From an uncultured Gemmatimonadota bacterium (GTDB lineage Bacteria; Blakebacterota; Blakebacteria; Blakebacterales; CAYUVJ01): DNA of 64,000 nt. Of the stretch, positions 1-64,000 are shown one piece after another (position 1 is the first letter of the stretch; the number at the start of each line of letters is the position of its first letter). The position numbers were made by a program, and so were the translations under genes. A model generated the notes under the pieces. That model was not told the origin of the DNA. It did not search any database and saw only the letters and a list, made by a program, of their open reading frames with translations. The stretch lies in contig CAZFHZ010000004.1 of the NCBI GenBank assembly GCA_964519015.1, positions 3,479 to 67,478 on the forward strand, written 5' to 3'.

Positions 1-992
1 AGGTCCTCGAAGACCACCGTCTGGTTCTTCCCCTCCGACTTGGCCAGGTAGAGGGCGATGTCGGCATGGTTGATGAGCTCCCCCTCATCACGGGCGTCCC
101 GGGGGAAGGCGGAGACACCGATACTGACGCTGAGCGCGCCGCGCGGAAGCTGGGACTGCCCCTCCAGGTCGAGCCGTCCCATGGCTCCGCGCACACGCTC
201 GGCCACCACGGTGGCCAGGTCGATGGGGGTCTGCGGCAGGATGACGGCGAACTCCTCCCCACCGTGGCGGGCCACATCATCGATCGCCCGCACGTTGTCC
301 AGCAGCGCCCGGGCGACGGCGCGCAGGGCGAGGTCGCCGGCTGGATGTCCGAAGGAGTCGTTGTAGAACTTGAAGTCGTCGATATCGAGGATGATCAGAC
401 TCAACGGATGGGTGAACCGGCGGGCGCGGCTCACCTCACTCGTGATACGCTGTTCGAAGTGCCGGCGGTTCCCCAGCCCGGTCAGGGCATCGGTCACCGA
501 TTCTTTCTGCAGCCGTTCGATGTTCTCCAGGAAACGGTGCCGCTCCAGGTTCATGCCGGTGATCTGGGCGAGGAGCCCGGCCAACTCGAGATGTTCATGA
601 GTAAAGGGGGTTCCGTCACGACGGTCGGTCAGGTTGAGGACGGCCAGCATAGTCCCCCCCACCCCCACCGGGACCGAGAGGAAGGACCCGGTGCGGTAGC
701 GGGGGACACGGAAGCGTTCCAGCCGGGGATCGGAGGTGATGTCGGTCACCAGCAGGGGTTCACCGGTCGCCAGCACCTCTCCCGAGATGCCCGTGGCGGG
801 GTCGCTCGCCGGCCAGTGGAAGGCCCGTACCTGGAGGAGACCGCTCTCCGATCGCACGACGACCGACACCTTGTCCGCCTGCAGGATGTCCGCCGCTGCA
901 TCGACCAGGTGTTGGAGGGCGTACTCCACCGATTCGGCGGACTGGATCCGCTCGATGAAGGTACGGAGATTGCGGATAGGCTCAGATCCCAT
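1..992 (-). CDS. GAF-GGDEF diguanylate cyclase (3' end runs off window start)
   Basis: Minus-strand translation from ATG at 992 gives MGSEPIRNLRTFIERIQSAESVEYALQHL... (GAF-like) followed by ...FKFYNDSFGHPAGDLALRAVARAL...VARHGGEEFAVILPQT... i.e. canonical GGDEF/GGEEF active-site region; no stop before coordinate 1. Absent from ORF track because it is open at the window edge. Confidence 0.85.
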   Translation of the reverse strand, partial: MGSEPIRNLRTFIERIQSAESVEYALQHLVDAAADILQADKVSVVVRSESGLLQVRAFHWPASDPATGISGEVLATGEPLLVTDITSDPRLERFRVPRYRTGSFLSVPVGVGGTMLAVLNLTDRRDGTPFTHEHLELAGLLAQITGMNLERHRFLENIERLQKESVTDALTGLGNRRHFEQRITSEVSRARRFTHPLSLIILDIDDFKFYNDSFGHPAGDLALRAVARALLDNVRAIDDVARHGGEEFAVILPQTPIDLATVVAERVRGAMGRLDLEGQSQLPRGALSVSIGVSAFPRDARDEGELINHADIALYLAKSEGKNQTVVFED

Positions 993-1085
993 CGATATCG
1001 GTCATACCCCGGCAGGAATGTATTGGCACACCCAAACGATAAATCTTATCCCAGTCCGCCACCCAGGGAAAGCAGGGAGTGAAGT

Positions 1086-1880
1086 CTATCTCCAATCGGC
1101 CGGATCGGACCCTCCCCTCCGGTAGCGGTCTTCCAGCTCCCGGTCGGAGGCCCCCATCCGGTAGCGTACGCCCAGCTCCAGCCGTCGTAATACGTTGGCC
1201 AGATGCCCTTCCCGGCGGTACCGCCGTCCGCTGCTGACCACCGCTCCCTCCAGCCGGCGTCCCCATCCGCCGCGCCGCAGCCGCGCCACCAGGTCGAGGT
1301 CCTCGAACAGGGGAAGGGGGGCGTAGCCGCCGCTGTCGAGGTACCGGCGGCGGGTGACGAGCAGACCCTGATTACCCCGCGGACGGCCGGTCAGCCGGGC
1401 CTTGAGGCTGATCGCGCGTTCGATCCACCGCTCCCAGCGGGAGGGTCCGTCCAGGCGCAGGTCGAACCAGCCCCACCCGAAACCGGGATCGGTCTGCACC
1501 GCCGCGATCGCTGCGACCGCCTCCCGGGTCAACGCGGTATCGACGTGGAGGAAGAGCAGGGTGGTGATCTCCCCTTCCTCCAGCACCCGCATCGCGCCGC
1601 TCCGGAGTTGGGGACCGCGCCCCCGCGGTGCCGGGACGACGACGACCCGGATGTGCTCGAGCACGGCATCGAGCGTGCGCTGGTAACGGCGACTCATCAG
1701 GGAGGTGATGGCGTCCACGGTACCGTCGCGGCTCCCCCCGTCGGCCACCACGATGGTGCAACCCGGCAGCAGGCCGGCCAGATGGCGCAGACAGATGGTC
1801 ACCTCTCCGACCTCGTCGAGCACCGGCACGACGACGGCGAGCCAGGAGAAGGTCGTCTCAGGTCCGGTCACAGGAAACAC
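1086..1880 (-). CDS. Family-2 glycosyltransferase (TIGR04283-like)
   Basis: C-terminal 260 aa of ORF 1086..2933: SWLAVVVPVLDE...TIVVADGGSRDGT...LLFLHVDT...RPRGNQGLLVTRRRYLDSGGY...EDLDLVARLRRGG... typical GT2/TIGR04283 motifs. N-terminal 350 aa of the track ORF is low-complexity junk antisense to the DmpA gene; start set at an internal GTG (1880), start uncertain. Confidence 0.7.
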   Translation of the reverse strand: MFPVTGPETTFSWLAVVVPVLDEVGEVTICLRHLAGLLPGCTIVVADGGSRDGTVDAITSLMSRRYQRTLDAVLEHIRVVVVPAPRGRGPQLRSGAMRVLEEGEITTLLFLHVDTALTREAVAAIAAVQTDPGFGWGWFDLRLDGPSRWERWIERAISLKARLTGRPRGNQGLLVTRRRYLDSGGYAPLPLFEDLDLVARLRRGGWGRRLEGAVVSSGRRYRREGHLANVLRRLELGVRYRMGASDRELEDRYRRGGSDPADWR

Positions 1881-2025
1881 TCCCGCGCGCAGAGCGGTCC
1901 GCCCGCCCACAACGGGCGTGTTCGGAGGATACCTGCCGCCCGCCGGTACCGTCCACACCCCTCTGAGTGAGGCAGAGGCGGGACCGGTTGCCCTCCGGAG
2001 GCGACGGTTGGTAGGATGCCGGTAG

Positions 2026-3222
2026 ATGAAGACACGGATCCGTTCCCTCACTCCGGCGCTCCTGCTGCCGGTCCTACTCCTGGCGGCCCCGACCCTGGCC
2101 CAGCGTCCCGAGGCCTCCGTCCGCCCGCGCGCCCGTGATCTGGGCGTGGTCATCGGACGGTTGCCGACCGGTCCCGACAACGCCCTCACCGACGTGGCGG
2201 GCACCCGCGTTGGCCAGGTCACCCTCTGGGAGGGGGAAGGGGTACGCACCGGGGTCACCGCGATCCTCCCCCATCCCGGGGAGGTCTTCTGGGACAAGGT
2301 CCCGGGGGCCGTGGTGGTGGGGAACGGTTTCGGGAAGCTGGCCGGCTCCACCCAGGTGATGGAATTGGGCACCATCGAGACCCCCATCCTGCTCTGCGGG
2401 ACCCTGAACGTCCCCCGGGTGGCCGATGCCCTACTCAGCTGGATGATGGCGCGGCCCGGTCTTGAAGGGGTGCGTTCGATCAACCCGCTGGTGGGGGAGA
2501 CCAACGACGGCGGCCTCAGCGACATCCGGCGGCGGCCGGTGGGGGAGCGGGAGGTCTTCGCCGCCCTGGAGGGCGCCCACCCGGGTCCGATCGAGGAGGG
2601 ATGTGTCGGGGCCGGGACCGGCACCCAGGCCCTGGGCTTCAAGGGTGGGATCGGCACCAGCAGCCGGACGGTTGAGGTGGGTGGGATCGGCACCTGCATG
2701 GTCGGGGTGCTGGTCCAATCCAACTTCGGCGGTTCCCTCCAGGTCAACGGTGCCCCGGTCGGGACCGAGATCCGGCGCCGCCTGCGCATCCCCGCGGATC
2801 TGGGTCCGGGAGCCGATTCCGATGACGGCTCCTGCATGATCGTGGTGGCCACCGATGCGCCCCTGGAGGCGCACAACCTGCGCCGGCTGGCGGCCCGGGC
2901 CCTGGTCGGACTGGGCCGATCCGGTTCGAACATGAGTAACGGTTCGGGGGACTACGTCATCGCCTTCTCGACCGCGGAGAGTGTCCGGGTGCACAGCCGC
3001 CAGGGAGATCGGGTCCGTCCGGGACCCTACCTGGGCAACGACGCGGTGAGCGGCCTGTTCGAAGCCGTCATGGAAGCGACCGAGGAGGCGATCCTCAACT
3101 CCCTGCTCAAGGCCGTCGATGTGACCGGGTTGGGGGGCCGGACCGCCCGCGCTATTCCCATCGACCTCTTCGTCGAGGTCTGTCGCGACTACCATGTCAT
3201 CCCGCCCGTCCCTCCGCGTTGA
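2026..3222 (+). CDS. DmpA/S58 family peptidase (L-aminopeptidase/D-Ala esterase-like), secreted
   Basis: Signal peptide MKTRIRSLTPALLLPVLLLAAPTLAQ; TGVTAILPHPG...VVVGNGFGK...GAGTGTQALGFKGGIGTSSR... matches DmpA/OAT Ntn-hydrolase fold. Confidence 0.75.
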   Translation: MKTRIRSLTPALLLPVLLLAAPTLAQRPEASVRPRARDLGVVIGRLPTGPDNALTDVAGTRVGQVTLWEGEGVRTGVTAILPHPGEVFWDKVPGAVVVGNGFGKLAGSTQVMELGTIETPILLCGTLNVPRVADALLSWMMARPGLEGVRSINPLVGETNDGGLSDIRRRPVGEREVFAALEGAHPGPIEEGCVGAGTGTQALGFKGGIGTSSRTVEVGGIGTCMVGVLVQSNFGGSLQVNGAPVGTEIRRRLRIPADLGPGADSDDGSCMIVVATDAPLEAHNLRRLAARALVGLGRSGSNMSNGSGDYVIAFSTAESVRVHSRQGDRVRPGPYLGNDAVSGLFEAVMEATEEAILNSLLKAVDVTGLGGRTARAIPIDLFVEVCRDYHVIPPVPPR

Positions 3223-3264
3223 CGGGCCGGGGACCCCTGTCGAGAGTCGGAGGAGGTTCGTGAG

Positions 3265-4332
3265 ATGAGCGATCGCGTCAGCCGACGGCGCTTCCTGGAG
3301 CGGACCGCCGGGGCCACGGCCGGGGCCGCCTTCATGGGAGGGGTGCCCAACCTCAATCTGCGCTATCCCCTCGGATCGCCACCCGGATTGCCGTTAGTGC
3401 TCTGTTCGGGGCGCAAGACCTGGGCCGCTGACGCCGCCTGGGCGGTCCTCAGGGACGGGGGGGAGGCACTCGACGCCGTGCATGCCGGTGCCATGGCCGC
3501 CGAGGTCTACCCGAACGACACCAGTGTGGGGGTGGGAGGACTGCCCAACGAAGAGGGGGTCGTCCAGCTCGACTGCACCATCATGGACGGACTTTCCATG
3601 AACTGCGGCGCGGTCGGCTGTCTGGAAGGGATCGAGCACCCCTCCACGGTCGCCCGCTGGGTGATGGAGCGGACCGATCACATCATGCTGGTCGGCCGGG
3701 GAGCGCAGGCGTTCGCGCTCAAGATGGGACTGAAGGTCACCGACATCTCCGGTGAGGCGAGCCGTTCCTGGTACCAGCGCTGGGTCGGCGAGCGGAGCGC
3801 CACCGACGACTGGCTCAACGCCGAGGAGAGCGCCCGGAAGATGAAGCGGCCCCTCCCTCCCAGCGAGCAGGGGCGCCGCCGGCGTGAGCTGGAACGGACC
3901 TACGGCACGATCAACGTGCTGGCCGTGGATACCCGGGGGAACGTGGCCGGCTGTACCACCACTTCCGGACTGAGCGGCAAGATCCCGGGGCGATGCGGCG
4001 ATTCCCCCATCATCGGGGCAGGCCTCTACGTGCTGCGGGGCGTGGGTGCGGCGGGTTTCACCGGACGGGGTGAAGAGGTCATCCGGGTGTGCGGCTCTTT
4101 CACCGTCTGCGAGGGGATGCGCCGGGGGATGACCCCGACCGAAGCCAGCCGGGAGGCGATCCGGCGCATGGTCGAGGAGACCAACGACGGACAGGCGGAC
4201 TTCAGCGACAACGCGGTGGCCATCAACGCCCGGGGGGAGTGGGGCTCCTTCACCGTCACGCCCGGCTACACCTACACCATCCACAACAACGACGGGCAGC
4301 AGTTCGTGACCGCGGACGCCTGGCGGGAGTAG
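3265..4332 (+). CDS. Isoaspartyl peptidase/L-asparaginase (glycosylasparaginase-type Ntn hydrolase), Tat-exported
   Basis: Twin-arginine motif SRRRFLERTAGATAGAAF; autoproteolytic site region ...RTYGTINVLAVDTRGNVAGCTTTSGLSGKIPGRCGDSPIIGAGLY typical of asparaginase_2 family. Confidence 0.8.
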   Translation: MSDRVSRRRFLERTAGATAGAAFMGGVPNLNLRYPLGSPPGLPLVLCSGRKTWAADAAWAVLRDGGEALDAVHAGAMAAEVYPNDTSVGVGGLPNEEGVVQLDCTIMDGLSMNCGAVGCLEGIEHPSTVARWVMERTDHIMLVGRGAQAFALKMGLKVTDISGEASRSWYQRWVGERSATDDWLNAEESARKMKRPLPPSEQGRRRRELERTYGTINVLAVDTRGNVAGCTTTSGLSGKIPGRCGDSPIIGAGLYVLRGVGAAGFTGRGEEVIRVCGSFTVCEGMRRGMTPTEASREAIRRMVEETNDGQADFSDNAVAINARGEWGSFTVTPGYTYTIHNNDGQQFVTADAWRE

Positions 4333-4356
4333 CCCGCTCCGGCCAGCCGATACGCG

Positions 4357-4381
4357 AAGGCCCCGGGGTGACCGGGGCCTT
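4357..4381. terminator. GC hairpin between convergent genes (10-bp perfect stem AAGGCCCCGG/CCGGGGCCTT, 5-nt loop)
   Basis: Sequence gaaggccccggggtgaccggggccttcgtc directly downstream of asparaginase stop (4332) and of the minus-strand repeat protein stop (4406); weak U-tract (ttcgtc) on plus side. Confidence 0.5.
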
Positions 4382-4405
4382 CGTCGCAGGTGACCGGGGG
4401 GCGGT

Positions 4406-6370
4406 TCAGCCGACCGCTCCCCACGGCGGGAGCAGCCGCTCCAGCAACGAGGGGGGCTTCAAATAGCGTTCGGCCAGCCGGTCGGCGCGCTCCGGGTCGA
4501 TCTTGCGGACCACCGCGATGGCGTCCCGGATCGTATCCCGGTTCCAGTCACCGAACCGCCGCTGGCGCGACTGGAGGATGATGACATCCTCCATCGCATC
4601 GACGATCCGCGTCTTCAGCCGGGCGTCCGCTCCGGGCAGGAGGGCTCTTCCGGCCCCGATCCGGGCCGTGGAGGAGAACGCCTCCGCTTCCATCACCCGC
4701 AGGTAGGCATCGGCGACCCGGCGATCGCGTCCCACCCAGGGATCGAGCCGTTCCATGACCGCCAGGAGGACCGAAGTGGAACGCCCGCGCTCCAGAGCGC
4801 CGAGCAGGGTGGTCCGCACCCCTTCATCGGACACCAGGGGACCGAGACTCTCGACCGCCTCGAGCTGCACGCTGGTGGAGTTCTGACTCCGGAGCGCCTC
4901 ACCCAGGACCGCCCGCACCCGGGGATCGTCACGGTAGGGGACCAGTTGCTTCACCACCGCCAGCTGGACGCTGGTCGAAGTCCCCCCTTCGGCCAGCAGG
5001 CGGGTCAGCGCGACCCGGACCTGCTCCTGCCCGGTGTGGGCGGAAGCCAGTTGGACCGCCTTGAGCTGTACGCTGGTACTGTTCCGTGGGCTCAGCGCCT
5101 CGGCCAGGGCGGCCGGACCGGAAGGGGTCTTCAGGTGGCGGGCGAGCGCATCGATCGCCTCCAGCTGCACCGAAGAGGAGATCCCGCCGGCGCGGAAGAG
5201 TTCCAGCAGGGCGGCGGCCGAGGACTCCTCGTCCCTGCCCGTGGCCAGGGCGCGCACGGCCTCGAGCTGGACCGAGGAGGAAGTCGGACCGGTCAGACCG
5301 ACCCGGGCGGTGGCGCGCACCTCGGCGACCGAGGAGGTCCGGGCGATCCGCATGGCGGCCGCCTGGACGCTCGAGGAGTTCCCGGTCCGGGCCGCGGCGG
5401 CCAGGATCGGCACGATGGCCGGGTCATCCTTGCGGGCCTCCAGGACCGAGAGGATCTTGAGCTGGACCGAAGCAGAGACGTTGCCCTCCATGACCCGGCG
5501 CACCGCGTCGATCGCTTCGGGTTCGAGCATCCTGACCCCGAGTGCCTCCGCCGCCGCCAGCTGGACCGAACTCGAGGTGTTCGGGCGCAGCGCCCGGGCC
5601 AGGGCGGTCCGCACCACCCCTTCCCCGACCTGCCGGGAGAGGACCTCGATCGCCTTGAGCTGCACGCTCGCGGAGTTCTCCTCCTCCAGCAGGCGACCGG
5701 CGCCGGCCGCCACCTCGGATCGGGCGGCCACCGGGGTGAGGACCTCGAGCGCCTTGAGCTGCACGCTGGTCGAGTGTCCCGGCTCCAGCGCCGAGAGGAT
5801 GAGGCGTCGGGCCACGTTCTCCTGCAGGCGATCGCTCAGCACCGTCACCAGCTCGAGCTGACGGCTGGTGCTCTCCCGGCGCATGATCTCCTCCAGGACC
5901 GCCTCGGCCGTCAGGTCTCCCCGGCGGGCCAGCGACATGGCCACCTCGCGGCGCATCTCCCAGGAGAGTCCCGATTCGAGCAGGTTCTCCAACGCCCCCG
6001 CATAGGCGGGATCCCGCCCCGCCCCCATGAGCGCGACCTGCCGCTCACGGGCGCTGGCGGCCCGGGTCGAGTCGGGCCAGCGCCGGAGCAGCTCGGCGTA
6101 GGCGGCCACCGCCTGGTCGTTCCGACCCAGCCGTTCCAGCACATACCCGGTGTAGAACTGCGCGTCGTCCGCCTCCGCGCTCTCCGGCATCTCGGTCACG
6201 ACCCGGCGAAACCCGGTCAGGGCGGCTTCGTAGCGTTCCTCGATCAGGTCCTCGCGGGCCTTCAGATAGACCGCCCGGGCGTCCTGCTGGGCACCCGCGA
6301 TCAGCGGCGCCACCAGCACGAATACCGCGACGACCGGGCCGAGCCCTCGCTTCATCATCCGCGTCATCAC
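4406..6370 (-). CDS. Secreted TPR + HEAT-like tandem-repeat protein (about 13 x 33-aa repeats with S(S/T)SVQLxAxxxL core)
   Basis: Signal peptide MMTRMMKRGLGPVVAVFVLVAPLIAGAQQ; N-terminal TPR-like region (YbgF-like); then repeats STSVQLKALEVL / ASVQLKAIEVL / SSVQLAAAEAL / STSVQLEAVESL ... every about 33 aa; DNA shows matching 99-100 bp periodicity (CTNGAGCTGNACNSNNG motif at 4954,5054,5160,5265,5358,5455,5558,5654,5752,5855). ATG overlaps the anti-sigma stop (ATGA at 6367-6370). Confidence 0.7.
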   Translation of the reverse strand: MMTRMMKRGLGPVVAVFVLVAPLIAGAQQDARAVYLKAREDLIEERYEAALTGFRRVVTEMPESAEADDAQFYTGYVLERLGRNDQAVAAYAELLRRWPDSTRAASARERQVALMGAGRDPAYAGALENLLESGLSWEMRREVAMSLARRGDLTAEAVLEEIMRRESTSRQLELVTVLSDRLQENVARRLILSALEPGHSTSVQLKALEVLTPVAARSEVAAGAGRLLEEENSASVQLKAIEVLSRQVGEGVVRTALARALRPNTSSSVQLAAAEALGVRMLEPEAIDAVRRVMEGNVSASVQLKILSVLEARKDDPAIVPILAAAARTGNSSSVQAAAMRIARTSSVAEVRATARVGLTGPTSSSVQLEAVRALATGRDEESSAAALLELFRAGGISSSVQLEAIDALARHLKTPSGPAALAEALSPRNSTSVQLKAVQLASAHTGQEQVRVALTRLLAEGGTSTSVQLAVVKQLVPYRDDPRVRAVLGEALRSQNSTSVQLEAVESLGPLVSDEGVRTTLLGALERGRSTSVLLAVMERLDPWVGRDRRVADAYLRVMEAEAFSSTARIGAGRALLPGADARLKTRIVDAMEDVIILQSRQRRFGDWNRDTIRDAIAVVRKIDPERADRLAERYLKPPSLLERLLPPWGAVG

Positions 6371-7239
6371 CTCGACTCCTCCCGGATGGACTCGCCATCC
6401 CTCCCGTTCCAGCCCCCCTGCCTCCGCGCTTCGGCGATGGCGGTGGTCAGCCGTCGTTCCAGGTCCCCTTCCCCCAACCGCTGCCGCGCGACCAGTTCCC
6501 GCACCAGGACCAGGTCGGGACCCGGTTCGGCGGCCAGGGCAGCGATCTCCTCGAGCAGCAGTTCCGCCTTCCGTATCCCCGCCAGCAGACCGGCGTCCCG
6601 TTCGGGATCGAGGTCGCGGCGCAGCAAGGCCGCCTGGCGGACCAGTTCTCGCGCCCGTTCCCGCACCGCCTCCCGTTCGGCCAATCCGCCCCCCGAGACC
6701 TCGAAGGTCATCACCCCGGTGACCATCTCACTCAGTCCGTGCGCGAAACCCAGACCCGCATCGGTCAGCAGGTCGGCTCGCACCAGGGCCGCCACCGCCG
6801 CCGGGTCCGGGGCGGTTTCCCGGGGTCCTTCCCCGACCGGACCGGGACCGACCGTTCCGTATCCGGCCAGCCGTCCGATCCCGATCCCGGCCCCCAGCAG
6901 CAGCACGGCGGCCGCCGCCCGCGGCCACCAGACGGGACCCGACCGGCGGCGACCTTCTCCGGCGAACGGACCGAGACGGTTCTGCAGGGCCCGCCAGGCC
7001 CGGATCTGCTGCCCGGTCTCTTCCACTCCGGTCGGGGCCGGCCAGGGCAGGGGCGCCTCCGAACAGGCACCCAGTGCCTTCCGGCCCCGGCTGGCCCAGA
7101 CCATCGCCCGGCGACAGCCGGGGCAGCTCGCCAGGTGCTCCCGGGCCGCGGCTTCCCGCTCCCCTCCCAACTCGCCGGCCAGCAGCGCTTCCAGCTCCGG
7201 CTCCCAGGCGGGACAGGCGTTGTTCGTGTCCTTTTCCAT
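6367..7239 (-). CDS. Zinc-finger (zf-HC2) transmembrane anti-sigma factor
   Basis: Internal ATG at 7239: MEKDTNNACPAWEPELEALLAGELGGEREAAAREHLASCPGCRRAM (H-x3-C-x2-C ZAS motif), single TM segment WWPRAAAAVLLLGAGIGIG; ORF-track N-terminal extension overlaps sigma gene and was trimmed. Lies 6 bp after sigma stop. Confidence 0.7.
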   Translation of the reverse strand: MEKDTNNACPAWEPELEALLAGELGGEREAAAREHLASCPGCRRAMVWASRGRKALGACSEAPLPWPAPTGVEETGQQIRAWRALQNRLGPFAGEGRRRSGPVWWPRAAAAVLLLGAGIGIGRLAGYGTVGPGPVGEGPRETAPDPAAVAALVRADLLTDAGLGFAHGLSEMVTGVMTFEVSGGGLAEREAVRERARELVRQAALLRRDLDPERDAGLLAGIRKAELLLEEIAALAAEPGPDLVLVRELVARQRLGEGDLERRLTTAIAEARRQGGWNGRDGESIREESR

Positions 7240-7244
7240 CCGGT

Positions 7245-7817
7245 TCACACCCCCTCGAGCAATTCGTTGTCCAGCCAGGTCCCCAGCTTGCGCAGTCCAC
7301 GGAAGACCTGGGTACGCGCGGTGACCTCCTCGCAGCCCAGGACCTCGGCCACCTGGCGCAACGACAGACCATCGAAGTAGCGCAGCACGACCGCGGCCCG
7401 CTGCCCATCGGGCAGGCGGTCCAGCGCCACCCGGACCGCGCCGGCCCGCTCCCGGGCGGCCAGCCGGTCGAGTACCGGCTCGGTCCCACCCCCGGCGGAG
7501 AAGACCTGGCCGCTCCACGAATGGTGCAGCCGCTGCTTGCGCTGTCGATGGCGCCGCACCTCGATGGCCCGGTTGACCGCGATCCGCTTCAGCCAGGGGA
7601 AGAAGCGATCGCCGTCGCTCAACCGGGAGAGCGCCTCCAGGGCCGAGAGGAAGGCCTCCTGGACCGTATCCTCGGCCGCCGCCCGATCCCCGTTCAGGAT
7701 CCCGGCGACCAGGCGCACGGTCGGCTCGAAATAGCGCCGGTGCAGCACGCCGTATCCCTCCAGGTCCCCGGCCAGGACCTGTTCCACGCAGCTGCGGTCT
7801 GTCGTCAGGGTCGTCAT
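7245..7817 (-). CDS. ECF-type RNA polymerase sigma-70 family factor
   Basis: From internal ATG 7817: MTTLTTDRSCVEQVLAGDLEGYGVLHRRYFEPTVRLVAGIL... region 2, and ...DGQRAAVVLRYFDGLSLRQVAEVLGCEEVTARTQVFRGLRKL region 4 HTH. Confidence 0.8.
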   Translation of the reverse strand: MTTLTTDRSCVEQVLAGDLEGYGVLHRRYFEPTVRLVAGILNGDRAAAEDTVQEAFLSALEALSRLSDGDRFFPWLKRIAVNRAIEVRRHRQRKQRLHHSWSGQVFSAGGGTEPVLDRLAARERAGAVRVALDRLPDGQRAAVVLRYFDGLSLRQVAEVLGCEEVTARTQVFRGLRKLGTWLDNELLEGV

Positions 7818-7861
7818 GGGTCTCCGCAGATAGAGTCGGAGCGGACCCTCCGATTGTTGCA

Positions 7862-7890
7862 CGAAAAAAGGCCCCGCGCGGGGGCCTTCC
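7862..7890 (-). terminator. Rho-independent terminator downstream of TolC-family gene
   Basis: Minus-strand reads aaGGCCCCCGCGCGGGGCCttttttcgtg: GC stem-loop followed by T6 run immediately after stop at 7915. Confidence 0.7.
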
Positions 7891-7914
7891 TCCGCCGGCC
7901 GACGCCGGAGCGGC

Positions 7915-9453
7915 TCACTCCTGCTGGTTGAGCAGGGCGGCCAGGGTCGCGGTGAGGGGCTGGTCCCGCTCCCAGTCCCAGAAGGTGCGCCGCTGCAGGT
8001 CGGAGAGCGCCCCCTTGTAGTCGAGGAAGGCACTCAGGTAACTGCGGCGGGCGTCGGCCAGCCGGTTCTGGGTGAGGATCAGGTCCTGGGTGTTGAGGCT
8101 CCCCTCCTCGAAACGCTCGAGTGAGAGCCGGAAGGAACGTTCGGCCGCGTTGACGCTCGGGACCAGCATCTCCAGCCGGCGCTGCGCCTCGGCGACGCGG
8201 TCGACCACATCCCGCACCTCACGCTCGATCGTGATCCGGGTCTCGTCGAGCTGCCGGTCCACCTTGCGGATCTCGGCCATCTTGGCGCTGACCTGAGCCC
8301 GATTGCGCCCCCAGTCCCAGAGCGGGATGTTGAAGTTGACCGCGGCCCCGCGGGTCTGGTCGGGATCGAGGAGGGCGTCGTAGAGCTGGTCCATCTCGTT
8401 CCCCCGCCCCTCCAGCCCCAGGATCAGGCTGACCGTGCCCCGCACCGCCCCCCAGGAGCGGCGCTCCCGCAGGTCCATCTCGTTGTACTCCTGCCAGATC
8501 TGGTTCTGGCGCACCTCGGTGCGCTGGTCGAGGGCACGCTGGATCGCCAGCGCCTCGTCGATCTCCACCGGGATGTAGGTGGTCTCGATCTCCAGCTCGA
8601 TGGGAACGTTCAGTCCCAGCCCGACCTGCTGCTTGAAGCCTGATTTCTCCCGGCCGAGCCGGCCGGTGGCTGAGGAGGAACGATTGCGGCGGTCAGCCAG
8701 GTCGACCTCGAGCTGGAGCAGGTCGATCTCGGTCAGGCTCCCCGCCTGGAAGCGGCGCCGCCCGATGGCATAGGAGCGCTCCAGGCGCGTGACTTCCTCG
8801 CGCGCCAGCAGGTCCTCGTAGGTCCGCTGGTAGAGCATGAAGTAGGCCCGGGTCACATCACCGATCGCATCGATCTGCTCGTTCAGGAATCGGATCTGGG
8901 TTTCCTCCAGGCGCAGCTCGGCCCTTCGGATGTTGAGCTGGATCGCGTTCGGCTGCAGGATCGGCTGCTCGTAACGGATGAAGAACTTGCTGTTGTAGCT
9001 CTTCAGGCCCGGCGTGTAGCTGAAGAGCTGGTCCTGGGTGCGGTTCCACACCCCGTTCAGCGAGACGACCCCGTCCGTGGGCAACGGTTGCCGGATGGAG
9101 AGGTTGGCCGAGTAGCGGGCCCCCTGGGTGCTGAGCAGTTTCGGGTTCCCGGTGTCGGGGTCGGTGATCTCCTTGATCGACTGGTCGTAGTTGGGGAGCG
9201 TCACCGCCAGGCTGGCGTTCGACTTGAGTGCCGCCCGGTTCGCCACCAGGTTGAACTGGTCGCGCTCGAGGTCGAGACGCACCCGCTCCATGCGCCAGGA
9301 TCCGCTCAGGGCGAGCCGCAGCGCCATTTCCAGGTTGAGGGTCGTTACCTGAGAGGAGTCCTCGACCCGCGGCTGGGCGGCGGCTGCGGCCGGCAGCAGA
9401 AGGGTGACCAGCAGGAGGACGCGGACCGGGGGCAGGGAGGTCGTGAGCATCAC
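7915..9453 (-). CDS. TolC-family outer-membrane efflux protein
   Basis: Signal peptide MMLTTSLPPVRVLLLVTLLLPAAAAAQ; two OEP repeats with coiled-coil segments (…LEMALRLALSGSWRMERVRLDLERDQ…, …LQRRTFWDWERDQ…) typical of TolC/OprM family. Confidence 0.8.
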   Translation of the reverse strand: MMLTTSLPPVRVLLLVTLLLPAAAAAQPRVEDSSQVTTLNLEMALRLALSGSWRMERVRLDLERDQFNLVANRAALKSNASLAVTLPNYDQSIKEITDPDTGNPKLLSTQGARYSANLSIRQPLPTDGVVSLNGVWNRTQDQLFSYTPGLKSYNSKFFIRYEQPILQPNAIQLNIRRAELRLEETQIRFLNEQIDAIGDVTRAYFMLYQRTYEDLLAREEVTRLERSYAIGRRRFQAGSLTEIDLLQLEVDLADRRNRSSSATGRLGREKSGFKQQVGLGLNVPIELEIETTYIPVEIDEALAIQRALDQRTEVRQNQIWQEYNEMDLRERRSWGAVRGTVSLILGLEGRGNEMDQLYDALLDPDQTRGAAVNFNIPLWDWGRNRAQVSAKMAEIRKVDRQLDETRITIEREVRDVVDRVAEAQRRLEMLVPSVNAAERSFRLSLERFEEGSLNTQDLILTQNRLADARRSYLSAFLDYKGALSDLQRRTFWDWERDQPLTATLAALLNQQE

Positions 9454-9502
9454 CGGGGACTCCTTGGGAGGAGGTTGCAGGCTCAGGAGGAAGGTAGGCC
9501 GG

Positions 9503-10274
9503 TCAGAAAGCGATCGCCAGCGCGTTGCGGACTGAGAGGTCGGTACGCTTCACCCCGGCCGGCGGCCGGCTGTCATACACCAGACGGGCGTCCAGTCGCA
9601 ACGAGAGTCGGGCCAGCAGCTGGACGGCGATGCCCAGGTCGTGGAGCACCCGGAAGTCGGCCGGTTCCGCCAGGCGCGGCTGCCAGTAGAGCTGGCTGCC
9701 CAGGGTGGCGGTCGGACTCAGGCTCCAGCCCACACTCAGCAGCAGGGAACCGCGCCAGCCCGGTGCCGAGGTGTCGGCACGCAGTTCTTCCTGCTCGTAC
9801 ATGAGGATCAACCCGGTGTCGAGGCGCGGCCCCTCCGCCCGCAGGGTGGTCCGGACCCCGGCCCCCGCGAGCACCCGCCGGCGCAGCCGCACGAAGGCGT
9901 CCCGCTGCAGCTGGTAGAGGGCCTCCAGGGTGAGTCCCGGCGCGAGTCGGTACCCGTAGCGCAGATGCCCCATGGCATGGTCGGCGACCCGGCGCCCCTG
10001 GGCCTTCTCCCAGGCGCCCGCGGCCACCATCTGGACCAGCTGCCGTCCTCCCATCCAGCGCAGCAGCCCGCTGCCGTCCACCGCGGCCGATTCCGCGTTC
10101 CCTTTCTTTAACCCGAATCCGACCTGGAGTGCGCCGGAGAGTCCCGGCTCGGGATCCCCGGCCAGCAGGCGCTCGATGTTGACGATCTGGGCACCGGCCG
10201 GGCGGGAGATCAGGAAGGTGGAGAGCACCAGGAGCGGGAGGAGCCGGTAGCGAGGCCGCGACACCCGCGGGGAC
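9503..10274 (-). CDS. Putative outer-membrane beta-barrel protein (DUF481/OmpV-like)
   Basis: From internal GTG 10274: VSRPRYRLLPLLVLSTFLISRPAGAQ signal peptide, alternating amphipathic beta-strand pattern, C-terminal ...NALAIAF aromatic terminus typical of OMPs. Track ORF N-terminal extension overlaps htpX in another frame and was trimmed. Confidence 0.5.
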
Positions 10275-10275
10275 C

Positions 10276-11214
10276 TCACATCGCCCGCAGGCGGGAGACC
10301 CGTTCGAGCAGTGGCGGGTGGGTGCTGAACAGGTTCTTGGCCCGGTCCTCGAACGGCTTGATGGGATTCACGATATAGAGATGTTGGGTGGCACGGTTGG
10401 CGGCCTCGAGCACTTCCTTGTCCCCCGAGATCTTCTCCAGTGCCCGGGCCAGGCCTTCCGGGTAGCGGGTGAGTTGCACCGCCCCCGCGTCGGCCAGGTA
10501 TTCTCGTTTCCGGCTGATCGAGAGCTGGAGCAACCGGGCAAAGAAGGGGGCCAGCACCGCGGCCAGCACCGCCACGATCAGGATGGCCGCCTGGCCCCCC
10601 CCACTCCCCTGCCCTGTGGAGCGGCTGCGGGTGCGGCCTCCCCCCCAGCGCATACTGCGCAGGAAAGCGTCGGCGAGCAGGGCGGTCAGGCCCACCAGCA
10701 CCCCGATCATGGTCTGGAGCCGGATATCGTAGAAACGGACGTGCGAGAGCTCGTGAGCCATCACCCCCTGCAGCTCGTCCCGGGTCAGTTTCTGCCTCAG
10801 CCCGGTGGTGATGGCCACCACCGCGTGTTCCGGATCGCGTCCGGTGGCGAAAGCGTTGGGAGCGGTGTCCTCGATCACCCAGATCTGCGGGAGGGGAAGA
10901 CCGCCGGCCAGACAGAGTTCCTCGATGACGTTCCACAGTTCGGGATCGTCTGCTTTGTGGATCTGGTGGGCCTGGCTGACCGCGAGCACCATGCTCCCCC
11001 CCGCGAACCAGGCCACCAGGCTCCAGACGATCGCGACCACGCCGAAGATACCGAGGAAACCGATCCCCTCCCCCATCCACGCTTCCCCGATGAGCCAGCC
11101 CAGACCGGTTACCACCGCGATGAAGAGCAGCACGAGCAGGGCGGTATTCCGCTTGTTCGCGTCGATATGGGTGTAGAACCCGCCCAGGGTGCGTTCTCCA
11201 GCCGCATCCATCAC
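10276..11214 (-). CDS. htpX: Zinc metalloprotease HtpX (peptidase M48)
   Basis: TM helices plus HELSHV zinc motif (…LQGVMAHELSHVRFYDIRL…) and C-terminal …NLFSTHPPLLERVSRL. Confidence 0.85.
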   Translation of the reverse strand: MMDAAGERTLGGFYTHIDANKRNTALLVLLFIAVVTGLGWLIGEAWMGEGIGFLGIFGVVAIVWSLVAWFAGGSMVLAVSQAHQIHKADDPELWNVIEELCLAGGLPLPQIWVIEDTAPNAFATGRDPEHAVVAITTGLRQKLTRDELQGVMAHELSHVRFYDIRLQTMIGVLVGLTALLADAFLRSMRWGGGRTRSRSTGQGSGGGQAAILIVAVLAAVLAPFFARLLQLSISRKREYLADAGAVQLTRYPEGLARALEKISGDKEVLEAANRATQHLYIVNPIKPFEDRAKNLFSTHPPLLERVSRLRAM

Positions 11215-11255
11215 GTGATTCTCCGTCTCATCGGGTCGAGGGGCGCCGGTCCGAT

Positions 11256-11810
11256 TCAGCGCAGGTCGACCTTCGGTACCTGCCGGTCGGCCTCCCCGAT
11301 CTCGAAGAACTCCTGCTGGGTGAAGTTGAACATGCCGGCCACGATGTTCGCCGGGAACTGTTCGATCCGGGTGTTGAACACCATGACCATGTCGTTGTAG
11401 TGCTGCCGCGAGAAGGAGATCTTGTTCTCGGTGCCGGTCAGCTCCTCTTGCAGCGCCAGTACGTTCTGGTTGGCCTTCAGGTCGGGATAGTTCTCCACCA
11501 GCGCGAAGAGCTGACGCAGCGCCCCGGTCAGCATGTTCTCGGCGGCCCCTTGGGCGGCCGGTCCCTCGGCCTTCATGGCCGAGTTGCGCGCTTCAATGAC
11601 CCGGGTGAGGGTCTCCTGCTCGTAGGCCATGTAGTCTTTGACCGTCTCCACCAGGTTGGGGATCAGGTCGTACCGGCGCTTGAGCTGGACGTCGATCTGA
11701 GACCAGGCGTTCCGGAACCGGTTGCGCAGGGTCACCAGACCGTTGTAGGTGACGACGACCCAGGCCAGAACGGCGAACCCGAGAACCACCAGGATGAGTA
11801 GGACTTCCAT
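11256..11810 (-). CDS. lemA: LemA family membrane protein
   Basis: Internal ATG 11810: MEVLLILVVLGFAVLAWVVVTYNGLVTLRNRFRNAWSQIDVQLKRRYDLIPNLVETVK... classic LemA; commonly paired with htpX. Confidence 0.8.
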   Translation of the reverse strand: MEVLLILVVLGFAVLAWVVVTYNGLVTLRNRFRNAWSQIDVQLKRRYDLIPNLVETVKDYMAYEQETLTRVIEARNSAMKAEGPAAQGAAENMLTGALRQLFALVENYPDLKANQNVLALQEELTGTENKISFSRQHYNDMVMVFNTRIEQFPANIVAGMFNFTQQEFFEIGEADRQVPKVDLR

Positions 11811-11915
11811 CGATTCCCCTTTCACGCGATGGTGCGCCGGCGCGAACCGCGCCCACGCCATGACGTCCCCATTCTACTTCACGGCCCCCGCGAGTCCATC
11901 GGGAAAGCCACGGAT

Positions 11916-11945
11916 TTGACCCTTCCGTAGCGGGACCTCTATAGT
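11916..11945 (+). promoter_or_regulatory. Near-consensus sigma-70-type promoter (TTGACC-18 bp-TATAGT) for dodecin/HD operon
   Basis: ggatTTGACCcttccgtagcgggacctcTATAGTacg about 70 nt upstream of ATG 12017; GGAG 4-7 nt before ATG. Confidence 0.45.
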
Positions 11946-12016
11946 ACGCGGGCGTCACCTGCGATTATCAGCGCCGGACGGGATGCAGGTCCCCGTCCCC
12001 GAAGAAAGGCGGAGCC

Positions 12017-12220
12017 ATGACCGATCGCACATTCAAGCTCATCGAACTGGTCGGGACCTCCGAGAAATCGTACGAGGAGGCGATCCGGAACGCGGTCGCC
12101 AAGGCGGGATCGAGCCTCTCCGACCTCTCCTGGTTCGAAGTGACCGAGCTGCGCGGAGGGATCCTCAAGGAGGGACTGGAATACCAGGCCAAGGTGAAGA
12201 TCGCCTTCAAGGTCCACTGA
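12017..12220 (+). CDS. Dodecin family flavin-binding protein
   Basis: 67 aa MTDRTFKLIELVGTSEKSYEEAIRNAVAKA...WFEVTELRGGI... matches dodecin fold signature. Confidence 0.75.
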   Translation: MTDRTFKLIELVGTSEKSYEEAIRNAVAKAGSSLSDLSWFEVTELRGGILKEGLEYQAKVKIAFKVH

Positions 12221-12221
12221 G

Positions 12222-12797
12222 ATGGGCTACGACCGCGAAGCCGCCTGGGCACTGCTGACCGGCTGGACGGAGAAGGAGCATCTGCTCAAGCACGCCCTGG
12301 CCGTAGAGGCCGCCATGCGGGCCTACGCCCGGCGGTTCGGCGAGGATGAGGAGCTTTGGGGAGTGACCGGACTACTCCACGACCTCGACTACGAACGGCA
12401 CCCTAACCGGGAGGAACATCCCTGGGTGGGGGTGAAGACTCTCGAGGAGGCGGGCTACCCGGAGGAGATCCGGGAAGCGGTACTGGGGCACGCCCCCTAC
12501 ACAGGGGTGGCGCGCACCTCCCGGCTGGCCAAGACGCTCTATGCGGTGGACGAGTTGACCGGGTTCATCGTGGCGGTGGCCCTCGTCCGCCCCTCCCGCT
12601 CGATCCTGGATGTCAAGGTCTCCTCGGTCACCAAGAAGTTCAAAGACCGCTCGTTCGCCGCACCGGTGAGCCGCGAGGACATCCAGGAAGGGGCCGCCGA
12701 CCTCGGCCTGGAGGTCTCTGAGCACGTCGGGGTGGTGCTCGAGGCGATGCAGGGGATCGCCGCCGAACTCGGTCTGGAGGGCGTGACGGCGGGCTGA
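12222..12797 (+). CDS. HD/HDIG domain phosphohydrolase-like protein
   Basis: …LLKHALAVEAAMRAYARRFGEDEELWGVTGLLHDLDYERH… HD motif; starts 2 nt after dodecin stop. Confidence 0.6.
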   Translation: MGYDREAAWALLTGWTEKEHLLKHALAVEAAMRAYARRFGEDEELWGVTGLLHDLDYERHPNREEHPWVGVKTLEEAGYPEEIREAVLGHAPYTGVARTSRLAKTLYAVDELTGFIVAVALVRPSRSILDVKVSSVTKKFKDRSFAAPVSREDIQEGAADLGLEVSEHVGVVLEAMQGIAAELGLEGVTAG

Positions 12798-12820
12798 ACA
12801 GGGGGGGGACCTCCCCCCGC

Positions 12821-14407
12821 CTATTCCTCCTCGAACGGGAGCGGCCAGACGGGGTGGAAGCGACCACTCGGACCGGCCGGCTCCGGCCGGAGCCGTTCCT
12901 CGCTCCGCTCGACCCATTCCTCCGGGTCCCTTTCATCCAGCCGGCGCAGCGGCCCTCCCCCCACCCCACTCCAACCCATCGTCTCCACCGCCGCCAGGTC
13001 AACCGCCCAGACGGGTATCCCGGCTGCCGCCAGCCGCGAAGCCTCGGCGGCGGCCGCCAGGAGCAACCGAGACCCGGCCTCCCGGTAGGCCCGGGCCGTC
13101 CAGCCCCCCGAAGGACCCGTGGTCCGACCCACCGCCTCGACCGCCCGGTAGACGGCCGGATCGGGTCGGCTCCGTCCCCGCACCCGGTGGTAGAACCGCA
13201 CGCCCTCCGGCCCGGTGAGCCGAGCCAGGAGCGCCCGCACGCGTTCCGTGTCCGCCGGTCCGACCCCGGCCGCCGTCTCCTCGACGGCCGACCGGACGGC
13301 CGGCCCGCCGGCCTGCTCCATGCGCCGGCAGGGACCGACCCCCATGCCGAGGCGGGCGGCCTCGGCATCGAGGGCGTCCGGTCGGGCGCCCTCCAGGACC
13401 AGTAGAAGCGCCTCGCGCCACCAGGCTTCGGCCACCCGCCGGCCGATCCCCTGCCGCTCCAGGCCCTCGGGCCACTCCCGGTGCGCCCGCTGCCTCAGGG
13501 TGAAGAGGCTGAGCAGATCGGCCGCTTCCGGGTGCCCGGCCGCCGCCCGGGCCAGTCGGATCGCCCGCCCGGCGCCCGCCGGCCAGCGGGAGCGGCCGGA
13601 GGGGAGCACCGAGTCGAGCAGGTCGTTGCGGAGTGCCTCTCCCGGGACCCCGGTCGCCAGCCGTTTCCAGAGACGGCGGCGCAGCCCGCGCCGGCCGACC
13701 GCGCTCCCTTCGATCAGCCGGTCGATCCAGGTGCTTCCCTGCGGATAGCGCCGCGGGCAGCGGCGCCGTCGCCGGACGGCGCCGGCCGACGGCCCCGCTG
13801 GGGGCGAAGTGCCGGCCGTTCCGCCGGCCGACGCCACCACCCGGTCGATCAGTCCGAAGCGGAGGGAGCGGGGAGCATTGAGAGGCCTGGTCCCCACGAG
13901 CAGTTCGAGGGCCCGCACCGGCCCCACCACCCGGGCCAGCCAGGCGGCTCCCCCCAGGACCGGCAGGAGACCGAAGGCCAGTTCGGGGTAGCCGAGCAGG
14001 GTTGAGGGATCATCGGTGGCCCAGCGCTCGTCGCAGGCCAGGGCCAGGGTCAGTGAAGCCCCGAGCGCCGGACCGTCGATGAGCGCCAGGGTGGGGGCGG
14101 GGAAGGCCTCCAGGGCGGCCAGCACCGGCCCGGCCGCCTGCTGGAGCGGCTCCAGGTAGGCCGCGTCCAGGCCGTTCGGCCGCCGCAGGCGGACGGGATC
14201 GAGACCGAGTCCGAAACGACCAGGGGGGCCGGTCACCACCAGCAGGGGGGGACGGGCGCGGGCGGCTTCCGTCAGCACGGTCGCGAAGTCTTCGAGGGAC
14301 CCCGGCGTCAGGTAACCCCGGTCGTCCTGGGGCAGCGTCAGGTTGAGGACGCCGGTCGCTGGATTGTCCTTCCTCATACCCCTCTCCCGCCAGGATCGCC
14401 CGAACAC
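12821..14407 (-). CDS. Enoyl-CoA hydratase (crotonase) fused to two 3-hydroxyacyl-CoA dehydrogenase C-terminal-like domains; no recognisable NAD-binding Rossmann motif
   Basis: N-terminal …LALIDGPALGASLTLALACDERWATDDPSTLLGYPELAFGLLPVLGGAAWLARVVG… crotonase fold; C-terminal …DAEAARLGMGVGPCRRMEQAGGPAV… and …VWAVDLAAVETMGWSGVGGGPLRRLDE… 3HCDH_C-like repeats; the intervening region is Arg-rich and degenerate. Confidence 0.5.
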   Translation of the reverse strand: MFGRSWRERGMRKDNPATGVLNLTLPQDDRGYLTPGSLEDFATVLTEAARARPPLLVVTGPPGRFGLGLDPVRLRRPNGLDAAYLEPLQQAAGPVLAALEAFPAPTLALIDGPALGASLTLALACDERWATDDPSTLLGYPELAFGLLPVLGGAAWLARVVGPVRALELLVGTRPLNAPRSLRFGLIDRVVASAGGTAGTSPPAGPSAGAVRRRRRCPRRYPQGSTWIDRLIEGSAVGRRGLRRRLWKRLATGVPGEALRNDLLDSVLPSGRSRWPAGAGRAIRLARAAAGHPEAADLLSLFTLRQRAHREWPEGLERQGIGRRVAEAWWREALLLVLEGARPDALDAEAARLGMGVGPCRRMEQAGGPAVRSAVEETAAGVGPADTERVRALLARLTGPEGVRFYHRVRGRSRPDPAVYRAVEAVGRTTGPSGGWTARAYREAGSRLLLAAAAEASRLAAAGIPVWAVDLAAVETMGWSGVGGGPLRRLDERDPEEWVERSEERLRPEPAGPSGRFHPVWPLPFEEE

Positions 14408-14608
14408 ACTCCCCTATTGATGCATCCCGAACACTAGTGTCCCGAGTCAGAATTTCGCATCATTTCGTTGTGCCGACAGGGTAGCAGATGCCAGGCGCGG
14501 CGACGAATGCGATGCCCCATCCCGGATGGCTTGACAGGCCCGGTCTCCTCTGGTGGTGCCGGGAGTGGCCGTCCCCCACCTCTCCCGTCGAACCCATGGA
14601 GGGAACCG

Positions 14609-15675
14609 ATGTCCGCCCGCCGCTCCCTGCTCCATCTTCCGCCGGTTGTGCTCCTGCTGTCGGTCGCCCTGGCCGGGCCGGTCGGGGCGCAGGAGCGCGG
14701 CGGTGCCCCCGGACCCGCCACCCGGGTGATCGACGCCGGCGGACGGCTGGTCCTCCCCGGTTTCAACGACGCCCATTGCCATTTCGCCAGTGGTTCCGCG
14801 CGACTACGCAGCCTCGACCTCTACGGGGTCGACTCCCTGGCGAAGGTGCTGCAACTGGTCGCCGAACGGTTCGCCCGCGCCGCACCGGGGGAGTGGATCA
14901 CCGGGGCCGGATACGATCACACTCTGTGGGGCGAAGCCTGGTCGACCAGGGGATCCGGACCGGCCAGGGGGACTACTGGGTGCGGACCGGTTTCGCCAAG
15001 GTGTTCATCGACGGCACGCTGGGAGACGGCACCGCCGCGATGTTCGAGCCCTTCACGGACAATCCCGACTCCCGCGGCATCCCCATGATGACCCAGCAGG
15101 AACTGGATGACCTGGTACTGCTGGCCGACCGCAACGGGCTCCAGGTGGGCGTCCACGCGATCGGGGACCAGGGGAGTGACATGGTCCTCAACGCCTACGA
15201 GAAGGCGGCGCTGGTCAACGGGCGGCACGACATGCGCTTCGCGGAGACCCGGGTCGGGATCGACCGGTGCAAGACCGCCTACGCCTGGCGGAGCCTGCTC
15301 GATTCGGGAGCGGTCCTCTCCTTCAGAACCGACTGGTCGGTGGAGCCGCTCGACCCGATGCGCGGGGTCTTCAGTGCGGTCACCCGGACCAACATCCAGC
15401 GGATGGAGCCGAAGACCGGCTGGTTCCCGGAACAGAAGCTCACCGTCTGGGAGGCGATCAACTACTACACCTGGGGGAGCGCCTACGGAGAGCACCTGGA
15501 AGGAGTGAAGGGTACCCTGGCGCCCGGGCGGCTGGCCGACCTGGTGGTGATGGACCGCGACCTCTTCACCATCCCGCCCGAGGAGATCCTGAAGGCGCAG
15601 GTCGACGTCACCATCACCGGCGGCCGGGTGGTCTGGGACCGCGCGAAGGGGGAGTGGAACGGCGGACTCGATTGA
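14609..15675 (+). pseudogene. Amidohydrolase-3 (YtcJ-like metal-dependent hydrolase) remnant: frameshift near 14945 plus two internal deletions
   Basis: Frame 2 (14609-14940): signal peptide MSARRSLLHLPPVVLLLSVALAGPVGAQ, then RVIDAGGRLVLPGFNDAHCHFASG…GEWITGAGYDHTLWGEAW (N-terminal motifs). Frame 1 from about 14950: KVFIDGTLGDGTAAMFEPFTDNPDSRG…HAIGDQGSDMVLNAYEKA…YAWRSLLDSGAVLSFRTDWSVEPLDP… (C-terminal motifs). Total about 355 aa versus about 540 aa for intact homologues. Confidence 0.5.
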
Positions 15676-15743
15676 CACCGGGGAAGGACGGTCCCAGAAT
15701 CGCGGGTCCAGGTACCGTCCGCTGATCCCGCAGGAGGACGCCG

Positions 15744-16370
15744 ATGACCGTCTTCGATCCGGCGCATCGTTCCGAGAGTCTCGCGGCCCGGGCGGCCCTG
15801 CTGCTGTTACGCAACGTCGACGCCGTACAGGAAGGTCTCACCCACGCCGCCCGCCGGGAGGGACTGCCGGTCCTCCAGGCCTCGCTCCTGGTCCGGGTAC
15901 ATCTCGCCGACCCCGAGCATACGACCGTCAGCACACTCTCGGAGATCCTGCGCCTGACCCCGCCGACCGTGAGCGACAGTCTCAAGGCACTCGTCCGTAA
16001 GGGCCTGCTCTCACGCCGGCGCAGCCCGGAGGATGGCCGCCGGGTCTTCTTCCATCCCACCCTGCTGGGGGAAGAGACCGCCCGGAGGCTGGCGGTCTGG
16101 GCCGCACCGGTGGAAGACACCGTCACCCGGATGAGCCGTTCCGAACAGCTCTCCCTGTTGGGTACGCTCGCCCATCTGCTGCACGATCGGGTGCGGGAAG
16201 GTCACCGGGTGGAGGAACCGATGTGCCTCAGCTGCGCCGACTTCGAGGTGCTCTCCTGGGAACGGGGTGAGTTCCGTTGCCGGGCCCGGCAGAGCTGGCT
16301 CCCCCTGGAAGGACTGCGCACCGACTGTCCCGGACACTCCCCCTGGCGAGGCGACGTCCGGCCCAGTTGA
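15744..16370 (+). CDS. MarR-family transcriptional regulator with Cys/His-rich C-terminal extension
   Basis: wHTH …VSTLSEILRLTPPTVSDSLKALVRKGLLSRRRSPEDGRRVFFHPTLLGEE…; extra C-terminal 50 aa …EPMCLSCADFEVLSWERGEFRCRARQ…DCPGHSPW. Confidence 0.65.
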   Translation: MTVFDPAHRSESLAARAALLLLRNVDAVQEGLTHAARREGLPVLQASLLVRVHLADPEHTTVSTLSEILRLTPPTVSDSLKALVRKGLLSRRRSPEDGRRVFFHPTLLGEETARRLAVWAAPVEDTVTRMSRSEQLSLLGTLAHLLHDRVREGHRVEEPMCLSCADFEVLSWERGEFRCRARQSWLPLEGLRTDCPGHSPWRGDVRPS

Positions 16371-16415
16371 CCGGGGATCCGCCGTCTCCACGCATCCGAA
16401 CGGCCCCGGTCCCGC

Positions 16416-18182
16416 TCAGGCCGGTTCCCCATCTCCGGGGATCGGGAGGGTGATCCAGAAGATCGATCCGTGGGGCGAGGCGGGCAAATATCCGACCCGT
16501 CCCCCCATCGCCTCGGTCAAGTGCTTCACGATCGAGAGCCCCAGACCGGTCCCCCCCCGCTCGCGTGAGCGTCCCTCGTCCACCCGGTAGAAGCGTTCGA
16601 AAAGGCGTTCCCGGTGCCGGGGCTCGATGCCCGGCCCATCGTCGGCCACCTCGATCCTCAGGATCGAGCCGCTCTCCACCCGGATCTCGATATGGCTCCC
16701 GGGGGGAGCGTACCGGACCGCGTTCTCCAGCAGGTTGAGCAGTACCTGGTCGAGGGCCTGGGCGTCGGCCAGTGCGACCGGCTCCCCTTCCATGATCACC
16801 CGGATCGACTGCTGTCTGGATTCGGCCGCCGGGCCGACCGAACCGGCCGCCCTCCGGACCGCCGTGCCGACGGTGATAGGGGCGGGACGAGGCCGGTACT
16901 CCCCCGCCTCGATCTTGGAGATGTCGAGCAGGTCGGCAACCAGTCCGCTGAGTCGTTCGGCGTTGCGCAGGATGGCGTCGAGGAACCGGCGCGAACGGAC
17001 CGGGTCGTCGCTGGCGTCATCGATCAGTGTCTCGGCATTGGCGCGGATGATGCTGACCGGAGTGCGCAGCTCATGGGAGACGTTGGCTACGAAGTCCCGC
17101 CGTATCCTCTCCAGCCGGCGTAGCTCGGTCACATCGTGCAGCACCAGCACCACGCCACCGGTGATCCGCAGGGGGGTCGCCCGGGCCAGAACCCGGACCG
17201 GCCGGTCCGCCCCCACCTCGAACTCCCCGGAGCCGGGTTCACCGGCCAGCGCCCGGCCGACCAGTTCCTGGACGGCCGGCGCCCGGATCGTCTCCACCAG
17301 GCTCCGTCCGATGGGGACCTCGACCAGGCCGAGGAGCTTGAGTGCTCCGGCGTTGACCAACGTAACGTGCAGTCCGGGGTCGAGGGCCAGCACCGCCTCG
17401 CTCATGCTCTCCAGGACCGCTTCGAACCGGTTGCGCTCCCGGGCCAGTGTCTCCACGGTCTGTTCGAGCCGGTCGGCGATCTCGTTGACCGAACCGGCCA
17501 GACCGCCGATCTCATCGGAGGTGTAGGCGGCGATCCGGCGCCGTGTCCCTCCCCGGACGATCGCCTCTGAGGTCTCAGCCACCCGGCGCAGGGTCCGCGA
17601 CACCAGTTCGGCGGCCATACCGCTGAGCAGGATGGCCAGACCCACTCCGATGAGTCCGGCCAGCAGGAGGAAATCGCGCAGGCGATGACGGAGGAGGAGG
17701 ACCTCGGTCAGGGGGAGAGCCAGGCGGACCGTGCCCGGCCGGTCGGGTCGTTGCAGGGGGACCGCAATGTAGAGCATCCGGGTGCCGATGGTCGCGCTGT
17801 AGCGCCGGGAGACACCGATGCCCGTCTCCTGGGCCTGCCGGATCTCCGGGCGATCGCGGTGGTTCTCGATGGCCCGGACGCCCGCCAGGTCGAGGTCGGA
17901 ATCTCCGATGATCGTGCCGTCGGCCAGGATCAGGGTGACCCGGGCAGCGACCAACTCGGCGAGCGCATCAGCGGTGGAATCGGCCCGGATGACATCGAGC
18001 GGCCCCGGGAGTCTCGACACGATCCCGGCGGCGAGTCGGGCCTGGACCAGCAGCTCGCTCTCCAGACGCTGATCGAGCCAGGAGGTCAACCGCACCTGGA
18101 CGATCCCGCCGCTCACGGCGATCACCAGCAGGATGAGGAGCAGGGAGAGGCTGAAAAGTTTTAAGCGGATCCCGACTCTCAC
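16416..18182 (-). CDS. Sensor histidine kinase (TM-HAMP-PAS-HisKA-HATPase), PhoR-like
   Basis: GTG start at 18182 overlapping RR stop (GTGA); VRVGIRLKLFSLSLLLILLVIAVSG TM; …VANVSHELRTPVSIIRANAE… H-box; …GGTGLGLSIVKHLTEAMGGRV… G2 box. ORF-track start 18329 lies inside the RR gene. Confidence 0.8.
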   Translation of the reverse strand: MRVGIRLKLFSLSLLLILLVIAVSGGIVQVRLTSWLDQRLESELLVQARLAAGIVSRLPGPLDVIRADSTADALAELVAARVTLILADGTIIGDSDLDLAGVRAIENHRDRPEIRQAQETGIGVSRRYSATIGTRMLYIAVPLQRPDRPGTVRLALPLTEVLLLRHRLRDFLLLAGLIGVGLAILLSGMAAELVSRTLRRVAETSEAIVRGGTRRRIAAYTSDEIGGLAGSVNEIADRLEQTVETLARERNRFEAVLESMSEAVLALDPGLHVTLVNAGALKLLGLVEVPIGRSLVETIRAPAVQELVGRALAGEPGSGEFEVGADRPVRVLARATPLRITGGVVLVLHDVTELRRLERIRRDFVANVSHELRTPVSIIRANAETLIDDASDDPVRSRRFLDAILRNAERLSGLVADLLDISKIEAGEYRPRPAPITVGTAVRRAAGSVGPAAESRQQSIRVIMEGEPVALADAQALDQVLLNLLENAVRYAPPGSHIEIRVESGSILRIEVADDGPGIEPRHRERLFERFYRVDEGRSRERGGTGLGLSIVKHLTEAMGGRVGYLPASPHGSIFWITLPIPGDGEPA

Positions 18183-18886
18183 GACCCGGCCATCTCCGGT
18201 CTCGGACGCAAGCGGTAGCCGACGCCCCGGACGGTCTCGATGTACTCCCCGACCGGTCCGAGTTTCTCGCGGAGCCGCTTCACGTGAGTATCCACCGTCC
18301 GGGTGGTCACATCGGCCTGTATCCCCCACACATCATCCAGCAGCATGTCGCGTGTCTGGACCCGGCCCCGCCGGTCATACAGGGTGACCAGCAGCCGGAA
18401 CTCCAGGGCGGTCAGTACGACCTCCCTGTCCTCCACCCAGACCCGGTGCCCCGGTTCGTCGATGCGGAGTCGTCCGAAGACGACGGCCGGCGCCTCCTCC
18501 GATTCCTCCCCCCGCCCCCGGCGCAGCACCGCACGCACGCGCAGCATCAGTTCCCGCATGCTGAAGGGCTTGACCACATAGTCGTCGGCCCCGACCTCGA
18601 AACCGACCACGCGGTCGATCTCCTCCTCCCGGGCGGTCAACATGATGATGAAGACGTTCCGGGTGCGGGGGTCCTCCCGCAGGCGGCGGCAGACCTCGGT
18701 ACCGGAGATGTCGGGCAGCATGATATCGAGCAGGATGAGTTCGGGGACGGGCTCCTGCACGGCGAGTTCCAGCCCCGGGCCGCCTTCGGTCGCGGTCCGG
18801 GTCGTGTAGCCCTCCCGCTGCAGGTTGTATTCCAGGATACCGAGCAGATCCGCTTCGTCCTCGATGATCAGAACAAGACCGGGCAT
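18179..18886 (-). CDS. OmpR/PhoB-family response regulator (PhoB-like)
   Basis: MPGLVLIIEDEADLLGIL…DIMLPDISG…ADDYVVKPFSMRELMLRVRAVLRR…VDTHVKRLREKLGPVGEYIETVRGVGYRL close to PhoB receiver plus winged-helix. Confidence 0.85.
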   Translation of the reverse strand: MPGLVLIIEDEADLLGILEYNLQREGYTTRTATEGGPGLELAVQEPVPELILLDIMLPDISGTEVCRRLREDPRTRNVFIIMLTAREEEIDRVVGFEVGADDYVVKPFSMRELMLRVRAVLRRGRGEESEEAPAVVFGRLRIDEPGHRVWVEDREVVLTALEFRLLVTLYDRRGRVQTRDMLLDDVWGIQADVTTRTVDTHVKRLREKLGPVGEYIETVRGVGYRLRPRPEMAGS

Positions 18887-18910
18887 GATTCTGTGAACCT
18901 GCTATTCAGA

Positions 18911-18950
18911 GGTGACGGTGTGGTGACGTCCGGGCGACGATGTCGTGACG
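18911..18950 (-). promoter_or_regulatory. Four phased 7-bp direct repeats (pho-box-like, 11-bp periodicity) upstream of the PhoB-like operon
   Basis: Minus strand reads CCGTCAC-gaca-TCGTCGC-ccgg-ACGTCAC-caca-CCGTCAC, ending about 25 nt before the RR ATG (18886); plus-strand repeats GTGACGG/GTGACGT/GCGACGA/GTGACGG at 18911, 18922, 18933, 18944. Resembles the E. coli pho box (CTGTCAT 7-mers with 4-bp spacers). Confidence 0.5.
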
Positions 18951-19071
18951 GTGGACACCCTCGGTCGGTGGGAAGATAGTCCTGACCCCTGCCGGTCGTC
19001 ACGGCGCTATGCTCACCCGGCGCGCGTTCTCGTCCCGGCTGGCGGCCAGTCGTTCGAGCCGGTCATCGGGG

Positions 19072-21108
19072 TCACATCCCTTCGAAGAAGCTGCGCATGT
19101 CCTCCACGGCCTCCGGGGCCCCCACCAGGGTGAGCCGGTCCCCCACCTGCAACGGGGTACGACCGTGGGGTACGATCATCCGGCCCTCCCGGACGATCAT
19201 CGCGATCAGGCAGCTCTCGTGCATCTGGAGCTCTCCGATGGTGCGGCCGGCCAGCAGGGTGTCCCGCACATCCACCTCGAGGACCCCGCCGCTGCGCAGG
19301 AAGAGTCCCCGGATCCGCTCATCGGTGTCGAGTTCGCGCCAGCTCCCGCCGAAATCGATCGCCTCCGCCCGGTTGGCCAATTCGGCCAGATAGCGCAGGT
19401 GCCGGCCCGGGTCCTCGCTGGGACCGATCAGGATGAAGAGGGCGTAGATCGGCTCCTGGCTCCCTTCCACCCAGACCCCGGAGACCGAATGGACGATCGT
19501 CAGTTCCGGGCTCTCGACGAAATCCACCCGGGCATGAGGGAGTGCGACGTGACGTCCGATCGGGGTCTCCCCCAGCCGGCTGGAACTGGAGAGGGCGGCC
19601 AGGATGGAGTCGGCGGGCACTTCCAGGCGCTCTGAGAAAGAGGCCGCGGCCCGGGCGAGCAGGTCCCAGTAGCTCTCGCCTTCGCGGTGGCGGAGCACAC
19701 CGGCACGCACCACGCTGTTCTCGAACGCATCGCGCCGGCGGAGACCCTTCTCCCGCAGGATCTGGCGCAGTTCCTGGTCGAGATGGGGGGTGGCGGACCG
19801 TCCCATCCGCTGGAAGAGATGATAAAGGGCACCGGTGCGGGCGACCCGGTCTCGGGCGTAGTAGATGTACCAGAGGAGGGCCAGCGCAACGAGCGCACCG
19901 GAGGAGAGCAGCGGCATCAGGCCGAGCTGCGGGATGAGCACGACCGGTGTCAGGATCCCGACGATCTGCACCCAGGGATAACCCCAAGAACGGAAACCCG
20001 GATCGTAGGAGGGGATCCGGCTCTCCCGCATCACGATCACGGCCAGGCTGACCAGCCCGAAGACCATCAGCTGGAAGGCGCTGGCCAGTTTGGCGATGCC
20101 CACCGGACTGAGGACCAGGATGAAGACCATCATGAGACCGGCCGTGAGCAGGATGGCGTTGGTCGGGGTATGGAACCGGCCCAGCCGGCGGAAGACCTCG
20201 GGGGCCATGTCATCCCGCCCCATCGCGAACGGGTAACGGGAGGCGGCTGCCAGACCGGCGTTGGCGGAGGAGACGAAGGAGAGGACCGCGGCGGTCACGA
20301 AGGCCAGCACACCGATCCGCCCCGTGAAACGCCCGGCCGCATAGGCCACCGGGGTCAGGGTGCCGGAGAGTCCATCCGGCTCGCTCACCCCGATCAGCAC
20401 GAACATCACGAGCACATAGACCAGGGTGGCGATGCCCAGCGCATAGATCATCGCCAGCGGGATGGTGCGTTCGAGCCGATCGATCTCCTCGGAGATGCTG
20501 GCCACCTTGGTCAATCCGGTGAAACCCACGAAGACGATGCCCACCGAGGCCAGGAAGGCGTTGGCGTCAGTCGTCCAGAACGGCACCAGGTGCGAACTCT
20601 CCATATGGAAGAGACCCTCGACGACGAACCAGACCATCACGCCGAGTACGGCCGCGACCATCAGGACCTGGATGCGCGCCATGTGCCGAACCCCGGCGAT
20701 GTTGACCACCACCAGCAGACAGCAGATCGCCAGCGCCACCGGACGGAAAGAGAAGTCGAGGAAGAGCGCGGTGTATGCGCCCAGCCCCACCAGGTCGAAG
20801 GCGCTCTTGAAGGTCATGGCCAGCCAGGTCCCCAGCCCGGCCACCGTGCCGACCATCGGGCCGAGTGCCCGATCGAGGAAGAAATAGGTCCCGCCGGCAC
20901 GTGGCATGGCCGTGGAGAGTTCCGCTTTGCTGAGCAAGGCCGGAATCAACAGCAGGCCGGCCACCAGATAGACCAGAGGCGCCGCGTTCCCGACCTGGCG
21001 GAAGACCAGGGAAGGGAGCAGGAAGATCCCCGAAGCCAGCATCGGTGCGATACTGATCGCGAAGACCGCCGGCAAGCGAAGCTGTCTGCGCAGGCGCTGT
21101 TCGTTCAA
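19072..21108 (-). CDS. APC-family amino-acid permease fused to C-terminal PTS-EIIA(Ntr/fructose type-2)-like and TrkA_C domains
   Basis: 12 predicted TM helices (…SIAPMLASGIFLLPSLVFRQVGNAAPLVYLVAGLLLIPALLSKAELSTAMPRAGGTYFF…); C-terminal …LLARAAASFSERLEVPADSILAALSSSSRLGETPIGRHVALPHARVDFVESPELTIVHS… (EIIA-2-like with His) then …LAGRTIGELQMHESCLIAMIVREGRMIVPHGRTPLQVGDRLTLVG… (TrkA_C/RCK_C). Confidence 0.75.
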   Translation of the reverse strand: MNEQRLRRQLRLPAVFAISIAPMLASGIFLLPSLVFRQVGNAAPLVYLVAGLLLIPALLSKAELSTAMPRAGGTYFFLDRALGPMVGTVAGLGTWLAMTFKSAFDLVGLGAYTALFLDFSFRPVALAICCLLVVVNIAGVRHMARIQVLMVAAVLGVMVWFVVEGLFHMESSHLVPFWTTDANAFLASVGIVFVGFTGLTKVASISEEIDRLERTIPLAMIYALGIATLVYVLVMFVLIGVSEPDGLSGTLTPVAYAAGRFTGRIGVLAFVTAAVLSFVSSANAGLAAASRYPFAMGRDDMAPEVFRRLGRFHTPTNAILLTAGLMMVFILVLSPVGIAKLASAFQLMVFGLVSLAVIVMRESRIPSYDPGFRSWGYPWVQIVGILTPVVLIPQLGLMPLLSSGALVALALLWYIYYARDRVARTGALYHLFQRMGRSATPHLDQELRQILREKGLRRRDAFENSVVRAGVLRHREGESYWDLLARAAASFSERLEVPADSILAALSSSSRLGETPIGRHVALPHARVDFVESPELTIVHSVSGVWVEGSQEPIYALFILIGPSEDPGRHLRYLAELANRAEAIDFGGSWRELDTDERIRGLFLRSGGVLEVDVRDTLLAGRTIGELQMHESCLIAMIVREGRMIVPHGRTPLQVGDRLTLVGAPEAVEDMRSFFEGM

Positions 21109-21349
21109 ACGATCCTCCTTCGGGCCGTGCTCCGGCGCCGGTGCGGACCGATCCCGGCGGCGCGGGGAGAACAGAATATCGGATGGTCCTTCGGGGTGCC
21201 AGTACCGACCATCCAGCCTTCAAGGGCGGCGCGGGCGGACCGCAGAGGCCGCTTGCAGTCCCTCCCCTCCTTCCGGCAAAGTAGGGCGCTGATACGGGAC
21301 TCCGGCTCCCTCGGAGGGTCTGAGGGCAGAAGCGATCCCGATCCCCACC

Positions 21350-22495
21350 GTGGGGAGAGCGGAGGCGGGCATGGCGGTCGAGATCCGTGAAGTGAAGGAC
21401 CGGGCGGAGTTGAAGACGTTCATCTTCCTCCCCCGGGAGATCCACCGCGACCACTCCACCTGGGTGCCCCCCTTCTGGGGAGACGACCGGAACTATTATA
21501 ACGCCCGCAAGAACCGCGCCTTCCTCTACAGCGATGTCATCCTGCTGCTCGCCTGGCGGGAGGGCCGCCCGGTCGGCCGGGTGATGGGGATCGTCAACCG
21601 GCGTTTCAACGAACACCGGCAGGAGAAGACGGCCCGCTTCGGCTACCTCGACACCTTCGAGGACCCCGAGGTCGTCCCCGCCCTGCTGGCGGCGGTCGAG
21701 GAATGGGCCCGAGGGCTCGGGATGCAGCGCATCATCGGCCCCTACGGCTTCTCCGACCAGGACCCGGAGGGATTCCTCATCGAAGGCTTCGACAACCGGG
21801 CCACCATCGCCACCCTCCACAACTTCCGCTGGATGCCGCCGCTGATCGAACAGGCGGGCTACAGCAAGGACAACGACTACTTCGTCTACAAGATCGACAT
21901 CCCGGAAGTGCTGCCGGAGTTCTACACCAGGATCTTCGAACGGATCGTCAAGCGGGGACAGTTCCACCTGCTCGAATTCACCAAGCGGAGCCAGATCAAG
22001 CCGTGGATCGTGCCGGTGCTCTCCCTCATGAACGAGTGCTACATGGCCAGCAACATCTACGGCTACACCCCGCTCGACGAACAGGAGATGCATCACCTCG
22101 CCCAGCGCTATCTGCCCATCCTCGACCCTCGTTTCGTGAAGGTGGTGCTGAAGGACGACCAGGTGGTCTCGTTCGTCATCGGCATCCCCGATATGACCGA
22201 GGGGATCCAGCGGGCCGGCGGCCACCTCTTCCCCTTCGGCTTCATCCAGGTCCTGCAGGCCGCTCGGCGCACGCGACAGCTCGACCTGCTGCTGGGAGCC
22301 ATCAAGGAGGAGCACCGGGGGAAGGGGCTCGACGCGATGATGGGGGTGGCCATGCTCCGCTCCGCCTGGGAGGCGGGTATGGATGTCATCGACACCCACC
22401 ATGAGATGGAGACCAACACCAGCGTACGCGCCGAGATGGAGCGCATGGGCGGGGTCATCTACAAGAAGTACCGGGTCTGGCAGAAGACGCTCTGA
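21350..22495 (+). CDS. GNAT-fold N-acyltransferase-like protein (FemAB/DUF-type), function unknown
   Basis: 380 aa, no signal peptide; …FGYLDTFEDPEVVPALLAAVEEWARGLGMQRIIGPYGF… and C-terminal …LDLLLGAIKEEHRGKGLDAMM… consistent with tandem acyl-CoA N-acyltransferase folds; alternative start at 21371 (MAVEIREV). Confidence 0.45.
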   Translation: MGRAEAGMAVEIREVKDRAELKTFIFLPREIHRDHSTWVPPFWGDDRNYYNARKNRAFLYSDVILLLAWREGRPVGRVMGIVNRRFNEHRQEKTARFGYLDTFEDPEVVPALLAAVEEWARGLGMQRIIGPYGFSDQDPEGFLIEGFDNRATIATLHNFRWMPPLIEQAGYSKDNDYFVYKIDIPEVLPEFYTRIFERIVKRGQFHLLEFTKRSQIKPWIVPVLSLMNECYMASNIYGYTPLDEQEMHHLAQRYLPILDPRFVKVVLKDDQVVSFVIGIPDMTEGIQRAGGHLFPFGFIQVLQAARRTRQLDLLLGAIKEEHRGKGLDAMMGVAMLRSAWEAGMDVIDTHHEMETNTSVRAEMERMGGVIYKKYRVWQKTL

Positions 22496-22527
22496 CCGGG
22501 TCCGGTACCTCACCCGGGAGCGGGAAC

Positions 22528-24828
22528 ATGCATGAGCCAGCCGTAGGATGGCCGGGGTCGGCCGGCCCGGTCCTGTTGTCCCTCCTCCTCGCCGTCATCC
22601 TTCTCCCGACCGGCCCCGTCCGGGCCCAGTGGCGCCCCGCCGAGGGCCCGCTGAAGACCCGCTGGGCGGCCGAGGTCGCCCCCGATCGGGTCCATTCCGA
22701 ATACCCACGCCCGCAGCTGGTCCGCCCCGACTGGCTCAACTTGAACGGGCTCTGGGAGTACGCCATCACGCCGGCGGAGTCCCCCCGCCCGGAGCAGTGG
22801 GAGGGGCGGATCCTGGTCCCCTTCCCGGTGCAGTCCGCCCTCTCCGGGGTGATGCGCCGGCTGGGGCCCGAAGAACGCCTCTGGTATCGGCGCAGCTTCG
22901 AGGTGCCGGCCGGCTGGGCCGGTCGCCGGGTCCGGCTCCACTTCGGAGCGGTGGACTGGGAGGCCCGGGTATGGGTGAACGGCCGCGAGGTGGGCCGCCA
23001 CCGTGGCGGCTACGACGCATTCACCTGCGATCTCACCGCGGCGTTACAGCCAAGCGGGGCGCAGGAACTCGTGGTCACGGTGGCCGATCCCACCGACGCT
23101 GGGACGCAGCCGCGCGGCAAACAGGTCCGGGAGCCCCGCGGCATCTGGTACACCTCCACCTCCGGCATCTGGCAGACCGTCTGGCTCGAACCGGTCCCGG
23201 CCCGTCACATCACGGCCCTCGAGATGGTGCCCCTTCCGGATCGAGGCGTGCTGCGCCTGCGGGTGGAGACGGGCGGCCCGGCCGGGCCCCCGCTCGCGGT
23301 GGTGGCGACCGCGACCGCCCACGGCCAGCCCGTCGCGGCGGCACGCGCTCCGGTGACCGAGGTATTCGGCCTCCCGGTCCCCGAGGCCGTCCTCTGGTCC
23401 CCCGAGCACCCCTTCCTCTATGACCTGCGGGTGCAGTTGATCGAACAGGAGCAGATCATCGACGAGGTGACTTCCTACTTCGGGATGCGCTCGATCCAGA
23501 TCGGTCCCGATCCCGACGGGGTCATCCGGCTCCTGCTCAACGGCGAGCCTCTCTTCCAGATCGGGACCCTCGACCAGGGCTTCTGGCCCGACGGGCTCTA
23601 CACCGCCCCGACCGACGAAGCGCTCCGCTACGACATCGAGACCACCCGGGAGCTGGGCTTCAATACCATCCGTAAGCACGTCAAGATCGAGCCCGATCGC
23701 TGGTACTGGTGGTGCGACACCCTGGGGATGCTGGTCTGGCAGGACATGCCGAGCGGCGACCGCTCCATCGGAGGACGGGATCCCGACCTGGTGCGCTCCC
23801 CGGAGTCGGCTGCCCAGTTCGAGCGGGAGCTGGAGGCCCTGGTCCGGGGCCGCGGCAACCATCCCTCCATCATCATGTGGGTCCCCTTCAACGAGGGTTG
23901 GGGGCAGTACGACACCGGCCGGATCACGGCACTGCTGCACACCCTCGACCCGAGCCGGCCGGTCGATTCGGCCAGCGGCTGGACCGACCGTGGAACGGGG
24001 GCGGTCTCCGACATCCACCGCTATCCCGGTCCGGGGGCGCCGCGTCCGGAGGAGCGGCGGGCCCTGGTGCTGGGGGAGTTCGGCGGACTGGGGCTCCCCC
24101 TGCCCGGGCACCTCTGGCAGGAGGATCGCAACTGGGGTTACCGGACCTTCCCGGATCGCCCCGCTTTGACCGCCGGCTACGAGGCGCTGCTGGAACGCCT
24201 CCACCTGCTGCTGGGCACCGCCGGACTGTCGGCCGCGATCTACACCCAGACCACCGATGTGGAGATCGAGGTCAACGGACTGATGACCTACGACCGGGGG
24301 CTGATCAAGCTGGATCCCGACCGGGTGGCGGCGGCCAACCGGCGCCTGCACACCCCTCCCCCCCGGCTGCGGGCGGTGGTCCCCGACGCCCGGAGTGGGG
24401 AGGTGATCTGGCACTGGACGACGAGTGAGCCGGCGTCCGGCTGGGAGCAGCCCGGCTTCGACGACCGCGGCTGGGCGCAAGGGAAGGCCGGGTTCGGGCG
24501 GTCCGACACGCCGGGGGCGGTGGTCGGAACGGCCTGGGAGAGCAGTGACATATGGATCCGGAGGAGCTTCGAACTGTCCGATCCCGTGCCGGCCGACCTG
24601 AGGCTGGTGGTCCATCACGACGAGGACGCCGAAGTCTTCCTGAACGGCGTGCCCGCCGCCCGGCTGAGCGGCTACGTCACGGATTATCAGATGGAGGAAC
24701 TCTCAGCCGGTGCGCAAGCCACCCTCCACACCGGCCCCAACACGCTGGCCGTCCACTGCCGCCAGACCGGCGGCGGCCAGTTCATCGACGCCGGTCTGGT
24801 CCGGGTGCTCCCGCCGCCGCAGCCCTGA
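22528..24828 (+). CDS. Glycoside hydrolase family 2 (beta-mannosidase/beta-galactosidase-like), secreted, with extra C-terminal GH2_N-like beta-sandwich
   Basis: Signal peptide; LWYRRSFEVPAGWAGRRVRLHFGAVDWEARVWVNGREVGRHRGGYDAF (GH2 sugar-binding domain), …WCDTLGMLVWQDMPSG…MWVPFNEGWGQ (TIM barrel acid/base region); C-terminal repeat DIWIRRSFELSDPVPADLRLVVHHDEDAEVFLNG. Confidence 0.8.
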   Translation: MHEPAVGWPGSAGPVLLSLLLAVILLPTGPVRAQWRPAEGPLKTRWAAEVAPDRVHSEYPRPQLVRPDWLNLNGLWEYAITPAESPRPEQWEGRILVPFPVQSALSGVMRRLGPEERLWYRRSFEVPAGWAGRRVRLHFGAVDWEARVWVNGREVGRHRGGYDAFTCDLTAALQPSGAQELVVTVADPTDAGTQPRGKQVREPRGIWYTSTSGIWQTVWLEPVPARHITALEMVPLPDRGVLRLRVETGGPAGPPLAVVATATAHGQPVAAARAPVTEVFGLPVPEAVLWSPEHPFLYDLRVQLIEQEQIIDEVTSYFGMRSIQIGPDPDGVIRLLLNGEPLFQIGTLDQGFWPDGLYTAPTDEALRYDIETTRELGFNTIRKHVKIEPDRWYWWCDTLGMLVWQDMPSGDRSIGGRDPDLVRSPESAAQFERELEALVRGRGNHPSIIMWVPFNEGWGQYDTGRITALLHTLDPSRPVDSASGWTDRGTGAVSDIHRYPGPGAPRPEERRALVLGEFGGLGLPLPGHLWQEDRNWGYRTFPDRPALTAGYEALLERLHLLLGTAGLSAAIYTQTTDVEIEVNGLMTYDRGLIKLDPDRVAAANRRLHTPPPRLRAVVPDARSGEVIWHWTTSEPASGWEQPGFDDRGWAQGKAGFGRSDTPGAVVGTAWESSDIWIRRSFELSDPVPADLRLVVHHDEDAEVFLNGVPAARLSGYVTDYQMEELSAGAQATLHTGPNTLAVHCRQTGGGQFIDAGLVRVLPPPQP

Positions 24829-25251
24829 TCAGTGTAGGTCGAGGTGCCGGTGGCCATGGCCATGACCATGGTCGTGGTCGTGACCGTGCTGGTGACCATG
24901 ACCGGCGCAGGCCTCGTCGATCGTCACCGCCCGCAACGCTCCCCGTCCCAGCGCGTCGACTGTCGCCGCCACGGTAGGCTGGTCGGCCAGGTAGACGGTG
25001 ATGCCCGAAGCCTGCAGGCGCGCCAGCGCCCGCTGGCCGATCCCCCCGACGGCGATGGCATCGACCGCTTCACCGGCCAGAGCGTTCAGCGGCTGGCACA
25101 TCCCATGGGCGTGATGGTCGTTCCGGTTCATCATGGCGCGGTACTCGCCGCTCTCGGAATCCACGATCAGGAAGACCGGCGCGGATCCGAAGTGTGCGTA
25201 TACGGGACTGTCGAGTCCCCGGTCCTCGGCACAGGGAATACAGATCTTCAT
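24829..25251 (-). CDS. NifB/NifX/MTH1175-like (dinitrogenase FeMo-cofactor-binding domain) protein with His-rich C-terminal tail
   Basis: Internal ATG 25251: MKICIPCAEDRGLDSPVYAHFGSAPVFLIVDSESGEY…AIAVGGIGQRALARLQASGITVYLA… plus tail CAGHGHQHGHDHDHGHGHGHRHLDLH. Track ORF N-terminal extension trimmed. Confidence 0.7.
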   Translation of the reverse strand: MKICIPCAEDRGLDSPVYAHFGSAPVFLIVDSESGEYRAMMNRNDHHAHGMCQPLNALAGEAVDAIAVGGIGQRALARLQASGITVYLADQPTVAATVDALGRGALRAVTIDEACAGHGHQHGHDHDHGHGHGHRHLDLH

Positions 25252-25562
25252 GCTACCTGCTCCTTTTCGGATGATGTGCGTACGCTGCCCCCTTCGACCC
25301 GGAGCACCCGTCCCCCCACCAGGGTCAGGGCCACCTTGCGGCGGGCACTCTTGACGATCCGGCCGAAGGTGGCCCGGGATATCCCCATGCGGTCGGCCGC
25401 CGCTTCCTGGTAGAGCCCTTCCAGATCGGCCAGCCGCAGCGACTCGAACTCGTCGAGCGTCAGTACGACCTCCTCGAGCAGACGGGTGGGGATCCCGGCC
25501 GGTTTGAAGAACACGGCCCCCGGTCTCCCCCTGATCCGTCGCGGGCATTGCGGTCGCGGCAT
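25248..25562 (-). CDS. DUF134/UPF0251 family putative DNA-binding protein
   Basis: …DEFESLRLADLEGLYQEAAADRMGISRATFGRIVKSARRKVA… (sigma-70 r4-like HTH typical of DUF134); stop overlaps NifX-like start (ATGA). Confidence 0.65.
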   Translation of the reverse strand: MPRPQCPRRIRGRPGAVFFKPAGIPTRLLEEVVLTLDEFESLRLADLEGLYQEAAADRMGISRATFGRIVKSARRKVALTLVGGRVLRVEGGSVRTSSEKEQVA

Positions 25563-25568
25563 GGGACC

Positions 25569-25612
25569 ACCTCCAGACCTATTATGGTCATATGCTCATT
25601 ACTCGGCAAGCG
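25569..25612 (-). promoter_or_regulatory. Putative promoter plus SD for DUF134-NifX-like operon, containing an imperfect palindrome centred on CATATG
   Basis: Minus strand: TTGCCG-agtaatgagcatatgacc-ATAATA-ggtctGGAGGtggtccc-ATG; palindromic ATGgtCATATGctCAT overlaps the spacer. Confidence 0.4.
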
Positions 25613-25854
25613 CTTTCATCGGATCCGCTCCGGTGGGCACGGGCAGTCCCGGACGGATCGGTGAGTCTCCGGCCGCCGGTCCGGTAAATCCCTGGGACCA
25701 CGCCGACGTATCACCTCGACCGACCGGCCGCTGGGATTCATGTCCGGCGGAAACTCGGCAGCGAGCCGGTTCCGGACAGGAATCCGCCCTGCAACGGTGT
25801 CTTAACAGTGCCGGACCGGGGGGAGGCGACGTTGCCACCCGCCGCTGACCACCC

Positions 25855-27276
25855 GTGAACGACACCTCCGCGGGAGAAACCGCCCCGATGCGCGATGAGC
25901 CCGACCGCACCCTCCCCCGCGAACTCCGGCTCTTCTCCACGACCAACATCGTGATCGCCGACATGATCGGCGCCGGCATCTTCACCACCTCAGGCCTGCT
26001 CATGGCCGGCCTGTACAACCCGGTACTGATGCTGCTGCTCTGGCTGGTCGGCGGGGTGCTCGCGCTCTGCGGCGCGCTCTGCTACGGGGAACTGGGCGCG
26101 GCCATGCCCGAAGCGGGGGGGGAGTACGTCTACCTCAGCCGGCTCTACCATCCCCTGCTGGGCTTTCTGACCGGCTGGGTCTCCATCATGGCCGGATTCT
26201 CCGCCCCGATCGCGGCCGCCTCCCTGGGCTGCAGCGAGTACCTGGCCGCCGCCTTCCCCGCCCTCTTCGCCTGGGGGAACCCGTTCCTGCTCAGAAGGAT
26301 CCTCGCCCTGGCCGTCATCATCACCTTCACGGCTATACACTACCGGGGCATCCGGTTCGGAGCGGCCGTGCAAAACGGGCTCACCGTCCTGAAGGTGTTG
26401 CTGATCGTGGCGCTGATCACGGCCGGTTTCGCGGTCGGCCGGGGGGACCTCGGTCACCTCTTTGAGGGGCGGCCCTTCACCCTCGACTTCGGCGGCTTCA
26501 AGACCATCGGCCTCTCACTGATGTGGATCATGTTCGCCTACAGCGGCTGGAGCGCCTCCTCCTATCTGGGCGCCGAGATCCGCGACCCGGTGCGCAACCT
26601 CCCCCGCTCCCTGCTGCTCGGGACCGGCGTGGTGACCCTGCTCTATTTCCTGCTCAACCTGCTCTTCGTCTACGCCGCCCCACCCGAGGAGATGAGCGGG
26701 GTGATCGCCATCGGGGGGCTCACCGCCGGCCGGCTCTTCGGGGACTCGGTCCAGAGCCTGGTCTCGCTCCTGATCGCTTTCGCCCTGTTGTCGGCCATCA
26801 GCGTCTTCATCATCCTGGGTCCGCGGGTCTACTACGCCATGGCCCGGGACGGCTGTTTCTTCCGGACGGCCGGCCGGATCCACCCGCTCTTCCGTTCCCC
26901 CCACATATCGATCGTGCTCCAGTCCCTGATCGCGGCCGTCATGGTCCTGACCGGCACCTTCGACCAGATCCTGACCTACATGGGGTTCTCGCTCGGGATC
27001 TTCCCCCTCTTCGCGGTCTTCGGGGTCTTCCGGCTGCGCCGGCACGGCGTCAGCGTCGCCCCGATGCCGCTCTATCCCCTGGCCCCGCTGATCTTCCTGG
27101 TGGCCGGGATCGGCATCCTCGTGTTCGCCTATCTCGAGCGCCCGGTCGAATCCTCGATCGCGCTGTTGATGGTCGCGGCCGGCATCCCGGCTTGGTTCCT
27201 CTTCACCCGGAGCGCCGCCCGGACGGCCGCCCGGGAGCGCGCTGTGACGGATCGCACATCCGAAACCCCGGAGTGA
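25855..27276 (+). CDS. APC-family amino-acid/polyamine permease
   Basis: 12 TM; …RELRLFSTTNIVIADMIGAGIFTTSGLLMAG… and …GGEYVYLSRLYHPLLGFLTGW… APC signatures. Confidence 0.8.
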   Translation: MNDTSAGETAPMRDEPDRTLPRELRLFSTTNIVIADMIGAGIFTTSGLLMAGLYNPVLMLLLWLVGGVLALCGALCYGELGAAMPEAGGEYVYLSRLYHPLLGFLTGWVSIMAGFSAPIAAASLGCSEYLAAAFPALFAWGNPFLLRRILALAVIITFTAIHYRGIRFGAAVQNGLTVLKVLLIVALITAGFAVGRGDLGHLFEGRPFTLDFGGFKTIGLSLMWIMFAYSGWSASSYLGAEIRDPVRNLPRSLLLGTGVVTLLYFLLNLLFVYAAPPEEMSGVIAIGGLTAGRLFGDSVQSLVSLLIAFALLSAISVFIILGPRVYYAMARDGCFFRTAGRIHPLFRSPHISIVLQSLIAAVMVLTGTFDQILTYMGFSLGIFPLFAVFGVFRLRRHGVSVAPMPLYPLAPLIFLVAGIGILVFAYLERPVESSIALLMVAAGIPAWFLFTRSAARTAARERAVTDRTSETPE

Positions 27277-27301
27277 GGTACTCTCCGGAGGGAGTACGAC
27301 C

Positions 27302-27982
27302 ATGAAGAACCGACTTCTGATCCCCGCTTTGATCCTCCTGGTGACGCCGGCCCTCCGGGTCGGGGCCCAGGAGACCGACCTGGACCGTCGCGTCCGGGCC
27401 TTCCTGGACAGCCATGCCCGGCAGTGGCGGGACATGAACGTGCCGATGGTGGACGGCCAGGCGCTTTACGACGTGATCGTGGAACACACGTACACCCGGG
27501 CCGTGGAGGTGGGCACCTCCACCGGGCACTCGGGGATCTGGATCGCCTGGGCCCTGAGTAAGACCGGGGGCAAGCTCATCACCATCGAGATCGACGAGAG
27601 GCGCCACCGCCAGGCGGTGGCCAACTTCGAGGCGGCCGGCCTGAGTGAATATGTCGATGCCCGGTTGGCCGACGCCCACGAACTGGTGCCTCAACTCACC
27701 GGCCCCTTCGACTTCGCTTTCGTGGACGCCGACAAGGACTGGTATACCCAGTACTTCAAGTGGTTGCTGCCCAAGCTGGAGGTGGGGGGCTGCTTCACCG
27801 CCCACAACGTCAGCGCTCCGTCCGGCCAGGGAGGGCGCGGCGGTCGGGGTGGACGCGGCGGCATGGGCATGGCCGGGACGGCGGCCTTCGTCCGGGAACT
27901 GATGGCCACACCGGGCCTGGAGACCACCTTCTTCCGCTCCGGCGGCGGTCTGTCCATCAGCTACAAGAAGCCGCCTGAGTAA
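27302..27982 (+). CDS. Secreted class-I SAM-dependent O-methyltransferase (caffeoyl-CoA OMT-like, family 3) with Gly/Arg-rich insert
   Basis: Signal peptide MKNRLLIPALILLVTPALRVGAQ; …VEVGTSTGHSGIWIAWALSKTGGKLITIEIDERRHRQAVANFEAAGL…FDFAFVDADKDWYTQYFKWLLPKLEVGGCFTAHNV…; insert PSGQGGRGGRGGRGGMGMAG before C-terminus …GGGLSISYKKPPE. Confidence 0.75.
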   Translation: MKNRLLIPALILLVTPALRVGAQETDLDRRVRAFLDSHARQWRDMNVPMVDGQALYDVIVEHTYTRAVEVGTSTGHSGIWIAWALSKTGGKLITIEIDERRHRQAVANFEAAGLSEYVDARLADAHELVPQLTGPFDFAFVDADKDWYTQYFKWLLPKLEVGGCFTAHNVSAPSGQGGRGGRGGRGGMGMAGTAAFVRELMATPGLETTFFRSGGGLSISYKKPPE

Positions 27983-27997
27983 GCACAGCAGCGGTGT

Positions 27998-29113
27998 TTA
28001 GTACCCCGGCGGGCGCTCCGGCAGAGGGTAGAGGGTCACACCCTCCCGCGCGGCCGCCAGCACCTTCGAGAGACTGACCACAACCAACTTGGCGGTCGGG
28101 CTCGACAGCAGATAGACCCGGTCGCCGAGCACGACCAGGTCGTCCCAGGTGGCATGGTTACCTTCTTTGACCAGGTTGACCCCGAAGCGGCCGAAGGAGA
28201 CGGGGTGGAGCGCCCCCGTGGCCAGGTCGATGACGGCCAGGTTATAGAGCGGTCCGCCAACCAGGAGTTGATCTCCGATCTGTACCCCGCCCCCGAAGAT
28301 GGCCACTGCGCTAGCGGCACGGACGGCGGGGGCCCGGCGCTCTTCCAGCGTTTCCTGCCAGGCGGGGGCGATTAGGGGGAAACCCTTGTCAATCTCCCAG
28401 AACCAGTCGATCGGCTCGCTTCCAAGTCGCACCAGCCGCGGAACGTGCCGGAAGAGCAGCCAGGGAGAACCGGTTTCACCGATCAGATCCACGACTCCTT
28501 CTAAGAAGGTGCGGACACCCGGCTGCCAGGGATCGGCAGCCACTATCGCTCCGGTCCTGTCGTATTCGGTGAGCAGGGTGTCCGGCCGACCGGGAGAGCC
28601 GGTGAAATACTCCTCCACCGCCGGGTTGTACCGGTACTTGGCGACCAGGACCGTGCCGTGATCGGTCAGAAACACTTCCGGGGGGTGGGAAGCCCGGGTG
28701 AGGACGCGGAATCCACCCCGATAGCGGCCCTCATAGTCCAGGAACTCGATCCGGTTGCTCCGGCTCATGAAACCGTCCAGGACGGCCAGCGTGCCGTCCT
28801 GGACACAGATGTCGGCAATCCCGCTGAACTCCCCCGGTCCCTCTCCGAGCCGGCCGATCTTGCGGATAAGGTTCAGCTCGGCATCGAACACGTAGACCGC
28901 ATGCAGTCCCTGGTCGGCGATGAAGAGGAGCGGACTGTCGACGGCCGCGCTGACCGGCCGGTAGACCGGATAGCCGGGCAGATCGGTATGGACCTCGAAG
29001 TCGGTGAGTACCCCGCCCAGGGCGGGCCGCTTCTTCGGATCGCTCGAGGAGCCGCATGCCCCGCTGATCATCAGCAGGACCAGAAGGGGAGCGATCACCG
29101 TCCGCTTCCTCAT
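27998..29113 (-). CDS. NHL-repeat/6-bladed beta-propeller lipoprotein, paralog A
   Basis: Internal ATG 29113: MRKRTVIAPLLVLLMISGAC|GSS lipobox; …GRLGEGPGEFSGIADICVQDGTLAVLD… NHL-type blade. Confidence 0.55.
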   Translation of the reverse strand: MRKRTVIAPLLVLLMISGACGSSSDPKKRPALGGVLTDFEVHTDLPGYPVYRPVSAAVDSPLLFIADQGLHAVYVFDAELNLIRKIGRLGEGPGEFSGIADICVQDGTLAVLDGFMSRSNRIEFLDYEGRYRGGFRVLTRASHPPEVFLTDHGTVLVAKYRYNPAVEEYFTGSPGRPDTLLTEYDRTGAIVAADPWQPGVRTFLEGVVDLIGETGSPWLLFRHVPRLVRLGSEPIDWFWEIDKGFPLIAPAWQETLEERRAPAVRAASAVAIFGGGVQIGDQLLVGGPLYNLAVIDLATGALHPVSFGRFGVNLVKEGNHATWDDLVVLGDRVYLLSSPTAKLVVVSLSKVLAAAREGVTLYPLPERPPGY

Positions 29114-29126
29114 CCGATGACTCCGC

Positions 29127-30347
29127 TCAGTGATAATGCAGTCCCTCCACGGCCGGAACGATCCGGTAAACGATAGGTATCTGCTCATCGGTCTCTGGCA
29201 GAGTACGAATGCTCATAAGCTGGCCATCTCGGATCGAGAACAGCTTGCCCGGGAGGTGCGCGCGACCCAAATAGCGGCCCTCCGAGTCCACCACGTGCCA
29301 CCAGGCGGCATCCACAGCCCAATTGAAGACGTTGCCCTCAACATCGCGCAGCCAGAACCAGCCTCGATCGTCAGCATAGATACTCGTGCTGAAACCAAAC
29401 CGTTCCGCGAAGACGACCTGTTGTCGGATATCCTCCGACGGCAACCGGCCCTCGGCGGTGGCCAGACTATCCATGAATGTGAAGTACCGGTTCCTGAACG
29501 CAGCGTCGATGGGACGCTCCTGCTGGTCGATCCGGATGATCCGGCGCAGTACCCCCAGGGGGGAGAAGATCTGGATGAGTGGTTGGTTTCCTTGGGCGAG
29601 AATGATCTCGCGTTCACGAGTGACGGCCATAGCCGATGAACCCCCGAAGAAGACGACGGACAGACGTCCCCGATAAGTTCCTCCCAGTCCGGACGGGTAG
29701 GTGACCCTCGATTCCGGCACGAACTCACCCCGCACGATGGCCACCGTGTCACCTGTGGTCGCCCGCGTGATGAGGGCTCGCGGCCGAGTGTAGTGTACAT
29801 CGGTCAGCCGCTGACCTTCCCAACTGATGCCGATCAGATAATCGCGATTGGAAACCAGGACGTTTGGTACTCCACCATTCGACTGCCGGAAGGAATCGAG
29901 GAAACACCCGTCGGTGGTTACGCGGCTGGCCCGTTGAGTTCCGTGATCGTAGATCGTCAGGGTGTCGCCATCGAGAGCGGTAATCTCGGGACCCCGGTAC
30001 TCCCCGGGGCCGTAGCCACGCCGGCCGAATGTGCACCGGTACCTTCCGTCGGCCTCGTAGACGACGATCCGCCCTTTCCTCCCATCCACCACGTAGTACC
30101 GGCCGTCCATGCCCCGCTCGAAAGAGGCGACGCCCCATAGCAGCGATGCTTCTTGGGCGGAGTCCTGTTCCAGCCGGAACAGTTCCTCGAACCGGAAGAG
30201 CTGCTCAGCATAGGCCGGACCACCGGTGGTCTCGGCCACCCGGACGCCCTCCTCGGTGTGGGTGCGAAAACGATGGCCGCCCGGTGGGCCGCCCCCACAG
30301 CCGGACACGAGGATAACGGCCGCCAGTACGGGGCCGATCCGCGGCAT
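29127..30347 (-). CDS. NHL-repeat/6-bladed beta-propeller lipoprotein, paralog B
   Basis: MPRIGPVLAAVILVSGC|GGG lipobox; …RYYVVDGRKGRIVVYEADGRYRCTFGRRGYGPGEYRGPEITALDGDTLTIYD…; about 65% identical to paralog C with clear DNA-level similarity. Confidence 0.6.
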   Translation of the reverse strand: MPRIGPVLAAVILVSGCGGGPPGGHRFRTHTEEGVRVAETTGGPAYAEQLFRFEELFRLEQDSAQEASLLWGVASFERGMDGRYYVVDGRKGRIVVYEADGRYRCTFGRRGYGPGEYRGPEITALDGDTLTIYDHGTQRASRVTTDGCFLDSFRQSNGGVPNVLVSNRDYLIGISWEGQRLTDVHYTRPRALITRATTGDTVAIVRGEFVPESRVTYPSGLGGTYRGRLSVVFFGGSSAMAVTREREIILAQGNQPLIQIFSPLGVLRRIIRIDQQERPIDAAFRNRYFTFMDSLATAEGRLPSEDIRQQVVFAERFGFSTSIYADDRGWFWLRDVEGNVFNWAVDAAWWHVVDSEGRYLGRAHLPGKLFSIRDGQLMSIRTLPETDEQIPIVYRIVPAVEGLHYH

Positions 30348-30423
30348 GATCAAGCTCCTGGTCAAGATCTGCCCGAGGAAAGGAACAACATCAAGCAGAC
30401 GCACCGTTACGAATCCCGTTTAT

Positions 30424-30469
30424 AACCGGCGGCGGCCTGTCCATCAGCTACAAGAAGCCGCCGGAGTAG
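30424..30469 (+). repeat. 45-bp near-exact duplicate (about 42/45) of the O-methyltransferase 3' end including its stop codon
   Basis: 30424 ccggcggcggcctgtccatcagctacaagaagccgccggagtagg versus 27939 ccggcggcggtctgtccatcagctacaagaagccgcctgagtaag; both encode GGGLSISYKKPPE*. Located between paralogs B and C. Confidence 0.85.
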
Positions 30470-30478
30470 GCTGGCGGC

Positions 30479-31732
30479 TCAGCGATAGCGCAGACCCTCC
30501 ACGGCCGGAACGATCCGGTAAACGGTCGGGATCTGCTCGCCGGTCTCTTCGACGTAGCGGATGCACATGAGCAGACCGTCGCGGATGGCATAGGGCGTGC
30601 CGGGAAAGTATGCCCGCCCCAGGTAACGCCCCTCGGCGTCCACGACGTGCCAGCCCGCCGCGTCCGGTTCGGTGGCGATGTACCGGCTCATCACATCCAT
30701 GAGCCATAACCATCCCCGGTCGTCCGCCCGCAGATCCTCGCTGAAACCGACTTTGTCCGCGAAGACGAGACGCTCCCGAAGACCTTCCTGAGGGATTCTT
30801 CCGCTGGCGGTCGCCAGACTGTCCATGAATGCGAAGTACCGGTTGCGGAATGAGGCGTCGATAGGCCGCTCCGGCTGCTCGATCCGGATGCGGGGGCGCG
30901 GCTCTCCGAGCGGCGAAAAGATCTGGATGAGGGCTTCGTTCCCCTGCGCCACCACGATGTCATGCCGGGGAGTGATCACCATCATGGGATACCCACCCAG
31001 TTGCAGCATGGAATAGCGGCCGCGGTAGGTGCCCCCCGGTTCCGTCAGATCTGTGAAGCGGGTTACGGGCACGAACTCCCCGCGCACGATAGCCACCGTG
31101 TCGCCCGTGGCCGCCCGGGTGATGAGGGCCCGGGACCGGCTGTACTGGATGTTGGCCGGCCGTTGACTCTCCGAGACGACGCCGATCAGCAGGCCGTCGT
31201 GGGCCACCAGGACGCTCGGTCCTCCACCGTTCGACTGCCGGAAGGTATCGAGGAGACGCCCGTCGGTGGTGAATCGGATTGCCCGCTGCAGTCCGGTGTC
31301 GTGGATCGTCAGGGTGTCCCCGTCGAAGGCGGTGAGCTTGGGCATCCGGAACTCGCCCGGGCCGCTGCCGCGCCGGCCGAACGTGCTCCGGTACGACCCG
31401 TCCGCCTCATAGACCACGACCCGGCAATCGCCGCCGTCCAGCACGTAGTACCGGCCGTCCGGGCCCCGTTCGAATGAATTGACCCGGCTGAGCAGGGAGG
31501 CTTCCTGCGCCGGGTCCTGCTTCAGCCGGAGCACCTCCTCGAACCGGAAGAGGGGCTCGGAGTGGGCCGGACCGCCGGTGGTCTCGGCCACCCGGACACC
31601 ATCCTCGGTATAGGTACGGAACTGGTGACCGCCCGGCGGGCCGCCCCCGCAGCCGACGAGAATCCCGAGCAGCAGCACCAGGATTGGCCGGAGTGACCGT
31701 CCGATCGTCCCAGCATAGTCGGTGCGCGACAT
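30479..31732 (-). CDS. NHL-repeat/6-bladed beta-propeller lipoprotein, paralog C
   Basis: MSRTDYAGTIGRSLRPILVLLLGILVGC|GGG; …RYYVLDGGDCRVVVYEADGSYRSTFGRRGSGPGEFRMPKLTAFDGDTLTIHD…; ATG overlaps paralog D stop (TGATG). Confidence 0.6.
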   Translation of the reverse strand: MSRTDYAGTIGRSLRPILVLLLGILVGCGGGPPGGHQFRTYTEDGVRVAETTGGPAHSEPLFRFEEVLRLKQDPAQEASLLSRVNSFERGPDGRYYVLDGGDCRVVVYEADGSYRSTFGRRGSGPGEFRMPKLTAFDGDTLTIHDTGLQRAIRFTTDGRLLDTFRQSNGGGPSVLVAHDGLLIGVVSESQRPANIQYSRSRALITRAATGDTVAIVRGEFVPVTRFTDLTEPGGTYRGRYSMLQLGGYPMMVITPRHDIVVAQGNEALIQIFSPLGEPRPRIRIEQPERPIDASFRNRYFAFMDSLATASGRIPQEGLRERLVFADKVGFSEDLRADDRGWLWLMDVMSRYIATEPDAAGWHVVDAEGRYLGRAYFPGTPYAIRDGLLMCIRYVEETGEQIPTVYRIVPAVEGLRYR

Positions 31733-32967
31733 CAGCGTTCCTCCTCAAGTCGATAGAAACGCACCACCGGAGTGCCATCCTCCAGCTCTTCGTAACGGTA
31801 GTAGCCGTCCTGGTCGAAGTAGAACGGCTCTTGCGGCAGACTCTGGCTGAAGAGCCAGTCCCCGTCGGGATCGAAGACATCGAACCGGTAGGGATCACCC
31901 TCTTCTTCGGCGGCGTAGGTGCGGTATCGCATGACCCAGAGACGCTCCCGCCGGTCCCAGAACATCTCCCCGATAGCCGGCATACGGTCCGGGTAGTCCA
32001 GCCGCCGCAGCCCTTCCTCCGGGTAGCGCTGGGCCGCGTACGACTTGATGAAGGCCTCGATCTCGGGTCCGGTGACCGCCGGACCTTGAACCGGGAGCGT
32101 CAGCTCGATCCGTCCCCCATCCCGGGCGTTCAGGATCACTATCCGGTAGTCTCCCGAGTCCACCCAGGCCAATCGCCCACCGCTCAGGGCGAACTCAGCA
32201 TGGTCTTCGTGCTGAAAGGGACTGGAGAGGTACTTGTTGCCCAGGATAGGCCAGCGGGTCAGGTAGGTGGTGTCGAGCACGGCCTCGATTCGATTCGGAT
32301 GAGGCCACCATCGATCCAACCGGTACTGCCACTGAAAGGTGATCGCGTCCTGGAACGACCCGCTGAGGCCCCGGCCGTCGTACCGGAAGACCGCGAATCC
32401 GCCGCCAGGCAGTAACGTCAACTCCTGATTGGTCCCGGTCAGTTCAGGGGGCAGGAGGAATTGGCCGAGATAGGCGCCCGTCCGATCGTAGCAGGAGATC
32501 CGCCGATTGGAGCTGTCCAGTACGGCCAGGGTGTCACCGGGGAAGACCACCGTGGTGATGGTCCCGAACTCGCCCGGGCCTTTCCCTCGCCGTCCGAAGG
32601 AGCCGAGATGGGTACCGCTGGGATCGAAGCGGTGAACCACCCCTGCCCGGGCATCGCCGATCAGCACCGTACCCGCGGGATCGACTCCCATTATCATGGG
32701 AGCGACGAGCAGGTAGGTGTCATCGGACTGGTCGGCGCCGAAGACGGCTGCGGGCACCACGCGGTAGGGATCGACTCGCGGAGGCAGATCTCCGAGGTAG
32801 TGGAGGCTGGTCACGCCGCCGACAACCTCCCGGAGATAGCCGGTTTCCTCGTGCCCGCCGCAGCTGCAGGCGAACAGGACACTCAACAGCACCAACACGT
32901 CGCGCAGGGATGAAAGTACCGGTCTGCTCATTCCGGGTCGTTGCTCCTGACCAGAGAATCTATCCAT
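31732..32967 (-). CDS. NHL-repeat/6-bladed beta-propeller lipoprotein, paralog D
   Basis: …VLVLLSVLFACSC|GG lipobox; …GTHLGSFGRRGKGPGEFGTITTVVFPGDTLAVLD…; alternative start 32931. Confidence 0.55.
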   Translation of the reverse strand: MDRFSGQEQRPGMSRPVLSSLRDVLVLLSVLFACSCGGHEETGYLREVVGGVTSLHYLGDLPPRVDPYRVVPAAVFGADQSDDTYLLVAPMIMGVDPAGTVLIGDARAGVVHRFDPSGTHLGSFGRRGKGPGEFGTITTVVFPGDTLAVLDSSNRRISCYDRTGAYLGQFLLPPELTGTNQELTLLPGGGFAVFRYDGRGLSGSFQDAITFQWQYRLDRWWPHPNRIEAVLDTTYLTRWPILGNKYLSSPFQHEDHAEFALSGGRLAWVDSGDYRIVILNARDGGRIELTLPVQGPAVTGPEIEAFIKSYAAQRYPEEGLRRLDYPDRMPAIGEMFWDRRERLWVMRYRTYAAEEEGDPYRFDVFDPDGDWLFSQSLPQEPFYFDQDGYYRYEELEDGTPVVRFYRLEEER

Positions 32968-32971
32968 ATGC

Positions 32972-34183
32972 CTACCGCGGGATCTCGATCCGGTAGCGCT
33001 TCACCCGGGGGACCTGGTCGGGAGAGCGTACCGATGTGATGAACACGTCGCCGCGGATCCAGACGAGCGAGCTCAGCCGGACCTCGTCGGGCAACTCCAG
33101 GGTCCCCAGGTATCTCCCGGCGGTCTCGAAGACATCCACCACCTGCGAGGAATCCCAGCGGGGCGGCGTATCGGCATCCTCGCCTCCGACCCGGACGCCC
33201 GGTCCCTCACGGACCACCCAGAGCCGGCCGCTCAGGTCGGCTACGATCTCGGAGAACCACGGTTTGGTGTCGGGGACCGGGGGCGCCCGCCAGGAGAAGG
33301 AGGGATCGGAGTGGCGCAGGATGCGGGTGTAGGTCTCGATGTACCAGTCCCTCTCTTCACGCTGGACCGGAATGGGTTCGCACACCCGTTCGAGGGCGTG
33401 GACGGAACCCTCCCGGTCCGTCACCGTGATCCGGTAGCGGTCGGAGATGCCGTGGATGAGGGAACCGTCTACGCTGAACGTCCAGACCAGGTCCGGAGCG
33501 AACGGCACCGACAATGCCGTCCGCTCGGTCCTGAGCTGGTACTTCTCGCTGTCGAAGAAGGGCGCCCAGACCGTGTCGAGGACCGCTTCCCTCGGCCCGG
33601 TCCGGCCCATGCCGTAGCGCCGAGGCGGCCGCCGGTTGGCGATGGGCACGTAAGCTCCTCCATCGCGGGTGAGGATCGTCGGGCGGAAGGAGCCGAGGTA
33701 GGAGGAGAGCGGCCAGGTGGCCGCCGGGACTCCGTCCAGCGTGTAGACGTTCACCCGGTTCAGGCTGATGTCCCGAACCACGACCCGGTCCTGTTCCGCG
33801 TCCACGGCGAGACCGGTAGGCAGGCGGAACTCCCCCGGTCCCGCACCCCGGCCGCCGAAGTCGAAGAGATGCCGGCCGTCCCAGCCGTAGACCCGCACCC
33901 GGAAGAAGGAGGAGTCCAGGACATAGATCCGGTCCCCGGTGGCGCCCAGCCCCATCACCGACCCCAACAGGTAGGGTCCTTCCTCATTACTGCCGATCGA
34001 GACTTCTTCGACCAGACGGGCCGGTTCTTTCCAGACCGACCCGGAGAGGGTGCGCACGGTACGGATCCCCTCCATGACGAGCTCTTCCTGCCGCCAGGTC
34101 CCATCGTCCGGCACCCGGCCCCCGCAGGAGCACAAGAATGGAAGGAGCGTCATCAGCAGCAGGACGTGGGCAGTACGCATCGT
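32972..34183 (-). CDS. NHL-repeat/6-bladed beta-propeller lipoprotein, paralog E
   Basis: Internal ATG 34183: MRTAHVLLLMTLLPFLCSC|GG; …RVYGWDGRHLFDFGGRGAGPGEFRLPTGLAVDAEQDRVVVRD…; track ORF start 34294 falls inside the tRNA terminator hairpin, so it was trimmed. Confidence 0.55.
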   Translation of the reverse strand, partial: TMRTAHVLLLMTLLPFLCSCGGRVPDDGTWRQEELVMEGIRTVRTLSGSVWKEPARLVEEVSIGSNEEGPYLLGSVMGLGATGDRIYVLDSSFFRVRVYGWDGRHLFDFGGRGAGPGEFRLPTGLAVDAEQDRVVVRDISLNRVNVYTLDGVPAATWPLSSYLGSFRPTILTRDGGAYVPIANRRPPRRYGMGRTGPREAVLDTVWAPFFDSEKYQLRTERTALSVPFAPDLVWTFSVDGSLIHGISDRYRITVTDREGSVHALERVCEPIPVQREERDWYIETYTRILRHSDPSFSWRAPPVPDTKPWFSEIVADLSGRLWVVREGPGVRVGGEDADTPPRWDSSQVVDVFETAGRYLGTLELPDEVRLSSLVWIRGDVFITSVRSPDQVPRVKRYRIEIPR

Positions 34184-34261
34184 CGGGCTCCTGGTCGAGG
34201 GACCGCCCGGTTCCGGTAGTATCGAGAGGACGGATCCGGAGGGCAGGCGTTTATCACCGTC

Positions 34262-34305
34262 CGGGAACACAAACGCCCCCTGGAGGCGGTTCATCCTCCA
34301 GGGGG
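34262..34305 (-). terminator. Rho-independent terminator downstream of tRNA-Asn
   Basis: 11-bp perfect inverted repeat CCCCCTGGAGG/CCTCCAGGGGG (34276-34286 / 34295-34305, 8-nt loop) followed on the minus strand by GTTTGTGTT. Confidence 0.65.
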
Positions 34306-34311
34306 CATCGG

Positions 34312-34389
<78 letters not shown>

Positions 34390-34445
34390 GTGTCTCGGTC
34401 CGGATGCTCCTCATCCGGGACTTCATAAACTGCGCCAAACCGGTC

Positions 34446-34477
34446 GTAAAAGCAAGGAGCGGCTGAACACCGCTCCT
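34446..34477 (-). terminator. Rho-independent terminator after ctp (end of the long minus-strand operon)
   Basis: Hairpin AGGAGCGG-ctgaaca-CCGCTCCT (34455-34477) followed on the minus strand by CTTTTAC. Confidence 0.55.
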
Positions 34478-34523
34478 GCCTGTCGTCACACCCTCTTCAG
34501 GCGGTCGCCGGGACCATCACCGG

Positions 34524-36353
34524 TCAGGGCCGGATGGTCGCGAACCGTTCGTGCTCGGCCGGCTCCTCCTCCAGCAGCCGGGACTGCGGCGGTGTCTCCG
34601 GCTCCATCGCCGGGCCCTCACCCCGGTGGGTCCCGGCGAGGATCGCATCGTAACGCCGGGCATTCTTCAGCACGTCCAGGGCGGCCTTGAACTGGGCATC
34701 CTCCTTGAAGTACTCCATCTGGCCGGCGTCGTAACCGGCCAGTTTGGTGGTGAACTCCCGGCGCAGTTCCAGCGCGATCTTCTCCCGGCTGGTGGTCCAC
34801 ATCTTCTCCTTCTCCGCCTCGATCGCCCGCTTCAGGGCCGCAATCTCGTCCTTCAGGTCATCGGCCAGGTCCTCGGCCCGAGCGGTCGTCTGCAACTCGT
34901 CCAGCCGCACCTCGGTGGGGAGCCGGAAGGTGAATCCATCGGAGAGGCACCAGCGATTGAAATCGTCGAGGAGGGCGTCGTCGACGGTGACCGTGCTGCC
35001 CGACTTCAGGTTGCGCGAGTTGACGTAGTTGTTCACGTAGCGCAGGAACATGGCTCGCCGGTACTTCAGGTCGAAGAGGAGGATGTTGATGGTGAGACCC
35101 TCCGCCTCGACGTCGGGGACCACGCCCCCGCCCCCCTTCACCTCGCGACCGTTGCGGCTGTGGAAGACCGGATGCGCGGTCGTGTCGGGGCCGGTCGGGT
35201 TGGCCACCGCCAGTAGTCCCTGCTCGTCCCGGACGAAGGGGCGCTGCAGGTTCCGTCCGCTGGGAGTGAAGTACTCGCCGGTGGTCAACCGCAGATAGCT
35301 GTCCGTGCCCACCTGGGCCACGGTCTGCACGAGACCCTTGCCGAAAGTGGTGCGGCCGACGATCACGCCGCGGTCGAGGTCCTGCACGGCTCCGGCCACG
35401 ATCTCGGAGGCCGAAGCGCTGCCGGTGTTGACCAGTACGGCCAGGCGTCCCTTGAAGAGCTGCGCCTGGCTGGTACGGAGTTCGCTGTTCATCTCGTTGA
35501 TGCGGCCGCGCGTGTAGACGACCAGCTCGCCCGACGGCAGGAAGGGCTCGGCCACCTCGCGCGCCTCCAGCAGCAGGCCGCCCGGGTTCCCCCGCAGGTC
35601 GAGGATGAGTCCCTCGATCTTCTGCTGCCTCTCCAGTCTCTGGATCGCCTCGGTCAGGAACTTGCCGGTGTTGCGGGTGAACCGCCCGATCTCGAGGTAG
35701 GCGATGCCCGGGGCCGCGAAGGTCGCGGCCGAGACGTCGTTCACCTCGATGGTCTCGCGGGTGATGACGAACTCCATCGGTTCGGGGAAGCCCTCCCGCT
35801 CGATCATGAGCGTCACCTTGGTGCCGACCGGACCCTTGATGAGCGAGGCGGCCTTGGACGAGGTGAAAGTGCGGCTGGGTGTACTGTTGATGTTCACGAT
35901 CACGTCGCCCGCCTGGAGTCCCGTCCGCTCGGCCGGGGAGCCCTTCATGGGGGCGACCACCGTCAGTACCCCCCCCTGCTGTCCGATGGTGGCCCCGATG
36001 CCGCTGTACTGCCCGGTGGTGGTGATCTCCAGATCGGCTACGGCACTCTCGTCCGCCTCCTGGGTGTAGTACTCCGAATAGGGATCGAGTTGGGCCATCA
36101 TCCCCTTGAGCGCGCCGGTGGTGACATCCTGGGAGTTCACCTCGTGGTAGTAACTCTGCCAGACCTCGGTCAGCAGCGAACTCAGGAGCGAACCGTCCCG
36201 GCGCACGTCACGGAGGCTGCTCGGCACCTGTTGGGACTGGGCGGCCAGAGCGGCATGGGACATCCCCACCTCGCGACGAGGCCCCGGGGCGATCAGAAAG
36301 CCGATAGCGAAGGCCACCAGCAGGAGCGGCGTATATCGGGTCCAGCGCATCAT
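34524..36353 (-). CDS. Carboxyl-terminal processing protease (peptidase S41, PDZ-containing)
   Basis: TM/signal MMRWTRYTPLLLVAFAIGFLIA; PDZ (…GIGATIGQQGGVLTVVAPMKGSPAERTGLQAGDVIVNIN…); S41 core …LILDLRGNPGGLL…VLVNTGSASASEIVAGAVQD…TTFGKGLVQT…. Confidence 0.85.
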   Translation of the reverse strand: MMRWTRYTPLLLVAFAIGFLIAPGPRREVGMSHAALAAQSQQVPSSLRDVRRDGSLLSSLLTEVWQSYYHEVNSQDVTTGALKGMMAQLDPYSEYYTQEADESAVADLEITTTGQYSGIGATIGQQGGVLTVVAPMKGSPAERTGLQAGDVIVNINSTPSRTFTSSKAASLIKGPVGTKVTLMIEREGFPEPMEFVITRETIEVNDVSAATFAAPGIAYLEIGRFTRNTGKFLTEAIQRLERQQKIEGLILDLRGNPGGLLLEAREVAEPFLPSGELVVYTRGRINEMNSELRTSQAQLFKGRLAVLVNTGSASASEIVAGAVQDLDRGVIVGRTTFGKGLVQTVAQVGTDSYLRLTTGEYFTPSGRNLQRPFVRDEQGLLAVANPTGPDTTAHPVFHSRNGREVKGGGGVVPDVEAEGLTINILLFDLKYRRAMFLRYVNNYVNSRNLKSGSTVTVDDALLDDFNRWCLSDGFTFRLPTEVRLDELQTTARAEDLADDLKDEIAALKRAIEAEKEKMWTTSREKIALELRREFTTKLAGYDAGQMEYFKEDAQFKAALDVLKNARRYDAILAGTHRGEGPAMEPETPPQSRLLEEEPAEHERFATIRP

Positions 36354-37030
36354 GACATTCCCTTCCGCCTCAGCAAGTCCGAGGCGTCGGCATGGATCTC
36401 CCGGCCGATTGCTGCAGCCGGTCGGTCACCATCCACCACGCGGAACCGCTCAGGGTCCGCAGCAGCAAGCGCGAGGAAGCCCTCCCTCACCCGGTCGAGG
36501 AAGGCCGTCCCTCCTCCTTCCAGACGGTCGGGGGTCCGTCCCGCCTGTCTCGCCCGGGTCAGTCCGACGGCCGGGTCGAGATCGATCAGGTAGGTGCGCT
36601 CCGGCCCCAGGCCGGCGGTGCCCAGGGCGTCGGCCTCACGGATGGCCGCCATCGCCTCGGCCACGCCCCGTCCCCCCCGATCCCTTCCGTAGCCCTGATA
36701 GGCCAGGGTGGAATCGAGAAAGCGGTCGCACACCACCACCGCTCCGCGCTCCAGAGCGGGTCGTATCACCGCCGCCACATGCTCGGCCCGGCTGGCCAGA
36801 TAGAGGAGAACCTCGGTCGCCCAAGCCATACCCGCCGCGGCCGGATCGAGCAGGATGGCCCTCACCCGCTCGGCCACCGGGCTTCCCCCCGGTTCCCGGG
36901 TCAGCACCACTTCGTGCCCCTCCGAGGTCAGTGCCTCGGCCAGCGCCCGGGCCTGGGTGCTCTTGCCGGAGCCGTCCACCCCTTCCAGGCTGATGAAGGC
37001 GCCGCCTCTCCTCGGGTCGGTCCGGGTCAC
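36350..37030 (-). CDS. tmk: Thymidylate kinase
   Basis: P-loop FISLEGVDGSGKSTQ; …TREPGGSP…, DRF motif …VVCDRFLDSTLAYQG…; stop overlaps ctp start (ATGA). Confidence 0.85.
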   Translation of the reverse strand: MTRTDPRRGGAFISLEGVDGSGKSTQARALAEALTSEGHEVVLTREPGGSPVAERVRAILLDPAAAGMAWATEVLLYLASRAEHVAAVIRPALERGAVVVCDRFLDSTLAYQGYGRDRGGRGVAEAMAAIREADALGTAGLGPERTYLIDLDPAVGLTRARQAGRTPDRLEGGGTAFLDRVREGFLALAAADPERFRVVDGDRPAAAIGREIHADASDLLRRKGMS

Positions 37031-37042
37031 AGTCTTCCTATA

Positions 37043-37834
37043 TTACGGATTGCGGGGCTTGTTATGAAGCCCCGCTTTCGTACCGGCCACCACCAGAGTA
37101 AACTCGCCGCGCGCCTTCGAAGTTGCATAAAACGCCGCCAGTTCCGAGAGCGGTCCCCGGCGCACCTCCTCGAAACGCTTGGTCAGTTCGCGACAGACCG
37201 CCGCCGGACGGTCCCCCAGTACGACCATCAGGTCGGCCAGCGTGGCGGCCAGCCGGTACGGACTCTCGTAGAAGACCAGGGTGTGCGGCAATCCCGCCAG
37301 CTCCTCCAGCACCCGCCGGCGCCGTCCCGACCGTGGCGGCAGGAAACCGGTGAAGGTGAAGGCGTCGGTGGGCAGCCCGGAGACGGTCAGGGCCGCGATC
37401 AGGGCGGTCGGACCGGGCACCGCGCTCACCACGATCCCTTCGGCCACCGCCGCCCGCACCAGCACGAAGCCGGGGTCGGAGAGACCGGGGGTGCCCGCGT
37501 CGCTGGCCAGCGCCACACTCCGCCCGGCCTTTAAATGGGCGATCAGCCGCGGGGTCGCCGTCGTCTCGTTGTGCTCGTGGAAGCTCTCCAGCCGCCGGTG
37601 GATCCCCAGGGAGGCCAGCAGGCGCCCGGTGTGGCGGGTGTCCTCGGCGGCCACTATATCGGCTGCGGCAAGCACCGCCCGGGCCCGTGGACTCAGATCG
37701 CCGCGGTGGCCGATCGGGGTGGCCACCAGGTAGAGGACCCCGCCGGTCACCTGGGCCGTCAGGGCCTCCGCCGGGTCCTCTGCGGACGCCTCCCGTCCGG
37801 TCGGCTCCTCTTCCGGCTCCGGTTCCCCGGCCAT
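37043..37834 (-). CDS. rsmI: 16S rRNA (cytidine1402-2'-O)-methyltransferase RsmI
   Basis: Tetrapyrrole-methylase fold …GVLYLVATPIGHRGDLSPRARAVLAAADIVAAEDTRHTGRLL…TLVFYESPYRL…. Confidence 0.8.
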   Translation of the reverse strand: MAGEPEPEEEPTGREASAEDPAEALTAQVTGGVLYLVATPIGHRGDLSPRARAVLAAADIVAAEDTRHTGRLLASLGIHRRLESFHEHNETTATPRLIAHLKAGRSVALASDAGTPGLSDPGFVLVRAAVAEGIVVSAVPGPTALIAALTVSGLPTDAFTFTGFLPPRSGRRRRVLEELAGLPHTLVFYESPYRLAATLADLMVVLGDRPAAVCRELTKRFEEVRRGPLSELAAFYATSKARGEFTLVVAGTKAGLHNKPRNP

Positions 37835-38667
37835 CAGGTCCCCCAGTCCCGGGGATAGAGCCAGTCGATGCCGATCGTGCGGTCGCTCAGTTTGCAGATC
37901 ACCGGGAGATGCCGCTTGTACTCATTGGCCCGCACCCGTTCCCAGAGCCGGCGCACCAGCTCTTCATCGAAGCCCTCGGCCGCCGTCTGCGCGATCGTCT
38001 TGCGCTCGTCCACCAGTCGGAAGAGGATCGCGTCGGCGGTTGTGTAGTCCACTCCCAGGTCGGCCTCGTCGGTCTGCCCCTGCCAGAGGTCGGCCGAGGG
38101 AGCCTTCTTCAGGACCGGCTCCGGCAATCCGAGGGCGGCGGCCAGCTGGCGGAGCTGGCTCTTGTATAAATCGCCCACCGGGTTGATCGCACTGGCCAGG
38201 TCGCCGTGGAGGGTACCGTACCCGAGCAGGAGCTCGGTCTTGTTGCTGGTTCCGACCACCAGCGCCCGGTACTCGACCGAGAGGTCGTAGAGGACCGCCA
38301 TGCGCATGCGCGCCATCAGGTTACCCGCGCGGGTGCGGTCGAGTCCCGCCCACGCGGCGTACCCTTCCGTCATGCCGGTGATGGGCACTTCGAGCGGTTC
38401 CACACCCAGCAGCTCGGCCACCAGCCGGCCATCGGAGACACTCTCGGCCGAGGAGATCCGGTGCGGCATCCCCACCAGGAGCGCCTGTCCGGCTCCCAGG
38501 GCCCGTACCACCAGGGCCGCCGAGACGGCCGAATCGATCCCGCCGGAAAGTCCGACGATCGCCCGCTGGAAACCGGCGCGTTCCACCTCATGGCGCACGA
38601 ATGCTTCCAGGATGGGGAGCACCAGGTCGGGGTCGAGACGGAGCCGCTCGTCCATGGACACGCTCAC
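37834..38667 (-). CDS. nadE: NAD+ synthetase, synthetase subunit (NadE)
   Basis: PP-loop …RAIVGLSGGIDSAVSAALVV…; …TSNKTELLLGYGTLHGD… typical NadE. Confidence 0.85.
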   Translation of the reverse strand: MSVSMDERLRLDPDLVLPILEAFVRHEVERAGFQRAIVGLSGGIDSAVSAALVVRALGAGQALLVGMPHRISSAESVSDGRLVAELLGVEPLEVPITGMTEGYAAWAGLDRTRAGNLMARMRMAVLYDLSVEYRALVVGTSNKTELLLGYGTLHGDLASAINPVGDLYKSQLRQLAAALGLPEPVLKKAPSADLWQGQTDEADLGVDYTTADAILFRLVDERKTIAQTAAEGFDEELVRRLWERVRANEYKRHLPVICKLSDRTIGIDWLYPRDWGT

Positions 38668-39548
38668 AGGTTCCTCATCCGATCGGGCAGATGCCCTTCC
38701 AGCAGGGTGGCCAGTTGCCGCCGGGTGGCCTCGGCGTCATGCTGTTTCAGTACACCGTTACGTGACCGTACCCGTCCGATCACGCCGGGATCGATCGCCG
38801 CGCTCCACACCCCCGAGGTGAAGGAGTCCCCTTCCACGATCGGGAACTCGCTGACGGGGGAGTAGACCAGGCTCCCCCCGCTGAAGAAGATACCATCCTC
38901 GAATCCGGTCCGGTTGCTGTAGGCGACCCAGCAGCCCAGCAGGTTGCCGAAGAGGCGAAGCAGGTCGCGCCAGGTCCGTCGCGAGGCCAGTTGCCCACTC
39001 GCCCGGGCGATCCCCCGGCCCGGCGCAGCCGAGAGAACCAGCAGGCCGGTGGCACCCTGGAGAGCCGCCAGCAACGCGGAAGAAGGATGCCAGACGTCTT
39101 CGCAGACCAGCAGGGCCAGGGTACCGAAAGGGGTCCGGAAGCTGTGCAGCTCCTCCCCCCGGGAGAAGAACCGCCCTTCGTCGAAGAGTCCGTAGGTGGG
39201 CAGATAGATCTTGCGGTGGAGATGAACAAGGTCTCCCCCCGCCCACCAGCCGGCGACGTTATAGAGCTGGCCGTCCTCCCCCCGTTCCACGAATCCGGCG
39301 GCGATCGGGAGGCGCCGGCTCAGTTCCCGTACCGGGTCGAGGCGCCGGTCCCCCGCCGGCAGGGCCACCTCGGCGGTCAGATCACGCAGCAGGTAGCCGG
39401 TCAGACCGAGTTCGGGAGTGATCAGCAGGTCGGCCTGTTGGATGACGGCGGCCTCCACTGCGGCCGCGAGCTGGTCCAGGTTGGGTTCGATCCGGCCGAG
39501 CACCGGACTCCACTGGCCCACCGCCACCCGGAAGGGAGCCTCGTTCAC
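38664..39548 (-). CDS. Carbon-nitrogen hydrolase (nitrilase superfamily); probable stand-alone glutaminase partner of NadE
   Basis: Catalytic triad context …LLITPELGLTGY… (E), …LHRKIYLPTYG… (K), …LLVCEDVWHP… (C). Stop overlaps nadE start (38664-38667); start overlaps ptsN stop. Confidence 0.7.
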   Translation of the reverse strand: MNEAPFRVAVGQWSPVLGRIEPNLDQLAAAVEAAVIQQADLLITPELGLTGYLLRDLTAEVALPAGDRRLDPVRELSRRLPIAAGFVERGEDGQLYNVAGWWAGGDLVHLHRKIYLPTYGLFDEGRFFSRGEELHSFRTPFGTLALLVCEDVWHPSSALLAALQGATGLLVLSAAPGRGIARASGQLASRRTWRDLLRLFGNLLGCWVAYSNRTGFEDGIFFSGGSLVYSPVSEFPIVEGDSFTSGVWSAAIDPGVIGRVRSRNGVLKQHDAEATRRQLATLLEGHLPDRMRNL

Positions 39549-40036
39549 GGCTTCTCCCCGGCGCGGGGATCGCCCGCGGCCGTTTCTTCCATCCGGCGGA
39601 ACCAGTCGATGGTCTCCTCGGGGGAGGCAACCTTCCGGAGCCCCTCCCGGACCACGGCATCGTCACAGAGGCGGGCCAGCCGGCCCAGTATGCGCACGAT
39701 GGTGGAAGGATCACGACGATCGGCGATCAGCAGAAAGAAGAGGTCGGCCGGTCGGCCGTCCACGGCTCCCACATCGAGAGGTCGCACCGGCCGGCCGAAA
39801 GCGAGCGCGAACCCGGGGAAGCCGTCGAGGCGGGCGTGAGGGAGCGCCACCCCGTTGCCAACCCCGGTCGAGAGCACCTGTTCCCGGCGCAGGACCTCCT
39901 CCAGCAGGGGAAGGCTGGGGTCGGCCTTACCCGCGGCCGTCAGCGCCTCCACCAGCGCACCGAAGACCTCGGCTTTGTCCCGGGCCTGGATGTCGAGCCG
40001 GATGGTGGCCGGACTCAGCTGTCGCCAGATCTCCAT
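39545..40036 (-). CDS. ptsN: PTS EIIA(Ntr) nitrogen-regulatory protein PtsN
   Basis: …VFGALVEALTAAGK…EVLRREQVLSTGVGNGVALPHARLDG…DLFFLLIADRRDPSTIVRILGRL… EIIA-2 fold with phosphorylatable His. Confidence 0.8.
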   Translation of the reverse strand: MEIWRQLSPATIRLDIQARDKAEVFGALVEALTAAGKADPSLPLLEEVLRREQVLSTGVGNGVALPHARLDGFPGFALAFGRPVRPLDVGAVDGRPADLFFLLIADRRDPSTIVRILGRLARLCDDAVVREGLRKVASPEETIDWFRRMEETAAGDPRAGEKP

Positions 40037-40063
40037 GCCTCACTCATCCCCGTGCGCGCGGAT

Positions 40064-40510
40064 TTAGAAGGGGACGTCGTCCTCACCCTCGGAGACGGCG
40101 TCGGGACCGGTCTCCTCGTCGGGTGCCGGACGGCTGCTACGCCGGCTGCCGCCACCACCCCCCTGACCCCCCCCGGCGCCGCCGAGCATGGTCATCTCCT
40201 GGGCCACGATCTCGGTGGTCCAGCGCTGCTGACCACTCTGATCCTCCCAGGACCGGGTCTGGATACGGCCTTCGATGTAGACCGAGTCCCCCTTCTTGAG
40301 GTACTGCTCGGCGATCTCGGCCAGCCGGCCCCAGACCACGATGTTATGCCACTCGGTCTGTTCCTGACGCTGGCCGCTCCGGTCGGTGAACGTGCGGTTG
40401 GTCGCGATCCGAAAATTGGCCACGTTCTGCCCGCCTGAGGTGGTGCGGATCTCGGGATCGGCCCCCAGATTCCCCAGGATGATCGCTTTGTTGACGCTGC
40501 CTCGAGCCAT
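40064..40510 (-). CDS. ssb: Single-stranded DNA-binding protein
   Basis: Internal ATG 40510: [90 protein letters not shown]… OB-fold, Gly-rich linker, acidic tail …EDDVPF. The 5' extension of the track ORF is junk. Confidence 0.9.
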
Positions 40511-40638
40511 TACTCCCGTCCTCCCGTCTGGAACACATTCCTCCGGCGCCGGGGCCGCCTGACCTGGTCGAAGATACGCAGGCGGATGGTATCGGCCGTG
40601 GGGAAGATTGTAAGTATGCGGGTCTTGGAACTCGGGCG

Positions 40639-41655
40639 TCAACCACCGGGCAGGGCCGGCTCCCCTTCCCAGGGGTCGGGCAGACCGACGCCGCGGGCGG
40701 CCAGCCGGACAGCTCCCTGCACCGGACTGTGCCGGGGTGTGACCAGGCTCAGCCCCTCCCCCCACTCCCAGGCGCCTTCCCGCAGGGCCGGCTCCAGAAG
40801 GGACGCCCAGCTCTCTCCCAGGCCGCCCAGCAGCGCCACCGGCAGCGGGGTACCGGCGGCCAGACCCAGCCGGCGACAGCCCTCGGCGAGGATCCGGCCC
40901 AGTTCCCGGCCGACGCGGGTTGCCAGCTCGACCGCAGCGGGATGCCCGGCGGCCGCCAACGCCATGACCGGAGGGGCGAGCCGGCCCAACCGCTCCGGTT
41001 CGGTGCGGGCGGCCGCGGCCGCGCGCATGAGGGCATGAGGCTCCTCCCGCTCGGACGGACCGAGCCCCCAGGCCGTGAGCACGATACCGGTCAGCTCGTC
41101 CGGGTATCCCCCTTCCCAGGCCCACAGCGCCCGTCGGACCGCCTCCAGCCCGAGCCAGACCGCGCTCCCCTCGTCACCCAGCGGCCAACCCCATCCGCCG
41201 CTCAGGGCAAGTACGCCGGCCGCATCCCGGACCAGGCCGATCGAGCCGGTACCGCTGATCACCACTCCGGCGGCTCCCGTCATCCCATGGGCACCCAGCA
41301 ATGCGGTCTCGGCATCGTGGGTGATCATCACCGGCACCCCGGTCGGAGCGACCGGGCTGCAAAAGAGGGGGAGGAGGGCGTCCCTGAGGACGGCCCGGGC
41401 CGGTTCGGAGCGGGCACCGGCGAATCCCGCGCCGACCCCTTCCAGCAATCGGGGGGCGTCGGGCCTCACCGCGCAGGCCTGTTGCCAGAGGTGAGCGACG
41501 ACCTCCACCACACCCATCGGCCCGACCCGGGTGAGGGAAGCCGCACCCCCTTCACCGCGCCAGAGGGTCTCTCCCCCGGGTCCGGCCAGCAGGGCCCGGG
41601 TGCGGGTTCCGCCCGCGTCCAGACCGAGCAGCAGCGCCCCCGGGCCGGCGGTCAT
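40639..41655 (-). CDS. BadF/BadG/BcrA/BcrD-type ATPase (N-acetylglucosamine kinase-like)
   Basis: Internal ATG 41655 (overlaps mlaD stop by 1 nt): [23 protein letters not shown]…; …[16 protein letters not shown]…ISGTGSIGL… ASKHA sugar-kinase motifs. Confidence 0.6.
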
Positions 41656-42569
41656 CAGAAGATCTTGATGGTGAAGTACTTCTTCGGGTTGTTCTTGATG
41701 TCGCTGATCAGCGAGTCCATGTGGGCGAGGGTCAGGGCCAACTGGAAGTAGACGCTGTCGGACTCGGCCAGATGCCACAGGGTGCCCCGCGAGCCGGTCA
41801 CCCGCAGGGCGAGCCCCTGCAGGGTATCGGCCAGCGAATCGATGCGCGTGGCGATCCGGGTAAACTGCTGCCCGGCCTCGCCGACCGAGGTCAGCGCGCT
41901 GTGCAGGGGACCCGTGTTGTTCTCCAGCACCTGGTTGACGTTGGCGACCATCTCACTCAGGTTGGCCAGGCTCTCCCCGACCATCCCCTGGTTGTCCACC
42001 ACCACCTGGTTGAGCAGATCGATCGTACGGTTGAAATTCTCGAAAGCCACCGCGATGCGCGCCCTGACCTCCTGGTCGGTGATGACCGCCTGCATCGAAG
42101 CGGTCAGGTCCCCGACCCGGATCATGAGGAGCTGCATGTTCCGGAAGACGTCGTTGAGACTGGCCCCGTTGATACCGATAAGGGTGTCGGCCGCCGTGAT
42201 GGCCCGTCCCCCCGGACGGGCCGTGACGTTGATGAAGCGGGCCCCGATGAGCCCTTCGCTCTCGATCGTGAACAGGCTCGCCGAATCGAGCCGGACGGCC
42301 TGGTCGAGCCTCATCTGCACCGCCACCCGGTTCTCGGGGGTGAGACTGATATCAGTGACCTGCCCCTTCTTAACGCCGGCGATCAGAACCGGGTCGCCGG
42401 TGGAGAGACCGAAACCCGACTCGAAGAGCACCACCACCCGGTAGGTGCTCCCCTCCCGCAGCAAATCCTGTCCCCACAACAACCCGAACACCAGGATCAG
42501 GACGCCGATGATGACGGCGGCCCCGACCCGGAGGGTCGTCAGGTCCCGTTGACCCCGTTCCCAAGCCAT
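41655..42569 (-). CDS. mlaD: MlaD/MCE-family protein (outer-membrane lipid asymmetry system periplasmic component)
   Basis: N-terminal TM LRVGAAVIIGVLILVFGLLW then MCE domain …YRVVVLFESGFGLSTGDPVLIAGVKKGQVTDISLTPENRVAVQMRLD…; long C-terminal coiled-coil/helical region. Confidence 0.75.
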   Translation of the reverse strand: MAWERGQRDLTTLRVGAAVIIGVLILVFGLLWGQDLLREGSTYRVVVLFESGFGLSTGDPVLIAGVKKGQVTDISLTPENRVAVQMRLDQAVRLDSASLFTIESEGLIGARFINVTARPGGRAITAADTLIGINGASLNDVFRNMQLLMIRVGDLTASMQAVITDQEVRARIAVAFENFNRTIDLLNQVVVDNQGMVGESLANLSEMVANVNQVLENNTGPLHSALTSVGEAGQQFTRIATRIDSLADTLQGLALRVTGSRGTLWHLAESDSVYFQLALTLAHMDSLISDIKNNPKKYFTIKIF

Positions 42570-43033
42570 TCCAGGAGGTCCTTTCGCTCACTTCCGGGCA
42601 CGTCGCAACATTCCAGTCCCACACCCTCCCGGGCCAGGGCCCGGAAGGCGTTCTCATCCCCTTCGTCCATACAGAGGAAGGGGAGGATGCGCCGGCGACC
42701 CTCACGGTGGTGCAGGCCGCCCACGTTAAGGACATCGTACTCGAACCCACCCCGGTAGAGCCTCAGGGCGTCGTCGGGGGAGGAGAGCAGGATGAAGAGC
42801 CCTTCTCCTTCCTCCAGCCAGGCGGCCAGTGCCACCGGGGCCTCGCTCAGGGTGACGACGGACACCTTGACCCCTTCCGGGGCGGAGGCCTCGTAGAGCT
42901 CGCATTCCCAGAGACTATCGGCCACCTGATCGTTGACCACCACGATCCGGTCGGGGTGGAACAGGTTCCCCCAGCCCTGGGTGACCTGACCATGGACCAG
43001 CCGGTCGTCGACCCGGACCAGGAGCGGATTCAC
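42539..43033 (-). CDS. PTS mannose-family EIIB component (soluble, no cognate IIC/IID in window)
   Basis: MNPLLVRVDDRLVHGQVTQGWGN… = EIIB-Man signature (R-[IV]-D-D-R-L-[IV]-H-G-Q-V). Confidence 0.75.
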   Translation of the reverse strand: MNPLLVRVDDRLVHGQVTQGWGNLFHPDRIVVVNDQVADSLWECELYEASAPEGVKVSVVTLSEAPVALAAWLEEGEGLFILLSSPDDALRLYRGGFEYDVLNVGGLHHREGRRRILPFLCMDEGDENAFRALAREGVGLECCDVPGSERKDLLEWLGNGVNGT

Positions 43034-43401
43034 GACTGGATCCCTTTCCGGCCGTATTCGACGAGGATCTCGGCCAGGGCGTCGAGTCCGAGCTTCTCCC
43101 GCTTGTTCACGAAGGCCAGGAGCATGGGGAGGTTGACCCCTGTGATGTGCCGGATCCGCTTCTGCTGCCGGCGCAGTCGTTCCGCGGTCTGCCAGCAGGA
43201 GCCTCCGAAGAGGGTCGTGAAGACGATGCTGCCGTCGTCTCCACCGGCCACCGCCCTCTCGACGGACTCGAGCATCTGCTCGCCGCTCAATCCCTCGTTG
43301 CTCAGGCTGACGAATTCCTCCTGCGGCCCGAGGAAGGCCTCCACGGCATGACGCAGGGCGTGTCCCAGGTCGACGTGGGTGAAGACCACACCACGGATCA
43401 T
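43030..43401 (-). CDS. PTS mannose-family EIIA component
   Basis: MIRGVVFTHVDLGHALRHAVEAFLG…IVFTTLFGGSCWQTAER… EIIA-Man fold; overlaps flanking genes by 4 nt each side. Confidence 0.7.
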   Translation of the reverse strand: MIRGVVFTHVDLGHALRHAVEAFLGPQEEFVSLSNEGLSGEQMLESVERAVAGGDDGSIVFTTLFGGSCWQTAERLRRQQKRIRHITGVNLPMLLAFVNKREKLGLDALAEILVEYGRKGIQS

Positions 43402-44372
43402 TCGTAGTCCTCGCCTAATTCCGTGCGGGCCAAGACCCGTCGTTCCATCCGCTCGAGCAGTCTCTTGTTGAAGGTCTGCGCGGTGTTCAATCCGCTGATC
43501 TTCATGATGTGGTTGAGGGCGATGGTCTCGGCCAGGACCGTGATGTTCTTCCCGGGGACGATGGGCAGCAGGACCTGGGGTAGCTGCACGCCCAGGATCT
43601 CGGTGGTCCGCTCGATCATGCCGAGCCGGTCCTGATCCTCGACTTCAGTCCACTCCTTCAGGACCACCTCCACCTCCACCCGTTTGACGAGACGGATACC
43701 GCGGATGCCGAAGATCCCCTGGATGTCGATGATCCCGATCCCGCGGATCTCCATGTGGTGGGTGAGCAACTCGTTCCCGGTGCCGGTGAGGATGCCACGG
43801 GTTGTGCGGGTCATGGTAACCACATCATCGGCCACCAGGCGATGTCCACGCTCGATCAGGTCGAGCGCGATCTCGCTCTTCCCGATCCCGCTCTTGCCGG
43901 TGAAGAGTAACCCCACCCCGTAGACGTCCACCAGGGTACCGTGCATCACAGCCGTGGGCGCGAACCAGTCGTCCAGGTACTCGCTCAGCAGGTGGGCGAC
44001 CATCGTGCTCGGATGCACGCTCAGCAGGATGGGGATACCCCGTTCATCCGCCTTCTGTTCCATGTAAGGGAAGGGCCGGTTCCCCGAGGTGCAGATGATC
44101 AGCGGCATCTCGAAGCCGAAGAAGGCATCCAGGGTGCTCTGACGCTTCTTCTCGCTCAGGCTGTTCAGGTAGTGGAACTCGGTGTCGCTCAGGATCTGGA
44201 CCCGGTCGTAGGGGAACGGGTCGAAGAAGCCGGCCAGGGCAAGCCCGGGGCGGTAGACGTCGTTGGTCGAAACCACCCGCATGGCTCCCGAACGCCCGGC
44301 CGCCCATTCCAACTGGAGGCTCTCACGGGAGTCCTCGACCAGCTTCTGAACGGTCAGTTCCTTCGCCCCCAT
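43398..44372 (-). CDS. hprK: HPr kinase/phosphorylase
   Basis: Internal ATG 44372: MGAKELTVQKL…; Walker A GVGLLFTGKSGIGKSEIALDLIERGHRLVADD; …HHMEIRGIGIIDIQ… signature. Track N-terminal extension overlaps hpf and was trimmed. Confidence 0.85.
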   Translation of the reverse strand: MGAKELTVQKLVEDSRESLQLEWAAGRSGAMRVVSTNDVYRPGLALAGFFDPFPYDRVQILSDTEFHYLNSLSEKKRQSTLDAFFGFEMPLIICTSGNRPFPYMEQKADERGIPILLSVHPSTMVAHLLSEYLDDWFAPTAVMHGTLVDVYGVGLLFTGKSGIGKSEIALDLIERGHRLVADDVVTMTRTTRGILTGTGNELLTHHMEIRGIGIIDIQGIFGIRGIRLVKRVEVEVVLKEWTEVEDQDRLGMIERTTEILGVQLPQVLLPIVPGKNITVLAETIALNHIMKISGLNTAQTFNKRLLERMERRVLARTELGEDYE

Positions 44373-44424
44373 AAACAAAACGGGAGGAGGTTGTTGGCCT
44401 CCCCCCGCTCCCGAGAAGAGGTGG

Positions 44425-44772
44425 TCAGCCCGAGCTACTCTCGTCCACGGGCTGTATGCTCTGCTGCCGCAGCTCACGACGGTCCTTCTCATGCGAGATC
44501 TTCGCTTTGTACTTCTCGAGCTGCCGTTCCATCTTGTCGATAGCGGCATCGATGGCGGGATAGAGCAGGTCCTCCGTGCTGTCCGCGTTCAGCGTTTTCC
44601 CGTATACACCGAGTACACATTCCGCCCGCCATCGGTCCTTCTCCTTCTCCAGGACCAGGTGGCAGTCGACGATCCTGTCGAAATATCTCGTAAGTCCGTC
44701 CATCGCCTCAAGCGCGTAGTTCTTGGTCGCCTCCGTCATATCGAAATGCCTGGCGGTGACTCTACTGTTCAT
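44425..44772 (-). CDS. hpf: Ribosome hibernation-promoting factor / sigma-54 modulation protein (short HPF/RaiA)
   Basis: MNSRVTARHFDMTEATKNYALEAMDGLTRYFDRIVDCHLVLEKEK… typical YfiA/HPF fold; immediately downstream of rpoN. Confidence 0.8.
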   Translation of the reverse strand: MNSRVTARHFDMTEATKNYALEAMDGLTRYFDRIVDCHLVLEKEKDRWRAECVLGVYGKTLNADSTEDLLYPAIDAAIDKMERQLEKYKAKISHEKDRRELRQQSIQPVDESSSG

Positions 44773-44784
44773 CGCGTACACTCC

Positions 44785-46203
44785 TCAGCCCTCCTGGGAG
44801 GGGTTCTGGGTGGACGGTGCATACTGGCGCCGGAACCGGGCCGGGAGGATACCCAGCAGGTCGCGGTACTTGGCGACGGTACGCCGGGCGATGGCATAAC
44901 CCTCCTCCTTGAGCCGGTCGGCTATCTTCTGGTCACTCAGCGGTCTCGAGGAGTCCTCATTGCGTACGAGATGCTCGATCCGCTCCTTGATGGATCGGCT
45001 CGATACGTCCTCTCCTTCCCGGTTCTCGATCCGTCCACTGAAGAAGAACTTCAGTTCGAAGACCCCCTGCGGGGTCTGCACATACTTGCCGTTGGTGACC
45101 CGGCTGACGGTACTGACGTGGAGATCTACCGCGTCCGCCACTTCCTGCAGGATCAGCGGTTTGAGATGGAGCACCCCGCGTTCCAGGAAGGCTCCCTGGA
45201 CCCGGACGATGTATTCCATGACCTTCAACATCGTCGAGCGGCGCTGGGAGATCGAACGGAGCAGCCAGCGGGCGCCGTTCAGCTTCTCGACGATGTACTT
45301 GCGCGTCTCCTCGTTGGCCTGGGACCCTTTGGCCAGGATCTCCCGATAGAGGTTGCTGATTCGCAGGCCGGGCAGGCTGGCGCTGTTGAAGAGCACGACA
45401 TACTCACCGTCCACGTTCTCGACGATCAGGTCGGGCACGACACTCCGGGCACCCGACCCGAAACGACCGGCGGCCGGACGCGGGCTCAGCAGGGCGAGTT
45501 CGTCCACGGCCGCCTGCACATCCGCCTCGTCGATGTCGAGCGCTTTGGCGATGGCCGAGTAGCGGTGGTGTTCCAGGTCCTCGAGATGCTCCTCGACCAG
45601 GGCCATGAGGATGGTGTTCTCCAGCCCCTTCTCCCGGAGCTGGATGGCCAGGCATTCCTGCAGGTTGCGGGCGCCCACTCCCGGCGGATCGAAGGTCTGG
45701 ACCACCGCCAGCACCCGCAGCACGTCCTCCTCCGGCACCCCGGTCTGGGCGGCGATCTCCCCCAGGGGCGCTTTCAGGAATCCGTTGTCGTCGATGTCCC
45801 CGATGATGATCTCCCCGACGGCATGATCGGCCGGGTCGAGTCCGGCCAGGTGGAGCTGTCCGAGCAGATGCTCCTGCAGGCTGGTCTCGGCCGGTTGGGG
45901 GAGTTCATCGAACTCCCGGCTGGTATCGGGCCGCATGCCCCGCCCCCCCACATCGCTGGAATGGGCCAGCACCTCCCGCCACTGCTGCTCGTCGAAGGGC
46001 TGGGCGGACTCACGGTCATGTTCGGGGGAGTTGAGCTCGAGGACCGGTTCGGAACGCTGGACCTCCTCCAGGAGGGGGTTGGTCTCCAGCTCCTGCTTGA
46101 TCATGGCTTCGAGTTCGAGGGTGGGGAGCTGGAGCAGTTTCAACGACTGGATGAGCTGAGGGGAGAGCCGCTGCTCCAGCCGTGTCTCCTGAATAAGCCT
46201 CAT
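44785..46203 (-). CDS. rpoN: RNA polymerase sigma-54 factor
   Basis: MRLIQETRLEQRLSPQLIQSLKLLQLPTLELEAMIKQELETNPLLEE (region I), core-binding domain, HTH, and C-terminal RpoN box …ARRTVAKYRDLLGI…. Confidence 0.95.
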   Translation of the reverse strand: MRLIQETRLEQRLSPQLIQSLKLLQLPTLELEAMIKQELETNPLLEEVQRSEPVLELNSPEHDRESAQPFDEQQWREVLAHSSDVGGRGMRPDTSREFDELPQPAETSLQEHLLGQLHLAGLDPADHAVGEIIIGDIDDNGFLKAPLGEIAAQTGVPEEDVLRVLAVVQTFDPPGVGARNLQECLAIQLREKGLENTILMALVEEHLEDLEHHRYSAIAKALDIDEADVQAAVDELALLSPRPAAGRFGSGARSVVPDLIVENVDGEYVVLFNSASLPGLRISNLYREILAKGSQANEETRKYIVEKLNGARWLLRSISQRRSTMLKVMEYIVRVQGAFLERGVLHLKPLILQEVADAVDLHVSTVSRVTNGKYVQTPQGVFELKFFFSGRIENREGEDVSSRSIKERIEHLVRNEDSSRPLSDQKIADRLKEEGYAIARRTVAKYRDLLGILPARFRRQYAPSTQNPSQEG

Positions 46204-46261
46204 ACAACCACTCTACCGGAGCCCTCCCCCCCGTTCAAGACGTTCAGACCAGCTAGTGTCG

Positions 46262-47011
46262 TCAACGATGCGCATCGGCATCGCCTCCTCCTCGCGCCTT
46301 GACCTCGCCCGCAAGATCCATCCGCGAAACGGTGCGAATTCCTGACTCGGGACACCAGGACTCCCCCGCCCAGCACATCTGCCAGAAGGCCAGTTCGTAC
46401 CGGCTGGAGAGGAGGAAGAGCTCTTTCAGCCGCTCCCGCCGGCCGGCTCCCGCTTCCTCGACCAGCCGGTCCAGTTCGGCCTTCAGCCAGTCGGCGACCG
46501 CCTCGAACTCGGCTGAGGCATATTGAGCGATCCACTCCGCATAACGCTGGTCGGAGGGTGGTTCGTTCTTCGTAAGTTCTTTGGCCACATGGACATAGCC
46601 CCAGGCGCAGGGGAGCAGCGCAGCCACCAGTTCGGCCATCTCCCCGTCGGCCGCCGTCCGGACCAGGAAGTCGGTGTAGGCCCGGGTGGTCGGCCACATG
46701 GGGGCGGCTTCCAGCTCCGGCCCGGTGATGCCGAAACGGTCGGCGTACCTGCGGTGCAGGTCCATCTCCACGTTCAAGGTCAGGTTCAGCACCCCGGCAT
46801 ACCAGCCCATGGCGGCCAGGTCGTCCGACTTGGCCACCGCCCAGGCCAAGACCCGGGCGGACTCCTTGAGGTAGCGGTAGTCCTGGAGCACCCAGCGCCG
46901 GAACCGCTCCTCCTCCAGGCCCCCATCCCCGATCCCCCGCACGAAGGGGTGGGCGAGCTGGGCGTCCCAGATAGGCCGGGCGAACCCGTAGCATTCCTCG
47001 GAGAACCGCAT
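46262..47011 (-). CDS. tenA: TenA/thiaminase-II family protein (aminopyrimidine aminohydrolase)
   Basis: Internal ATG 47011: MRFSEECYGFARPIWDAQLAHPFVRGIGDGGL…RWVLQDYRYLKESARVLAWAVAKSD…; track 5' extension overlaps lptB. Confidence 0.7.
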   Translation of the reverse strand: MRFSEECYGFARPIWDAQLAHPFVRGIGDGGLEEERFRRWVLQDYRYLKESARVLAWAVAKSDDLAAMGWYAGVLNLTLNVEMDLHRRYADRFGITGPELEAAPMWPTTRAYTDFLVRTAADGEMAELVAALLPCAWGYVHVAKELTKNEPPSDQRYAEWIAQYASAEFEAVADWLKAELDRLVEEAGAGRRERLKELFLLSSRYELAFWQMCWAGESWCPESGIRTVSRMDLAGEVKARGGGDADAHR

Positions 47012-47087
47012 CCTCAGACTCCTTCCAGGCCGGGTCCGCCGGCCGAGGTGACCGCCCTGCGCTCCGAAGGGGAGGAGGAGTCCGAAC

Positions 47088-47855
47088 TCAGCCCAGCGTG
47101 AAGCGCTGGCCGAGGTAGACCTTGCGGGCGATCGGGTCGTCCACCAGGGTGGCCGCATCGCCCGAGACCAGGATGCGCCCCTCGTTCATGATGTAGGCCC
47201 GGTCGGTGATATGGAGGGTCTCACGGACGTTGTGGTCGGTGATGAGCACCCCCAGTCCCTTCTTCTTGAGGCCGGCCAGGATCTCCTGGATCTCCTCCAC
47301 GGCGATCGGGTCGACCCCGGTGAAGGGCTCATCGAGGAGGATGAAGTCGGGGTCGGTGACCAGGGCGCGGGCGATTTCCACCCGGCGGCGCTCTCCCCCG
47401 GACAGCGTGAAGGCCTTCCGGCGTCGCAGCCGGGCCAGGTTGAGTTCCTCCAGCAGCCGGTCGCAACGCTGCTGCCGCTCCCCCTTGGAGCGCACGAAGG
47501 TCTCCAGGATGGCGATGAGGTTCTGCTCCACGGTGAGTTTGCGGAAGACGCTCGCCTCCTGGGCCAGGTAACCCACTCCGAGCCGGGCGCGGCGGTACAT
47601 GGGGAGGCGGGTGATGTCCTGCTCCTGCAGTCGGATGGTTCCCGCGTTGGGGCGGATGAGGCCGACCACCATGTAGAAGGTGGTGGTCTTCCCCGCACCG
47701 TTGGGACCGAGCAGGCCGACGATCTCCCCCTTGGTCACTTCGAGCGAGATTTCGTTGACCACGCGACGGCGGCTGTAGACCTTGACCAGCCGCTCGGCGC
47801 CCAGCCGCTTGGCGTTCTCCTGGGGCACGTCCCGCTCCTCTGCTGACCGGCTCAC
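47088..47855 (-). CDS. lptB: LPS export ABC transporter ATP-binding protein LptB
   Basis: Walker [15 protein letters not shown], signature [15 protein letters not shown], Walker [13 protein letters not shown]; position downstream of lptA-like gene and upstream of rpoN. Confidence 0.9.
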
Positions 47856-49276
47856 GGCGGCGGCTTCCCGGGGGGCTTGACCTCCTTGGCCATGCGCCCG
47901 GCCGGGGGTCGTGCCGCCCCGACCTGGACGGAATCGGGATGGACCGCCATGGGGACCCCGCCGGCCTTCACCAGTACCGCACTGTACTTGGTCAGGCCGC
48001 CCTTTTCCAGGTAGGCCTCCTTCAGCTCCCCATCCACAAGGGTCAGGCGGATGAGGGTCCCCAGCGCCCGGATCATGTCCGACCCGGGATCGACCATGCT
48101 CTGGAAGAACCGGGAGGTGGCGTTCCCGGTCGCGGTCACCACCTTCGGTTCCCCCCCCTCGAAGAGGATGTCGAGTTCCAGGCCCCCCATGGCGCTGGAA
48201 CGGTCGGGATGGTCCTGCCGCCAGTAGTACATGGCACCCCGACCGGCAACCAGGTGGCGCAGTTCCTCCTCCTGGATGGTCAGGTCGATCTCCCGACCGA
48301 CCAGCACCATGTACTCGGGCACGGCCGGTACCAGGGTGGAATCGGGTCCGGCCATGGTGCTGCCGGGGCCGGGGCGGGTGATGATGGTGACATCCCCGGG
48401 GCCGAAGAGATGGATTGACTCCAGCACGTCGGCCGGCAGGTGGAGATCGATCGAGTCGGCCTTCATCCGGATCCAGACCGAGTCGGGACTCCCCGCCGCC
48501 CGCTCGTCCAGCCGGGTCAGCAGGGGCGGGCTCCCGTTCAGGCGGGCCAGACCGGTGTCCTCATCCCAGACGAGCTGGTCGCCGGTGGCCTTCACCCCCT
48601 TGCGCTCCAGCCGCACCCCTTCCCGGACGGTCAGGATGCGGGGCTCGTCCTGGCTGCGCAGCCAGGCTCCGAGGACGACCATCTCACCTCGTCGCACCTC
48701 TCCCCCGCCGGTGAGCTCGGCCCAACCCTGGTCGCGCTGGAAATCGATCCGAGCGGTCTCGCTCCCGCTCACCTCGGTGGCCGAGGTCGTGCTGTCCGTC
48801 GGGGGCTGGTAGAGCCAGGGATGGCCGCTGGCACGTCCCGCGCCGGTGTTCCGGTCGTGGAAGAACTGGTCGGCCTTCAGCCGGCTGCCATCCTGGAGGT
48901 TCTCGGCCTCCACCCGGCCCCGGGCGAGCAGGGTCCGGTCATTCCCCCGGTAGATGACCTCGTCCGCCCGGAACCGCCACACCCCGTCCCAGCCACGTAC
49001 GTTCCCCCAGAGCCGGACCTGGTCCTGGATCCGGACGTAGCTGGCCCGGTCGGCCAGTACGTTCTGTTCCCCCTGGACCACATAGACGCTGTCGGAGAGA
49101 TCCACGATCTGTTGCTGGCGACCCGCTTCCCCCTGTCCACGGCGGAGATTGGTGATCCCGGCGTGTCGCAGCACGACCGGTTCCGGTTCCTGGGGATAGC
49201 CGGGCGATCCCGCCGGAGTCAGCAGGAGCAGGGTGAAGACCCCCGCCAGGATCGATCCGGGGAGGGAGCGGTTCAT
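47852..49276 (-). CDS. LptA/OstA-family periplasmic LPS-transport protein (long form, two OstA-like beta-jellyroll regions)
   Basis: Signal peptide [24 protein letters not shown]; repeated …V.L.GNV…[22 protein letters not shown]… OstA_N-like segments; stop overlaps lptB start (4 nt). Confidence 0.6.
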
Positions 49277-49277
49277 C

Positions 49278-49952
49278 TCAGGGAATCCCCCGGGGCGGGA
49301 TCCGCGCAAGGCTGTCCGGGCGGGCGCTCCGCAGAGTGTCGGGGCGGGTTACCGTGGTGTCTCCCCCCGCCTGTCCACTGGTGCGTTCCTGCTCGAGCCA
49401 GCGTCCGCCGCGCGGGAAGCTGCCGCTGCTCTGAAAGACCTGGATGTCGGTGAGGGCGGTGTCCGATTGGAATCCCGTGCCGCGCAGGACGTCTTCCTGG
49501 TCGGTCACCTCGACCGGTCCGAGGGTCCAGACCTGGTCCCGGTCCTCGTCCCACCAGAGGGTGTCCGCCCGCACCGTCTGCCCTTCCGACCCGGTGAGCA
49601 CCACGTCCCCCCAGGTCTTCACCCGCCGGCGCCCCTCCCGCTCCTGGTCGTAGATGATCCCGGATCGGGCGACCAGGTGGCTGGTCTCCTCGCCCGCGGT
49701 ATCGAAGAAGTCCGCCGTGACCGTGTCCATCCGGGTGTAGGCACCCGTCGAGGGAGCATACTGGGCCAGATATCCGGCATTCAGCCGAGCCTGGAGCCGG
49801 CCGGTCTCGTAGAGCCGGATGAGGGCGCCCCATTGTTCCACCTCGGGCCGCGGCCCCTCCGGAGGCAGCTCGGGGGAGACCTCCTGCTCGGGAGGGCGGG
49901 TGCAGGCGGCCAGCAGAAGGACCAGGATAATCACGGGCAGGCTCAGACGCAT
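49278..49952 (-). CDS. LptC-like lipoprotein (LPS export system component)
   Basis: Lipobox MRLSLPVIILVLLLAAC|TR; small beta-rich protein between lpxL-like and lptA-like genes, as LptC is in the canonical kdsD-kdsC-lptC-lptA-lptB arrangement. Call is weak on sequence alone. Confidence 0.4.
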   Translation of the reverse strand: MRLSLPVIILVLLLAACTRPPEQEVSPELPPEGPRPEVEQWGALIRLYETGRLQARLNAGYLAQYAPSTGAYTRMDTVTADFFDTAGEETSHLVARSGIIYDQEREGRRRVKTWGDVVLTGSEGQTVRADTLWWDEDRDQVWTLGPVEVTDQEDVLRGTGFQSDTALTDIQVFQSSGSFPRGGRWLEQERTSGQAGGDTTVTRPDTLRSARPDSLARIPPRGIP

Positions 49953-49955
49953 CGT

Positions 49956-50942
49956 TCAGATCCCGTTCGGCGGTCGGATCCGCGTCAATCCATCGTCCCC
50001 CGGTGGTCGTGGTGGCGGCGTGGGGCCGCTCACCGGGAAGGTCCCCCAGCGCCGCTCGGACCAGGTCCACTGGGCGGGGAAGCGCTCCACCAGCGATTCC
50101 ATAGTCAGGGAGAACCGGCGGGTGTTCTCCCAGTCATCGTACTCCTGGTCCCCGCTTCGGGACATGCGGATCGGCGCCTCGAGCAGCAGCCGGTAGCGGT
50201 GGTCCCGTCGGCGCAGCAGCACGCCGGGGAGTACGACCGCCCCGGTCAGCCGGGCCAGCGCCGCAGGGAGCCGGGGTGTCCAGACCGCCTCCCCGAAGAA
50301 AGGCACGGCCACCCCGAAACGGGCCCGGGACTCCTGGTCGATGCTCATCACGACCAGCCCCCGGTCCTCCAGTACATTCCTCAGCCGGGCGAAGGCTCCC
50401 CCCCGATGTATCCACACCACCCCCTGACTGCGTCGGACCTCACCGGCCGGCCCACGCAGCCGCGGGTCACGGGGAGGGCGGGCCAGGTGGTGCACCGGCG
50501 CCCCCCTGCTGGCCAGGTACGCCGGTAGCAGCTCCCAGTTCCCCAGGTGCGGAGCGAGCAGGATGATCCCCCGCCCGGATCGGACCGCCCGCGTGATCCG
50601 TTCCAGGGTCTCGTTCCCCTCCGGCACCAGGGCGGCAAGTTCTTCGGCGTCGAGCCGGGGGAGACGGATGGTATCGACCATCCCGGCGGTGAGGTTGATC
50701 AGGGCGGACCGCCCGATGGAGATTCGCCGGCCGCGGTCGATGTGTTCTCCGAAGGCGCGGTCGAGGTTCGCCAGGGAGGTGCGTCGCCGGGTCCCGTCCA
50801 CATACCAGACCACCCGACCCAGCGACCGGCCGAGCACCAGGGCGAGCGGGCGGGGGAGGGAACCCAGCACCCAGCGCAGGAAGGGGAGCGCGACGGCGGA
50901 CCGCCGGGGGAGGCGGCGTTTCCGACGACGCATGCGCGGCAT
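49956..50942 (-). CDS. Lipid A biosynthesis lauroyl/myristoyl acyltransferase family (LpxL/HtrB-like LPLAT)
   Basis: …GRGIILLAPHLGNWELLPAYLA… (HX4E acyltransferase motif), N-terminal TM. Confidence 0.7.
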   Translation of the reverse strand: MPRMRRRKRRLPRRSAVALPFLRWVLGSLPRPLALVLGRSLGRVVWYVDGTRRRTSLANLDRAFGEHIDRGRRISIGRSALINLTAGMVDTIRLPRLDAEELAALVPEGNETLERITRAVRSGRGIILLAPHLGNWELLPAYLASRGAPVHHLARPPRDPRLRGPAGEVRRSQGVVWIHRGGAFARLRNVLEDRGLVVMSIDQESRARFGVAVPFFGEAVWTPRLPAALARLTGAVVLPGVLLRRRDHRYRLLLEAPIRMSRSGDQEYDDWENTRRFSLTMESLVERFPAQWTWSERRWGTFPVSGPTPPPRPPGDDGLTRIRPPNGI

Positions 50943-50945
50943 GTA

Positions 50946-51971
50946 TCAGACGACTTTGGCGTTGAGCAGATCGTGGAGGTGCAGGATGCCGTGGGGACGG
51001 CCGGCCTCGTCCACGATAGCCAGCTGCGTGATCTTGTGCTCTTCCATCCGGTTGAGCGCCACCACCCCCAGGACCTGCGACTCGATGGTCTTGGGATCGG
51101 GGGTCATCAGGTCGGCGGCGATGACGGCCCCCAGGTCGAAGTCCCGCTCGAGTGAGCGGCGCAGGTCACCGTCGGTGATGATCCCGCGCAGCCGCCCTTC
51201 CTCGTCGACCACCAGGGTGGCTCCGAGCCGCTTGCTGGTCATCTCGAGCAGGACCTGGTGGGCCGGGGCTCCGAGCGGGACGAGCGGGATCTCCTCGCCG
51301 ATATGCATCAGGTCCTCGACCTTGAGCAGGGCACGGCCGATGGCCCCTCCGGGATGGAGCTGGCGGAACTCCTCGGGGCCGAATCCCCGCAACTGGAGCA
51401 GCGCCACGGCGAGCGCGTCGCCGAGGGCGAGGGTGGCGGTGGTGCTGGTGGTGGGGACCAGGTCCATGTTGCAGGCCTCTTCGAGCGGACCGATCTCCAG
51501 GGTCAGGTCGGCCTGCTGCCCGAGCCGGGACTCGCGGGTACCGGTGATGGCGATGACCGGGATGTCGAAGGCCCGGACCAGCGGGATGAGCGCATCCAGT
51601 TCGGCGGTCTCCCCGCTCTTGGAGAGGGCCAACAGGACATCCCCCCGGCGGACCATGCCCACATCGCCGTGCAGGGCGTCGGTCGGGTGCATGAAGGAGG
51701 CGAGCGAGCCGGTGCTCGTCATGGTGGCGGCGATCTTGTGCCCGATCAGTCCCGATTTCCCCACGCCGGTGACGATCAACCGCCCCTGACTCTTGTGGAT
51801 GATCCGGACCGCGCGCACGAAATCCGGACCGAGGTACCCGACCAGGGCCTCGACGCCGCGCGCTTCCTGGTGGAGGACGTCGCGTCCCCAGGCGAGGATC
51901 TGTTCGTCATCCACGGCCGGCGGACGCATGGGCGCTCTCCGGTTCCGTCCCCCCTGGGGTGTCCTGCTCAT
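50946..51971 (-). CDS. kdsD: Arabinose-5-phosphate isomerase KdsD (SIS + tandem CBS)
   Basis: Internal ATG 51971: …GRLIVTGVGKSGLIGHKIAATMTSTGSLASFMHPTDALHGDVG… SIS; C-terminal CBS pair …LGATLVVDEEGRLRGIITDGDLRR…. The 5' 290 aa of the track ORF is junk overlapping kdsC. Confidence 0.85.
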   Translation of the reverse strand: MSRTPQGGRNRRAPMRPPAVDDEQILAWGRDVLHQEARGVEALVGYLGPDFVRAVRIIHKSQGRLIVTGVGKSGLIGHKIAATMTSTGSLASFMHPTDALHGDVGMVRRGDVLLALSKSGETAELDALIPLVRAFDIPVIAITGTRESRLGQQADLTLEIGPLEEACNMDLVPTTSTTATLALGDALAVALLQLRGFGPEEFRQLHPGGAIGRALLKVEDLMHIGEEIPLVPLGAPAHQVLLEMTSKRLGATLVVDEEGRLRGIITDGDLRRSLERDFDLGAVIAADLMTPDPKTIESQVLGVVALNRMEEHKITQLAIVDEAGRPHGILHLHDLLNAKVV

Positions 51972-52483
51972 GACCCTCCTGCCCTCCCTTTGGCGGCGAT
52001 GATGCGTTCGAGGAACTCCCGGACGGCCCCCTGCCCGCCGGCGGCGGTGGTGACGAGGTCGGCCACCGCCTTGACCTCGGGCCGGGCGTTCGCGGGCGCA
52101 CAGACCACTCCGACCCGCTTCATCGCCGGCAGGTCGTTGACATCGTCCCCCATGAAGGCAACGGCCGACGGATCGACCGCCAGGTCGGTGAACACCCGGG
52201 CGATCGACTCCGCCTTGTCGAACTGCCCCTGCTGGACGTGTTCGATCCCGAGCCGCCGGGCCCGCGCCGTCACGGCCGGGGCCTCGCGTCCCGAGATGAT
52301 GGCGTACTCGAGCCCGGCCTGGCGACCACGGACGATACCCAGGCCGTCCTGCACATCGAATCGGAGTGTCTCGTCCCCCCGGGCATCGATCGAGACCGAA
52401 CCGTCCGTCAGCACACCGTCGACATCGAAGACGACGACCCGCAGGGCCGCCAGCCGCCGTTCGATACCCTCCCCGCCGCTCAC
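51968..52483 (-). CDS. kdsC: KDO-8-phosphate phosphatase KdsC (HAD superfamily)
   Basis: …LRVVVFDVDGVLTDGSVSID…; …VAFMGDDVNDLPAMKRVGVVCAPANA…; ATGA overlap with kdsD. Confidence 0.85.
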   Translation of the reverse strand: MSGGEGIERRLAALRVVVFDVDGVLTDGSVSIDARGDETLRFDVQDGLGIVRGRQAGLEYAIISGREAPAVTARARRLGIEHVQQGQFDKAESIARVFTDLAVDPSAVAFMGDDVNDLPAMKRVGVVCAPANARPEVKAVADLVTTAAGGQGAVREFLERIIAAKGRAGGS

Positions 52484-53343
52484 AGCACCTCGCCCGGGGT
52501 GGGGAGCGCCCGCGCCACATCCCCCGCCGAGGCCCGGCGGGCGGCGTCGAGGGCGAGGGCCTGCCGCAGGATGCTCTCGAGCTGTCCTGGATCCACCTGC
52601 ACGTCCGCATCGCAGCGGGCGGAGGCGGGGTCGGGATGCACCTCCAGGAAGAGCCCGGCCACGCCCGCTCCCACGGCGGCGCGGGCGAGCACGGCGGCGT
52701 AGGCCCGGCGGCCCCCCGAGTGTGTCCCGCCGGCACCGGGGAGCTGGGTCGAATGGGTGATATCGAAGATGACCGGAGTGTCCAAACGGGCCATTTCGGC
52801 CAGTCCGCGCATGTCCACCACCAGGTCGCCATGGCCGAAACTGGTGCCGCGCTCGGTCACCAGTACGTTCCGGTTCCCCGTCGAGGTGACTTTACGGACG
52901 ATCTCGTGGATACCACCGGGGGCGAGGAACTGGCCCTTCTTGATGTTGACCGCCCGGCCGGTGGCGGCGGCTGCCTGCACCAGGGCCGTCTGACGGCAGA
53001 GGAAAGCGGGGATCTGCAGCAGGTCGACCACCTCGGCGGCCGGTCCGGTCTCCCCCGTCTCATGCACATCGGTGGTCAGCGGCACTCCGAAGCGGTCCTT
53101 GACCTCGGCCAGGGCGGCCAGTCCGTCGACCAGGCCGGGCCCTGAGTAGGAGCCTCCGCTCGAACGGTTTGCCTTGGCATAGGATGACTTGAAGATGAGG
53201 GGGACCCCCAGCGGCCGGACGACGCTCAGGATCGCTTCGCAGGTCTCCAGCACCAGCTCGCGCGACTCGACCACATCGGGTCCGGCGATGAGTACCAGCG
53301 GCGCCGAGCCGCCGACCGGGATGCCCGCCACTTCGACCGGCAT
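52480..53343 (-). CDS. kdsA: 2-dehydro-3-deoxyphosphooctonate aldolase (KDO-8-P synthase) KdsA
   Basis: …LVLIAGPDVVESRE…IFKSSYAKANRSS…VPLTTDVHE…AVNIKKGQFLAP…ITHSTQLPG… DAHP/KDO8P synthase family. Confidence 0.85.
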   Translation of the reverse strand: MPVEVAGIPVGGSAPLVLIAGPDVVESRELVLETCEAILSVVRPLGVPLIFKSSYAKANRSSGGSYSGPGLVDGLAALAEVKDRFGVPLTTDVHETGETGPAAEVVDLLQIPAFLCRQTALVQAAAATGRAVNIKKGQFLAPGGIHEIVRKVTSTGNRNVLVTERGTSFGHGDLVVDMRGLAEMARLDTPVIFDITHSTQLPGAGGTHSGGRRAYAAVLARAAVGAGVAGLFLEVHPDPASARCDADVQVDPGQLESILRQALALDAARRASAGDVARALPTPGEVL

Positions 53344-53349
53344 GGCGGC

Positions 53350-55107
<1,758 letters not shown>

Positions 55108-55866
55108 TCATCCGAGCACCTCGCGGACCCGGGCAAGGTCCTCGGCGGTGTCAACGCCCACGACACGATACGACGTCTCGACGACACGGACCGGGAAGCC
55201 GTGTTCGAGGGCCCGGAGTTGTTCCAGCCCCTCGGTCTCCTCCAGCGGGGAGGGGGGGAGGGCGGCCAGCCGCAGCAGGAAGTCCTTCCGGTAGCCGTAG
55301 ATGCCGATGTGCTTGAGGTAGTTCTCGGATCCCTCGGGCCCGGGCCGGCGCCGGAAGGGGATCATCGCACGGCTGAAGTAGAGCGCCCGCCCTCGCCGGT
55401 CGACCACCACCTTGACTGCGTTCACATCGTCCGCCTCCCCAGTGCTCATCGGGTGGGCCAGGGTCGCCATGGGAGTGGACTCATCCGCGACCATGGCCTC
55501 CACCAGCTGGTCGATCATGGCCCCTTTCACCAGGGGCTCGTCACCCTGGATGTTCACCACCAGGTCGCATTCCCGGCGTTCCGCCACCAGAGCCACCCGG
55601 TCGGTCCCGGAGGGGAGTTCGGGGGGGGTCATGATCGCCTTGCGGCCGTATGAGGTGACTACGTCGCGGACCCGCTCATCGTCGGTCGCGATGACCAGTT
55701 CGTCCACCCGCATCGACTCACTGACCCCACGGGCGACCCACTCCACCATCGGGATGTCTCCGATGAGCTGGAGCGGTTTGCCCGGCAGGCGGGTGCTGGC
55801 CCAGCGGGCCGGCACGACACACAGCACACGGGGCCGCCAGCCTGTTTGCGGAGCCTGACCTGTCAT
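55108..55866 (-). CDS. kdsB: 3-deoxy-manno-octulosonate cytidylyltransferase (CMP-KDO synthetase) KdsB
   Basis: From ATG 55866: …RVLCVVPARWASTRLPGKPL…VATDDERV…VNIQGDEPLV…IGIYGYR…; alternative upstream start 55902 overlaps uvrD. Confidence 0.85.
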   Translation of the reverse strand: MTGQAPQTGWRPRVLCVVPARWASTRLPGKPLQLIGDIPMVEWVARGVSESMRVDELVIATDDERVRDVVTSYGRKAIMTPPELPSGTDRVALVAERRECDLVVNIQGDEPLVKGAMIDQLVEAMVADESTPMATLAHPMSTGEADDVNAVKVVVDRRGRALYFSRAMIPFRRRPGPEGSENYLKHIGIYGYRKDFLLRLAALPPSPLEETEGLEQLRALEHGFPVRVVETSYRVVGVDTAEDLARVREVLG

Positions 55867-55898
55867 GCCACTCCTCTCATGCCCGCCGTCCCCCTCCT

Positions 55899-58085
55899 TC
55901 ATCGGACAATCCGCAGCCGGGCGTATCTCGCCATCAGCTTGCGGGTTCCGGCTTCCTCGAAGGCGACCACCAGCCGGGTATGTTCCCCTTCTCCGGTGAC
56001 CGACAGGACCCGGCCCCGGCCCAGCGTCGGGTGTTCCACTGTCTGCCCCGTTCGCACTCCCGCCCCCGCATCCTGGTCCTCCCCTTCATAGTCGGGGAAG
56101 GGTTCGCTCTCGGTCCGGAGCCCTCCGGACCCGGTCCCGCCCGCCCGCCGCCCGGGACCGAGCTGGTCGACCACCCTGAGCATCCCGGGAGGGATCTCCC
56201 CCAGGAAACGGCTGGGGAGATTCTCCTCCAGACTCCCCCAGCGGCGCCGCACCCGCGCCCGGGTCAGGTAGAGTTCCTGTTGTGCCCGGGTCATTCCAAC
56301 GTAGCATAGCCGCCGCTCCTCCTCCAGCAACCCCCGATCCTCCTCCGCCCGCGCCAGGGGGAAGAGCCCTTCCTCCAGACCGGTGATGAAGACGACCGGG
56401 AACTCGAGCCCCTTGGCCGCGTGCAGCGTCATCAGGGTCACCGCCTCACCACTCCGCTCCCAGGTGTCCACGTCGGTGAGCAGACTGACCTCTTCCAGAA
56501 AACGCACCAGGTCGGCCTCCTCCCCCCACTCCGAGCTGAATTCCTCCATGCCGGCCAGCAGTTCCTCCAGGTTCTCCCGGCGGGTCTGTGCTTCGATCCC
56601 CCCCTCAACCCGCAACATCTCGAAATACCCGGCCTCCTCGAGCAGGTCGTGGGTGAGCCCGGAGATGTCGCGCTCCCCCACCCGGCCGCGGAAACGCCCG
56701 AGCAGGGCGGTAAAGGAACGGACCCCTTCCGCTCCGCGCCCCAGGCTGTCGGCGGCCGCCAGCAATCCGGCCTCCACCTCCCCCGTCCATTCCTCCAGGA
56801 AGGCGAACAGCCGGCCCAGGGTTACCTCACCCACCCCCCGCCGGGGGGCGCCGAGCGCCCGGGCCAGGCTGACCTCATCCCGCGGATTGACCAGGCAGCG
56901 CAGCCAGGCCAGGGCGTCCTTAATCTCGGCCCGCTCGTAGAAACGTATCCCGCCCACGATCGTGTAGGCGAGCCCGGCCTCCCGCAGCGCCCGTTCCAGG
57001 ACCCGCGACTGGGCGTTGGTCCGGTAGAGGAGCACGAAGTCGCCCGGCGAGCGACCTTCGCGACTCCGCTTGGCCAGGATGATGCGGGTGATGCCACGCG
57101 CTTCCTGCTCGTCGTCGATGAAGACGAGCTCGTGGACCTCCTCTCCATCCCCCCGTTCACTCCAGAGGGCCTTCGGAGGGCGCCCCGGGTTGTGGTTGAT
57201 GAGCGCGGAGGAGGCCGAGAGGATGTTCTGGGTGGAGCGGTAGTTCTGGTCGAGAACGACCACCCGGGCATCGGTCCAATCCCGTTCGAAACTGAGGATG
57301 TTCCGTATATCCGCACCGCGCCAGGCATAGATGCTCTGATCGGGATCCCCGACCACGCACAGACCCCGGTGACGGGAGGCCAGCAGCCGGACCAGTTCGT
57401 ACTGGGGCCGGTTGGTGTCCTGGTACTCATCCACCAGGACGTAGCGATAACGTTCGGCGTACCGTTCCCCGATGTCCGCATGCTCGGAGAGCAGCCGGAC
57501 CGCGTTGACCAGCAGGTCGTCGAAGTCCATGGCATTCAACGAATAGAGCTGCTGCTGGTAGCGGGCGTAGAGCCGGGCCACTTCCTCCTCCACCCACCCT
57601 TCCCCGAACCAGGCGGCATCGGTGGGAGGGACCAGTTCCGCCTTGGCCAGGGAGATGCGGGCGGCCACCAGGCCCGGGGTGAAGGTCTGCTCGGGCAGAC
57701 CGGAGTCGGCCAGGATCCGGCGCAGCAGGGTGCGCTGGTCGGCATCATCGTAGATGGAGAACCCCGGCTGGAAGCCGAGCCGCTCGGCGTGGCGCCGCAG
57801 CAGGCGGGCGCAGTATCGGTGGAAGGTGCCGGCGAAGAGTCCTTCGGCCTTCTTTCCGACGAGTCGCTGTACCCGCTCCAGCATTTCCCCGGCGGCCTTG
57901 TTGGTGAAGGTGACCGCCACGATCCGGTAGGGGAGCAGTCCGACTTCCTCGAGCAGGTAGGCGATCTTGGCGGTCAGTACCCGGGTCTTGCCGCTTCCGG
58001 CTCCCGCCAGCACCAGCAGGGGGGTCCCGAGGTGCTCCACGGCCGCCCGCTGGGCGGGGTTCAGGCTGATCCCGGCTGCCGGCAC
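55899..58085 (-). CDS. uvrD: ATP-dependent DNA helicase, UvrD/PcrA (superfamily 1A)
   Basis: …LNPAQRAAVEHLGTPLLVLAGAGSGKTRVLTAKIAYLL… motif I, …VLVDEYQDTN… motif II, …NYRST…, …MTLHAAKGLEF…; C-terminal Tudor-like tail. Confidence 0.9.
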   Translation of the reverse strand: MPAAGISLNPAQRAAVEHLGTPLLVLAGAGSGKTRVLTAKIAYLLEEVGLLPYRIVAVTFTNKAAGEMLERVQRLVGKKAEGLFAGTFHRYCARLLRRHAERLGFQPGFSIYDDADQRTLLRRILADSGLPEQTFTPGLVAARISLAKAELVPPTDAAWFGEGWVEEEVARLYARYQQQLYSLNAMDFDDLLVNAVRLLSEHADIGERYAERYRYVLVDEYQDTNRPQYELVRLLASRHRGLCVVGDPDQSIYAWRGADIRNILSFERDWTDARVVVLDQNYRSTQNILSASSALINHNPGRPPKALWSERGDGEEVHELVFIDDEQEARGITRIILAKRSREGRSPGDFVLLYRTNAQSRVLERALREAGLAYTIVGGIRFYERAEIKDALAWLRCLVNPRDEVSLARALGAPRRGVGEVTLGRLFAFLEEWTGEVEAGLLAAADSLGRGAEGVRSFTALLGRFRGRVGERDISGLTHDLLEEAGYFEMLRVEGGIEAQTRRENLEELLAGMEEFSSEWGEEADLVRFLEEVSLLTDVDTWERSGEAVTLMTLHAAKGLEFPVVFITGLEEGLFPLARAEEDRGLLEEERRLCYVGMTRAQQELYLTRARVRRRWGSLEENLPSRFLGEIPPGMLRVVDQLGPGRRAGGTGSGGLRTESEPFPDYEGEDQDAGAGVRTGQTVEHPTLGRGRVLSVTGEGEHTRLVVAFEEAGTRKLMARYARLRIVR

Positions 58086-58095
58086 GATGATCCCT

Positions 58096-58135
58096 TCGGG
58101 CCAAGAAAAACCGGGCGGCGGTCTTTCTCCGTTCG
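58096..58135 (-). terminator. Putative terminator after the LysM gene
   Basis: Minus strand CCGGGCG-(16-nt loop)-CGCCCGG followed by TTTTTCTT; loop is long so confidence is modest. Confidence 0.35.
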
Positions 58136-58200
58136 CCCGGCGACCGGTGGAAAGTAGTTTCGGGGCGTCCCGCTGTCAATGCGGCCCGCTCCGCTCCGGC

Positions 58201-59472
58201 TCAGGGAGTGGGCGGGACGGCCTCCACCGCTTCCCCGAAGACCGACCGGCCGATCAACTGCACCTTCTCCCCCAGACCGATGCTCGGGTCCTTCAGACTG
58301 AGCAGCATCAGGGTAGCGGTCTTGGGCTGGACCGCGATCACGACGGCCCGGGCGAGTTCATCCGCGAAGAAGCGGAGTCGTCCCCGCTCCTGCTCCGGGC
58401 GACGGATGACGTAGAGGTCGCCCACCCGGACGTTGTCGTCGGTCCCCCCGTCGATGAAGACCATGTCGTAGGGATAGAGGTTCCCTTCCGGTTTGGCCTT
58501 GGCCACCACGAAGCCTTCGCGGCCCCCCTGCACGGGCACGAACGACTTCCAGGGCCGGCTGTCCACGGGGAAGGCGGGGATGACACGGTCCTTCACCCGC
58601 ACCGCCGCATAAACCGCAGTGACGGTGGCCTGGCTGGTCCGGCCTTCCACATCCTCGATCCGGACGACCCCTTTGACCTTGATCTGGCGGCCCAGCTGGT
58701 GGCCCCATTCGGGGTGCCGCACCCGGCTGCCCGCTTCCACGATCAGGTAGAGGTCACCCGGGGCGGCCTGGTCGTCCCCTACGTCCAGGAAGATCTGGTC
58801 GTACAGGGAGAGGTTCAGCTGCCGCTTGGGCGCGTCGATGATGCGTCCGGGCGGCCACACTCCCGGATCACCGATGTACCCGGCGGCCAGCACCGCGCCG
58901 GCCGAAGCGAGCGGGTAGAGCCGGTTGGTCCCGGCTCCCAGTCCGATGACCCGCACCAGGGAAGATTCCGGGGCGGCCGTGGCCGTGGCCACGGCCAGGG
59001 GGGGTGGATTTCCACCTGCCGCCGGCGGGGTCTCAGCAGCCGGGGCCGGGAGCGGGACCTGCTGGGCCTGGCGGACGGTCTCGGTGGTCTCGGTCTGCGG
59101 ACCGGGCCAGACCTCCTCGAAGGAGAGCACCACCGGCGGGCCGCCCCCGCCGGGGAGCAGGAGCTTCTGCCCGGGGTAGATCCAGTGGGGGTCGGGTACC
59201 GCCTGCTGGTTGAGGCGCCAGATCGCCGGCCACACCCAGGGGTTGTTCAGGAAGCGGGCGGAGAGGTCCCAGAGGGTATCCCCCCGGTCGACCACATGGA
59301 TCGTGCCATGGGTGGTATCGGGGGTCGCCTGGGCCCCCGGCTGCTGGGCCCCGCCGGCGGAGCCGGCCAGGAGCGCGGCCGCCAGCAGGACCGCCCCGGC
59401 ACCCTGCGGATACCGGGCGGGCAGCCGTCGCTCCAACCAGACAGAGGTGGGGATATCCGTCACGGCCATCAC
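58201..59472 (-). CDS. LysM peptidoglycan-binding domain protein, secreted
   Basis: Internal ATG 59472: MAVTDIP…AVLLAAALLAGSAGGAQQ signal; LysM HVVDRGDTLWDLSARFLNNPWVWPAIWRLNQQAVPDPHWIYPGQKLLLP; Pro/Ala-rich linker; large C-terminal beta-rich domain. Confidence 0.65.
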   Translation of the reverse strand: MMAVTDIPTSVWLERRLPARYPQGAGAVLLAAALLAGSAGGAQQPGAQATPDTTHGTIHVVDRGDTLWDLSARFLNNPWVWPAIWRLNQQAVPDPHWIYPGQKLLLPGGGGPPVVLSFEEVWPGPQTETTETVRQAQQVPLPAPAAETPPAAGGNPPPLAVATATAAPESSLVRVIGLGAGTNRLYPLASAGAVLAAGYIGDPGVWPPGRIIDAPKRQLNLSLYDQIFLDVGDDQAAPGDLYLIVEAGSRVRHPEWGHQLGRQIKVKGVVRIEDVEGRTSQATVTAVYAAVRVKDRVIPAFPVDSRPWKSFVPVQGGREGFVVAKAKPEGNLYPYDMVFIDGGTDDNVRVGDLYVIRRPEQERGRLRFFADELARAVVIAVQPKTATLMLLSLKDPSIGLGEKVQLIGRSVFGEAVEAVPPTP

Positions 59473-59606
59473 CTCGTTCGGCCCCGCGGCGGGGGCCGCG
59501 CTACGTGTGTCGCGGCTCGGCTGGGTGCAGATAGATTCACCTACGTCCAGAAACAATTAGTATATCCGAAACAGGATGAACCCGGCAACGGTCATCGCGA
59601 TCGGGA

Positions 59607-60998
59607 TCAGTGCCCCGCCCCGCCGGAATCGAGTTCCTCCAGGGCCACCGAGGGGAATTTCTCCAGGCTGGCCGTGAAGGCCGCCCGGACCCGGGCCAGG
59701 GCCTCCTCGTTCTGGCCTTCGAAGCGGAGCACGAGGACCGGCTGGGTGTTGCTGGCCCGCAGCAGACCCCACCCGTCCGGGAAGATGACCCGTGCCCCGT
59801 CCAGGTCGATCACACGCACATCATCACGCGCCTTGAACAGCCGGGTGACCTCCTCCACGACGTGGAACTTCTCCTCGTCGGGGCAGCCGATCCGCAGTTC
59901 GGGCGTGGAGACGTAGGCGGGGATGGTATCCACGAGTTCGGCCAGCGGACGCTCCCACCGGTCGAGGATGCCCAGCAGCCGGGCACCGGCGTAGATGGCG
60001 TCGTCGAAACCGAACCACCCTTCGGTGAAGAACATGTGCCCGCTCATCTCCCCCGCGATGGGGGCCCCGGTACGCTTCATCTCCGACTTGATCAGGGAAT
60101 GCCCGGTCTTCCACATGCGGGGGATGCCGCCATGGGCCTCGATGTCCTCGACCAGGCCCTGGCTGCACTTCACATCGAAGATGATCTCGGCCGGCCCGAT
60201 CCGCTCGAAGACGTCACGGGCGAGCAGGGCGAGGAGCTGGTCACCGAAGACCATCCGGCCACCGCTGTCGATCAGGCCGATCCGGTCCCCGTCCCCGTCC
60301 AGACCGATACCCAGGTCGGCCCGATTGGCCACCACCCGCCGGGTCAGGTCGGCCATGAAGGCCGGTACCGTGGGATCGGCCAGATGGTTGGGGAAGGCCC
60401 CGTCGGGGTCGCAGTAGAGGGGATCGACCTCGCACCCGATCCCTTCGAAGACGCGGAGGGCGACCGGACCGGCCGTGCCGTTCCCCGCATCCACCACGAT
60501 GCGGGGGCGACCGCGGAGCCGGACCCGGGAGGTGATGGCCGCCACATACTCATCCAGGATAGGGACCAGGCGCACACTCCCGGCGCCCGAGTCCCAGTCC
60601 CGCGTCTCGATCATCCGGCGGATCTCCTGGATGCGCTCCCCGTACACCGCCCCGTCCTGCAGCGTCATCTTGAAGCCGTTATACTCGGGGGGGTTGTGGG
60701 ACCCGGTGACCTGCAGGGAACCCCCCGCCTCGAGCCGCACCGCCGCGAAGTAGACCCCGGGAGTGACCATGAATCCGAGGTCGAGCACCTCCAGGCCGCA
60801 CGCCTTCAGCCCTTCGGCCACCCGGGCGTGCAGGCGGGGGCTGGAGAGCCGCACATCGTGACCCAGGACCACCCGGTTCGAACCGGAGCGACGCACCAGC
60901 GTACCGAAGGCGCGCCCGATATGTTCGGCCACCTCGTCGGTGAGATCATGGTCGGCGATGCCCCGGATGTCGTACTCACGGAAGATGAGAGGATTCAT
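59607..60998 (-). CDS. Phosphoglucomutase/phosphomannomutase (alpha-D-phosphohexomutase)
   Basis: …SLQVTGSHNPPEYNGFK… active-site Ser loop; …GIGLDGDGDRIGLID… metal-binding loop; …GEMSGHMFF… sugar-binding loop. Confidence 0.9.
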   Translation of the reverse strand: MNPLIFREYDIRGIADHDLTDEVAEHIGRAFGTLVRRSGSNRVVLGHDVRLSSPRLHARVAEGLKACGLEVLDLGFMVTPGVYFAAVRLEAGGSLQVTGSHNPPEYNGFKMTLQDGAVYGERIQEIRRMIETRDWDSGAGSVRLVPILDEYVAAITSRVRLRGRPRIVVDAGNGTAGPVALRVFEGIGCEVDPLYCDPDGAFPNHLADPTVPAFMADLTRRVVANRADLGIGLDGDGDRIGLIDSGGRMVFGDQLLALLARDVFERIGPAEIIFDVKCSQGLVEDIEAHGGIPRMWKTGHSLIKSEMKRTGAPIAGEMSGHMFFTEGWFGFDDAIYAGARLLGILDRWERPLAELVDTIPAYVSTPELRIGCPDEEKFHVVEEVTRLFKARDDVRVIDLDGARVIFPDGWGLLRASNTQPVLVLRFEGQNEEALARVRAAFTASLEKFPSVALEELDSGGAGH

Positions 60999-61035
60999 GA
61001 CGGTCCTCGTCCGGTCACAGTGCCGGCAGGCGGGT

Positions 61036-63438
61036 TCAGAGGGATTTCAGGATGACCATCGTCAGATCATCCGCCTGGGGTCGATCCCCGGCAAAGGCGA
61101 GCACCTCCCGGTAGATCTCGTCCCGGATCTCCCGGGCTCCCAGGTAGCAACGTTCGCGCAGGACCTGTTGCAGGCGATCCTCACCGAATTCCTCGTCGTT
61201 CCGGTCGAGGGCTTCGGTGACCCCGTCGGTGTACATGGTCAGCACATCCCCCGGCTCGAGGGTCAGCCGTCCCTCCTGGTAGACGGCTCCCTCCATGACA
61301 CCGACCAGCAGTCCCCCTTCCTCCAGCAGGAACTGTTCGCCGGTGGCGCGGGTCAATACCGGGAAATTGTGTCCGGCGTTCACGTAGCGGAGGGTGTGGT
61401 CGGTGCTGTCGAGTTCGGCCATGAAGAGGGTGACGAATTTCTCCACATCGGTCGTCCGGCACATCACGTTGTTCACTTTCTCGGCCATGGCTGAGAGGTT
61501 CGGCTGGACCTCGTAAACCGCCCGCAGCGTGGCCTGGAGACTCGCCATGAGCAGGGCTGCCGGGGGGCCCTTGCCCGAGACGTCGCCGATCACGAGCAGC
61601 ACGCGCTCCGTGGACCGGTTCTCATCGGGCGGGGAGACGATGAAGTCGTAGTAGTCGCCGCCGATCTCCCGGCTCGGCAGGTTGATGGCGCTCACCTCGA
61701 ACGTCTTCCCTCGAGGGAAGTGGTGCGGCAGCAGGGTCTGCTGGATCTCGCGGGCGACCGCGAGCTCTTCCCGCATGCGTTCCTGCTCGATCCGGCCCTG
61801 ATGCAGCCAGGAATTCTCCACCGCCACCGCCACCTGGCTGCCCAGCACCGAGAGGAGGGTGATCTCCTCGGCGTTGAACCCGGTGTCGGCCAGCTTGCGG
61901 CCCAGGGAGACCATCCCGACCAGCTCGTTGCGCTGTTTCAGCGGGACGATCAGGTCGGCCTGAAGACCGAAGAGGGGGGAACCCGGATCGCGGAGCGCAT
62001 CGGGGAGTTCCTGGAGCAGCTGCTGGTACCGCAGGGGACCGTTGGCGCGCAGCAGCGCCTCCGCCACCACATCGCCGGACCGGAAGACCACCGTGCCCGG
62101 ACGAGAGCGGGAGCGGCGGAAGGTGTCCACCACCCCCTCCCCGGCACCCGCTTCGTACCGCTCGTCCTCGCGGAAGGCGAGGGGCGGTTTGAGTTCCCAT
62201 TCCCCCTGCCGCAGGGGAGGCGGTCCCCGGCTCACATACCGGAAGGCCCCGGTCTGCTGGTCGAGCAGGACCACCGCCGCGGCATCCACGAGGAAGGCGC
62301 GCTCGAGGGTCTGGTAGACCGCCCGGACCAGCGAATCCGGGTCGAGGATCCCGATGATGTTGTGCACGCTCTGCTGGAGGATGTTGCGGTAATCGGTGCG
62401 GTCGCGGATGAAGAAACGGTCGACCAGGTTCTCCAGCAGCGACTGGAGCGGCTGGAATCCCATCACGGCGATGGCGACGAACAGGATGGTGATGAAGCTG
62501 GTGTCCACTTCCGTCGACTGCGAGAGGAGCCGGTAGAGGTCGAGGAACCAGGAATAGAGCAGGAAGAAGATGCTGACCACGACCCCGGTGGCCGCCGAGT
62601 AGATCAGACTCCGTTTCGCGATGACCTGCACGTCCAGGAACTGGTGGCGGATGATGACCCAGGCGATCGATCCGCAACCGACCACCAGGGCCAGGGCCAT
62701 GGCCACTGCACTCAGCCAGGCGGGGGGCTCGAGGACCGGGAGGATCACCGGTACGACCTGGATGAGCAGGTAGATACCGATGCTGCTGCCCAGCCCGACG
62801 ATCACCAGCGTGGTCTGGGCGACCAGCCGCTGGTTCTCCAGCGTCTTGCGGGTCCGCCAGAGGAAAGAGCCGGCGAAGATCACATAGATGACGTTGACCA
62901 CTGCCCAGAGCTGGAGGTGGGTCTGGTAGACGAGCTGGACGAAGTATCCGGCGAGGTCCACCGCCATGCTGAGCACCCTGAGGAAAGGCACCAGGATCCC
63001 GCTCCCCCCCTGCAGATCGATCGAGGGGAGCAGCTCCGGGTCGAGGAAGATCAGCACCAGCAGCAGGTGGAAGAGGTAGGGGAGGTAGAGCAGCCAGACA
63101 ATCCGGGGGTGCCGCCTTATCGACTCAGACTCACGCGGGAAGACCAGCGAAAAGTAGACCAGGGTCGGGAAGAAGAACTCCCAGAGCACCGCGAGCTGAC
63201 GCAGACCCGCGAACGGGACGGGTCCTTCGGGCACATCGACCGTATCGACCGCGAGCGTGGTGGGAAGGGAAGCGCCCAGGGCGCCCATCAGGGACCCGAG
63301 GCCGCCGAAGAAGAGCATCGCGGCCGTGACCCGGTTGAGGCGTCTCCCGGGATTCTCCTGGAAGATCACCATCCCCAGGAGCATGAGGAGGAGACCGCCT
63401 GCCAGGAAGATCCCGACCTGCAGGCCCTGAGCGGGCAT
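61036..63438 (-). CDS. Membrane-bound (7-8 TM) GAF-PP2C (SpoIIE/RsbU-type) serine phosphatase
   Basis: N-terminal 330 aa polytopic membrane domain; GAF …LVGMVSLGRKLADTGFNAEEITLLSVLGSQVAVAVENSWL…; PP2C …SREIGGDYYDFIV…LLVIGDVSGKGPPAALLMAS…MYTDGVTEA…. Confidence 0.85.
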   Translation of the reverse strand: MPAQGLQVGIFLAGGLLLMLLGMVIFQENPGRRLNRVTAAMLFFGGLGSLMGALGASLPTTLAVDTVDVPEGPVPFAGLRQLAVLWEFFFPTLVYFSLVFPRESESIRRHPRIVWLLYLPYLFHLLLVLIFLDPELLPSIDLQGGSGILVPFLRVLSMAVDLAGYFVQLVYQTHLQLWAVVNVIYVIFAGSFLWRTRKTLENQRLVAQTTLVIVGLGSSIGIYLLIQVVPVILPVLEPPAWLSAVAMALALVVGCGSIAWVIIRHQFLDVQVIAKRSLIYSAATGVVVSIFFLLYSWFLDLYRLLSQSTEVDTSFITILFVAIAVMGFQPLQSLLENLVDRFFIRDRTDYRNILQQSVHNIIGILDPDSLVRAVYQTLERAFLVDAAAVVLLDQQTGAFRYVSRGPPPLRQGEWELKPPLAFREDERYEAGAGEGVVDTFRRSRSRPGTVVFRSGDVVAEALLRANGPLRYQQLLQELPDALRDPGSPLFGLQADLIVPLKQRNELVGMVSLGRKLADTGFNAEEITLLSVLGSQVAVAVENSWLHQGRIEQERMREELAVAREIQQTLLPHHFPRGKTFEVSAINLPSREIGGDYYDFIVSPPDENRSTERVLLVIGDVSGKGPPAALLMASLQATLRAVYEVQPNLSAMAEKVNNVMCRTTDVEKFVTLFMAELDSTDHTLRYVNAGHNFPVLTRATGEQFLLEEGGLLVGVMEGAVYQEGRLTLEPGDVLTMYTDGVTEALDRNDEEFGEDRLQQVLRERCYLGAREIRDEIYREVLAFAGDRPQADDLTMVILKSL

Positions 63439-63444
63439 CTTCCC

Positions 63445-63852
63445 CTACCGTCGCTTCACCATGATCACCTCCGTGCCACGAGGTGTGGTCTTCACTTGGA
63501 CCGAGTCCATGAGGGACTCGAGGATGAGCAACCCCCGTCCGTTCGGCTTGATGATATTCTCAGGGGTGAGGGGATCGGCGACCAAGTCCGGGTCGAATCC
63601 ACTTCCCTGGTCGCGCACGATGATGCGTACCTGGGATGCGCTGAGCTCGAAACGGACCGTCACCAACTTGTCGGGGCGCTGGTGATTGCCGTGGAGGACG
63701 GCGTTGTTCACCGCCTCGGTGACGGCGATGGCGATGTCCATGCACTCGTTCTCACCCAGGTCGAGCCGGCGGGTGATGCGCCCGGCCAGGCGCTCCGCCC
63801 GGACAACCGCCGTGAGACGGCTGCGGAACTGCTTCTCGATAACTGACTTCAA
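63445..63852 (-). CDS. Anti-sigma regulatory factor, RsbW/SpoIIAB-type serine kinase (HATPase_c)
   Basis: …IAVTEAVNNAVLHGNHQRPDKLVTVRF…VRDQGSGFDP…GRGLLILESLMD… ; TTG start overlapping upstream stop (TTGA). Confidence 0.75.
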   Translation of the reverse strand: MKSVIEKQFRSRLTAVVRAERLAGRITRRLDLGENECMDIAIAVTEAVNNAVLHGNHQRPDKLVTVRFELSASQVRIIVRDQGSGFDPDLVADPLTPENIIKPNGRGLLILESLMDSVQVKTTPRGTEVIMVKRR

Positions 63853-64000
63853 GAGCGGTAGCTGGAGACGGCCGTATCGATGTCGCCGTAGATATCGAAG
63901 ACTCGGTCGAGTTTCGTGATCCTGAGGACCTCCTCGATCTTCTCGGTGACGCTGGCCAGCCTGAGGTCCCCCCCGCTCTTACGCAGGGCGGAAAGCCCCC
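63849..64000 (-). CDS. Anti-sigma-factor antagonist (STAS domain), C-terminal part only (5' end beyond window)
   Basis: Minus-strand translation …LRKSGGDLRLASVTEKIEEVLRITKLDRVFDIYGDIDTAVSSYRS* matches the C-terminus of RsbV/SpoIIAA-like proteins. Confidence 0.65.
   Translation of the reverse strand, partial: GLSALRKSGGDLRLASVTEKIEEVLRITKLDRVFDIYGDIDTAVSSYRS

Follow-up and report, generated by a model that had tools for sequence, protein, structure and literature searches.

A conserved three-gene operon of uncultured soil bacteria encoding an ECF sigma factor, a zinc-finger anti-sigma factor and an exported TPR-HEAT solenoid protein

The 64-kb window, which is the whole stretch of DNA analyzed here, encodes on its minus strand between positions 7817 and 4406 an ECF sigma factor, a zinc-finger anti-sigma factor and a 654-aa exported repeat protein (Table 1). 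This three-gene stress-signalling operon is genuine, and uncultured soil bacteria have kept it as one unit. The sigma/anti-sigma pair is ordinary, and the sole novelty is the uncharacterized repeat protein that constantly accompanies it. An earlier note on this DNA had described three co-directional minus-strand genes, and all of their positions were confirmed. Two junctions had to be corrected. The gap between the sigma stop codon (7247-7245) and the anti-sigma ATG (7239) is 5 nt instead of 6 bp, and the proposed ATGA overlap between the anti-sigma and repeat genes is GTGA if translation starts at GTG 6370, or TGATG if it starts at ATG 6367. The repeat protein has 654 aa from the GTG and 653 aa from the ATG, the latter being the database product P0001.

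Table 1. Positions of the genes, protein domains and regulatory elements of the operon in the window
Feature	Position	Strand	Basis or remark
Intrinsic-terminator-like hairpin with U6 run	7862..7894	minus	RNA fold; 3' of upstream TolC-like gene (stop 7917-7915)
Predicted ECF-type promoter TGCAAC-N17-CGACT	7834..7861 (28 nt); -35 box 7861-7856, -10 box 7838-7834	minus	16 nt before sigma ATG
ECF (group 4) sigma-70 factor, 190 aa	7245..7817	minus	Pfam Sigma70_r2, r4_2, Sigma70_ECF; TIGR02937
Single-pass anti-sigma factor, 290 aa	6367..7239	minus	Pfam zf-HC2, alignment A2, AlphaFold model
Predicted cytoplasmic zinc-finger anti-sigma domain, ligands C9/H35/C39/C42	7215-7114	minus	
Anti-sigma transmembrane segment, ~residues 103-125	6933-6865	minus	
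Conserved helical periplasmic domain of anti-sigma factor, residues 146-274	6804-6418	minus	
Shine-Dalgarno GGAGGAG for repeat gene	within the end of the anti-sigma gene	minus	
Exported TPR-HEAT solenoid protein, 654 aa	4406..6370	minus	Pfam/NCBIfam searches, alignment, AlphaFold model
Signal peptide, residues 1-27	6370-6290	minus	
CpoB/BamD-like TPR, about residues 30-117	6283-6020	minus	
Array of 12 HEAT-type two-helix repeats, 32-34 aa each, residues 165-563	4682..5878	minus	
Degenerate 13th repeat (FSSTARI, ~residue 565) and conserved helical C-terminal cap (ADAMEDVI ... IDPERA)	4409..4681	minus	alignment A1, model, sister-family alignment up to IDPE motif
Perfect 12-bp G+C-rich hairpin without U-run	4355..4383	minus	between repeat gene and convergent asparaginase gene

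The sigma factor matched PF04542, PF08281 and PF07638 and contains only sigma-2 and sigma-4 domains, which places it in ECF group 4. It scored 81.9 bits with TIGR02937 (cutoff 42.9). The closest solved relatives were E. coli RpoE (1or7, 6.5e-18) and 6in7_B, which was deposited as "RNA polymerase sigma-H factor" and which we take to be P. aeruginosa AlgU. The protein is not an RpoE (sigma-E) equivalog, since it reached 78.5 bits against the TIGR02939 cutoff of 236.15. The main text of the 2021 ECF classification does not mention a HEAT-repeat partner (Casas-Pastor et al., PMC7826278).

The anti-sigma factor was detected by Pfam zf-HC2 (PF13490) with a score of 26.5, above the cutoff of 22.2. 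The ZAS-type H-x3-C-x2-C motif noticed earlier is H35-x3-C39-x2-C42, with C9 in addition, and the four residues were invariant in 20 orthologues (alignment A2), in which the C-terminal domain was also conserved. The AlphaFold model was built with six sequences and is modest overall (pLDDT 65.8). Residues 10-58 were helical in it, and the C-terminal domain consisted of five helices at pLDDT values of about 80-90. A comparison of the fold with the PDB gave no significant match, and the periplasmic domain is without recognizable relatives. The match to the RsrA model TIGR03988 was weak (E 0.008), and identity as an RsrA equivalog was rejected on its score of 16.3 bits against a cutoff of 62.5.

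In the repeat protein, a TPR-like, YbgF-type segment had been proposed before the repeats and was recovered by profile searches (TPR_6 at residues 69-101, YbgF-like at residues 33-108). The repeats themselves matched HEAT_2 (PF13646, PBS-lyase HEAT-like) above the gathering threshold with E = 7e-17, as tandem two-helix units in a solenoid. A total of 12 clear repeats start at residues 167, 200, 233, 266, 299, 332, 364, 398, 431, 465, 498 and 531; together with the degenerate unit, they agree fairly with the "about 13" counted before. They share the core NSSSVQLxA and the consensus xNSSSVQLxA(L/V)xAL..H...PEVRxALxxAL. The earlier note had considered this repeat type unassignable, but it can be assigned as a derived PBS-lyase/HEAT_2 repeat, because the canonical xxxVRxxAxxAL of a sister family aligns column for column with SSSVQLxAxxxL.

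The AlphaFold model of the repeat protein is confident (pLDDT 90.7) and forms a single continuous alpha-solenoid. It is predicted to be all-alpha, with a CpoB/BamD-like TPR head, 12-13 PBS-HEAT-type repeats and a helical cap. The core positions of helix A were conserved across repeats (S 0.94, V 0.88). This SSSVQL core is probably structural, providing the helix N-cap and the buried V/L/A/L in place of the canonical D-x-x-VR-x-x-A-x-x-AL of helix A, and it is probably not a ligand site. At helix-B positions, a given repeat agreed better with its counterparts in orthologues than with the other repeats, a conservation pattern compatible with a specific binding surface.

A candidate ECF promoter, TGCAAC-N17-CGACT, was found 5' of the sigma gene and has no other exact match in the 64-kb window. 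Its AAC-containing -35 box and CG-containing -10 box upstream of the sigma factor's own gene have the form of an autoregulatory ECF promoter. A promoter of the TGCAAC-N17-CGCCT type was located just upstream of the cassette at every locus with a sigma gene and also at L012, about -30 to -50 from the start codon at every orthologous locus, in the conserved layout TTTTTCG-TGCAAC-N17-CG(C/A)CT. Each family locus contained one copy of the motif TGCAAC-N17-CRCCT and a single copy was present in the other loci fetched, while the sister loci carry the related TGCAAC-N17-GTCTT. Judged from its position and conservation, the promoter is probably recognized by the operon's own sigma factor.

The hairpin with the U6 run insulates the cassette from the TolC-like gene, and its T-run doubles as a T-rich element just 5' of the -35 box. 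The same layout of hairpin, T-run and TGCAAC was present in L014, L015 and L024 with different stem sequences; a simple terminator scan did not flag the hairpin in the window. At the other end, the G+C-rich hairpin region folded with -48.2 kcal/mol over a 74-nt stretch (z = -6.07) and is likely the 3' end of the transcript. Within the operon, an ECF-type promoter was found only 5' of the sigma gene, and scanning inside the three-gene unit revealed no promoter-like or terminator-like sites. At most orthologous loci, the sigma stop and the likely anti-sigma start overlap or lie a few nt apart, and most also retain the overlap or abutment of the anti-sigma and solenoid genes. The single transcript proposed in the earlier note is thus supported by the junctions, the conserved gene order, the promoter position, the flanking hairpins and the absence of internal signals. 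We infer that the three genes are co-transcribed and that the gene directly 3' of the sigma gene encodes its cognate anti-sigma factor.

Comparison of the orthologous loci (L001-L025) indicated that the cassette is kept in more than 20 metagenome-assembled genomes from Vicinamibacterales and other groups. Gene order was strictly kept in more than 20 loci and the linkage of the solenoid gene to the sigma/anti-sigma pair was constant, while all other neighbours were variable and the flanking genes unrelated. Across phyla, the three genes stay together in changing surroundings. In L012, the sigma gene and the anti-sigma domain are gone, but the promoter, the periplasmic half and the solenoid have been kept. 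Unless this locus is decaying or misassembled, it is hard to reconcile with an obligatory switch of three parts.

A sister family of full-length proteins with canonical HEAT motifs is homologous to the solenoid over 501 columns (hhalign probability 100%, E = 5.6e-46). On low-GC contigs, all five members checked are located behind an ECF sigma gene and a middle gene of 245-295 aa. The window anti-sigma factor was aligned with four of these five middle genes in a seven-sequence database. Those of L085, L086 and L087 aligned over about 240 aa with 22-25% identity and E about 2e-7, while that of L084 gave a weak alignment (E 0.03). In those three loci, the anti-sigma periplasmic domain has travelled together with the solenoid.

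By analogy with RseB and ExoR, the operon may work as a self-contained ECF module with positive autoregulation, with the solenoid as the periplasmic partner of the anti-sigma factor, a reading to which we give an even chance. The anti-sigma factor would hold the sigma factor at the membrane, and the solenoid would sit in the periplasm, bound to the anti-sigma periplasmic domain as a co-sensor or modulator. There it might either shield the anti-sigma factor from proteolysis, as RseB and MucB do for RseA and MucA, or relay a signal, as FecA does to FecR and ExoR to ExoS. An envelope cue read by the repeat-specific concave surface or by the TPR head would alter this interaction, and the anti-sigma factor would be inactivated, most likely by regulated proteolysis. 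The freed sigma factor could then transcribe its own operon from the TGCAAC promoter, and this transcription would resupply anti-sigma factor and solenoid as feedback.

The linkage of the solenoid to the sigma/anti-sigma pair argues that it is more than a passive output. However, strict linkage is equally to be expected of a solenoid that is simply the principal product under control, such as a periplasmic effector of the scaffold or chaperone-like type made on envelope stress, with the anti-sigma factor sensing alone. The solenoid gene is the last on the autoregulated transcript, and the TPR head of its product is similar to the envelope-assembly factors CpoB and BamD. Neither the 64-kb window nor the flanking regions of related loci contained a further intergenic copy of the promoter, so the main target of the operon may be the operon itself. 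Co-transcription of an effector is known from other ECF operons, such as sigV-rsiV-oatA. Two observations argue against a pure output without proving the opposite. In at least three of the four sister loci examined, the anti-sigma periplasmic domain is still paired with the solenoid, at 22-25% identity, and the retained overlap or abutment of the two genes suggests that anti-sigma and solenoid amounts are matched. We therefore regard a solenoid without any signalling role as a credible explanation, though a somewhat unlikely one.

Alternatively, the input could be cytoplasmic, with the anti-sigma factor acting as a redox/thiol-sensing ZAS protein like RsrA and the periplasmic parts being accessory. 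The C9-x25-H35-x3-C39-x2-C42 arrangement has the ligand spacing of RsrA (C11/H37/C41/C44) and its ligands are invariant among the 20 orthologues, and the RsrA model did give its weak match. That match, however, fell far below the cutoff, and the anti-sigma factor is membrane-anchored with a conserved periplasmic domain. Many anti-sigma factors with the ZAS motif use zinc only structurally. Moreover, the anti-sigma factors of L084 and L085 lack the zinc ligands and have kept the transmembrane segment, the periplasmic domain and the solenoid, so the input is probably not cytoplasmic. This explanation appears improbable.

The resemblance of the TPR head could also mean that the third gene encodes the organism's own CpoB (YbgF) or BamD, as a housekeeping Tol-Pal/BAM component that merely adjoins the pair. 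The scores of the repeat protein were far under the family cutoffs, with 39 bits against 90.1 for TIGR02795 and 22.9 against 383 for PRK10803 in the case of CpoB, and 25.7 against 81.4 for TIGR03302 in the case of BamD. The TPR follows directly after the signal peptide, and a lipobox cysteine at the signal peptide end was absent in every orthologue aligned. About 540 further residues form HEAT repeats that are absent from CpoB and BamD. No tol-pal or bam genes were found near the cassette in the window or the related loci, and the linkage to the sigma/anti-sigma pair is constant while other neighbours vary. Identity with CpoB or BamD is largely refuted and very improbable.

The repeat gene also shows a DNA periodicity. 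The motif CTYGAGCTGSACSS has five exact matches against 0.01 expected, all within the repeat gene. The earlier note had reported a motif of ~100-bp period at ten positions; the periodicity held, whereas the count dropped to nine in-gene sites at up to two mismatches, which span 4859-5766 (plus strand) and are spaced by 99 or 102 nt with one 195-nt gap. Tandem Repeats Finder reported no array in the gene, and DNA identity between units was 46% on average with a maximum of 67%, so the periodicity merely reflects the conserved peptide motif. No gap the size of a repeat interrupted the alignment with a relative of 80% identity (P0002), and the spacing pattern 33,33,33,33,32,34,33,34,33,33 recurred in orthologues of 43-50% identity; unit number and spacing were the same in the close relative and most orthologues. 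Repeat numbers differed only between deep lineages: P0032 and P0036 lack one to one and a half units, and the sister family is shorter by about three. Slippage on the 99-bp unit is thus refuted among close relatives, and a hypervariable contingency locus with strain-to-strain differences in repeat number, for which only the regular spacing would speak, has a negligible probability.

Returning to the solenoid as partner of the anti-sigma factor, a bolder version would make it the receptor proper in the periplasm, within a class of ECF modules that spans phyla and would be new to science. The concave surface of 12-13 repeats might bind an extended envelope ligand, such as an unfolded outer-membrane protein, a lipoprotein or a cell-wall fragment, or the CpoB/BamD-like head might dock on an envelope machine, and occupancy would be passed to the five-helix periplasmic domain of the anti-sigma factor to release the sigma factor. 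We consider this version tentative and rather unlikely; if true, it would constitute a co-receptor mechanism distinct from the RseB, FecA and lysozyme-RsiV types.

Among bacterial signalling systems, ECF sigma/anti-sigma pairs are the most numerous "third pillar" and, to our knowledge, the input is unknown for most ECF groups. The locus provides a cleanly delimited three-gene module with its own predicted promoter and an uncharacterized, predicted periplasmic partner that is confidently modelled and is conserved from high-GC Vicinamibacterales-type genomes to low-GC lineages. The phyla concerned dominate soils and have almost no genetics. If the solenoid is a sensor, it would represent a new route feeding envelope information into an ECF switch; if it is only an output, the locus is an ordinary autoregulated ECF operon with unusual cargo. 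The sigma factor, the anti-sigma factor and the 28-nt promoter are small, orthogonal-looking parts, which makes them directly testable in E. coli, and they could serve as a synthetic-biology switch.

Among known systems, the anti-sigma factor resembles the ZAS family (RsrA, ChrR, RslA) in its H-x3-C-x2-C motif, the cysteine 26 residues before the histidine and the zf-HC2 score, but it is membrane-spanning with a conserved periplasmic domain, and its zinc ligands are dispensable in the sister clade. The solenoid differs from other PBS-lyase HEAT-like/HEAT_2 proteins, including the designed alphaRep scaffolds, in that helix A begins with N-S-S-S-V-Q-L instead of D-x-x-V-R and that it is exported, fused to a CpoB-like TPR head and always located behind a sigma/anti-sigma pair. 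The likeness to the TPR domains of CpoB and BamD in fold and sequence is confined to the domain level; the solenoid has no coiled-coil N-terminus, lipid anchor, or tol-pal or bam context.

ExoR is a Sel1-repeat protein that inhibits a sensor kinase (ExoR-ExoS/ChvI), and FecI-FecR-FecA has a comparable gene order. Both share with the operon only the proposed logic, in which a helical-repeat or third-gene product would contact the periplasmic domain of a single-pass transducer. They have no sequence relationship to it; the transducer here is an anti-sigma factor and not a kinase, and the partner is soluble and not an outer-membrane transporter.

In RpoE-RseA-RseB of E. coli and AlgU-MucA-MucB of P. 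aeruginosa, the gene order is the same: an ECF sigma factor is followed by an anti-sigma factor that crosses the membrane once and binds sigma with its cytoplasmic domain, and then by a co-transcribed third protein of the periplasm. As in both, the promoter position in the window fits autoregulation. Unlike the RpoE-type operon, the cassette has no RseC and its -35/-10 motif is TGCAAC/CGCCT. In contrast to RseA and MucA, the anti-sigma factor carries a zinc finger, and its helical periplasmic domain is unrelated to theirs. RseB is smaller and beta-rich, while the third protein here has about 630 residues, is modelled as an all-alpha TPR/HEAT solenoid and gave no MucB_RseB match in Pfam or NCBIfam. 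It does not belong to the RseB/MucB family, and the analogy lies only in gene position and proposed role.

Three co-directional genes on the minus strand were confirmed, encoding in this order an ECF sigma factor, an anti-sigma factor and a repeat protein (listed with their surroundings in the table below). The G+C content of the region is about 70%, and the long antisense ORFs that are typical of such DNA had no support as genes. Such ORFs, among them one of 792 aa on the plus strand (4946-7324), were rejected as high-GC artefacts, the conserved frame being that of the minus strand. The sigma factor scored 81.9 bits with TIGR02937 (cutoff 42.9) and reached no equivalog cutoff; its nearest solved relatives were E. 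coli RpoE (E = 6.5e-18) and 6in7_B, which we take to be AlgU. Its stop codon is separated by 5 nt from the start of the anti-sigma gene. In the anti-sigma factor, C9, H35, C39 and C42 were invariant among 20 orthologues, and a hydrophobic segment at residues ~103-125 is preceded by RRR. Conservation was also found in the C-terminal half, where residues 146-274 form a five-helix domain (pLDDT about 80-90) in an AlphaFold model that is of modest quality overall (mean pLDDT 65.8) and was built from a six-sequence alignment. This periplasmic domain matched no Pfam family and had no significant fold match in the PDB (best E 0.42). Read from the sequence, the anti-sigma factor is a single-pass protein whose zinc-finger, sigma-binding domain is cytoplasmic and whose conserved helical domain lies outside the membrane. 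When it was used as the query of word-indexed searches, singly or as a profile, only 7-9 proteins were returned, probably because of its low-complexity A/G/R-rich words. The sigma/anti-sigma pair of the cassette is ordinary.

Features of the cassette and its surroundings (positions in the window)
Feature	Position	Strand	Remarks
Relaxed promoter match	1495-1522		
S58 (DmpA-like) peptidase and asparaginase-2 genes	2026-4332	plus	convergent with the cassette; syntenic in closest genomes
Perfect 12-bp hairpin	4383-4355	minus	z = -6.07 for 74-nt stretch
Repeat protein (solenoid) gene	start GTG 6370 or ATG 6367; ends 4406	minus	
Anti-sigma factor	7239-6367	minus	290 aa; Pfam zf-HC2 above cutoff
ECF sigma factor	7817-7245	minus	190 aa; Pfam Sigma70_r2, Sigma70_r4_2, Sigma70_ECF
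Candidate promoter TGCAAC-N17-CGACT	7861-7834	minus	16 nt before sigma ATG
G+C-rich hairpin with U6 run	7894-7862	minus	RNA folding; after TolC-like gene end (7915)
TolC/OEP-like protein	9453-7915	minus	stand-alone, no adjacent pump genes
DUF481 outer-membrane protein	about 10330-9503	minus	
M48/HtpX-like protease	11214-10276	minus	
Relaxed promoter match	10451-10478		inside M48 gene
LemA	11861-11256	minus	
tRNA gene	34317-34389	minus	sole Rfam match in the 64-kb window
Relaxed promoter match	38921-38948		inside 294-aa ORF

The start of the repeat gene overlaps the stop codon of the anti-sigma gene (a GTGA overlap if the GTG is used), and the Shine-Dalgarno sequence GGAGGAG lies just 5' of it. 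The database product of this gene, P0001, has 653 aa. In the family alignment, its signal peptide keeps a junction between A and Q and lacks a lipobox cysteine. The TPR head matched TPR_6 and, below their cutoffs, the YbgF and BamD models; in the PDB it matched the sequence of the CpoB TPR domain (E = 2.7e-10). With those two models below cutoff, a CpoB/BamD orthologue is essentially excluded. After twelve clear repeats of 32-34 aa each, the first at residue 167, come a 13th, degenerate one and a helical cap that is conserved. The repeat consensus, calculated over 12 units in 27 sequences, was xNSSSVQLxA(L/V)xAL..H...PEVRxALxxAL. The SSSVQL-A-L positions of helix A were kept across repeats (S 0.94, V 0.88), and at helix-B positions a given repeat agreed better among orthologues than different repeats did with one another. 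The serine-rich core is probably structural, consisting of the helix N-cap and buried residues, and helix B would make a repeat-specific surface. The third protein is thus, as read from its sequence, an exported TPR-HEAT solenoid. Three orthologues of 707-708 aa (P0008, P0012 and P0017) displayed an extra C-terminal extension of ~50-60 aa (columns 670-746 of A1, the alignment of orthologues) with the conserved ending PP(H/F)L(T/A)G(Q/R)L(V/F)YY, the terminal aromatics of which resemble a signal for sorting or outer-membrane targeting.

A 99-bp periodicity of the DNA had been described for this gene in the earlier note. The motif concerned occurs exactly five times (0.01 expected) and, with up to two mismatches, at nine in-gene sites that are 99 or 102 nt apart with one gap of 195 nt. 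The motif sites were recovered, but no tandem DNA repeat was: TRF detected no tandem array in the repeat gene, and the mean identity of the units was 46% for DNA (maximum 67%) and 31% for protein. The periodicity is a by-product of the conserved peptide motif. The unit spacing (33, 33, 33, 33, 32, 34, 33, 34, 33, 33) is repeated in orthologues that are 43-50% identical, and P0002, a relative of 80% identity, aligned without repeat-sized gaps. Repeat number differed between deep lineages only, with P0032 and P0036 having one to one and a half units fewer. The low unit identity, the constant spacing in orthologues and the lack of a TRF array thus indicate an old, fixed repeat array, so that the proposed variation of repeat number by slippage did not hold and a slippage locus is essentially excluded.

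In the aligned upstream regions of the sigma genes, TGCAAC-N17-CG(C/A)CT was present in every locus ~30-50 nt before the start codon, often with TTTTTCG directly before it. A promoter upstream of 7817, suggested in the earlier note as a point to check, has its candidate in the window's copy of this motif, which is followed by a leader of ~10 nt with GGAG inside; the transcript would then begin near 7828-7826. The form of the motif is that expected of an ECF-dependent, autoregulated promoter. TGCAAC-N17-CRCCT occurred exactly once per locus in 19 family loci, always at the promoter site, and once in the remaining fetched loci. The window contained one exact promoter match; a looser -35 box added one intragenic site, and the sites from relaxed searches occurred at chance frequency. 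The layout of hairpin, T-run and TGCAAC was also found in relatives, with different stem sequences. Since its 61-nt stretch gave a z of only -1.45, this upstream hairpin, which was missed by a simple promoter/terminator scan, was accepted on its form and its recurrence in relatives, not on energy. The downstream hairpin sits between the repeat gene and the convergent asparaginase gene. The scan, a consensus search of 4200-8100, found nothing, inside the three-gene unit included. The unit appears, from direct reading of its sequence, to have its own conserved promoter and boundary hairpins.

Among 5.8 billion sequences, ~40 homologues of the repeat protein were found at 40-80% identity. When 1.84 billion cluster representatives were searched exhaustively with a profile, only 78 of 19,316 hits had E <= 1e-30, ~10 of them full-length clusters of the family and the others fragments and relatives. 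The family is small, and was found in ~20 metagenome-assembled genomes (species-representative genomes) and in no cultured strain. These genomes were mostly labelled Vicinamibacterales or Acidobacteriota, with some Gemmatimonadota, Marinacidobacterales and others. Complete Vicinamibacterales chromosomes with the cassette are OY761475.2, OZ253457.1, OZ242323.1, OZ252219.1 and OZ220718.1. Directly upstream of the repeat gene, nearly all loci with enough sequence had the sigma gene (49-63% identity) and anti-sigma gene (30-40%) in the same order, and in most loci the likely gene starts overlap the stop codon before them or lie close to it. Other neighbours of the cassette were unrelated between loci. 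The exceptions were L012 without the sigma gene, L023, truncated by the end of its contig, and L019 with a partial sigma gene and no anti-sigma match.

In L012 (contig CBDEVO010000003.1 of a Vicinamibacterales MAG), the TGCAAC promoter with its leader is fused at 5380-5470 to the anti-sigma transmembrane segment. What is missing is exactly the sigma gene plus the cytoplasmic domain of the anti-sigma factor; the periplasmic half and the solenoid gene are intact. Either the DNA was deleted naturally or the long-read assembly is in error. The cassette of L019 (5533-7950) lacks the anti-sigma gene, its sigma gene is truncated and its repeat gene is interrupted by a scaffold gap of 100 N, and P0007 (639 aa, from a 2.5-kb JGI contig) joins sigma, anti-sigma and solenoid pieces in one frame with internal deletions. 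These two are collapsed or decayed cassettes, probably assembly artefacts across repeats rather than real fusions.

The wider synteny of the window was common to only five loci (L010, L014, L015, L019 and L024), labelled Gemmatimonadota or simply 'bacterium', with a TolC-like gene upstream (58-61% identity to the window) and asparaginase (76-81%) and S58 peptidase (65-69%) genes downstream. These loci mark the window's own lineage, and the nearest synteny was with genomes labelled Gemmatimonadota. The TolC-like gene, syntenic with the cassette in this lineage only, belongs in the window to an envelope-related gene run immediately upstream of the cassette (7915-11861, minus strand). L010, L014 and L015 have ~1.6-2.8 kb extra between the solenoid and asparaginase genes, which is missing from the window.

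A sister family was detected among the profile hits, with proteins of 526-607 aa from genomes of ~45% G+C. Its members have the signal peptide, TPR head and C-terminal IDPE cap in common with the window protein, and their HEAT motifs are canonical, such as N-x-IVRxxAxxxL. Profile-profile comparison of the two families gave a probability of 100% (E = 5.6e-46, 501 columns), in which the VR-type helices of the sister family, with ~3 repeats fewer, were aligned to the SSSVQL helices. An ECF sigma gene and a middle gene of 245-295 aa precede the sister solenoid in all five members looked up; the truncated sigma gene in L084 was confirmed by Pfam. Comparison of four of these five middle genes with the anti-sigma factor of the window gave alignments over ~240 aa with 22-25% identity for L085, L086 and L087 (E about 2e-7 in a seven-sequence database), and only a weak one for L084 (E 0.03). 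Upstream motifs of the sister loci were TGCAAC-N17-GTCTT (L086, L087) and TGTAAAC...CGACTT (L085). The three proteins have thus remained associated across widely separated lineages. In the low-GC contigs L085, L088 and L089, the cassette directly follows (rplU-rpmA-)obg-rsfS, a housekeeping ribosome-associated cluster, L085 being cut upstream of obg; this position is conserved in their lineage. HEAT repeats were also found on a further transmembrane signalling protein, P0040 (1105 aa, JGI), a BlaR1-type M56 metallopeptidase signal transducer with a long extracytoplasmic array of canonical HEAT repeats (DVQREAVETLGE...).

The earlier note had interpreted the genes as one transcript with the solenoid as output of, or input to, the sigma/anti-sigma pair, which is largely supported. 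In the mechanism that we propose, the sigma factor would drive its own operon and be sequestered by the anti-sigma factor, the solenoid would bind the periplasmic domain of the latter, and on an envelope cue the solenoid would modulate anti-sigma inactivation. We give an even chance to the solenoid working with the anti-sigma factor in this way, beyond mere co-expression. The persistence of all three proteins together in very divergent lineages with changing neighbours, the tight anti-sigma/solenoid junction, and the loss of the zinc site in one clade with the periplasmic parts kept all argue for such a partnership. The solenoid may instead be only an effector, which we regard as possible but less likely. 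A cytoplasmic redox input, with the invariant zinc ligands of the window's family on its side, seems improbable: the anti-sigma factors of L084 and L085 are without zinc ligands, so the zinc site is inessential to the module. A partnership of solenoid and anti-sigma factor is the reading that we prefer.

Our literature search found no paper linking an ECF sigma/anti-sigma pair with a HEAT-repeat partner, and the main text of the 2021 ECF reclassification (PMC7826278) mentions none, as far as it was accessible; the cassette may already be listed as a conserved neighbourhood in its supplementary group descriptions. Two things are new here: an uncharacterised periplasmic TPR-HEAT solenoid, modelled with confidence, that is locked across phyla to an ECF sigma/anti-sigma pair, and a candidate promoter of the cassette that is sharply defined. 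By motif, the anti-sigma factor belongs to the zf-HC2/ZAS class, but it is no RsrA equivalog. The repeat protein falls into the HEAT_2 repeat class and has only the TPR domain in common with CpoB and BamD. The sigma factor scored below the RpoE equivalog cutoff, and neither the periplasmic domain of the anti-sigma factor nor the third protein is related to RseA or RseB. However, in logic and gene order the closest kin of the module are RpoE-RseA-RseB and AlgU-MucA-MucB.

Follow-up and report, generated by a model that had tools for sequence, protein, structure and literature searches.

A predicted four-unit Pho box array upstream of a phoB-phoR-like operon, with counterparts at regulator, pstS and porin genes of related Myxococcota

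A tandem array of four 7-nt direct repeats separated by 4-nt spacers lies immediately upstream of a phoB-like response regulator (RR) gene on the minus strand of the window, by which is meant the whole 64-kb stretch of DNA analysed. The repeat is non-random, it is conserved upstream of orthologous regulator genes, and it is present at the pstS and porin genes of relatives. In all likelihood the array serves a phoB-phoR operon as operator and promoter, with predicted PhoB binding and positive autoregulation, and its four repeat copies are very probably the regulator's own predicted binding sites. From the sequence and its comparison with relatives we infer that the RR binds the array and that it activates and does not repress the operon, and we likewise propose the -10 element and the transcription start. 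The arrangement is an already well-known textbook circuit, found here in a little-studied lineage.

The RR gene (18179..18886, minus strand) encodes a 235-aa protein with a receiver domain and a winged-helix domain (Response_reg and Trans_reg_C). Its ATG at 18886 is the first possible start codon, because an in-frame TAG is present at 18904-18902. The phoR-like histidine kinase gene (16416..18182, minus strand) specifies, according to a domain search, a transmembrane segment, an extracytoplasmic region of ~145 aa, a second transmembrane segment, and HAMP, PAS, HisKA and HATPase_c domains. The two genes share the tetranucleotide GTGA at 18182-18179, in which the GTG start codon of the kinase at 18182 overlaps the TGA stop codon of the RR at 18181-18179. 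The overlap noted in the first-pass annotation is therefore present at these positions, the overlapping kinase is PhoR/PnpS-like, and, judging from the overlap, its translation is coupled to that of the RR.

Among the NCBIfam models, the best match of the RR is PhoB (TIGR02154) with 241.7 bits, which does not reach the curated cut-off of 296.2. The orthologues that are linked to pstS score 244-257 bits on the same model, likewise under the cut-off, and the shortfall of the RR may therefore be taken as lineage divergence and not as paralogy. It appears that the PhoB equivalog model TIGR02154 under-calls this lineage. With PhoB as the best NCBIfam family and with pstS-linked orthologues that score alike, the earlier description of the RR as PhoB-like holds. 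The best models for the kinase are PnpS and proteobacterial PhoR, both under their cut-offs. The best PDB relative of the RR is RegX3, the phosphate RR of mycobacteria. The RR is 40% identical to what we take to be the E. coli PhoB sequence, and its segments RTVDtHvkRLR and TVRGvGYR align with RTVDVHIRRLR and TVRGTGYR in that sequence. The aligned residues, RTVD-H--RLR and TVRG-GYR, presumably include the recognition-helix and wing residues that contact DNA in PhoB.

With its four 11-bp units the array extends over 18908..18951 on the minus strand and may be read as two adjacent Pho boxes, a predicted site for two PhoB dimers; this reading is based on the sequence, repeat finders, simulations and a PWM. 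Read on that strand from 18951 to 18912, the 7-mers are CCGTCAC (unit 1, 18945..18951), TCGTCGC (unit 2, 18934..18940), ACGTCAC (unit 3, 18923..18929) and CCGTCAC (unit 4, 18912..18918), with gaca, ccgg and caca as the successive spacers and an exact 11-bp period. Unit 1 is a consensus half-site that fits the YYGTCAC consensus of 27 external sites. Unit 2 is a weaker variant with a GTCGC core, and the same variant occurs as an in-phase extra unit upstream of the pstS/porin boxes in four of the related loci, which are designated here by L numbers (L008, L018, L027, L028). Units 3 and 4 together are the top PWM match in the window, and unit 4 is the predicted promoter-proximal half-site. The TGTCA-like tract is found with a GTCA core in units 1, 3 and 4 and as GTCG in unit 2. 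The first core position is C in the array and T in E. coli, and related Myxococcota sites have both CGTCAC and TGTCAC. A Pho box has at least two head-to-tail 11-bp units (7 conserved positions plus 4), and the array has four. The interval between unit 4 and the ATG at 18886 is CTCTGAATAGCAGGTTCACAGAATC (18911-18887). The four 7-bp repeats, 4-bp spacers and exact 11-bp period described in the first-pass annotation can be read directly, with two repeat finders in agreement, and its approximate distance of 25 nt from the end of the repeats to the ATG proves to be exactly 25 nt.

The array is picked up by TRF with a period of 11, 3.9 copies, a score of 37 and 62% matches, and a separate repeat finder run on the window gives it as three 18-nt copies with an 11-nt spacing. 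When both strands of the 64-kb window are searched for CGTC[AG]C-N5-CGTC[AG]C, the array is the only site found, with three overlapping matches; the number of two-unit matches expected by simulation is 0.077 per window. A motif-blind score, defined as the number of identical pairs among four successive 11-nt units, has its window-wide maximum at the array (45/66). The maxima in second-order Markov simulations of the window are 37.9 ± 1.8, and 45 is reached in none of the 300 simulations. The runner-up at period 11 (~22610-22640) was set aside as unrelated, being G+C-rich low-complexity coding sequence.

An inverted spacer plus half-site, CCGGTCGTCAC, is present at 18992-19002 on the plus strand, 41 nt upstream of the array, and is 91% complementary to 18923-18933. 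The relevance of this inverted copy is uncertain, and it may be due to chance, since it is a single half-site and the window contains 44 copies of CGTCAC. An Rfam scan found no RNA family in 18700-19200, and the spacer is therefore not explained by a riboswitch or leader RNA.

The nearest relatives of the RR in the genome collection are from Myxococcota MAGs (Nannocystales, Kofleriaceae and other Polyangia), with identities of no more than 70%, and the relatives in the metagenome collection have identities of no more than 71%. No exact match to the RR protein is on record. Full-length kinase orthologues, sensor region included, follow the RR gene in L001, L002, L003, L006, L013 and L018, with identities of 46-51%. 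Aside from the RR and the kinase, a synteny search found no flanking genes common to the window and the orthologous loci.

In most of the Myxococcota loci, whose spacers are otherwise unalignable, the orthologous RR gene is preceded by a two-unit box, YYGTCAC-N4-YYGTCAC. In the 80 genome loci and the window, which amount to 2.73 Mb counting both strands, GTCA[CT]N6GTCA[CT] has 38 matches. About 16 of these are within 160 nt upstream of the orthologous RR gene and on its strand, and for 14 the distance is no more than 60 nt. Of 39 loci in a separate metagenome set, 15 have the strict box no more than 110 nt ahead of the RR gene, and several more have it with one mismatch. The candidate motif proposed from the window alone thus recurs upstream of the orthologous RR genes in most of the genome loci, and the result is repeated in the metagenome set. 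In L001, the closest relative in the genome collection (70%), the RR gene has no box over the 130 nt that precede it.

Most of the GTCA[CT]N6GTCA[CT] matches that are not at RR genes precede PstS-type, Porin_O_P or ABC permease genes. The box is upstream of PstS-type PBP_like_2 genes in five loci (L002, L007, L010, L028, L048), of a phosphate-selective Porin_O_P gene in L008, and of an ABC permease gene in L048. In all nine of the nine Myxococcota loci with a PstS-type gene, a box precedes either that gene or the first gene of its operon, the box in L011 being of the weaker GTCGC-N6-GTCAC form. RR orthologues are linked to pstS or porin genes in six loci (L002, L007, L008, L010, L011, L018). 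The expected occurrence of the motif at phosphate genes, tested in related Myxococcota, is therefore borne out by the boxes before the five PstS-type genes and before the Porin_O_P and ABC permease genes. This regulon test rests on other genomes, with RR identities of 57-70%, because the flanks are not syntenic and a Pfam search of 34 ORFs across 0-50 kb of the window turned up neither pst nor phoU nor phosphatase genes (about nine ORFs at 50-63.4 kb being outside the search).

Two further observations were made in these loci. L001 has a perfect box, TGTCACaaagTTGTCAC, before a gene for a 225-aa protein (13526-14244, minus strand), whose match to Amphi-Trp is sub-threshold (24.1 bits against a cut-off of 27); this protein is possibly an uncharacterised member of the Pho regulon. 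Linkage of genes for porin O/P-like outer-membrane proteins to phoBR and pstS is recurrent, and is seen in L002 (12507-13496), L010 (12292-13272) and L011 (16001-17047), and further in L007 (1838-3178) and L005 (8402-9934). Some of the linked porin genes have a Pho box of their own, and some follow phoR directly and have none.

A 22-nt PWM was built from the 27 external sites only. Over all positions and both strands of the window, it ranks the site at 18929 (units 3-4, 16.9 bits) first and that at 18951 (units 1-2, 13.5 bits) second; as the training sites were chosen by a regular expression that fixes the GTCAC cores, the independent information is in the flanking positions and the ranking only. 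The third match, at +34483 (10.4 bits), was rejected, since it falls between two minus-strand genes, is wrongly oriented and has a poor second half-site.

The distance between the box and the start codon is 22-30 nt in most of the orthologues, for example in L002, L004, L005, L007, L011, L089, L091, L095 and L096, and 25 nt in the window. In the orthologues, a TAnnnn or CAGGyT-like hexamer is present 10-11 nt after the box, such as CAAGGT in L027, CAGATT in L028, CAGGCT in L117 and L120, and TAGAAA in L002. By analogy with these hexamers at like spacing, CAGGTT at 18896..18901 on the minus strand, 10 nt after unit 4, is the candidate -10 hexamer of the window, and it resembles the hexamers at the same position in L027, L028, L117 and L120. 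Two alternatives on the same strand, TAGCAG (18899-18904) and GAATAG (18902-18907), are more -10-like than CAGGTT, yet the distance from unit 4 is only 7 nt for the first and 4 nt for the second. A scan found no consensus sigma-70 promoter on the gene strand, and a weak consensus match on the opposite strand at 18952-18980 is regarded as due to chance.

The start codon is often exactly 6 nt after the -10-like hexamer (L002, L005, L011, L089, L095, L096), and no Shine-Dalgarno sequence is visible before the ATG at 18886. The geometry of box, hexamer and start codon thus leaves no room for a leader with a Shine-Dalgarno sequence. The earlier proposal of a nearly leaderless transcript is consistent with the 22-30 nt spacing in most orthologues, and the pattern suggests that leaderless phoB mRNAs are conserved across the Myxococcota orthologue group.

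The orthologous promoters vary in the number of contiguous units: among about 30, there are two units in 27, three in two, and four in the window only. Five loci (L008, L013, L083, L084, L092) have one more in-phase unit, placed two positions upstream and separated by a unit that does not match. The array of the window looks like a filled-in version of this layout.

In the mechanism proposed for the array, each 11-bp unit (7 conserved and 4 variable nt) would provide one half-site, bound by the winged-helix domain of the regulator in its phosphorylated form. The regulator would bind head-to-tail as dimers, and the four units would place two dimers on the same face of the helix. The promoter-proximal dimer, on units 3-4, would act in place of a -35 element and would recruit sigma-70 RNA polymerase to the weak -10 about 10 nt downstream. 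Phosphate limitation would then lead to more phoBR transcription, a positive autoregulation predicted from the architecture. Transcription would start ~0-8 nt before the ATG and give a leaderless or nearly leaderless mRNA, on which the GTGA overlap would couple translation of the kinase to that of the RR. The four units may possibly give a response that is mixed or steeper.

The unit number bears on the sign of the regulation. PhoB may bind the array while the extra units give a net negative or mixed effect, either auto-repression or activation coupled with repression, but this is quite unlikely. Auto-repression would result if units 3-4 were too near the real -10 (TAGCAG or GAATAG, at 4-7 nt), such that the polymerase would be occluded at high PhoB~P. 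It would accord with the finding that the window alone among the orthologous promoters has four contiguous units and that its only TAnnnn hexamers are 4-7 nt from unit 4, as against 10-11 nt in the orthologues; at E. coli phoB, moreover, a second PhoB site, located at the -10 region, causes repression and hence coupled negative feedback (PMC6194859). However, CAGGTT is exactly 10 nt from unit 4 and has CAGGyT-type counterparts at the same spacing in L027, L028, L117 and L120, and the box-to-ATG distance of 25 nt is that of the single-box orthologues. This spacing puts units 3-4 at the usual activating position, with units 1-2 as an upstream addition, and activation by PhoB is the reading preferred here.

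Two other readings concern the identity of the regulator and the reality of the site. A paralogue of the true PhoB, with its DNA specificity but responsive to another signal, is a very unlikely identity for the regulator; the array would in that case autoregulate a non-phosphate two-component system. Although the RR and kinase scores are under the PhoB/PhoR equivalog cut-offs, orthologues with 63-68% RR identity have the same sub-threshold PhoB scores and directly adjoin pstS/porin genes preceded by a box. In favour of a paralogue, the operon in the window has no pst linkage and adjoins amino-acid permease and MarR-type genes, and its kinase has a sizeable extracytoplasmic region; E. coli PhoR is not known to have one. 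Also in its favour, Myxococcus xanthus has several PhoP-like systems, PhoR1-P1, PhoR2-P2, PhoR3-P3 and PhoP4 (PMC4415409). Against a paralogue, the kinase match is full-length in L002 and L018 (48-50% identity) and extends from about residue 180 on in L008 and L010, the L007 kinase being absent among the matches listed, and no closer group with a different context is found among the 80 genome and 80 metagenome loci. That the array is a functionless tandem repeat, produced by chance or slippage in a G+C-rich spacer, is extremely unlikely: while its TRF score of 37 at 62% matches is modest and like that of many other TRF rows, its period-11 score exceeds every one of the simulated maxima, and its conserved columns are those of the YYGTCAC half-site kept upstream of orthologous RR and pstS genes despite unalignable spacers. 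Judged by these comparative sequence data, the chance reading is already contradicted.

The gene upstream of the operon on the same strand (19072-21108, minus strand) encodes an APC-family amino-acid permease with a C-terminal fusion to PTS_EIIA_2 and TrkA_C domains, and a scan found no terminator between it and the RR gene. The permease-PTS EIIA-2-TrkA-C fusion is unusual; L022 is the single one of the 80 genome loci with a relative, which matches the permease part only. The gene downstream of the kinase gene encodes a MarR-type regulator, and a gene for an outer-membrane efflux protein is also present in the window, the G+C content of which is ~68%; both features agree with an origin among uncultured Myxococcota, as suggested by the relatives of the RR. 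An AT skew of 0.21, which is marked, is seen in the 20-22 kb stretch. Elsewhere in the window, a conserved cluster at 39545-49955 (minus strand) includes an EIIA(Ntr)-like protein, HPr kinase, sigma-54 and LptA/LptC-like proteins, and a gene with an MlaD domain is found at 41655-42587. Four ORFs, 21293-22495 (+), 30479-31744 (-), 40495-41751 (+) and 42515-43351 (+), have coding-like codon bias and no Pfam match. Two paralogous-looking ORFs, 27998-29212 (-) and 32972-34351 (-), give weak matches to DUF5128 (6-bladed beta-propeller).

YYGTCAC-N4-YYGTCAC represents a comparatively validated Pho-box motif for a branch of the Myxococcota that has been little studied and is mostly uncultured, and with its help the phosphate-starvation regulons of these genomes may be predicted. 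No description of a Pho box for Myxococcota was found in the searchable literature, which is not proof of absence. It is also conceivable, if unlikely, that the four-unit array and the leaderless layout constitute a lineage-specific control, and also that the kinase senses a periplasmic cue directly and not via PstSCAB/PhoU; sensing of this kind is suggested by the ~145-aa extracytoplasmic region of the kinase and the lack of pst linkage. If such control existed, two cooperating PhoB dimers would provide a steeper or a two-stage switch, which would activate and then limit, and a leaderless phoB mRNA would couple the synthesis of the regulator to the starvation state of the ribosome pool.

In known systems, the Pho box consists of two 11-nt direct-repeat units (7 conserved plus 4) with the consensus CTGTCAT, bound head-to-tail by a PhoB dimer (PMC4415409). 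The phoA box of E. coli, CTGTCATAAAGTTGTCAC, is situated around -35 (PMC8601176), and a Pho box mediates the positive autoregulation of E. coli phoBR (PMC6194859). Like the E. coli phoB promoter, the array has 7-nt repeats with TGTCA-like tracts and 4-nt spacers ahead of the operon of the regulator itself, at the -35 region in E. coli and at a predicted one in the window (PMC4415409, PMC6194859). The two differ in consensus and spacers, which are CTGTCAT and A+T-rich in E. coli, and YYGTCAC and G+C-rich in the window. They differ also in layout, as E. coli phoB combines a single activating box of two units with a distinct repressing site at -10, whereas the window has four contiguous units. 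The E. coli phoB mRNA has a normal leader; in the window, by contrast, the room for a leader is only ~0-8 nt.

Arrays of more than one box have precedents. The E. coli pstS promoter has multiple Pho boxes, and multiple pho boxes at Vibrio cholerae phoBR were reportedly described by Diniz et al. in 2011 (cited in PMC6194859). Multiple boxes are also present at E. coli ugp (PMC4415409). The array of the window is similar to these three in its adjacent boxes in helical phase, as for several PhoB dimers; in contrast to it, the boxes at E. coli pstS/ugp and V. cholerae phoBR have been footprinted, while the array is a predicted site in a different phylum.

The PhoB box of D. vulgaris consists of (c/t)GT(n)AC repeats and was validated by DAP-chip (PMC3333781). 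As in the window, the motif of D. vulgaris PhoB (DVU1083, from the former Deltaproteobacteria) is a repeat with a 4-bp spacer, and it is located upstream of pstSCA (PMC3333781). It differs in being a 6-bp repeat with a degenerate middle position, whereas GTCAC is invariant in the collected myxobacterial sites, an invariance partly owing to the way the sites were selected. The PHO boxes of Streptomyces coelicolor PhoP likewise have 11-nt direct-repeat units in a high-G+C genome (PMC4415409), and the units vary in number, giving 'simple' and 'complex' operators (PMC4415409). The core in S. coelicolor is GTTCACC and the regulator is actinobacterial, whereas the half-site related to the window is YYGTCAC and its RR is closer to RegX3 and PhoB by sequence.

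Follow-up and report, generated by a model that had tools for sequence, protein, structure and literature searches.

We describe a gene that joins, in one reading frame, a secondary permease of the APC/SLC7 type to a C-terminal cassette of two modules, a PtsN-like EIIA domain and, after it, an RCK_C domain. We propose that the cassette acts in cis on the permease, and that transport is gated by the PTS via His525 of the EIIA domain, a reading to which we give an even chance of being correct. Such fusions are not rare. A phylogenetic survey, suggested by an earlier sequence-only reading of the same DNA, finds the fusion in at least 373 species from more than 12 phyla. A full-text search of the literature found no description of an APC-EIIA-TrkA_C fusion.

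The window, by which we mean the whole 64-kb stretch of DNA that was analyzed, has the features collected in Table 1. The open reading frame of the fusion is as the sequence-only reading had it, a single continuous gene of 678 aa with a GC3 of 0.86, and the position of its TTG start is identical to that of the start of homolog P0001. The three domains occur together in 114 of the 120 homologs listed, and five of the six exceptions differ only by having no TrkA_C call. The fused reading frame is about 685-806 aa long in 78 out of 80 species loci. Protein identity places the source of the DNA no more closely than near Zixibacteria, whose named proteins are 75% identical to its PyrG and 59% identical to the fusion.

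Table 1. The fusion gene, its domains and active-site codons, and other genes of interest in the window
Feature	Position (nt)	Strand	Basis or remark
APC permease-EIIA(Ntr-like)-RCK_C fusion gene	19072..21108	-	Complete; stop TGA 19072-19074; Pfam and homolog architecture
Start region: RBS GAAGGAGG (21114-21121), 5-nt spacer, TTG start (21106-21108)	21106..21121	-	Start of homolog P0001 matches
12-TM APC/LeuT-fold transport domain, residues about 10-418	19855..21081	-	Pfam AA_permease_2, hydropathy, AF2, Foldseek, phmmer
Conserved juxtamembrane linker, residues 419-462	19723..19854	-	R424, A427, F432, G436, ELRxILREKGLRxxDxF
EIIA type-2, PtsN-like domain, residues about 463-605	19294..19722	-	Pfam PTS_EIIA_2, PDB and fold matches
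Ser509 codon, aligned with active-site Arg57 of E. coli PtsN	19582..19584	-	Not Arg
His525 codon, equivalent to phospho-acceptor His73 of E. coli PtsN (ALPH motif)	19534..19536	-	Alignment
His570 codon, equivalent to His120 of E. coli PtsN (HLRxLA motif)	19399..19401	-	Alignment
TrkA_C/RCK_C domain, residues 611-675	19084..19278	-	Pfam, fold matches
PhoB-like response regulator and PAS/HAMP histidine kinase, 3' of the fusion	16416..18958	-	Lineage-specific neighbor
Response regulator of this pair	18886-18179	-	
Kinase of this pair	18329-16416	-	
Stand-alone PtsN-like EIIA type-2 protein, 163 aa	39545..40036	-	Arg and both His kept
rpoN-hpf-hprK-EIIA(Man)-EIIB(Man) cluster	42539..46203	-	Indirect evidence for an HPr-type phosphocarrier
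EIIB-Man	42539-43033	-	
EIIA-Man	43030-43401	-	
hprK	43398-44549	-	
hpf	44425-44781	-	
rpoN	44785-46203	-	

The transport domain matches Pfam AA_permease_2 (PF13520) over residues 12-394 (E-value 8.6e-45, 153.9 bits against a cut-off of 27), and both hydropathy and the AF2 model place 12 TM helices up to residue 418. Neither of them has any hydrophobic segment beyond residue 425, so the remaining tail of about 258 aa is soluble, and a topology like that of the rest of the APC family would place it in the cytoplasm. This agrees with the 12-TM permease and cytoplasmic tail of the sequence-only reading, which had given the tail 240 aa.

Between the permease and the two modules runs the conserved linker, which is found only in APC fusions and has low pLDDT in the full-length model; the model of the tail has a pLDDT of 92.6. 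Both of the tail domains that had been recognized from the sequence are found by Pfam above their cut-offs of 27 bits, PTS_EIIA_2 (PF00359) at residues 479-600 with 41.1 bits, and TrkA_C (PF02080) at residues 611-675 with 53.3 bits. The best PDB matches of the EIIA domain, by sequence and by fold, are the EIIA-Ntr structures 2a0j, 3urr, 4gqx, and 1a6j, and its fold compares with PtsN structures at TM-scores of 0.75-0.81. The domain is PtsN-like by these nearest neighbors only, in sequence and in modeled fold. The PtsN equivalog TIGR01419 is not among the NCBIfam matches listed for the protein, where the sole EIIA model, fruA, scores 32.5 bits (cut-off 103.5). PtsN proper stands alone, with about 160 aa, and is typically encoded near rpoN, and this domain is fused, 24 kb away from rpoN. 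As for the RCK_C domain, its fold matches TrkA (3jxo) with a TM-score of 0.78 and the RCK_C of CpaA with c-di-AMP (5f29, 4ys2) with a TM-score of 0.9, and its conserved residues are those of generic TrkA_C motifs only (R640, P647, D657, and G663). The sequence-only reading assigned no role to this domain; its presence implies a second input or a role in dimerization.

The motif RHVALPHARVD, already pointed out as reminiscent of a phospho-acceptor site, is indeed present in the EIIA domain, and in the alignment with E. coli PtsN its His525 pairs with His73, an established phosphorylation site (PMC2215328). Position 525 is a His in all 120 close homologs (42-95% identity) and in 76 of 79 species representatives, as an input from the PTS hard-wired into the permease predicts. 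The second histidine, His570, is found in 120/120 close homologs, 79/79 species representatives, and 134/146 representatives of clusters at 50% identity. In two of the three species-level exceptions at position 525 the residue is Asp, which is used as a phosphomimetic, a point in favor of phospho-control.

How would such a permease be gated? We propose that His525 would be reversibly phosphorylated by phosphorylated HPr or NPr, with PEP as the ultimate donor via Enzyme I. The phosphorylation state would alter how EIIA packs on RCK_C and, through the linker, on the cytoplasmic face of the permease, and transport would be switched between a restrained state and an active state. RCK_C would act as a second input for a small ligand (a nucleotide, c-di-AMP, or an ion), or it would dimerize two protomers, or both. 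The phosphorylation, its donor, the direction of its effect, the RCK_C ligand, and the substrate are the parts of this proposal that we infer. Two analogies make it plausible that PTS phosphorylation gates transport, that of LacS in cis and that of PtsN, which acts in trans on TrkA and YcgO. These precedents support phospho-control, as do the three Pfam domains above their cut-offs, a tail whose best relatives are PtsN and then RCK_C, and two near-invariant histidines at the positions of His73 and His120 of PtsN. An HPr-type carrier expected in this genome and the presence of the cassette on Na_H_Exchanger and SulP carriers, both taken up below, add to that support.

The regulatory PTS genes that the sequence-only reading reported 18-25 kb away (rpoN-hpf-hprK-EIIA-Man-EIIB-Man and ptsN) are real, and all of them are on the minus strand. 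A free EIIA(Ntr) is thus also encoded in this genome, and since HprK, EIIA-Man, EIIB-Man, and free PtsN are all encoded, we expect an HPr-type carrier too. A motif (regex) search of the 64-kb window, which could miss divergent proteins, did not find a gene for EI or HPr/NPr, nor did a regex search find an EI or HPr motif within 10 kb of the fusion in 80 homologous loci, and this weakens the case for phospho-control. The proximity to rpoN, hprK, and ptsN, which had been offered as evidence, carries no weight because the PTS genes are not conserved neighbors. We took 10 kb on each side of the fusion in 80 species loci and clustered the 4,990 ORFs found there all against all. Homologs of hprK, rpoN, hpf, or EIIA-Man are near the fusion in none of the other genomes, a free ptsN is near it in only 3 of the 80 loci, and no conserved neighbor is common to more than 6 loci; the large clusters are shadow ORFs within the fusion gene itself, not true neighbors. 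With no conserved PTS neighbor across these loci, we reject PTS-gene linkage as a feature of the family.

The alternative that survives best is one in which the EIIA-like domain is an allosteric or scaffolding module independent of phosphorylation. The histidines would then bind a ligand or stabilize an interface, and a ligand of RCK_C (c-di-AMP, a nucleotide, or K+, for instance) would be the main regulator, as in systems of the KtrA/CpaA type. We consider this unlikely, though far from negligible, and several observations speak for it. Arg57 of PtsN is a conserved active-site Arg, according to the structures of EIIA-Mtl/Ntr; the column of Ser509 in the family alignment is G, S, T, or A, and never Arg, so that the equivalent of Arg57 is missing family-wide. 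While 113 of 132 cluster representatives at 50% identity keep His525, 19 of them (about 14%) do not and still retain the EIIA domain, and therefore some family members must work without it. The fold matches of the tail include the cytoplasmic domains of SLC4/Band 3 (13-16% identity), in which the EIIA fold is a regulatory domain that is not phosphorylated. Fusion members in Bacteroidota keep the phospho-site His, although a survey from 2008 reported the PTS to be absent from Bacteroidetes and from the Thermus/Deinococcus group (PMC2405797). These four points also count against phospho-control, as does the failure of the motif searches to find EI or HPr genes nearby, which likewise favors this alternative; the match of RCK_C to its c-di-AMP-bound CpaA counterpart favors the RCK_C ligand as regulator.

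On the other hand, a module independent of phosphorylation does not account well for the two histidines. The ALPH phospho-site and the second His are near-invariant across phyla, and they are lost together: divergent clusters have seven double losses of His525 and His570, more than expected (odds ratio 15.6, p = 1e-4, in a test that ignores phylogeny). Joint loss fits a paired active site, and phosphoryl chemistry is the simplest explanation for the whole pattern. In addition, there are variants of about 610 aa (P0063-P0066) that keep EIIA while TrkA_C is absent, so the constant element is EIIA and not RCK_C. The presence of HprK and other PTS proteins in the genome also argues for phosphorylation.

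A different alternative is about what the permease carries and what it does for the cell, and it can hold whether regulation depends on phosphorylation or not. The permease would be a carrier for ion or osmotic homeostasis (moving a compatible solute, glutamate, or a cation), coupled by its cassette to K+ status, and not mainly a nutritional amino-acid importer. We find it rather unlikely. The transport domain has GkApcT as its top Foldseek match (6f34/5oqt, TM-score 0.85, rmsd 2.4), and phmmer against the PDB gives an E-value of 3e-21 with about 23% identity to APC amino-acid carriers; the best relatives by sequence and fold are amino-acid carriers (GkApcT, BasC, AdiC, LATs, and ApcT). The motif ASGIFLLP in TM1 recalls an amino-acid site of the AdiC type, and Pfam finds no K_trans/KUP-type signature in the protein. 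Against this, the search of the PDB also matched SLC12 cation-chloride carriers, and the NCBIfam scores are far below the cut-offs of all substrate-defined subfamilies (TIGR00909, 155 bits vs. 557; BcaP, 137 vs. 690). The company that the cassette keeps points to ions as well. EIIA+RCK_C, or just EIIA, occurs in fusions with Na_H_Exchanger carriers, which are Na+/H+ (K+/H+) exchangers, and with SulP anion carriers. In Phycisphaeraceae, the APC fusion is immediately preceded on its upstream side by two CPA-EIIA genes. Many hosts of the fusion are marine or halophilic (Balneolales, Rubrivirga, Fodinibius halophilus, SAR324, Phycisphaerae, and a Trueperaceae from a salar), and the targets of PtsN in trans are the K+ systems TrkA, YcgO, and KdpD (PMC13104625).

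It is improbable, in our view, that the permease is in this lineage a sensor (a "transceptor") whose EIIA tail modulates the adjoining PhoB/PhoR-like two-component system. The sequence-only reading placed the permease directly downstream of a PhoB-like operon on the same strand, with no terminator in between. The strand and the missing terminator hold up, and the order is the reverse: the permease is upstream, 5' of the pair. No intrinsic terminator is recognizable in the 113-185 nt spacer between the fusion and the response regulator, so the fusion and the pair are possibly co-transcribed. Scans for sigma-70 promoters and terminators gave nothing on the strand of the fusion gene, and no sigma-54 promoter was found upstream of it (matches across the window are below chance). 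In NCBIfam the best match of the regulator is PhoB and that of the kinase is PnpS/PhoR, both of which favor a sensor, as does the binding of unphosphorylated PtsN to PhoR and KdpD in E. coli (PMC13104625). However, the pair scores below the equivalog cut-offs (PhoB TIGR02154, 241.7 vs. 296.2; PhoR TIGR02966, 261 vs. 334; PnpS, 320 vs. 400); "PhoB-like" is a fair label from these sequence scores, and an identity as PhoB/PhoR is putative. The gene order is kept in relatives that are 95% identical, but it is lost in orthologs at 77% and 63% identity, and we reject PhoB/PhoR linkage as a feature of the family. Any response regulator or histidine kinase is found within 10 kb of the fusion in only about 6 of the 80 species loci, often on the opposite strand. 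A membrane-tethered EIIA could possibly reach a kinase, but we found no precedent for it.

Finally, that the fusion is an assembly or annotation artifact, a permease wrongly merged with an EIIA-TrkA_C protein, or else a chance domain match, is already refuted: the fused frame is unbroken here and in hundreds of independent assemblies, complete chromosomes included, the three-domain architecture recurs across them, and the domain E-values and fold matches are well past chance level. What spoke for merging were cassette-only proteins of about 245 aa in the representative library. The one that we checked, P0161, is a truncation at a contig edge. Its start is 40 nt from the contig end, where the gene caller chose a conserved internal Met, and the ORF is open upstream, running in frame to the contig end. 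We thus reject it as a free-standing EIIA-RCK_C protein. The remaining ones have the same conserved motif at their start, so they, too, are probably truncated, with the same internal Met/Val taken as the start.

The cassette is portable, and we tentatively extend our proposal to say that the EIIA(Ntr-like)-RCK_C tail may be a two-input gating cassette on at least three unrelated carrier superfamilies (APC, CPA, and SulP) outside Proteobacteria, joining the PTS state, read at His525, to a signal from a small molecule or an ion that RCK_C would read. If so, the regulation of TrkA and YcgO by PtsN in trans in E. coli would be one form of an ancient and widespread EIIA-RCK partnership, and direct His phosphorylation of transporters would be common and not an oddity of LacS. 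If phospho-control of the fusion is true, then this would be a second class of bacterial transporter under direct His phosphorylation, much more widespread than LacS, using a different EIIA fold and pairing it with RCK_C. It would extend PTS(Ntr)-type regulation, which has been described almost only in Proteobacteria, to the FCB group, Planctomycetota, Gemmatimonadota, and others, and it would tie carbon/nitrogen status directly to amino-acid uptake. As a "Rosetta stone," the fusion gives independent support for a physical partnership of EIIA(Ntr) and RCK. How that partnership works with TrkA and YcgO in E. coli is a matter of debate, and the fusion offers a tethered, single-polypeptide system for structural study.

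Among known systems, the 12-TM LeuT-type fold is common to the fusion and to GkApcT, ApcT, BasC, and AdiC, but none of these carriers has a C-terminal EIIA or RCK_C domain. The RCK_C of KtrA, CpaA, BusR, and TrkA shares the Pfam family and the fold, and it too is C-terminal on a transport protein; there, it follows an RCK_N or forms a c-di-AMP receptor dimer, whereas the fusion has a single RCK_C after EIIA and no RCK_N. In the SLC4 anion exchangers (Band 3, AE, NBC), too, a secondary transporter bears an EIIA-fold domain that serves for regulation or as a scaffold. This eukaryotic domain is found at the N-terminus, is much larger, and is not known to undergo His phosphorylation, and the likeness is at the level of the fold only.

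The closest comparisons are with LacS and PtsN. LacS of Streptococcus thermophilus/salivarius is, like the fusion, a non-PTS secondary carrier with an EIIA domain on its cytoplasmic C-terminus. Phosphorylated HPr modifies a His in its fused EIIA-Glc-like domain by phosphorylation and changes its transport activity, and a 2023 review describes it as the only known bacterial transporter under direct phosphorylation control (PMC10710835). The idea of a permease with hard-wired PTS control has, by this analogy, a precedent in LacS. The EIIA of LacS has the unrelated type-1 (Glc) fold, its carrier is a GPH sugar transporter, and there is no RCK_C; the fusion combines an APC carrier with a type-2, PtsN-like EIIA and an RCK_C after it, and its phosphorylation is putative. 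Pfam finds no GPH or PTS_EIIA_1 match in the fusion, which is a functional analog of LacS and not a member of its family. PtsN of E. coli is the closest relative of the EIIA domain in sequence and fold, and has both histidines in common with it. Two partners that PtsN binds in its unphosphorylated form are TrkA and, at its RCK_C/CorC tail, the CPA1 antiporter YcgO (PMC11808508; PMC13104625). The targets of PtsN are transport systems with RCK domains, and the fusion holds EIIA and RCK_C in one chain. PtsN is a free protein made from rpoN operons, has Arg57, and acts on K+ systems, whereas the EIIA of the fusion has no Arg57 equivalent and is tethered between an amino-acid-type permease and RCK_C. 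By analogy, then, the fusion that we propose would be both the fused equivalent of free, unphosphorylated PtsN acting in trans on TrkA and YcgO, and the type-2 EIIA counterpart of the IIA domain of LacS.

The sequence-only reading had described a permease fused to EIIA- and TrkA_C-type regulatory domains, and this fusion is real: the gene is a single uninterrupted open reading frame in which all three Pfam domains, including the two of the tail, exceed their gathering scores. Its GC3 of 0.86 matches the coding-frame expectation for a window with 68% GC. An AlphaFold2 model of the fusion, using 74 homologues as input (mean pLDDT 83), has 12 TM helices, the last ending at residue 418, followed by a low-confidence linker (439-459) and two well-folded domains, and hydropathy finds no membrane segment beyond residue 425. 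An APC fold with 12 TM helices should leave the tail in the cytoplasm, as the APC family implies.

Features of the window and domains of the fusion protein
Feature	Position	Strand	Details
APC permease-EIIA-RCK_C fusion ORF	19072-21108	minus	678 aa, no interruption
TTG start codon of fusion	21106-21108	minus	GAAGGAGG upstream, 5-nt gap
AA_permease_2 domain	residues 12-394		Pfam, E 8.6e-45, above gathering score
PTS_EIIA_2 domain	residues 479-600		Pfam, 41.1 bits (cut-off 27)
TrkA_C domain	residues 611-675		Pfam, 53.3 bits (cut-off 27)
Divergent ORF	21371-22495	plus	374-381 aa
Second APC permease	25855-27276	plus	473 aa, closest LAT-type TIGR00911, without regulatory tail
Five consecutive paralogous genes	27998-34294	minus	396-440 aa
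ptsN	39.5-40.0 kb
MlaD-domain gene	41655-42569	minus
EIIA-Man and EIIB-Man (sorbose-type)	42539-43401	minus
lptB, TenA-like gene, rpoN, hpf, hprK, EIIA-Man, EIIB-Man	42.5-47.9 kb
TenA/THI-4/PQQC-family gene	46262-47158	minus	between lptB and rpoN
GAF-SpoIIE (PP2C-type) phosphatase	61036-63438	minus	800 aa

The nearest solved relatives of the membrane domain are the amino-acid carriers GkApcT (sequence E 3e-21; fold TM 0.85), BasC, AdiC, the SLC7 LATs and ApcT, and the substrate-specific NCBIfam models all score far under their cut-offs. The label "amino-acid-type permease" is justified, though none of these models assigns a substrate. A 63% orthologue (loci L086/L087) has as neighbors a Na+/alanine symporter, an M14 carboxypeptidase and an alanine racemase, which hints weakly that this orthologue sits in an amino-acid or peptide context. 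The second APC permease of the window lies 4.7 kb from the fusion gene, and an O-methyltransferase gene comes next after it.

The tail is modeled with high confidence (residues 460-678, pLDDT 92.6). For its EIIA part, the best PDB matches by both sequence and fold are nitrogen-regulatory EIIA proteins (3urr, 2a0j, 4gqx, 1a6j; target TM-score 0.75-0.81) from Burkholderia, Neisseria and E. coli, with the sugar-specific EIIA-Mtl/Fru proteins scoring behind them. The final 70 residues resemble RCK_C domains, best that of c-di-AMP-bound CpaA (5f29, 4ys2; TM 0.9), with TrkA (3jxo) also among the best matches. A residue-by-residue alignment with E. coli PtsN places the putative phospho-acceptor, His525, on His73, which is the established phosphorylation site (PMC2215328); His570 falls on His120, and Ser509 on Arg57. 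By this alignment, the predicted EIIA-2 active site has both histidines and is missing the arginine. The free PtsN encoded in the window retains the equivalent arginine.

Both histidines are present in all of the 120 close homologues (120/120 each). Among 79 species-level sequences, with tails 27-55% identical, His525 is found in 76 (the exceptions are two Asp and one Asn) and His570 in 79; among representatives of 50%-identity clusters the counts are 113/132 and 134/146. Joint loss in the cluster representatives (7 doubles) has an odds ratio of 15.6 (p 1e-4), uncorrected for phylogeny. Near-universal retention together with a minority of joint losses is what one would expect of a functional two-His phosphoryl site that has decayed in some lineages. 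At the Arg57 position the family has G, S, T or A throughout. The juxtamembrane linker carries a motif, ELRxILREKGLRxxDxF (residues 446-462), whose conservation equals that of the active site and which is limited to the APC fusions.

Natural replacements of the putative phospho-His by Asp (ALPD/MLPD), Asn or Tyr occur in loci L067 (Trueperaceae), L049 (Longimicrobiales) and L048 (Caldilineaceae), and in the homologous proteins P0148, P0187, P0212 and P0241; in several clusters both histidines are gone together. Asp at this position could serve as a built-in phosphomimetic where the host has no phosphodonor; PTS is reported to be absent from the Thermus/Deinococcus group (PMC2405797).

How widespread is the fusion? 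Among 5.8 billion proteins searched, the three-domain architecture is shared by 114 of the 120 best matches (42-95% identity), and five shorter homologues (~610 aa) stop after the EIIA domain. With one genome scanned per GTDB species, the fusion proves to be common, in at least 373 species, among them Balneolales and Rhodothermales (including cultured Rubrivirga and Fodinibius halophilus), other Bacteroidota, Ignavibacteria, Calditrichota, Gemmatimonadota, Planctomycetota (Phycisphaerae), SAR324, Myxococcota, Verrucomicrobiota, Kiritimatiellia, Chloroflexota, Deinococcota, Leptospiraceae and Holophagae. Named Zixibacteria proteins are 59% identical to the fusion and 75% to the window's PyrG, so the window probably derives from a MAG related to Zixibacteria. 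JGI already annotates members as "amino acid transporter / PTS IIA component (Ntr-type)". The architecture is therefore visible in databases and not rare, so the window gene is one more member of an existing uncharacterised family, on which we found no publication in full-text searches. Rubrivirga sp. IMCC45206, cultured and completely sequenced, has two tandem paralogues (locus L005, 5878-7971 and ~8600-10700) and is a possible experimental model.

The tail also travels to other carriers. As an exhaustive HMMER query it retrieves 1,271 cluster representatives at E <= 1e-3, and Pfam scans of the long ones place it on a Na_H_Exchanger carrier with two EIIA domains and on SulP+STAS carriers; some APC carriers with the tail have extra TrkA_N+TrkA_C or two Usp domains. 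Two Phycisphaeraceae chromosomes (L028 and L031, 3307-6820) each have two tandem Na_H_Exchanger-EIIA_2 genes directly before the 5' end of the APC-EIIA-TrkA_C gene, so that EIIA-tagged carriers cluster there, and a third planctomycete (L030, 910-3180) encodes a Na_H_Exchanger-TrkA_N-EIIA_2 protein. Cassette proteins of ~245 aa that seem free-standing look like artefacts of fragmented contigs, and the one examined is such an artefact. In P0144 (889 aa), a member of the representative library, the cassette begins at the linker motif IMKEKGLR, and in the transporter's place it is preceded by ~640 aa that are rich in Glu, Lys and Ala and resemble coiled coil; this protein may be a fusion of a truly different kind or a chimera of the assembly.

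The regulatory PTS neighborhood described from sequence (rpoN-hpf-hprK-EIIA-Man-EIIB-Man, and ptsN) holds up, and a motif search finds no EI or HPr gene in the window. With a MlaD-domain gene next in place of EIIC/EIID, the Man-type proteins have no adjacent permease. The TenA-family gene interrupts what is otherwise the classic gene order lptC-lptA-lptB-rpoN-hpf-hprK. As listed, the hprK ORF runs over hpf by ~125 nt, so translation of hprK probably begins downstream of the listed start. Elsewhere, the five paralogues are a tandem family expansion, four of them with weak DUF5128 (6-bladed beta-propeller) matches, and the GAF-SpoIIE phosphatase probably belongs to a partner-switching regulatory module. 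The divergent ORF beside the fusion, without a Pfam, NCBIfam or PDB sequence match, is kept beside the fusion of the 95% relatives and beside a 77% orthologue (L085), where the ORF itself is 85% identical, and is absent beside the 63% orthologue; its HRGKGLD stretch recalls the acetyl-CoA motif of GNAT acyltransferases.

All ORFs lying up to 10 kb from the fusion in 80 genomes were clustered, and no conserved neighbor and no PTS gene emerged. The fusion gene seems to stand on its own; therefore any phosphodonor must be encoded elsewhere.

The best-supported reading, which we hold with belief and doubt in about equal measure, is that the permease has a PTS-responsive switch built into it, and the PTS gating first proposed is partly supported. 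The reading draws on two precedents. In LacS, a fused EIIA-Glc-like domain is phosphorylated by HPr, the sole case of a directly phosphorylated bacterial transporter according to a 2023 review (PMC10710835); in E. coli, PtsN in its unphosphorylated form binds two partners, TrkA (an RCK protein) and the CPA1 antiporter YcgO, the latter at its RCK_C/CorC tail (PMC11808508; PMC13104625). By analogy, His525 would be phosphorylated by HPr/NPr~P, the phosphorylation state would alter the contacts among EIIA, RCK_C and the conserved linker and so gate transport, and RCK_C would bring in a ligand signal, join two carriers as a dimer, or both. We infer that phosphorylation takes place, and likewise its donor and sign, the ligand of RCK_C and the substrate of the permease.

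The main rival takes EIIA as a phosphorylation-independent allosteric domain, with regulation via RCK_C. The missing active-site arginine, the His-less minority, the precedent of Band 3 (an EIIA fold without phosphorylation) and the uncertain presence of EI/HPr in many host phyla (PMC2405797) all favor it; we regard it as the less probable account, and rather unlikely. Lineage-specific signalling to the adjacent PhoB/PhoR-like pair, itself under equivalog cut-offs, is possible and weakly supported. The permease had been placed downstream of this pair; the order is the reverse, with the permease upstream of response regulator and kinase, and the 113-185 nt spacer indeed has no predicted terminator. 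This order is kept in 95%-identical relatives and lost in the 77% and 63% orthologues and in ~74 of 80 species loci. Artefact is excluded as an explanation of the fusion.

A broader reading, somewhat less probable, would make the cassette a general, His-phosphorylated, two-input gate on transporters. Like LacS, the fusion is an EIIA-fused secondary carrier; unlike LacS, it has a type-2, PtsN-like fold, an extra RCK_C domain and a carrier of another superfamily. And while PtsN and its RCK targets meet in trans in E. coli, the EIIA+RCK_C and CPA+EIIA fusions put them in one polypeptide.

Follow-up and report, generated by a model that had tools for sequence, protein, structure and literature searches.

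An orphaned 46-nt methyltransferase gene end as a probable recombination scar in a hypervariable lipoprotein locus of an uncultured Gemmatimonadota bacterium

We propose that a short copy of the 3' end of an O-methyltransferase gene (OMT), stranded between two lipoprotein genes of an uncultured Gemmatimonadota bacterium, is, as read from sequence comparison, the relic of a second, once intact OMT end that converged on lipoprotein gene C. The event behind it was probably a merger of two haplotypes of a hypervariable locus by illegitimate, and probably homology-facilitated, recombination, a reading to which we assign a probability of about 0.6. The mechanism and its direction, i.e. which haplotype acted as donor, are inferred from the arrangement of the locus, its counterparts in relatives and the apparent ages of the sequences on either side of the joint.

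In the window, by which we mean the entire 64,000-nt stretch of DNA that was analysed, a repeat search returned a direct repeat of 46 nt in two copies identical at 43 positions (93%) and spaced 2,487 nt from start to start. The genuine copy (27939-27984, plus strand) comprises the last 14 OMT codons, the stop codon and 2 nt; the orphan (30426-30471, plus strand) is non-coding and carries a TAG stop. The near-identical copy that a sequence-only reading had placed at 30424-30469, with about 42 of 45 nt matching, is hence real, its position being offset by about 2 nt. Identity between the copies is limited to the 46-nt block and breaks off sharply at both edges in pairwise alignment. The 42-nt coding part of the orphan (30428-30469) has just two matches in the window when up to 3 mismatches are allowed, 100 dinucleotide-preserving shuffles gave no match to it, and no OMT fragments other than the genuine end and the orphan are present in the 64 kb. 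Both copies translate to GGGLSISYKKPPE followed by a stop, and the three differences between them (GGT/GGC, CCT/CCG and TAA/TAG) are all silent when a stop-to-stop change is counted as such, as expected if both ends sat in working OMT genes until recently. The orphan is not a gene, because its reading frame meets a stop 33 codons upstream, no start codon (ATG, GTG or TTG) was seen in that frame between this stop and the orphan, and the ORF list of the window holds no ORF of at least 40 aa in the frame. Neither is it a generic repeat element, since each of the relatives retrieved has a single tail, which closes an intact OMT; with two copies in 64 kb the block also falls short of a generic interspersed repeat of the REP or MITE-like kind, and the finding stands after this check.

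The genuine copy belongs to an intact class I SAM-dependent O-methyltransferase of 226 aa (27302..27982, plus strand; Pfam Methyltransf_3, 1.5e-18, and Methyltransf_24; TAA stop), preceded by an amino-acid permease gene (25855-27276). The encoded protein begins with a hydrophobic, signal-like segment and contains a variable insert rich in Gly and Arg close to the C-terminus (GQGGRGGRGGRGGMGMAG), and permease and OMT genes lie adjacent in many phyla (Gemmatimonadota, Aminicenantes, Bacteroidales and Acidobacteriota), sometimes in reversed order. Converging on the OMT are five genes for lipoproteins of the DUF5128 six-bladed beta-propeller family (Pfam), A to E, all on the minus strand: A (27998..29113, 371 aa), B (29127..30347, 406 aa, of a beta allele clade), C (30479..31732, 417 aa, of a gamma allele clade, its start overlapping the D stop in ATGA), D (31732..32931, 399 aa, with an orthologue in the relative L166) and E (32972..34180, 402 aa, the first gene of the array). 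A tRNA-Asn (GTT) gene (34314..34389, minus strand) flanks the array beyond E. B and C share 66% protein identity; all other pairs in the array share 24-32%. The orphan sits in the 131-nt gap between C and B, and the 2,487-bp block between the tail copies holds A, B and a 78-nt leader copy. Where the OMT meets A, the TAA ends 15 nt before the A stop codon (27998-28000) across a spacer (27983..27997) that we call the type I junction and that is homologous in L084 and L164; where the orphan meets C, the TAG ends 9 nt before the C stop codon (30479-30481) across a spacer (30470..30478) that we call the type II junction and that has the same length in L081, L166 and L165.

Two further similarities within the array concern its coding sequence. 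A 42-nt stretch recurs once per paralogue at 64-81% identity (28822-28863, 29993-30034, 31345-31386, 32562-32603 and 33823-33864); it appears to lie within the beta-propeller motif FGRRG.GPGEF and so to reflect protein conservation, not a separate repeat element. The ends of B and C (29125-29196 and 30477-30548), i.e. the last 70 nt plus 2 nt past the stop, are 88% identical, well above the gene-wide value of about 72%, and encode the conserved C-terminus VYRIVPAVEGL; local gene conversion could have contributed to this similarity as well.

Protein searches with C, A and D combined with contig look-ups gave four informative lineages, all represented by metagenome contigs. The permease-OMT pair is conserved in many genomes and the array is not: none of 80 representative-genome loci from a scan with the OMT has the array adjacent to it, the sole array-like match among them being a distant E-like gene (38%) that lies 5.6 kb from the OMT in L010, and a metagenome scan with the OMT added L084 as the only further close relative. 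As these contigs show, the region that follows the permease-OMT pair is a hypervariable locus in this lineage of Gemmatimonadota and occurs as alternative haplotypes. In the haplotype that we call type II, a C-family gene, which may or may not have D upstream of it, lies convergent to the OMT; in type I the convergent gene is A, itself preceded by a C-family gene.

Type II is seen in L081, where DUF134 and a NifB-like gene precede the permease and the OMT (91% aa identity), after which a 9-nt spacer leads to a convergent C-orthologue (79% aa), the leader and an AbiEi-like gene. L166 has the same left flank, followed by the OMT (89%), a 9-nt spacer, a convergent C-family gene termed L166_X, a D-orthologue (83%) lying just upstream of this OMT-adjacent gene, and a leader. 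Window positions 30426-31669 align with L081 2687-1441 and positions 30426-32878 with L166 3743-1291, in both cases from within an intact OMT, across the 9-nt spacer and on into the C-family gene, and the orphan's first base is where both alignments begin. L165, a short contig that comes from the population of L166, shares this gene end and covers the 9-nt spacer and the beginning of the OMT tail; the spacer of the window matches that of L165 and L166 at 7 of 9 positions, counted by eye. Because L081 and L166 keep the intact form and are colinear with the window from 30426 on, the orphan is best read as the remnant of a second OMT/C junction. The earlier suggestion that it is the footprint of a rearrangement that carried a junction of OMT end and lipoprotein end is borne out by these intact junctions in L081, L166 and, in part, L165.

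Type I is represented by L084, L164 and L083, which are 98-100% identical to each other and are here called T1. Their order is OMT (TAA stop), a 15-nt spacer, a convergent A-orthologue (87-95% aa; 87% in L164, where it adjoins the OMT of that contig), a 13-nt spacer and a C-like gene. The T1 OMT shares about 85% aa identity with that of the window by tblastn and 91% by global alignment, and permease-OMT flanks are about 90% identical among lineages. No orphan tail is found in T1 between A and the C-like gene, with about 1 kb available upstream of A. Both junctions of the window are thus intact in relatives, i.e. as alternative arrangements in related populations, and the orphan, present in one of four lineages (the window's included) with enough context, is a derived feature. 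It had also been argued that the likeness of B to C, with A left aside, demands later rearrangement or gene conversion; no such extra step is needed, because A is not the counterpart of C and the OMT/A junction is a separate, conserved type. The relatives searched include no close one (dS below 0.1) that shows the arrangement expected before the event.

The stop codon of the OMT end follows its neighbour, being TAG in L081, L165, L166 and the orphan, all beside a C-family gene, and TAA in the window OMT and T1, both beside A. Over 42 positions the orphan differs at 1 from the OMT end of L081, at 3 from that of the window itself and at 6 from that of T1. The tail signals conflict at these few sites, as the orphan shares CTG with the resident OMT and both GGC and TAG with L081, and the GGT/GGC site is homoplastic, L166 having GGT. 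The tail sites were accordingly set aside as a means of telling vertical descent in this genome from import out of another lineage. Variability extends to the far flank of the array, since L081 (200-1207) and L166 (1-1038) carry an AbiEi_2-like gene beyond the array leader, in flanks 80.7% identical to each other, and the window (34259-34313) is without this gene and has the tRNA-Asn there instead.

The DNA on the other side of the joint is a leader. Upstream of E lies the array leader (34181..34258, minus strand), which is homologous to the leaders of L081 and L166: window positions 34177-34257 align with the leader of the single gene of L081, the identity being 82% to this leader and 71% to that of D in L166. 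The element of about 78 nt opens with GKKRATAAACG on the operon strand, likewise in L081 (about 1335-1345) and L166 (about 1170-1180). Upstream of B, the 78 nt at 30348..30425 (minus strand) form a diverged copy of this leader, which matches those of E, L081 and L166 at 51-54% identity through colinear conserved blocks, with a score that none of 500 shuffles equalled. The distal edge of the B leader (CGTTTATAAC, plus strand) abuts the orphan, and the motif CGTTTATNAC has just two sites in the window, 30417-30426 and 34248-34257. Taking sister leaders as a proxy for the donor, the edges of leader (...CGG|TGATAAACG) and tail (...GCCGCCGG) have 2-3 nt in common. Leader homology ends at one and the same edge in three contexts, i.e. 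at the OMT tail, on the tRNA-Asn side and, in relatives, at the AbiEi-like island; selection preserving a promoter, or a preferred breakpoint, could account for this shared edge.

The ages on the two sides of the joint are very different. From 3 differences in 46 positions, the neutral distance of the tail pair is about 0.11 (95% interval 0.02-0.35). B and C have a dS of 0.94, a 4-fold divergence of 0.46 and a dN/dS of 0.26, and both genes remain under purifying selection. A tail dating back to the B/C split should have accumulated about 16 mismatches, not the 3 seen (P about 7e-5). The 78-nt leader, about 52% identical to its relatives, and the tail, identical at 43 of 46 positions, therefore have very different histories, and the repeat and the B/C pair arose in separate events. 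One in-situ duplication is thus probably not the source of both the tail repeat and the B/C pair, as their ages and clades differ, and the proposal that the array arose in part by duplication of a unit including the OMT 3' end does not hold against a dS(B,C) of 0.94 versus about 0.11 (P about 7e-5) and the placement of B and C in different clades.

Comparison to the lineage splits refines this picture. Among the window, L081 and T1, dS is 0.24-0.37 for permease, OMT and A, and C has a dS of 0.52 to its L081 orthologue. With a dS of 0.84-0.94 for B against a lineage split of 0.24-0.37, and of 0.94 between B and C, the two genes separated well before the lineages did. An orphan free of constraint since the split of the window from L081 would be expected to show 5.6-9.3 mismatches to the L081 tail, and 2 are seen; P ranges from 0.005 to 0.08, varying with the gene that calibrates the neutral rate. 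A younger age of the orphan than the window/L081 split is, given this range, moderately supported.

The allele clades point in the same direction. By neighbour-joining on Kimura distances, B clusters with L166_X and L165 (98% bootstrap), and C clusters weakly with the L081 C-orthologue and T1; in other strains the B clade and the C clade each fill the OMT-proximal slot. GC3 is 0.725 for B, the lowest of the locus, compared with 0.83 for C, 0.86 for E, 0.88 for the OMT and 0.92 for the permease, and is similarly low in L082 and in the B-like 3' third of L166_X; GC content as such dips at about 28800-30000. L166_X (L166 2440-3690) is a mosaic, its 5' third being C-like (0.82-0.94 nt identity) and its 3' third B-like (0.78-0.81 to B versus 0.58-0.65 to C). 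We note that the ATG overlapping the D stop in the window reads AGG in L166. The C-like gene of T1 is truncated at its 5' end, lacking the first ~100 codons with signal peptide and lipobox, and in L083 (1-130) unrelated, more AT-rich DNA precedes it, which indicates another rearrangement at the locus. The clades, the L166_X mosaic and the T1 truncation together characterize the OMT-adjacent slot as recombination-prone, hypervariable and home to old allele classes. A candidate origin of the T1 gene as a C/B chimera from a deletion between the 3' ends of B and C was rejected, as the gene is C-like, and L081-like, to its end; an Ile codon that it has in common with B also occurs in L165, which leaves CAC as the sole B-specific codon.

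On these grounds, the merger may be pictured as follows. The window contains both haplotypes in series, i.e. permease, OMT (TAA), A, B, the 78-nt leader, the tail (TAG), C, D, E, leader and tRNA-Asn. One haplotype (OMT, A, B, leader) would have been joined at the distal edge of its leader to the other (OMT, C, D, E) by a single illegitimate joint, placed on the second haplotype 46 nt before the OMT stop and bridged by 2-3 shared nucleotides (CGG/CCG), and the other end would have been closed by homologous recombination in shared flanking DNA. Unequal crossover between divergent haplotypes or co-resident copies, possibly followed by loss of a redundant OMT, would be an equivalent route to the same product. 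As to direction, either A and B were inserted into a type II locus or C, D and E into a type I locus. B and C would then be old alleles of a single gene that came to lie in the same genome, and the event behind the repeat would not be their origin. The donor haplotype of this scheme (OMT, A, a B-type gene, leader) was not found among the relatives, the gene upstream of A in T1 being C-like, and no recombination breakpoint is resolvable inside the window OMT, in which sites matching L081 and sites matching T1 are interleaved. The L166_X mosaic, a recombination between B and C types, would be easier to explain had both long been in one genome, and this counts against the merger.

The proposed event resembles homology-facilitated illegitimate recombination as described for Streptococcus pneumoniae, Acinetobacter baylyi and Pseudomonas stutzeri (reviewed in PMC3240628). 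As in those cases, one end would lie here in sequence shared with the resident chromosome (the permease-OMT side or the tRNA side), the other would be an illegitimate joint (with 2-3 shared nt), and the insertion would lie beside a conserved anchor with a small resident piece left behind. In contrast to those cases, both partners here would be versions of one locus instead of foreign DNA, and the case is known from sequence only; this process and unequal crossover between haplotypes fit the locus equally well. A second parallel is found in Rhs, CDI and T6SS effector-immunity arrays, which contain orphaned 3' gene ends and orphan modules (PMC5361080). In the Rhs and T6SS arrays an incoming variant module displaces the resident one by 'C-terminal displacement' and the truncated 3' remnant stays downstream, with homology-facilitated illegitimate recombination as the proposed mechanism (PMC5361080). 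Common to these arrays and the window locus is the accumulation, in one genome, of diverged variants that are alternative alleles elsewhere. The remnant differs, however, in being only 46 nt long and in stemming from a neighbouring housekeeping-type methyltransferase and not from the variable gene, and the variable genes here are DUF5128 beta-propeller lipoproteins without a toxin or immunity signature.

Alternatively, though this is unlikely, an ancient in-place tandem duplication of the OMT tail, 9-nt spacer, C-family gene and 78-nt leader produced B and C, with A inserted beside the OMT later, D and E added upstream, and relatives losing copies through recombination between repeats (tail with tail yielding L081, B with C yielding T1 or L166). 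The borders of the unit suit a head-to-tail joint, with the leader edge abutting the tail; in this the locus is like tandem duplications made by illegitimate recombination between sister chromosomes, in which the end of a unit (here the leader) is fused to its start (here the OMT tail) and a direct repeat marks the unit borders. B predates the split of the three lineages (dS 0.84-0.94 versus 0.24-0.37), as such a duplication predicts, deletion between the 46-nt repeats would restore the L081 arrangement exactly, and the mosaic of C type and B type in L166_X is in agreement with it. However, the units in the window are not copies of each other (A and B versus C, D and E), and B and C, the one gene pair common to both, have diverged about nine times as far as the border repeat. 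A non-coding tail of B/C age should show ~16 mismatches, and 3 are seen (P = 7e-5); the attached leader, at 51-54% identity, makes the apparent ages clash across the joint. Conversion from the resident OMT would be needed to keep the tail so similar, yet would favour the sequence of that gene, and the orphan is closer to L081 (1 versus 3 differences). The duplication moreover requires no fewer than three additional insertions or deletions, the orphan is missing from L081, L166 and T1, and the T1 gene has no clear B-type 3' end, sharing one codon only.

It is improbable that the arrangement exists in no cell and is an assembly chimera of two co-occurring strains with one haplotype each, as might be feared for a metagenome-assembled contig (P0001, P0018) when related populations harbour both types of haplotype. 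Assembly chimeras arise at shared repeats, and the joint at 30425/30426 shares 2-3 nt, far below any assembler k-mer; the tail copies differ at three sites and so do not represent a collapsed or duplicated repeat, and the B leader is intact and ends cleanly at the joint.

Having thus weighed duplication and chimerism against the merger, we turn to function. The orphan probably has none at present, and no sign of one was found. That it was retained as a 3' hairpin or terminator of C, or as part of a promoter or regulatory region of B-A, its conservation reflecting selection and not youth, is very unlikely in our view. Its place within the 131-nt C-B gap and a predicted hairpin of 8 G-C pairs on both strands (-28 to -29 kcal/mol), followed by UUAUAAAC on the operon strand, would suit such a role, but the fold is no better than that of shuffled sequence (z = -0.77 and -0.97), the loop is conserved like the stem, and the differences follow codon positions. 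No terminator-like or promoter-like consensus site was found in 27800-30700, and the orphan has no Rfam match, the only match of that search being the tRNA.

We give similarly little credence to a reading in which the lipoprotein genes with their 78-nt leader are discrete cassettes, swapped by a dedicated, site-preferring recombination that diversifies surface lipoproteins. It is suggested by the coincidence of three independent breakpoints at the leader edge CGTTTATNAC, namely B/OMT tail, E/tRNA and, in L081 and L166, the AbiEi-like gene; the palindromic OMT tail (CCGGCGGC...GCCGCCGG) could then serve as a preferred docking site.

In Escherichia coli, e14 and phage 21 integrate in the 3' end of icd and supply a replacement end, leaving the target gene intact and a short orphan 3' end at the far border of the insert, as is also seen here. 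A site-specific insertion of the 2.49-kb block into the OMT 3' end, with the 46-nt copies as attL and attR, could therefore be imagined from the direct repeats of the target end around a discrete insert, the intact target, the 8-nt inverted repeat CCGGCGGC...GCCGCCGG in the block and the tRNA gene, a common integration site, at the array flank, but is the least credible of all: the insert (27985-30425) consists of native array genes, A and B (both DUF5128), and a leader native to the array, with no integrase, phage or other mobility gene, conservation of the OMT/A junction extends to T1, where the ~1 kb available upstream of A contains no orphan, the inverted-repeat arms, ~24 nt apart, are explained by Gly and Pro codons, and the repeat occurs just twice in the window.

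In conclusion, the orphan is genuine and well accounted for as a recombination scar of an ordinary sort, which adds one more example to a known class of events and has no evident function. Its value lies in dating and ordering events in a hypervariable surface-lipoprotein locus of an uncultivated Gemmatimonadota bacterium. The 46-nt direct repeats predict a deletion variant with an L081-like arrangement, without A and B, that could be sought in the source population. Two apparent paralogues, B and C, are probably old alleles set side by side by recombination and not local duplicates, which indicates that the array grew in part by stacking alleles of different haplotypes. The locus offers a natural example of alleles stacked through illegitimate recombination and bears on how arrays of paralogues in metagenome-assembled genomes are to be read.
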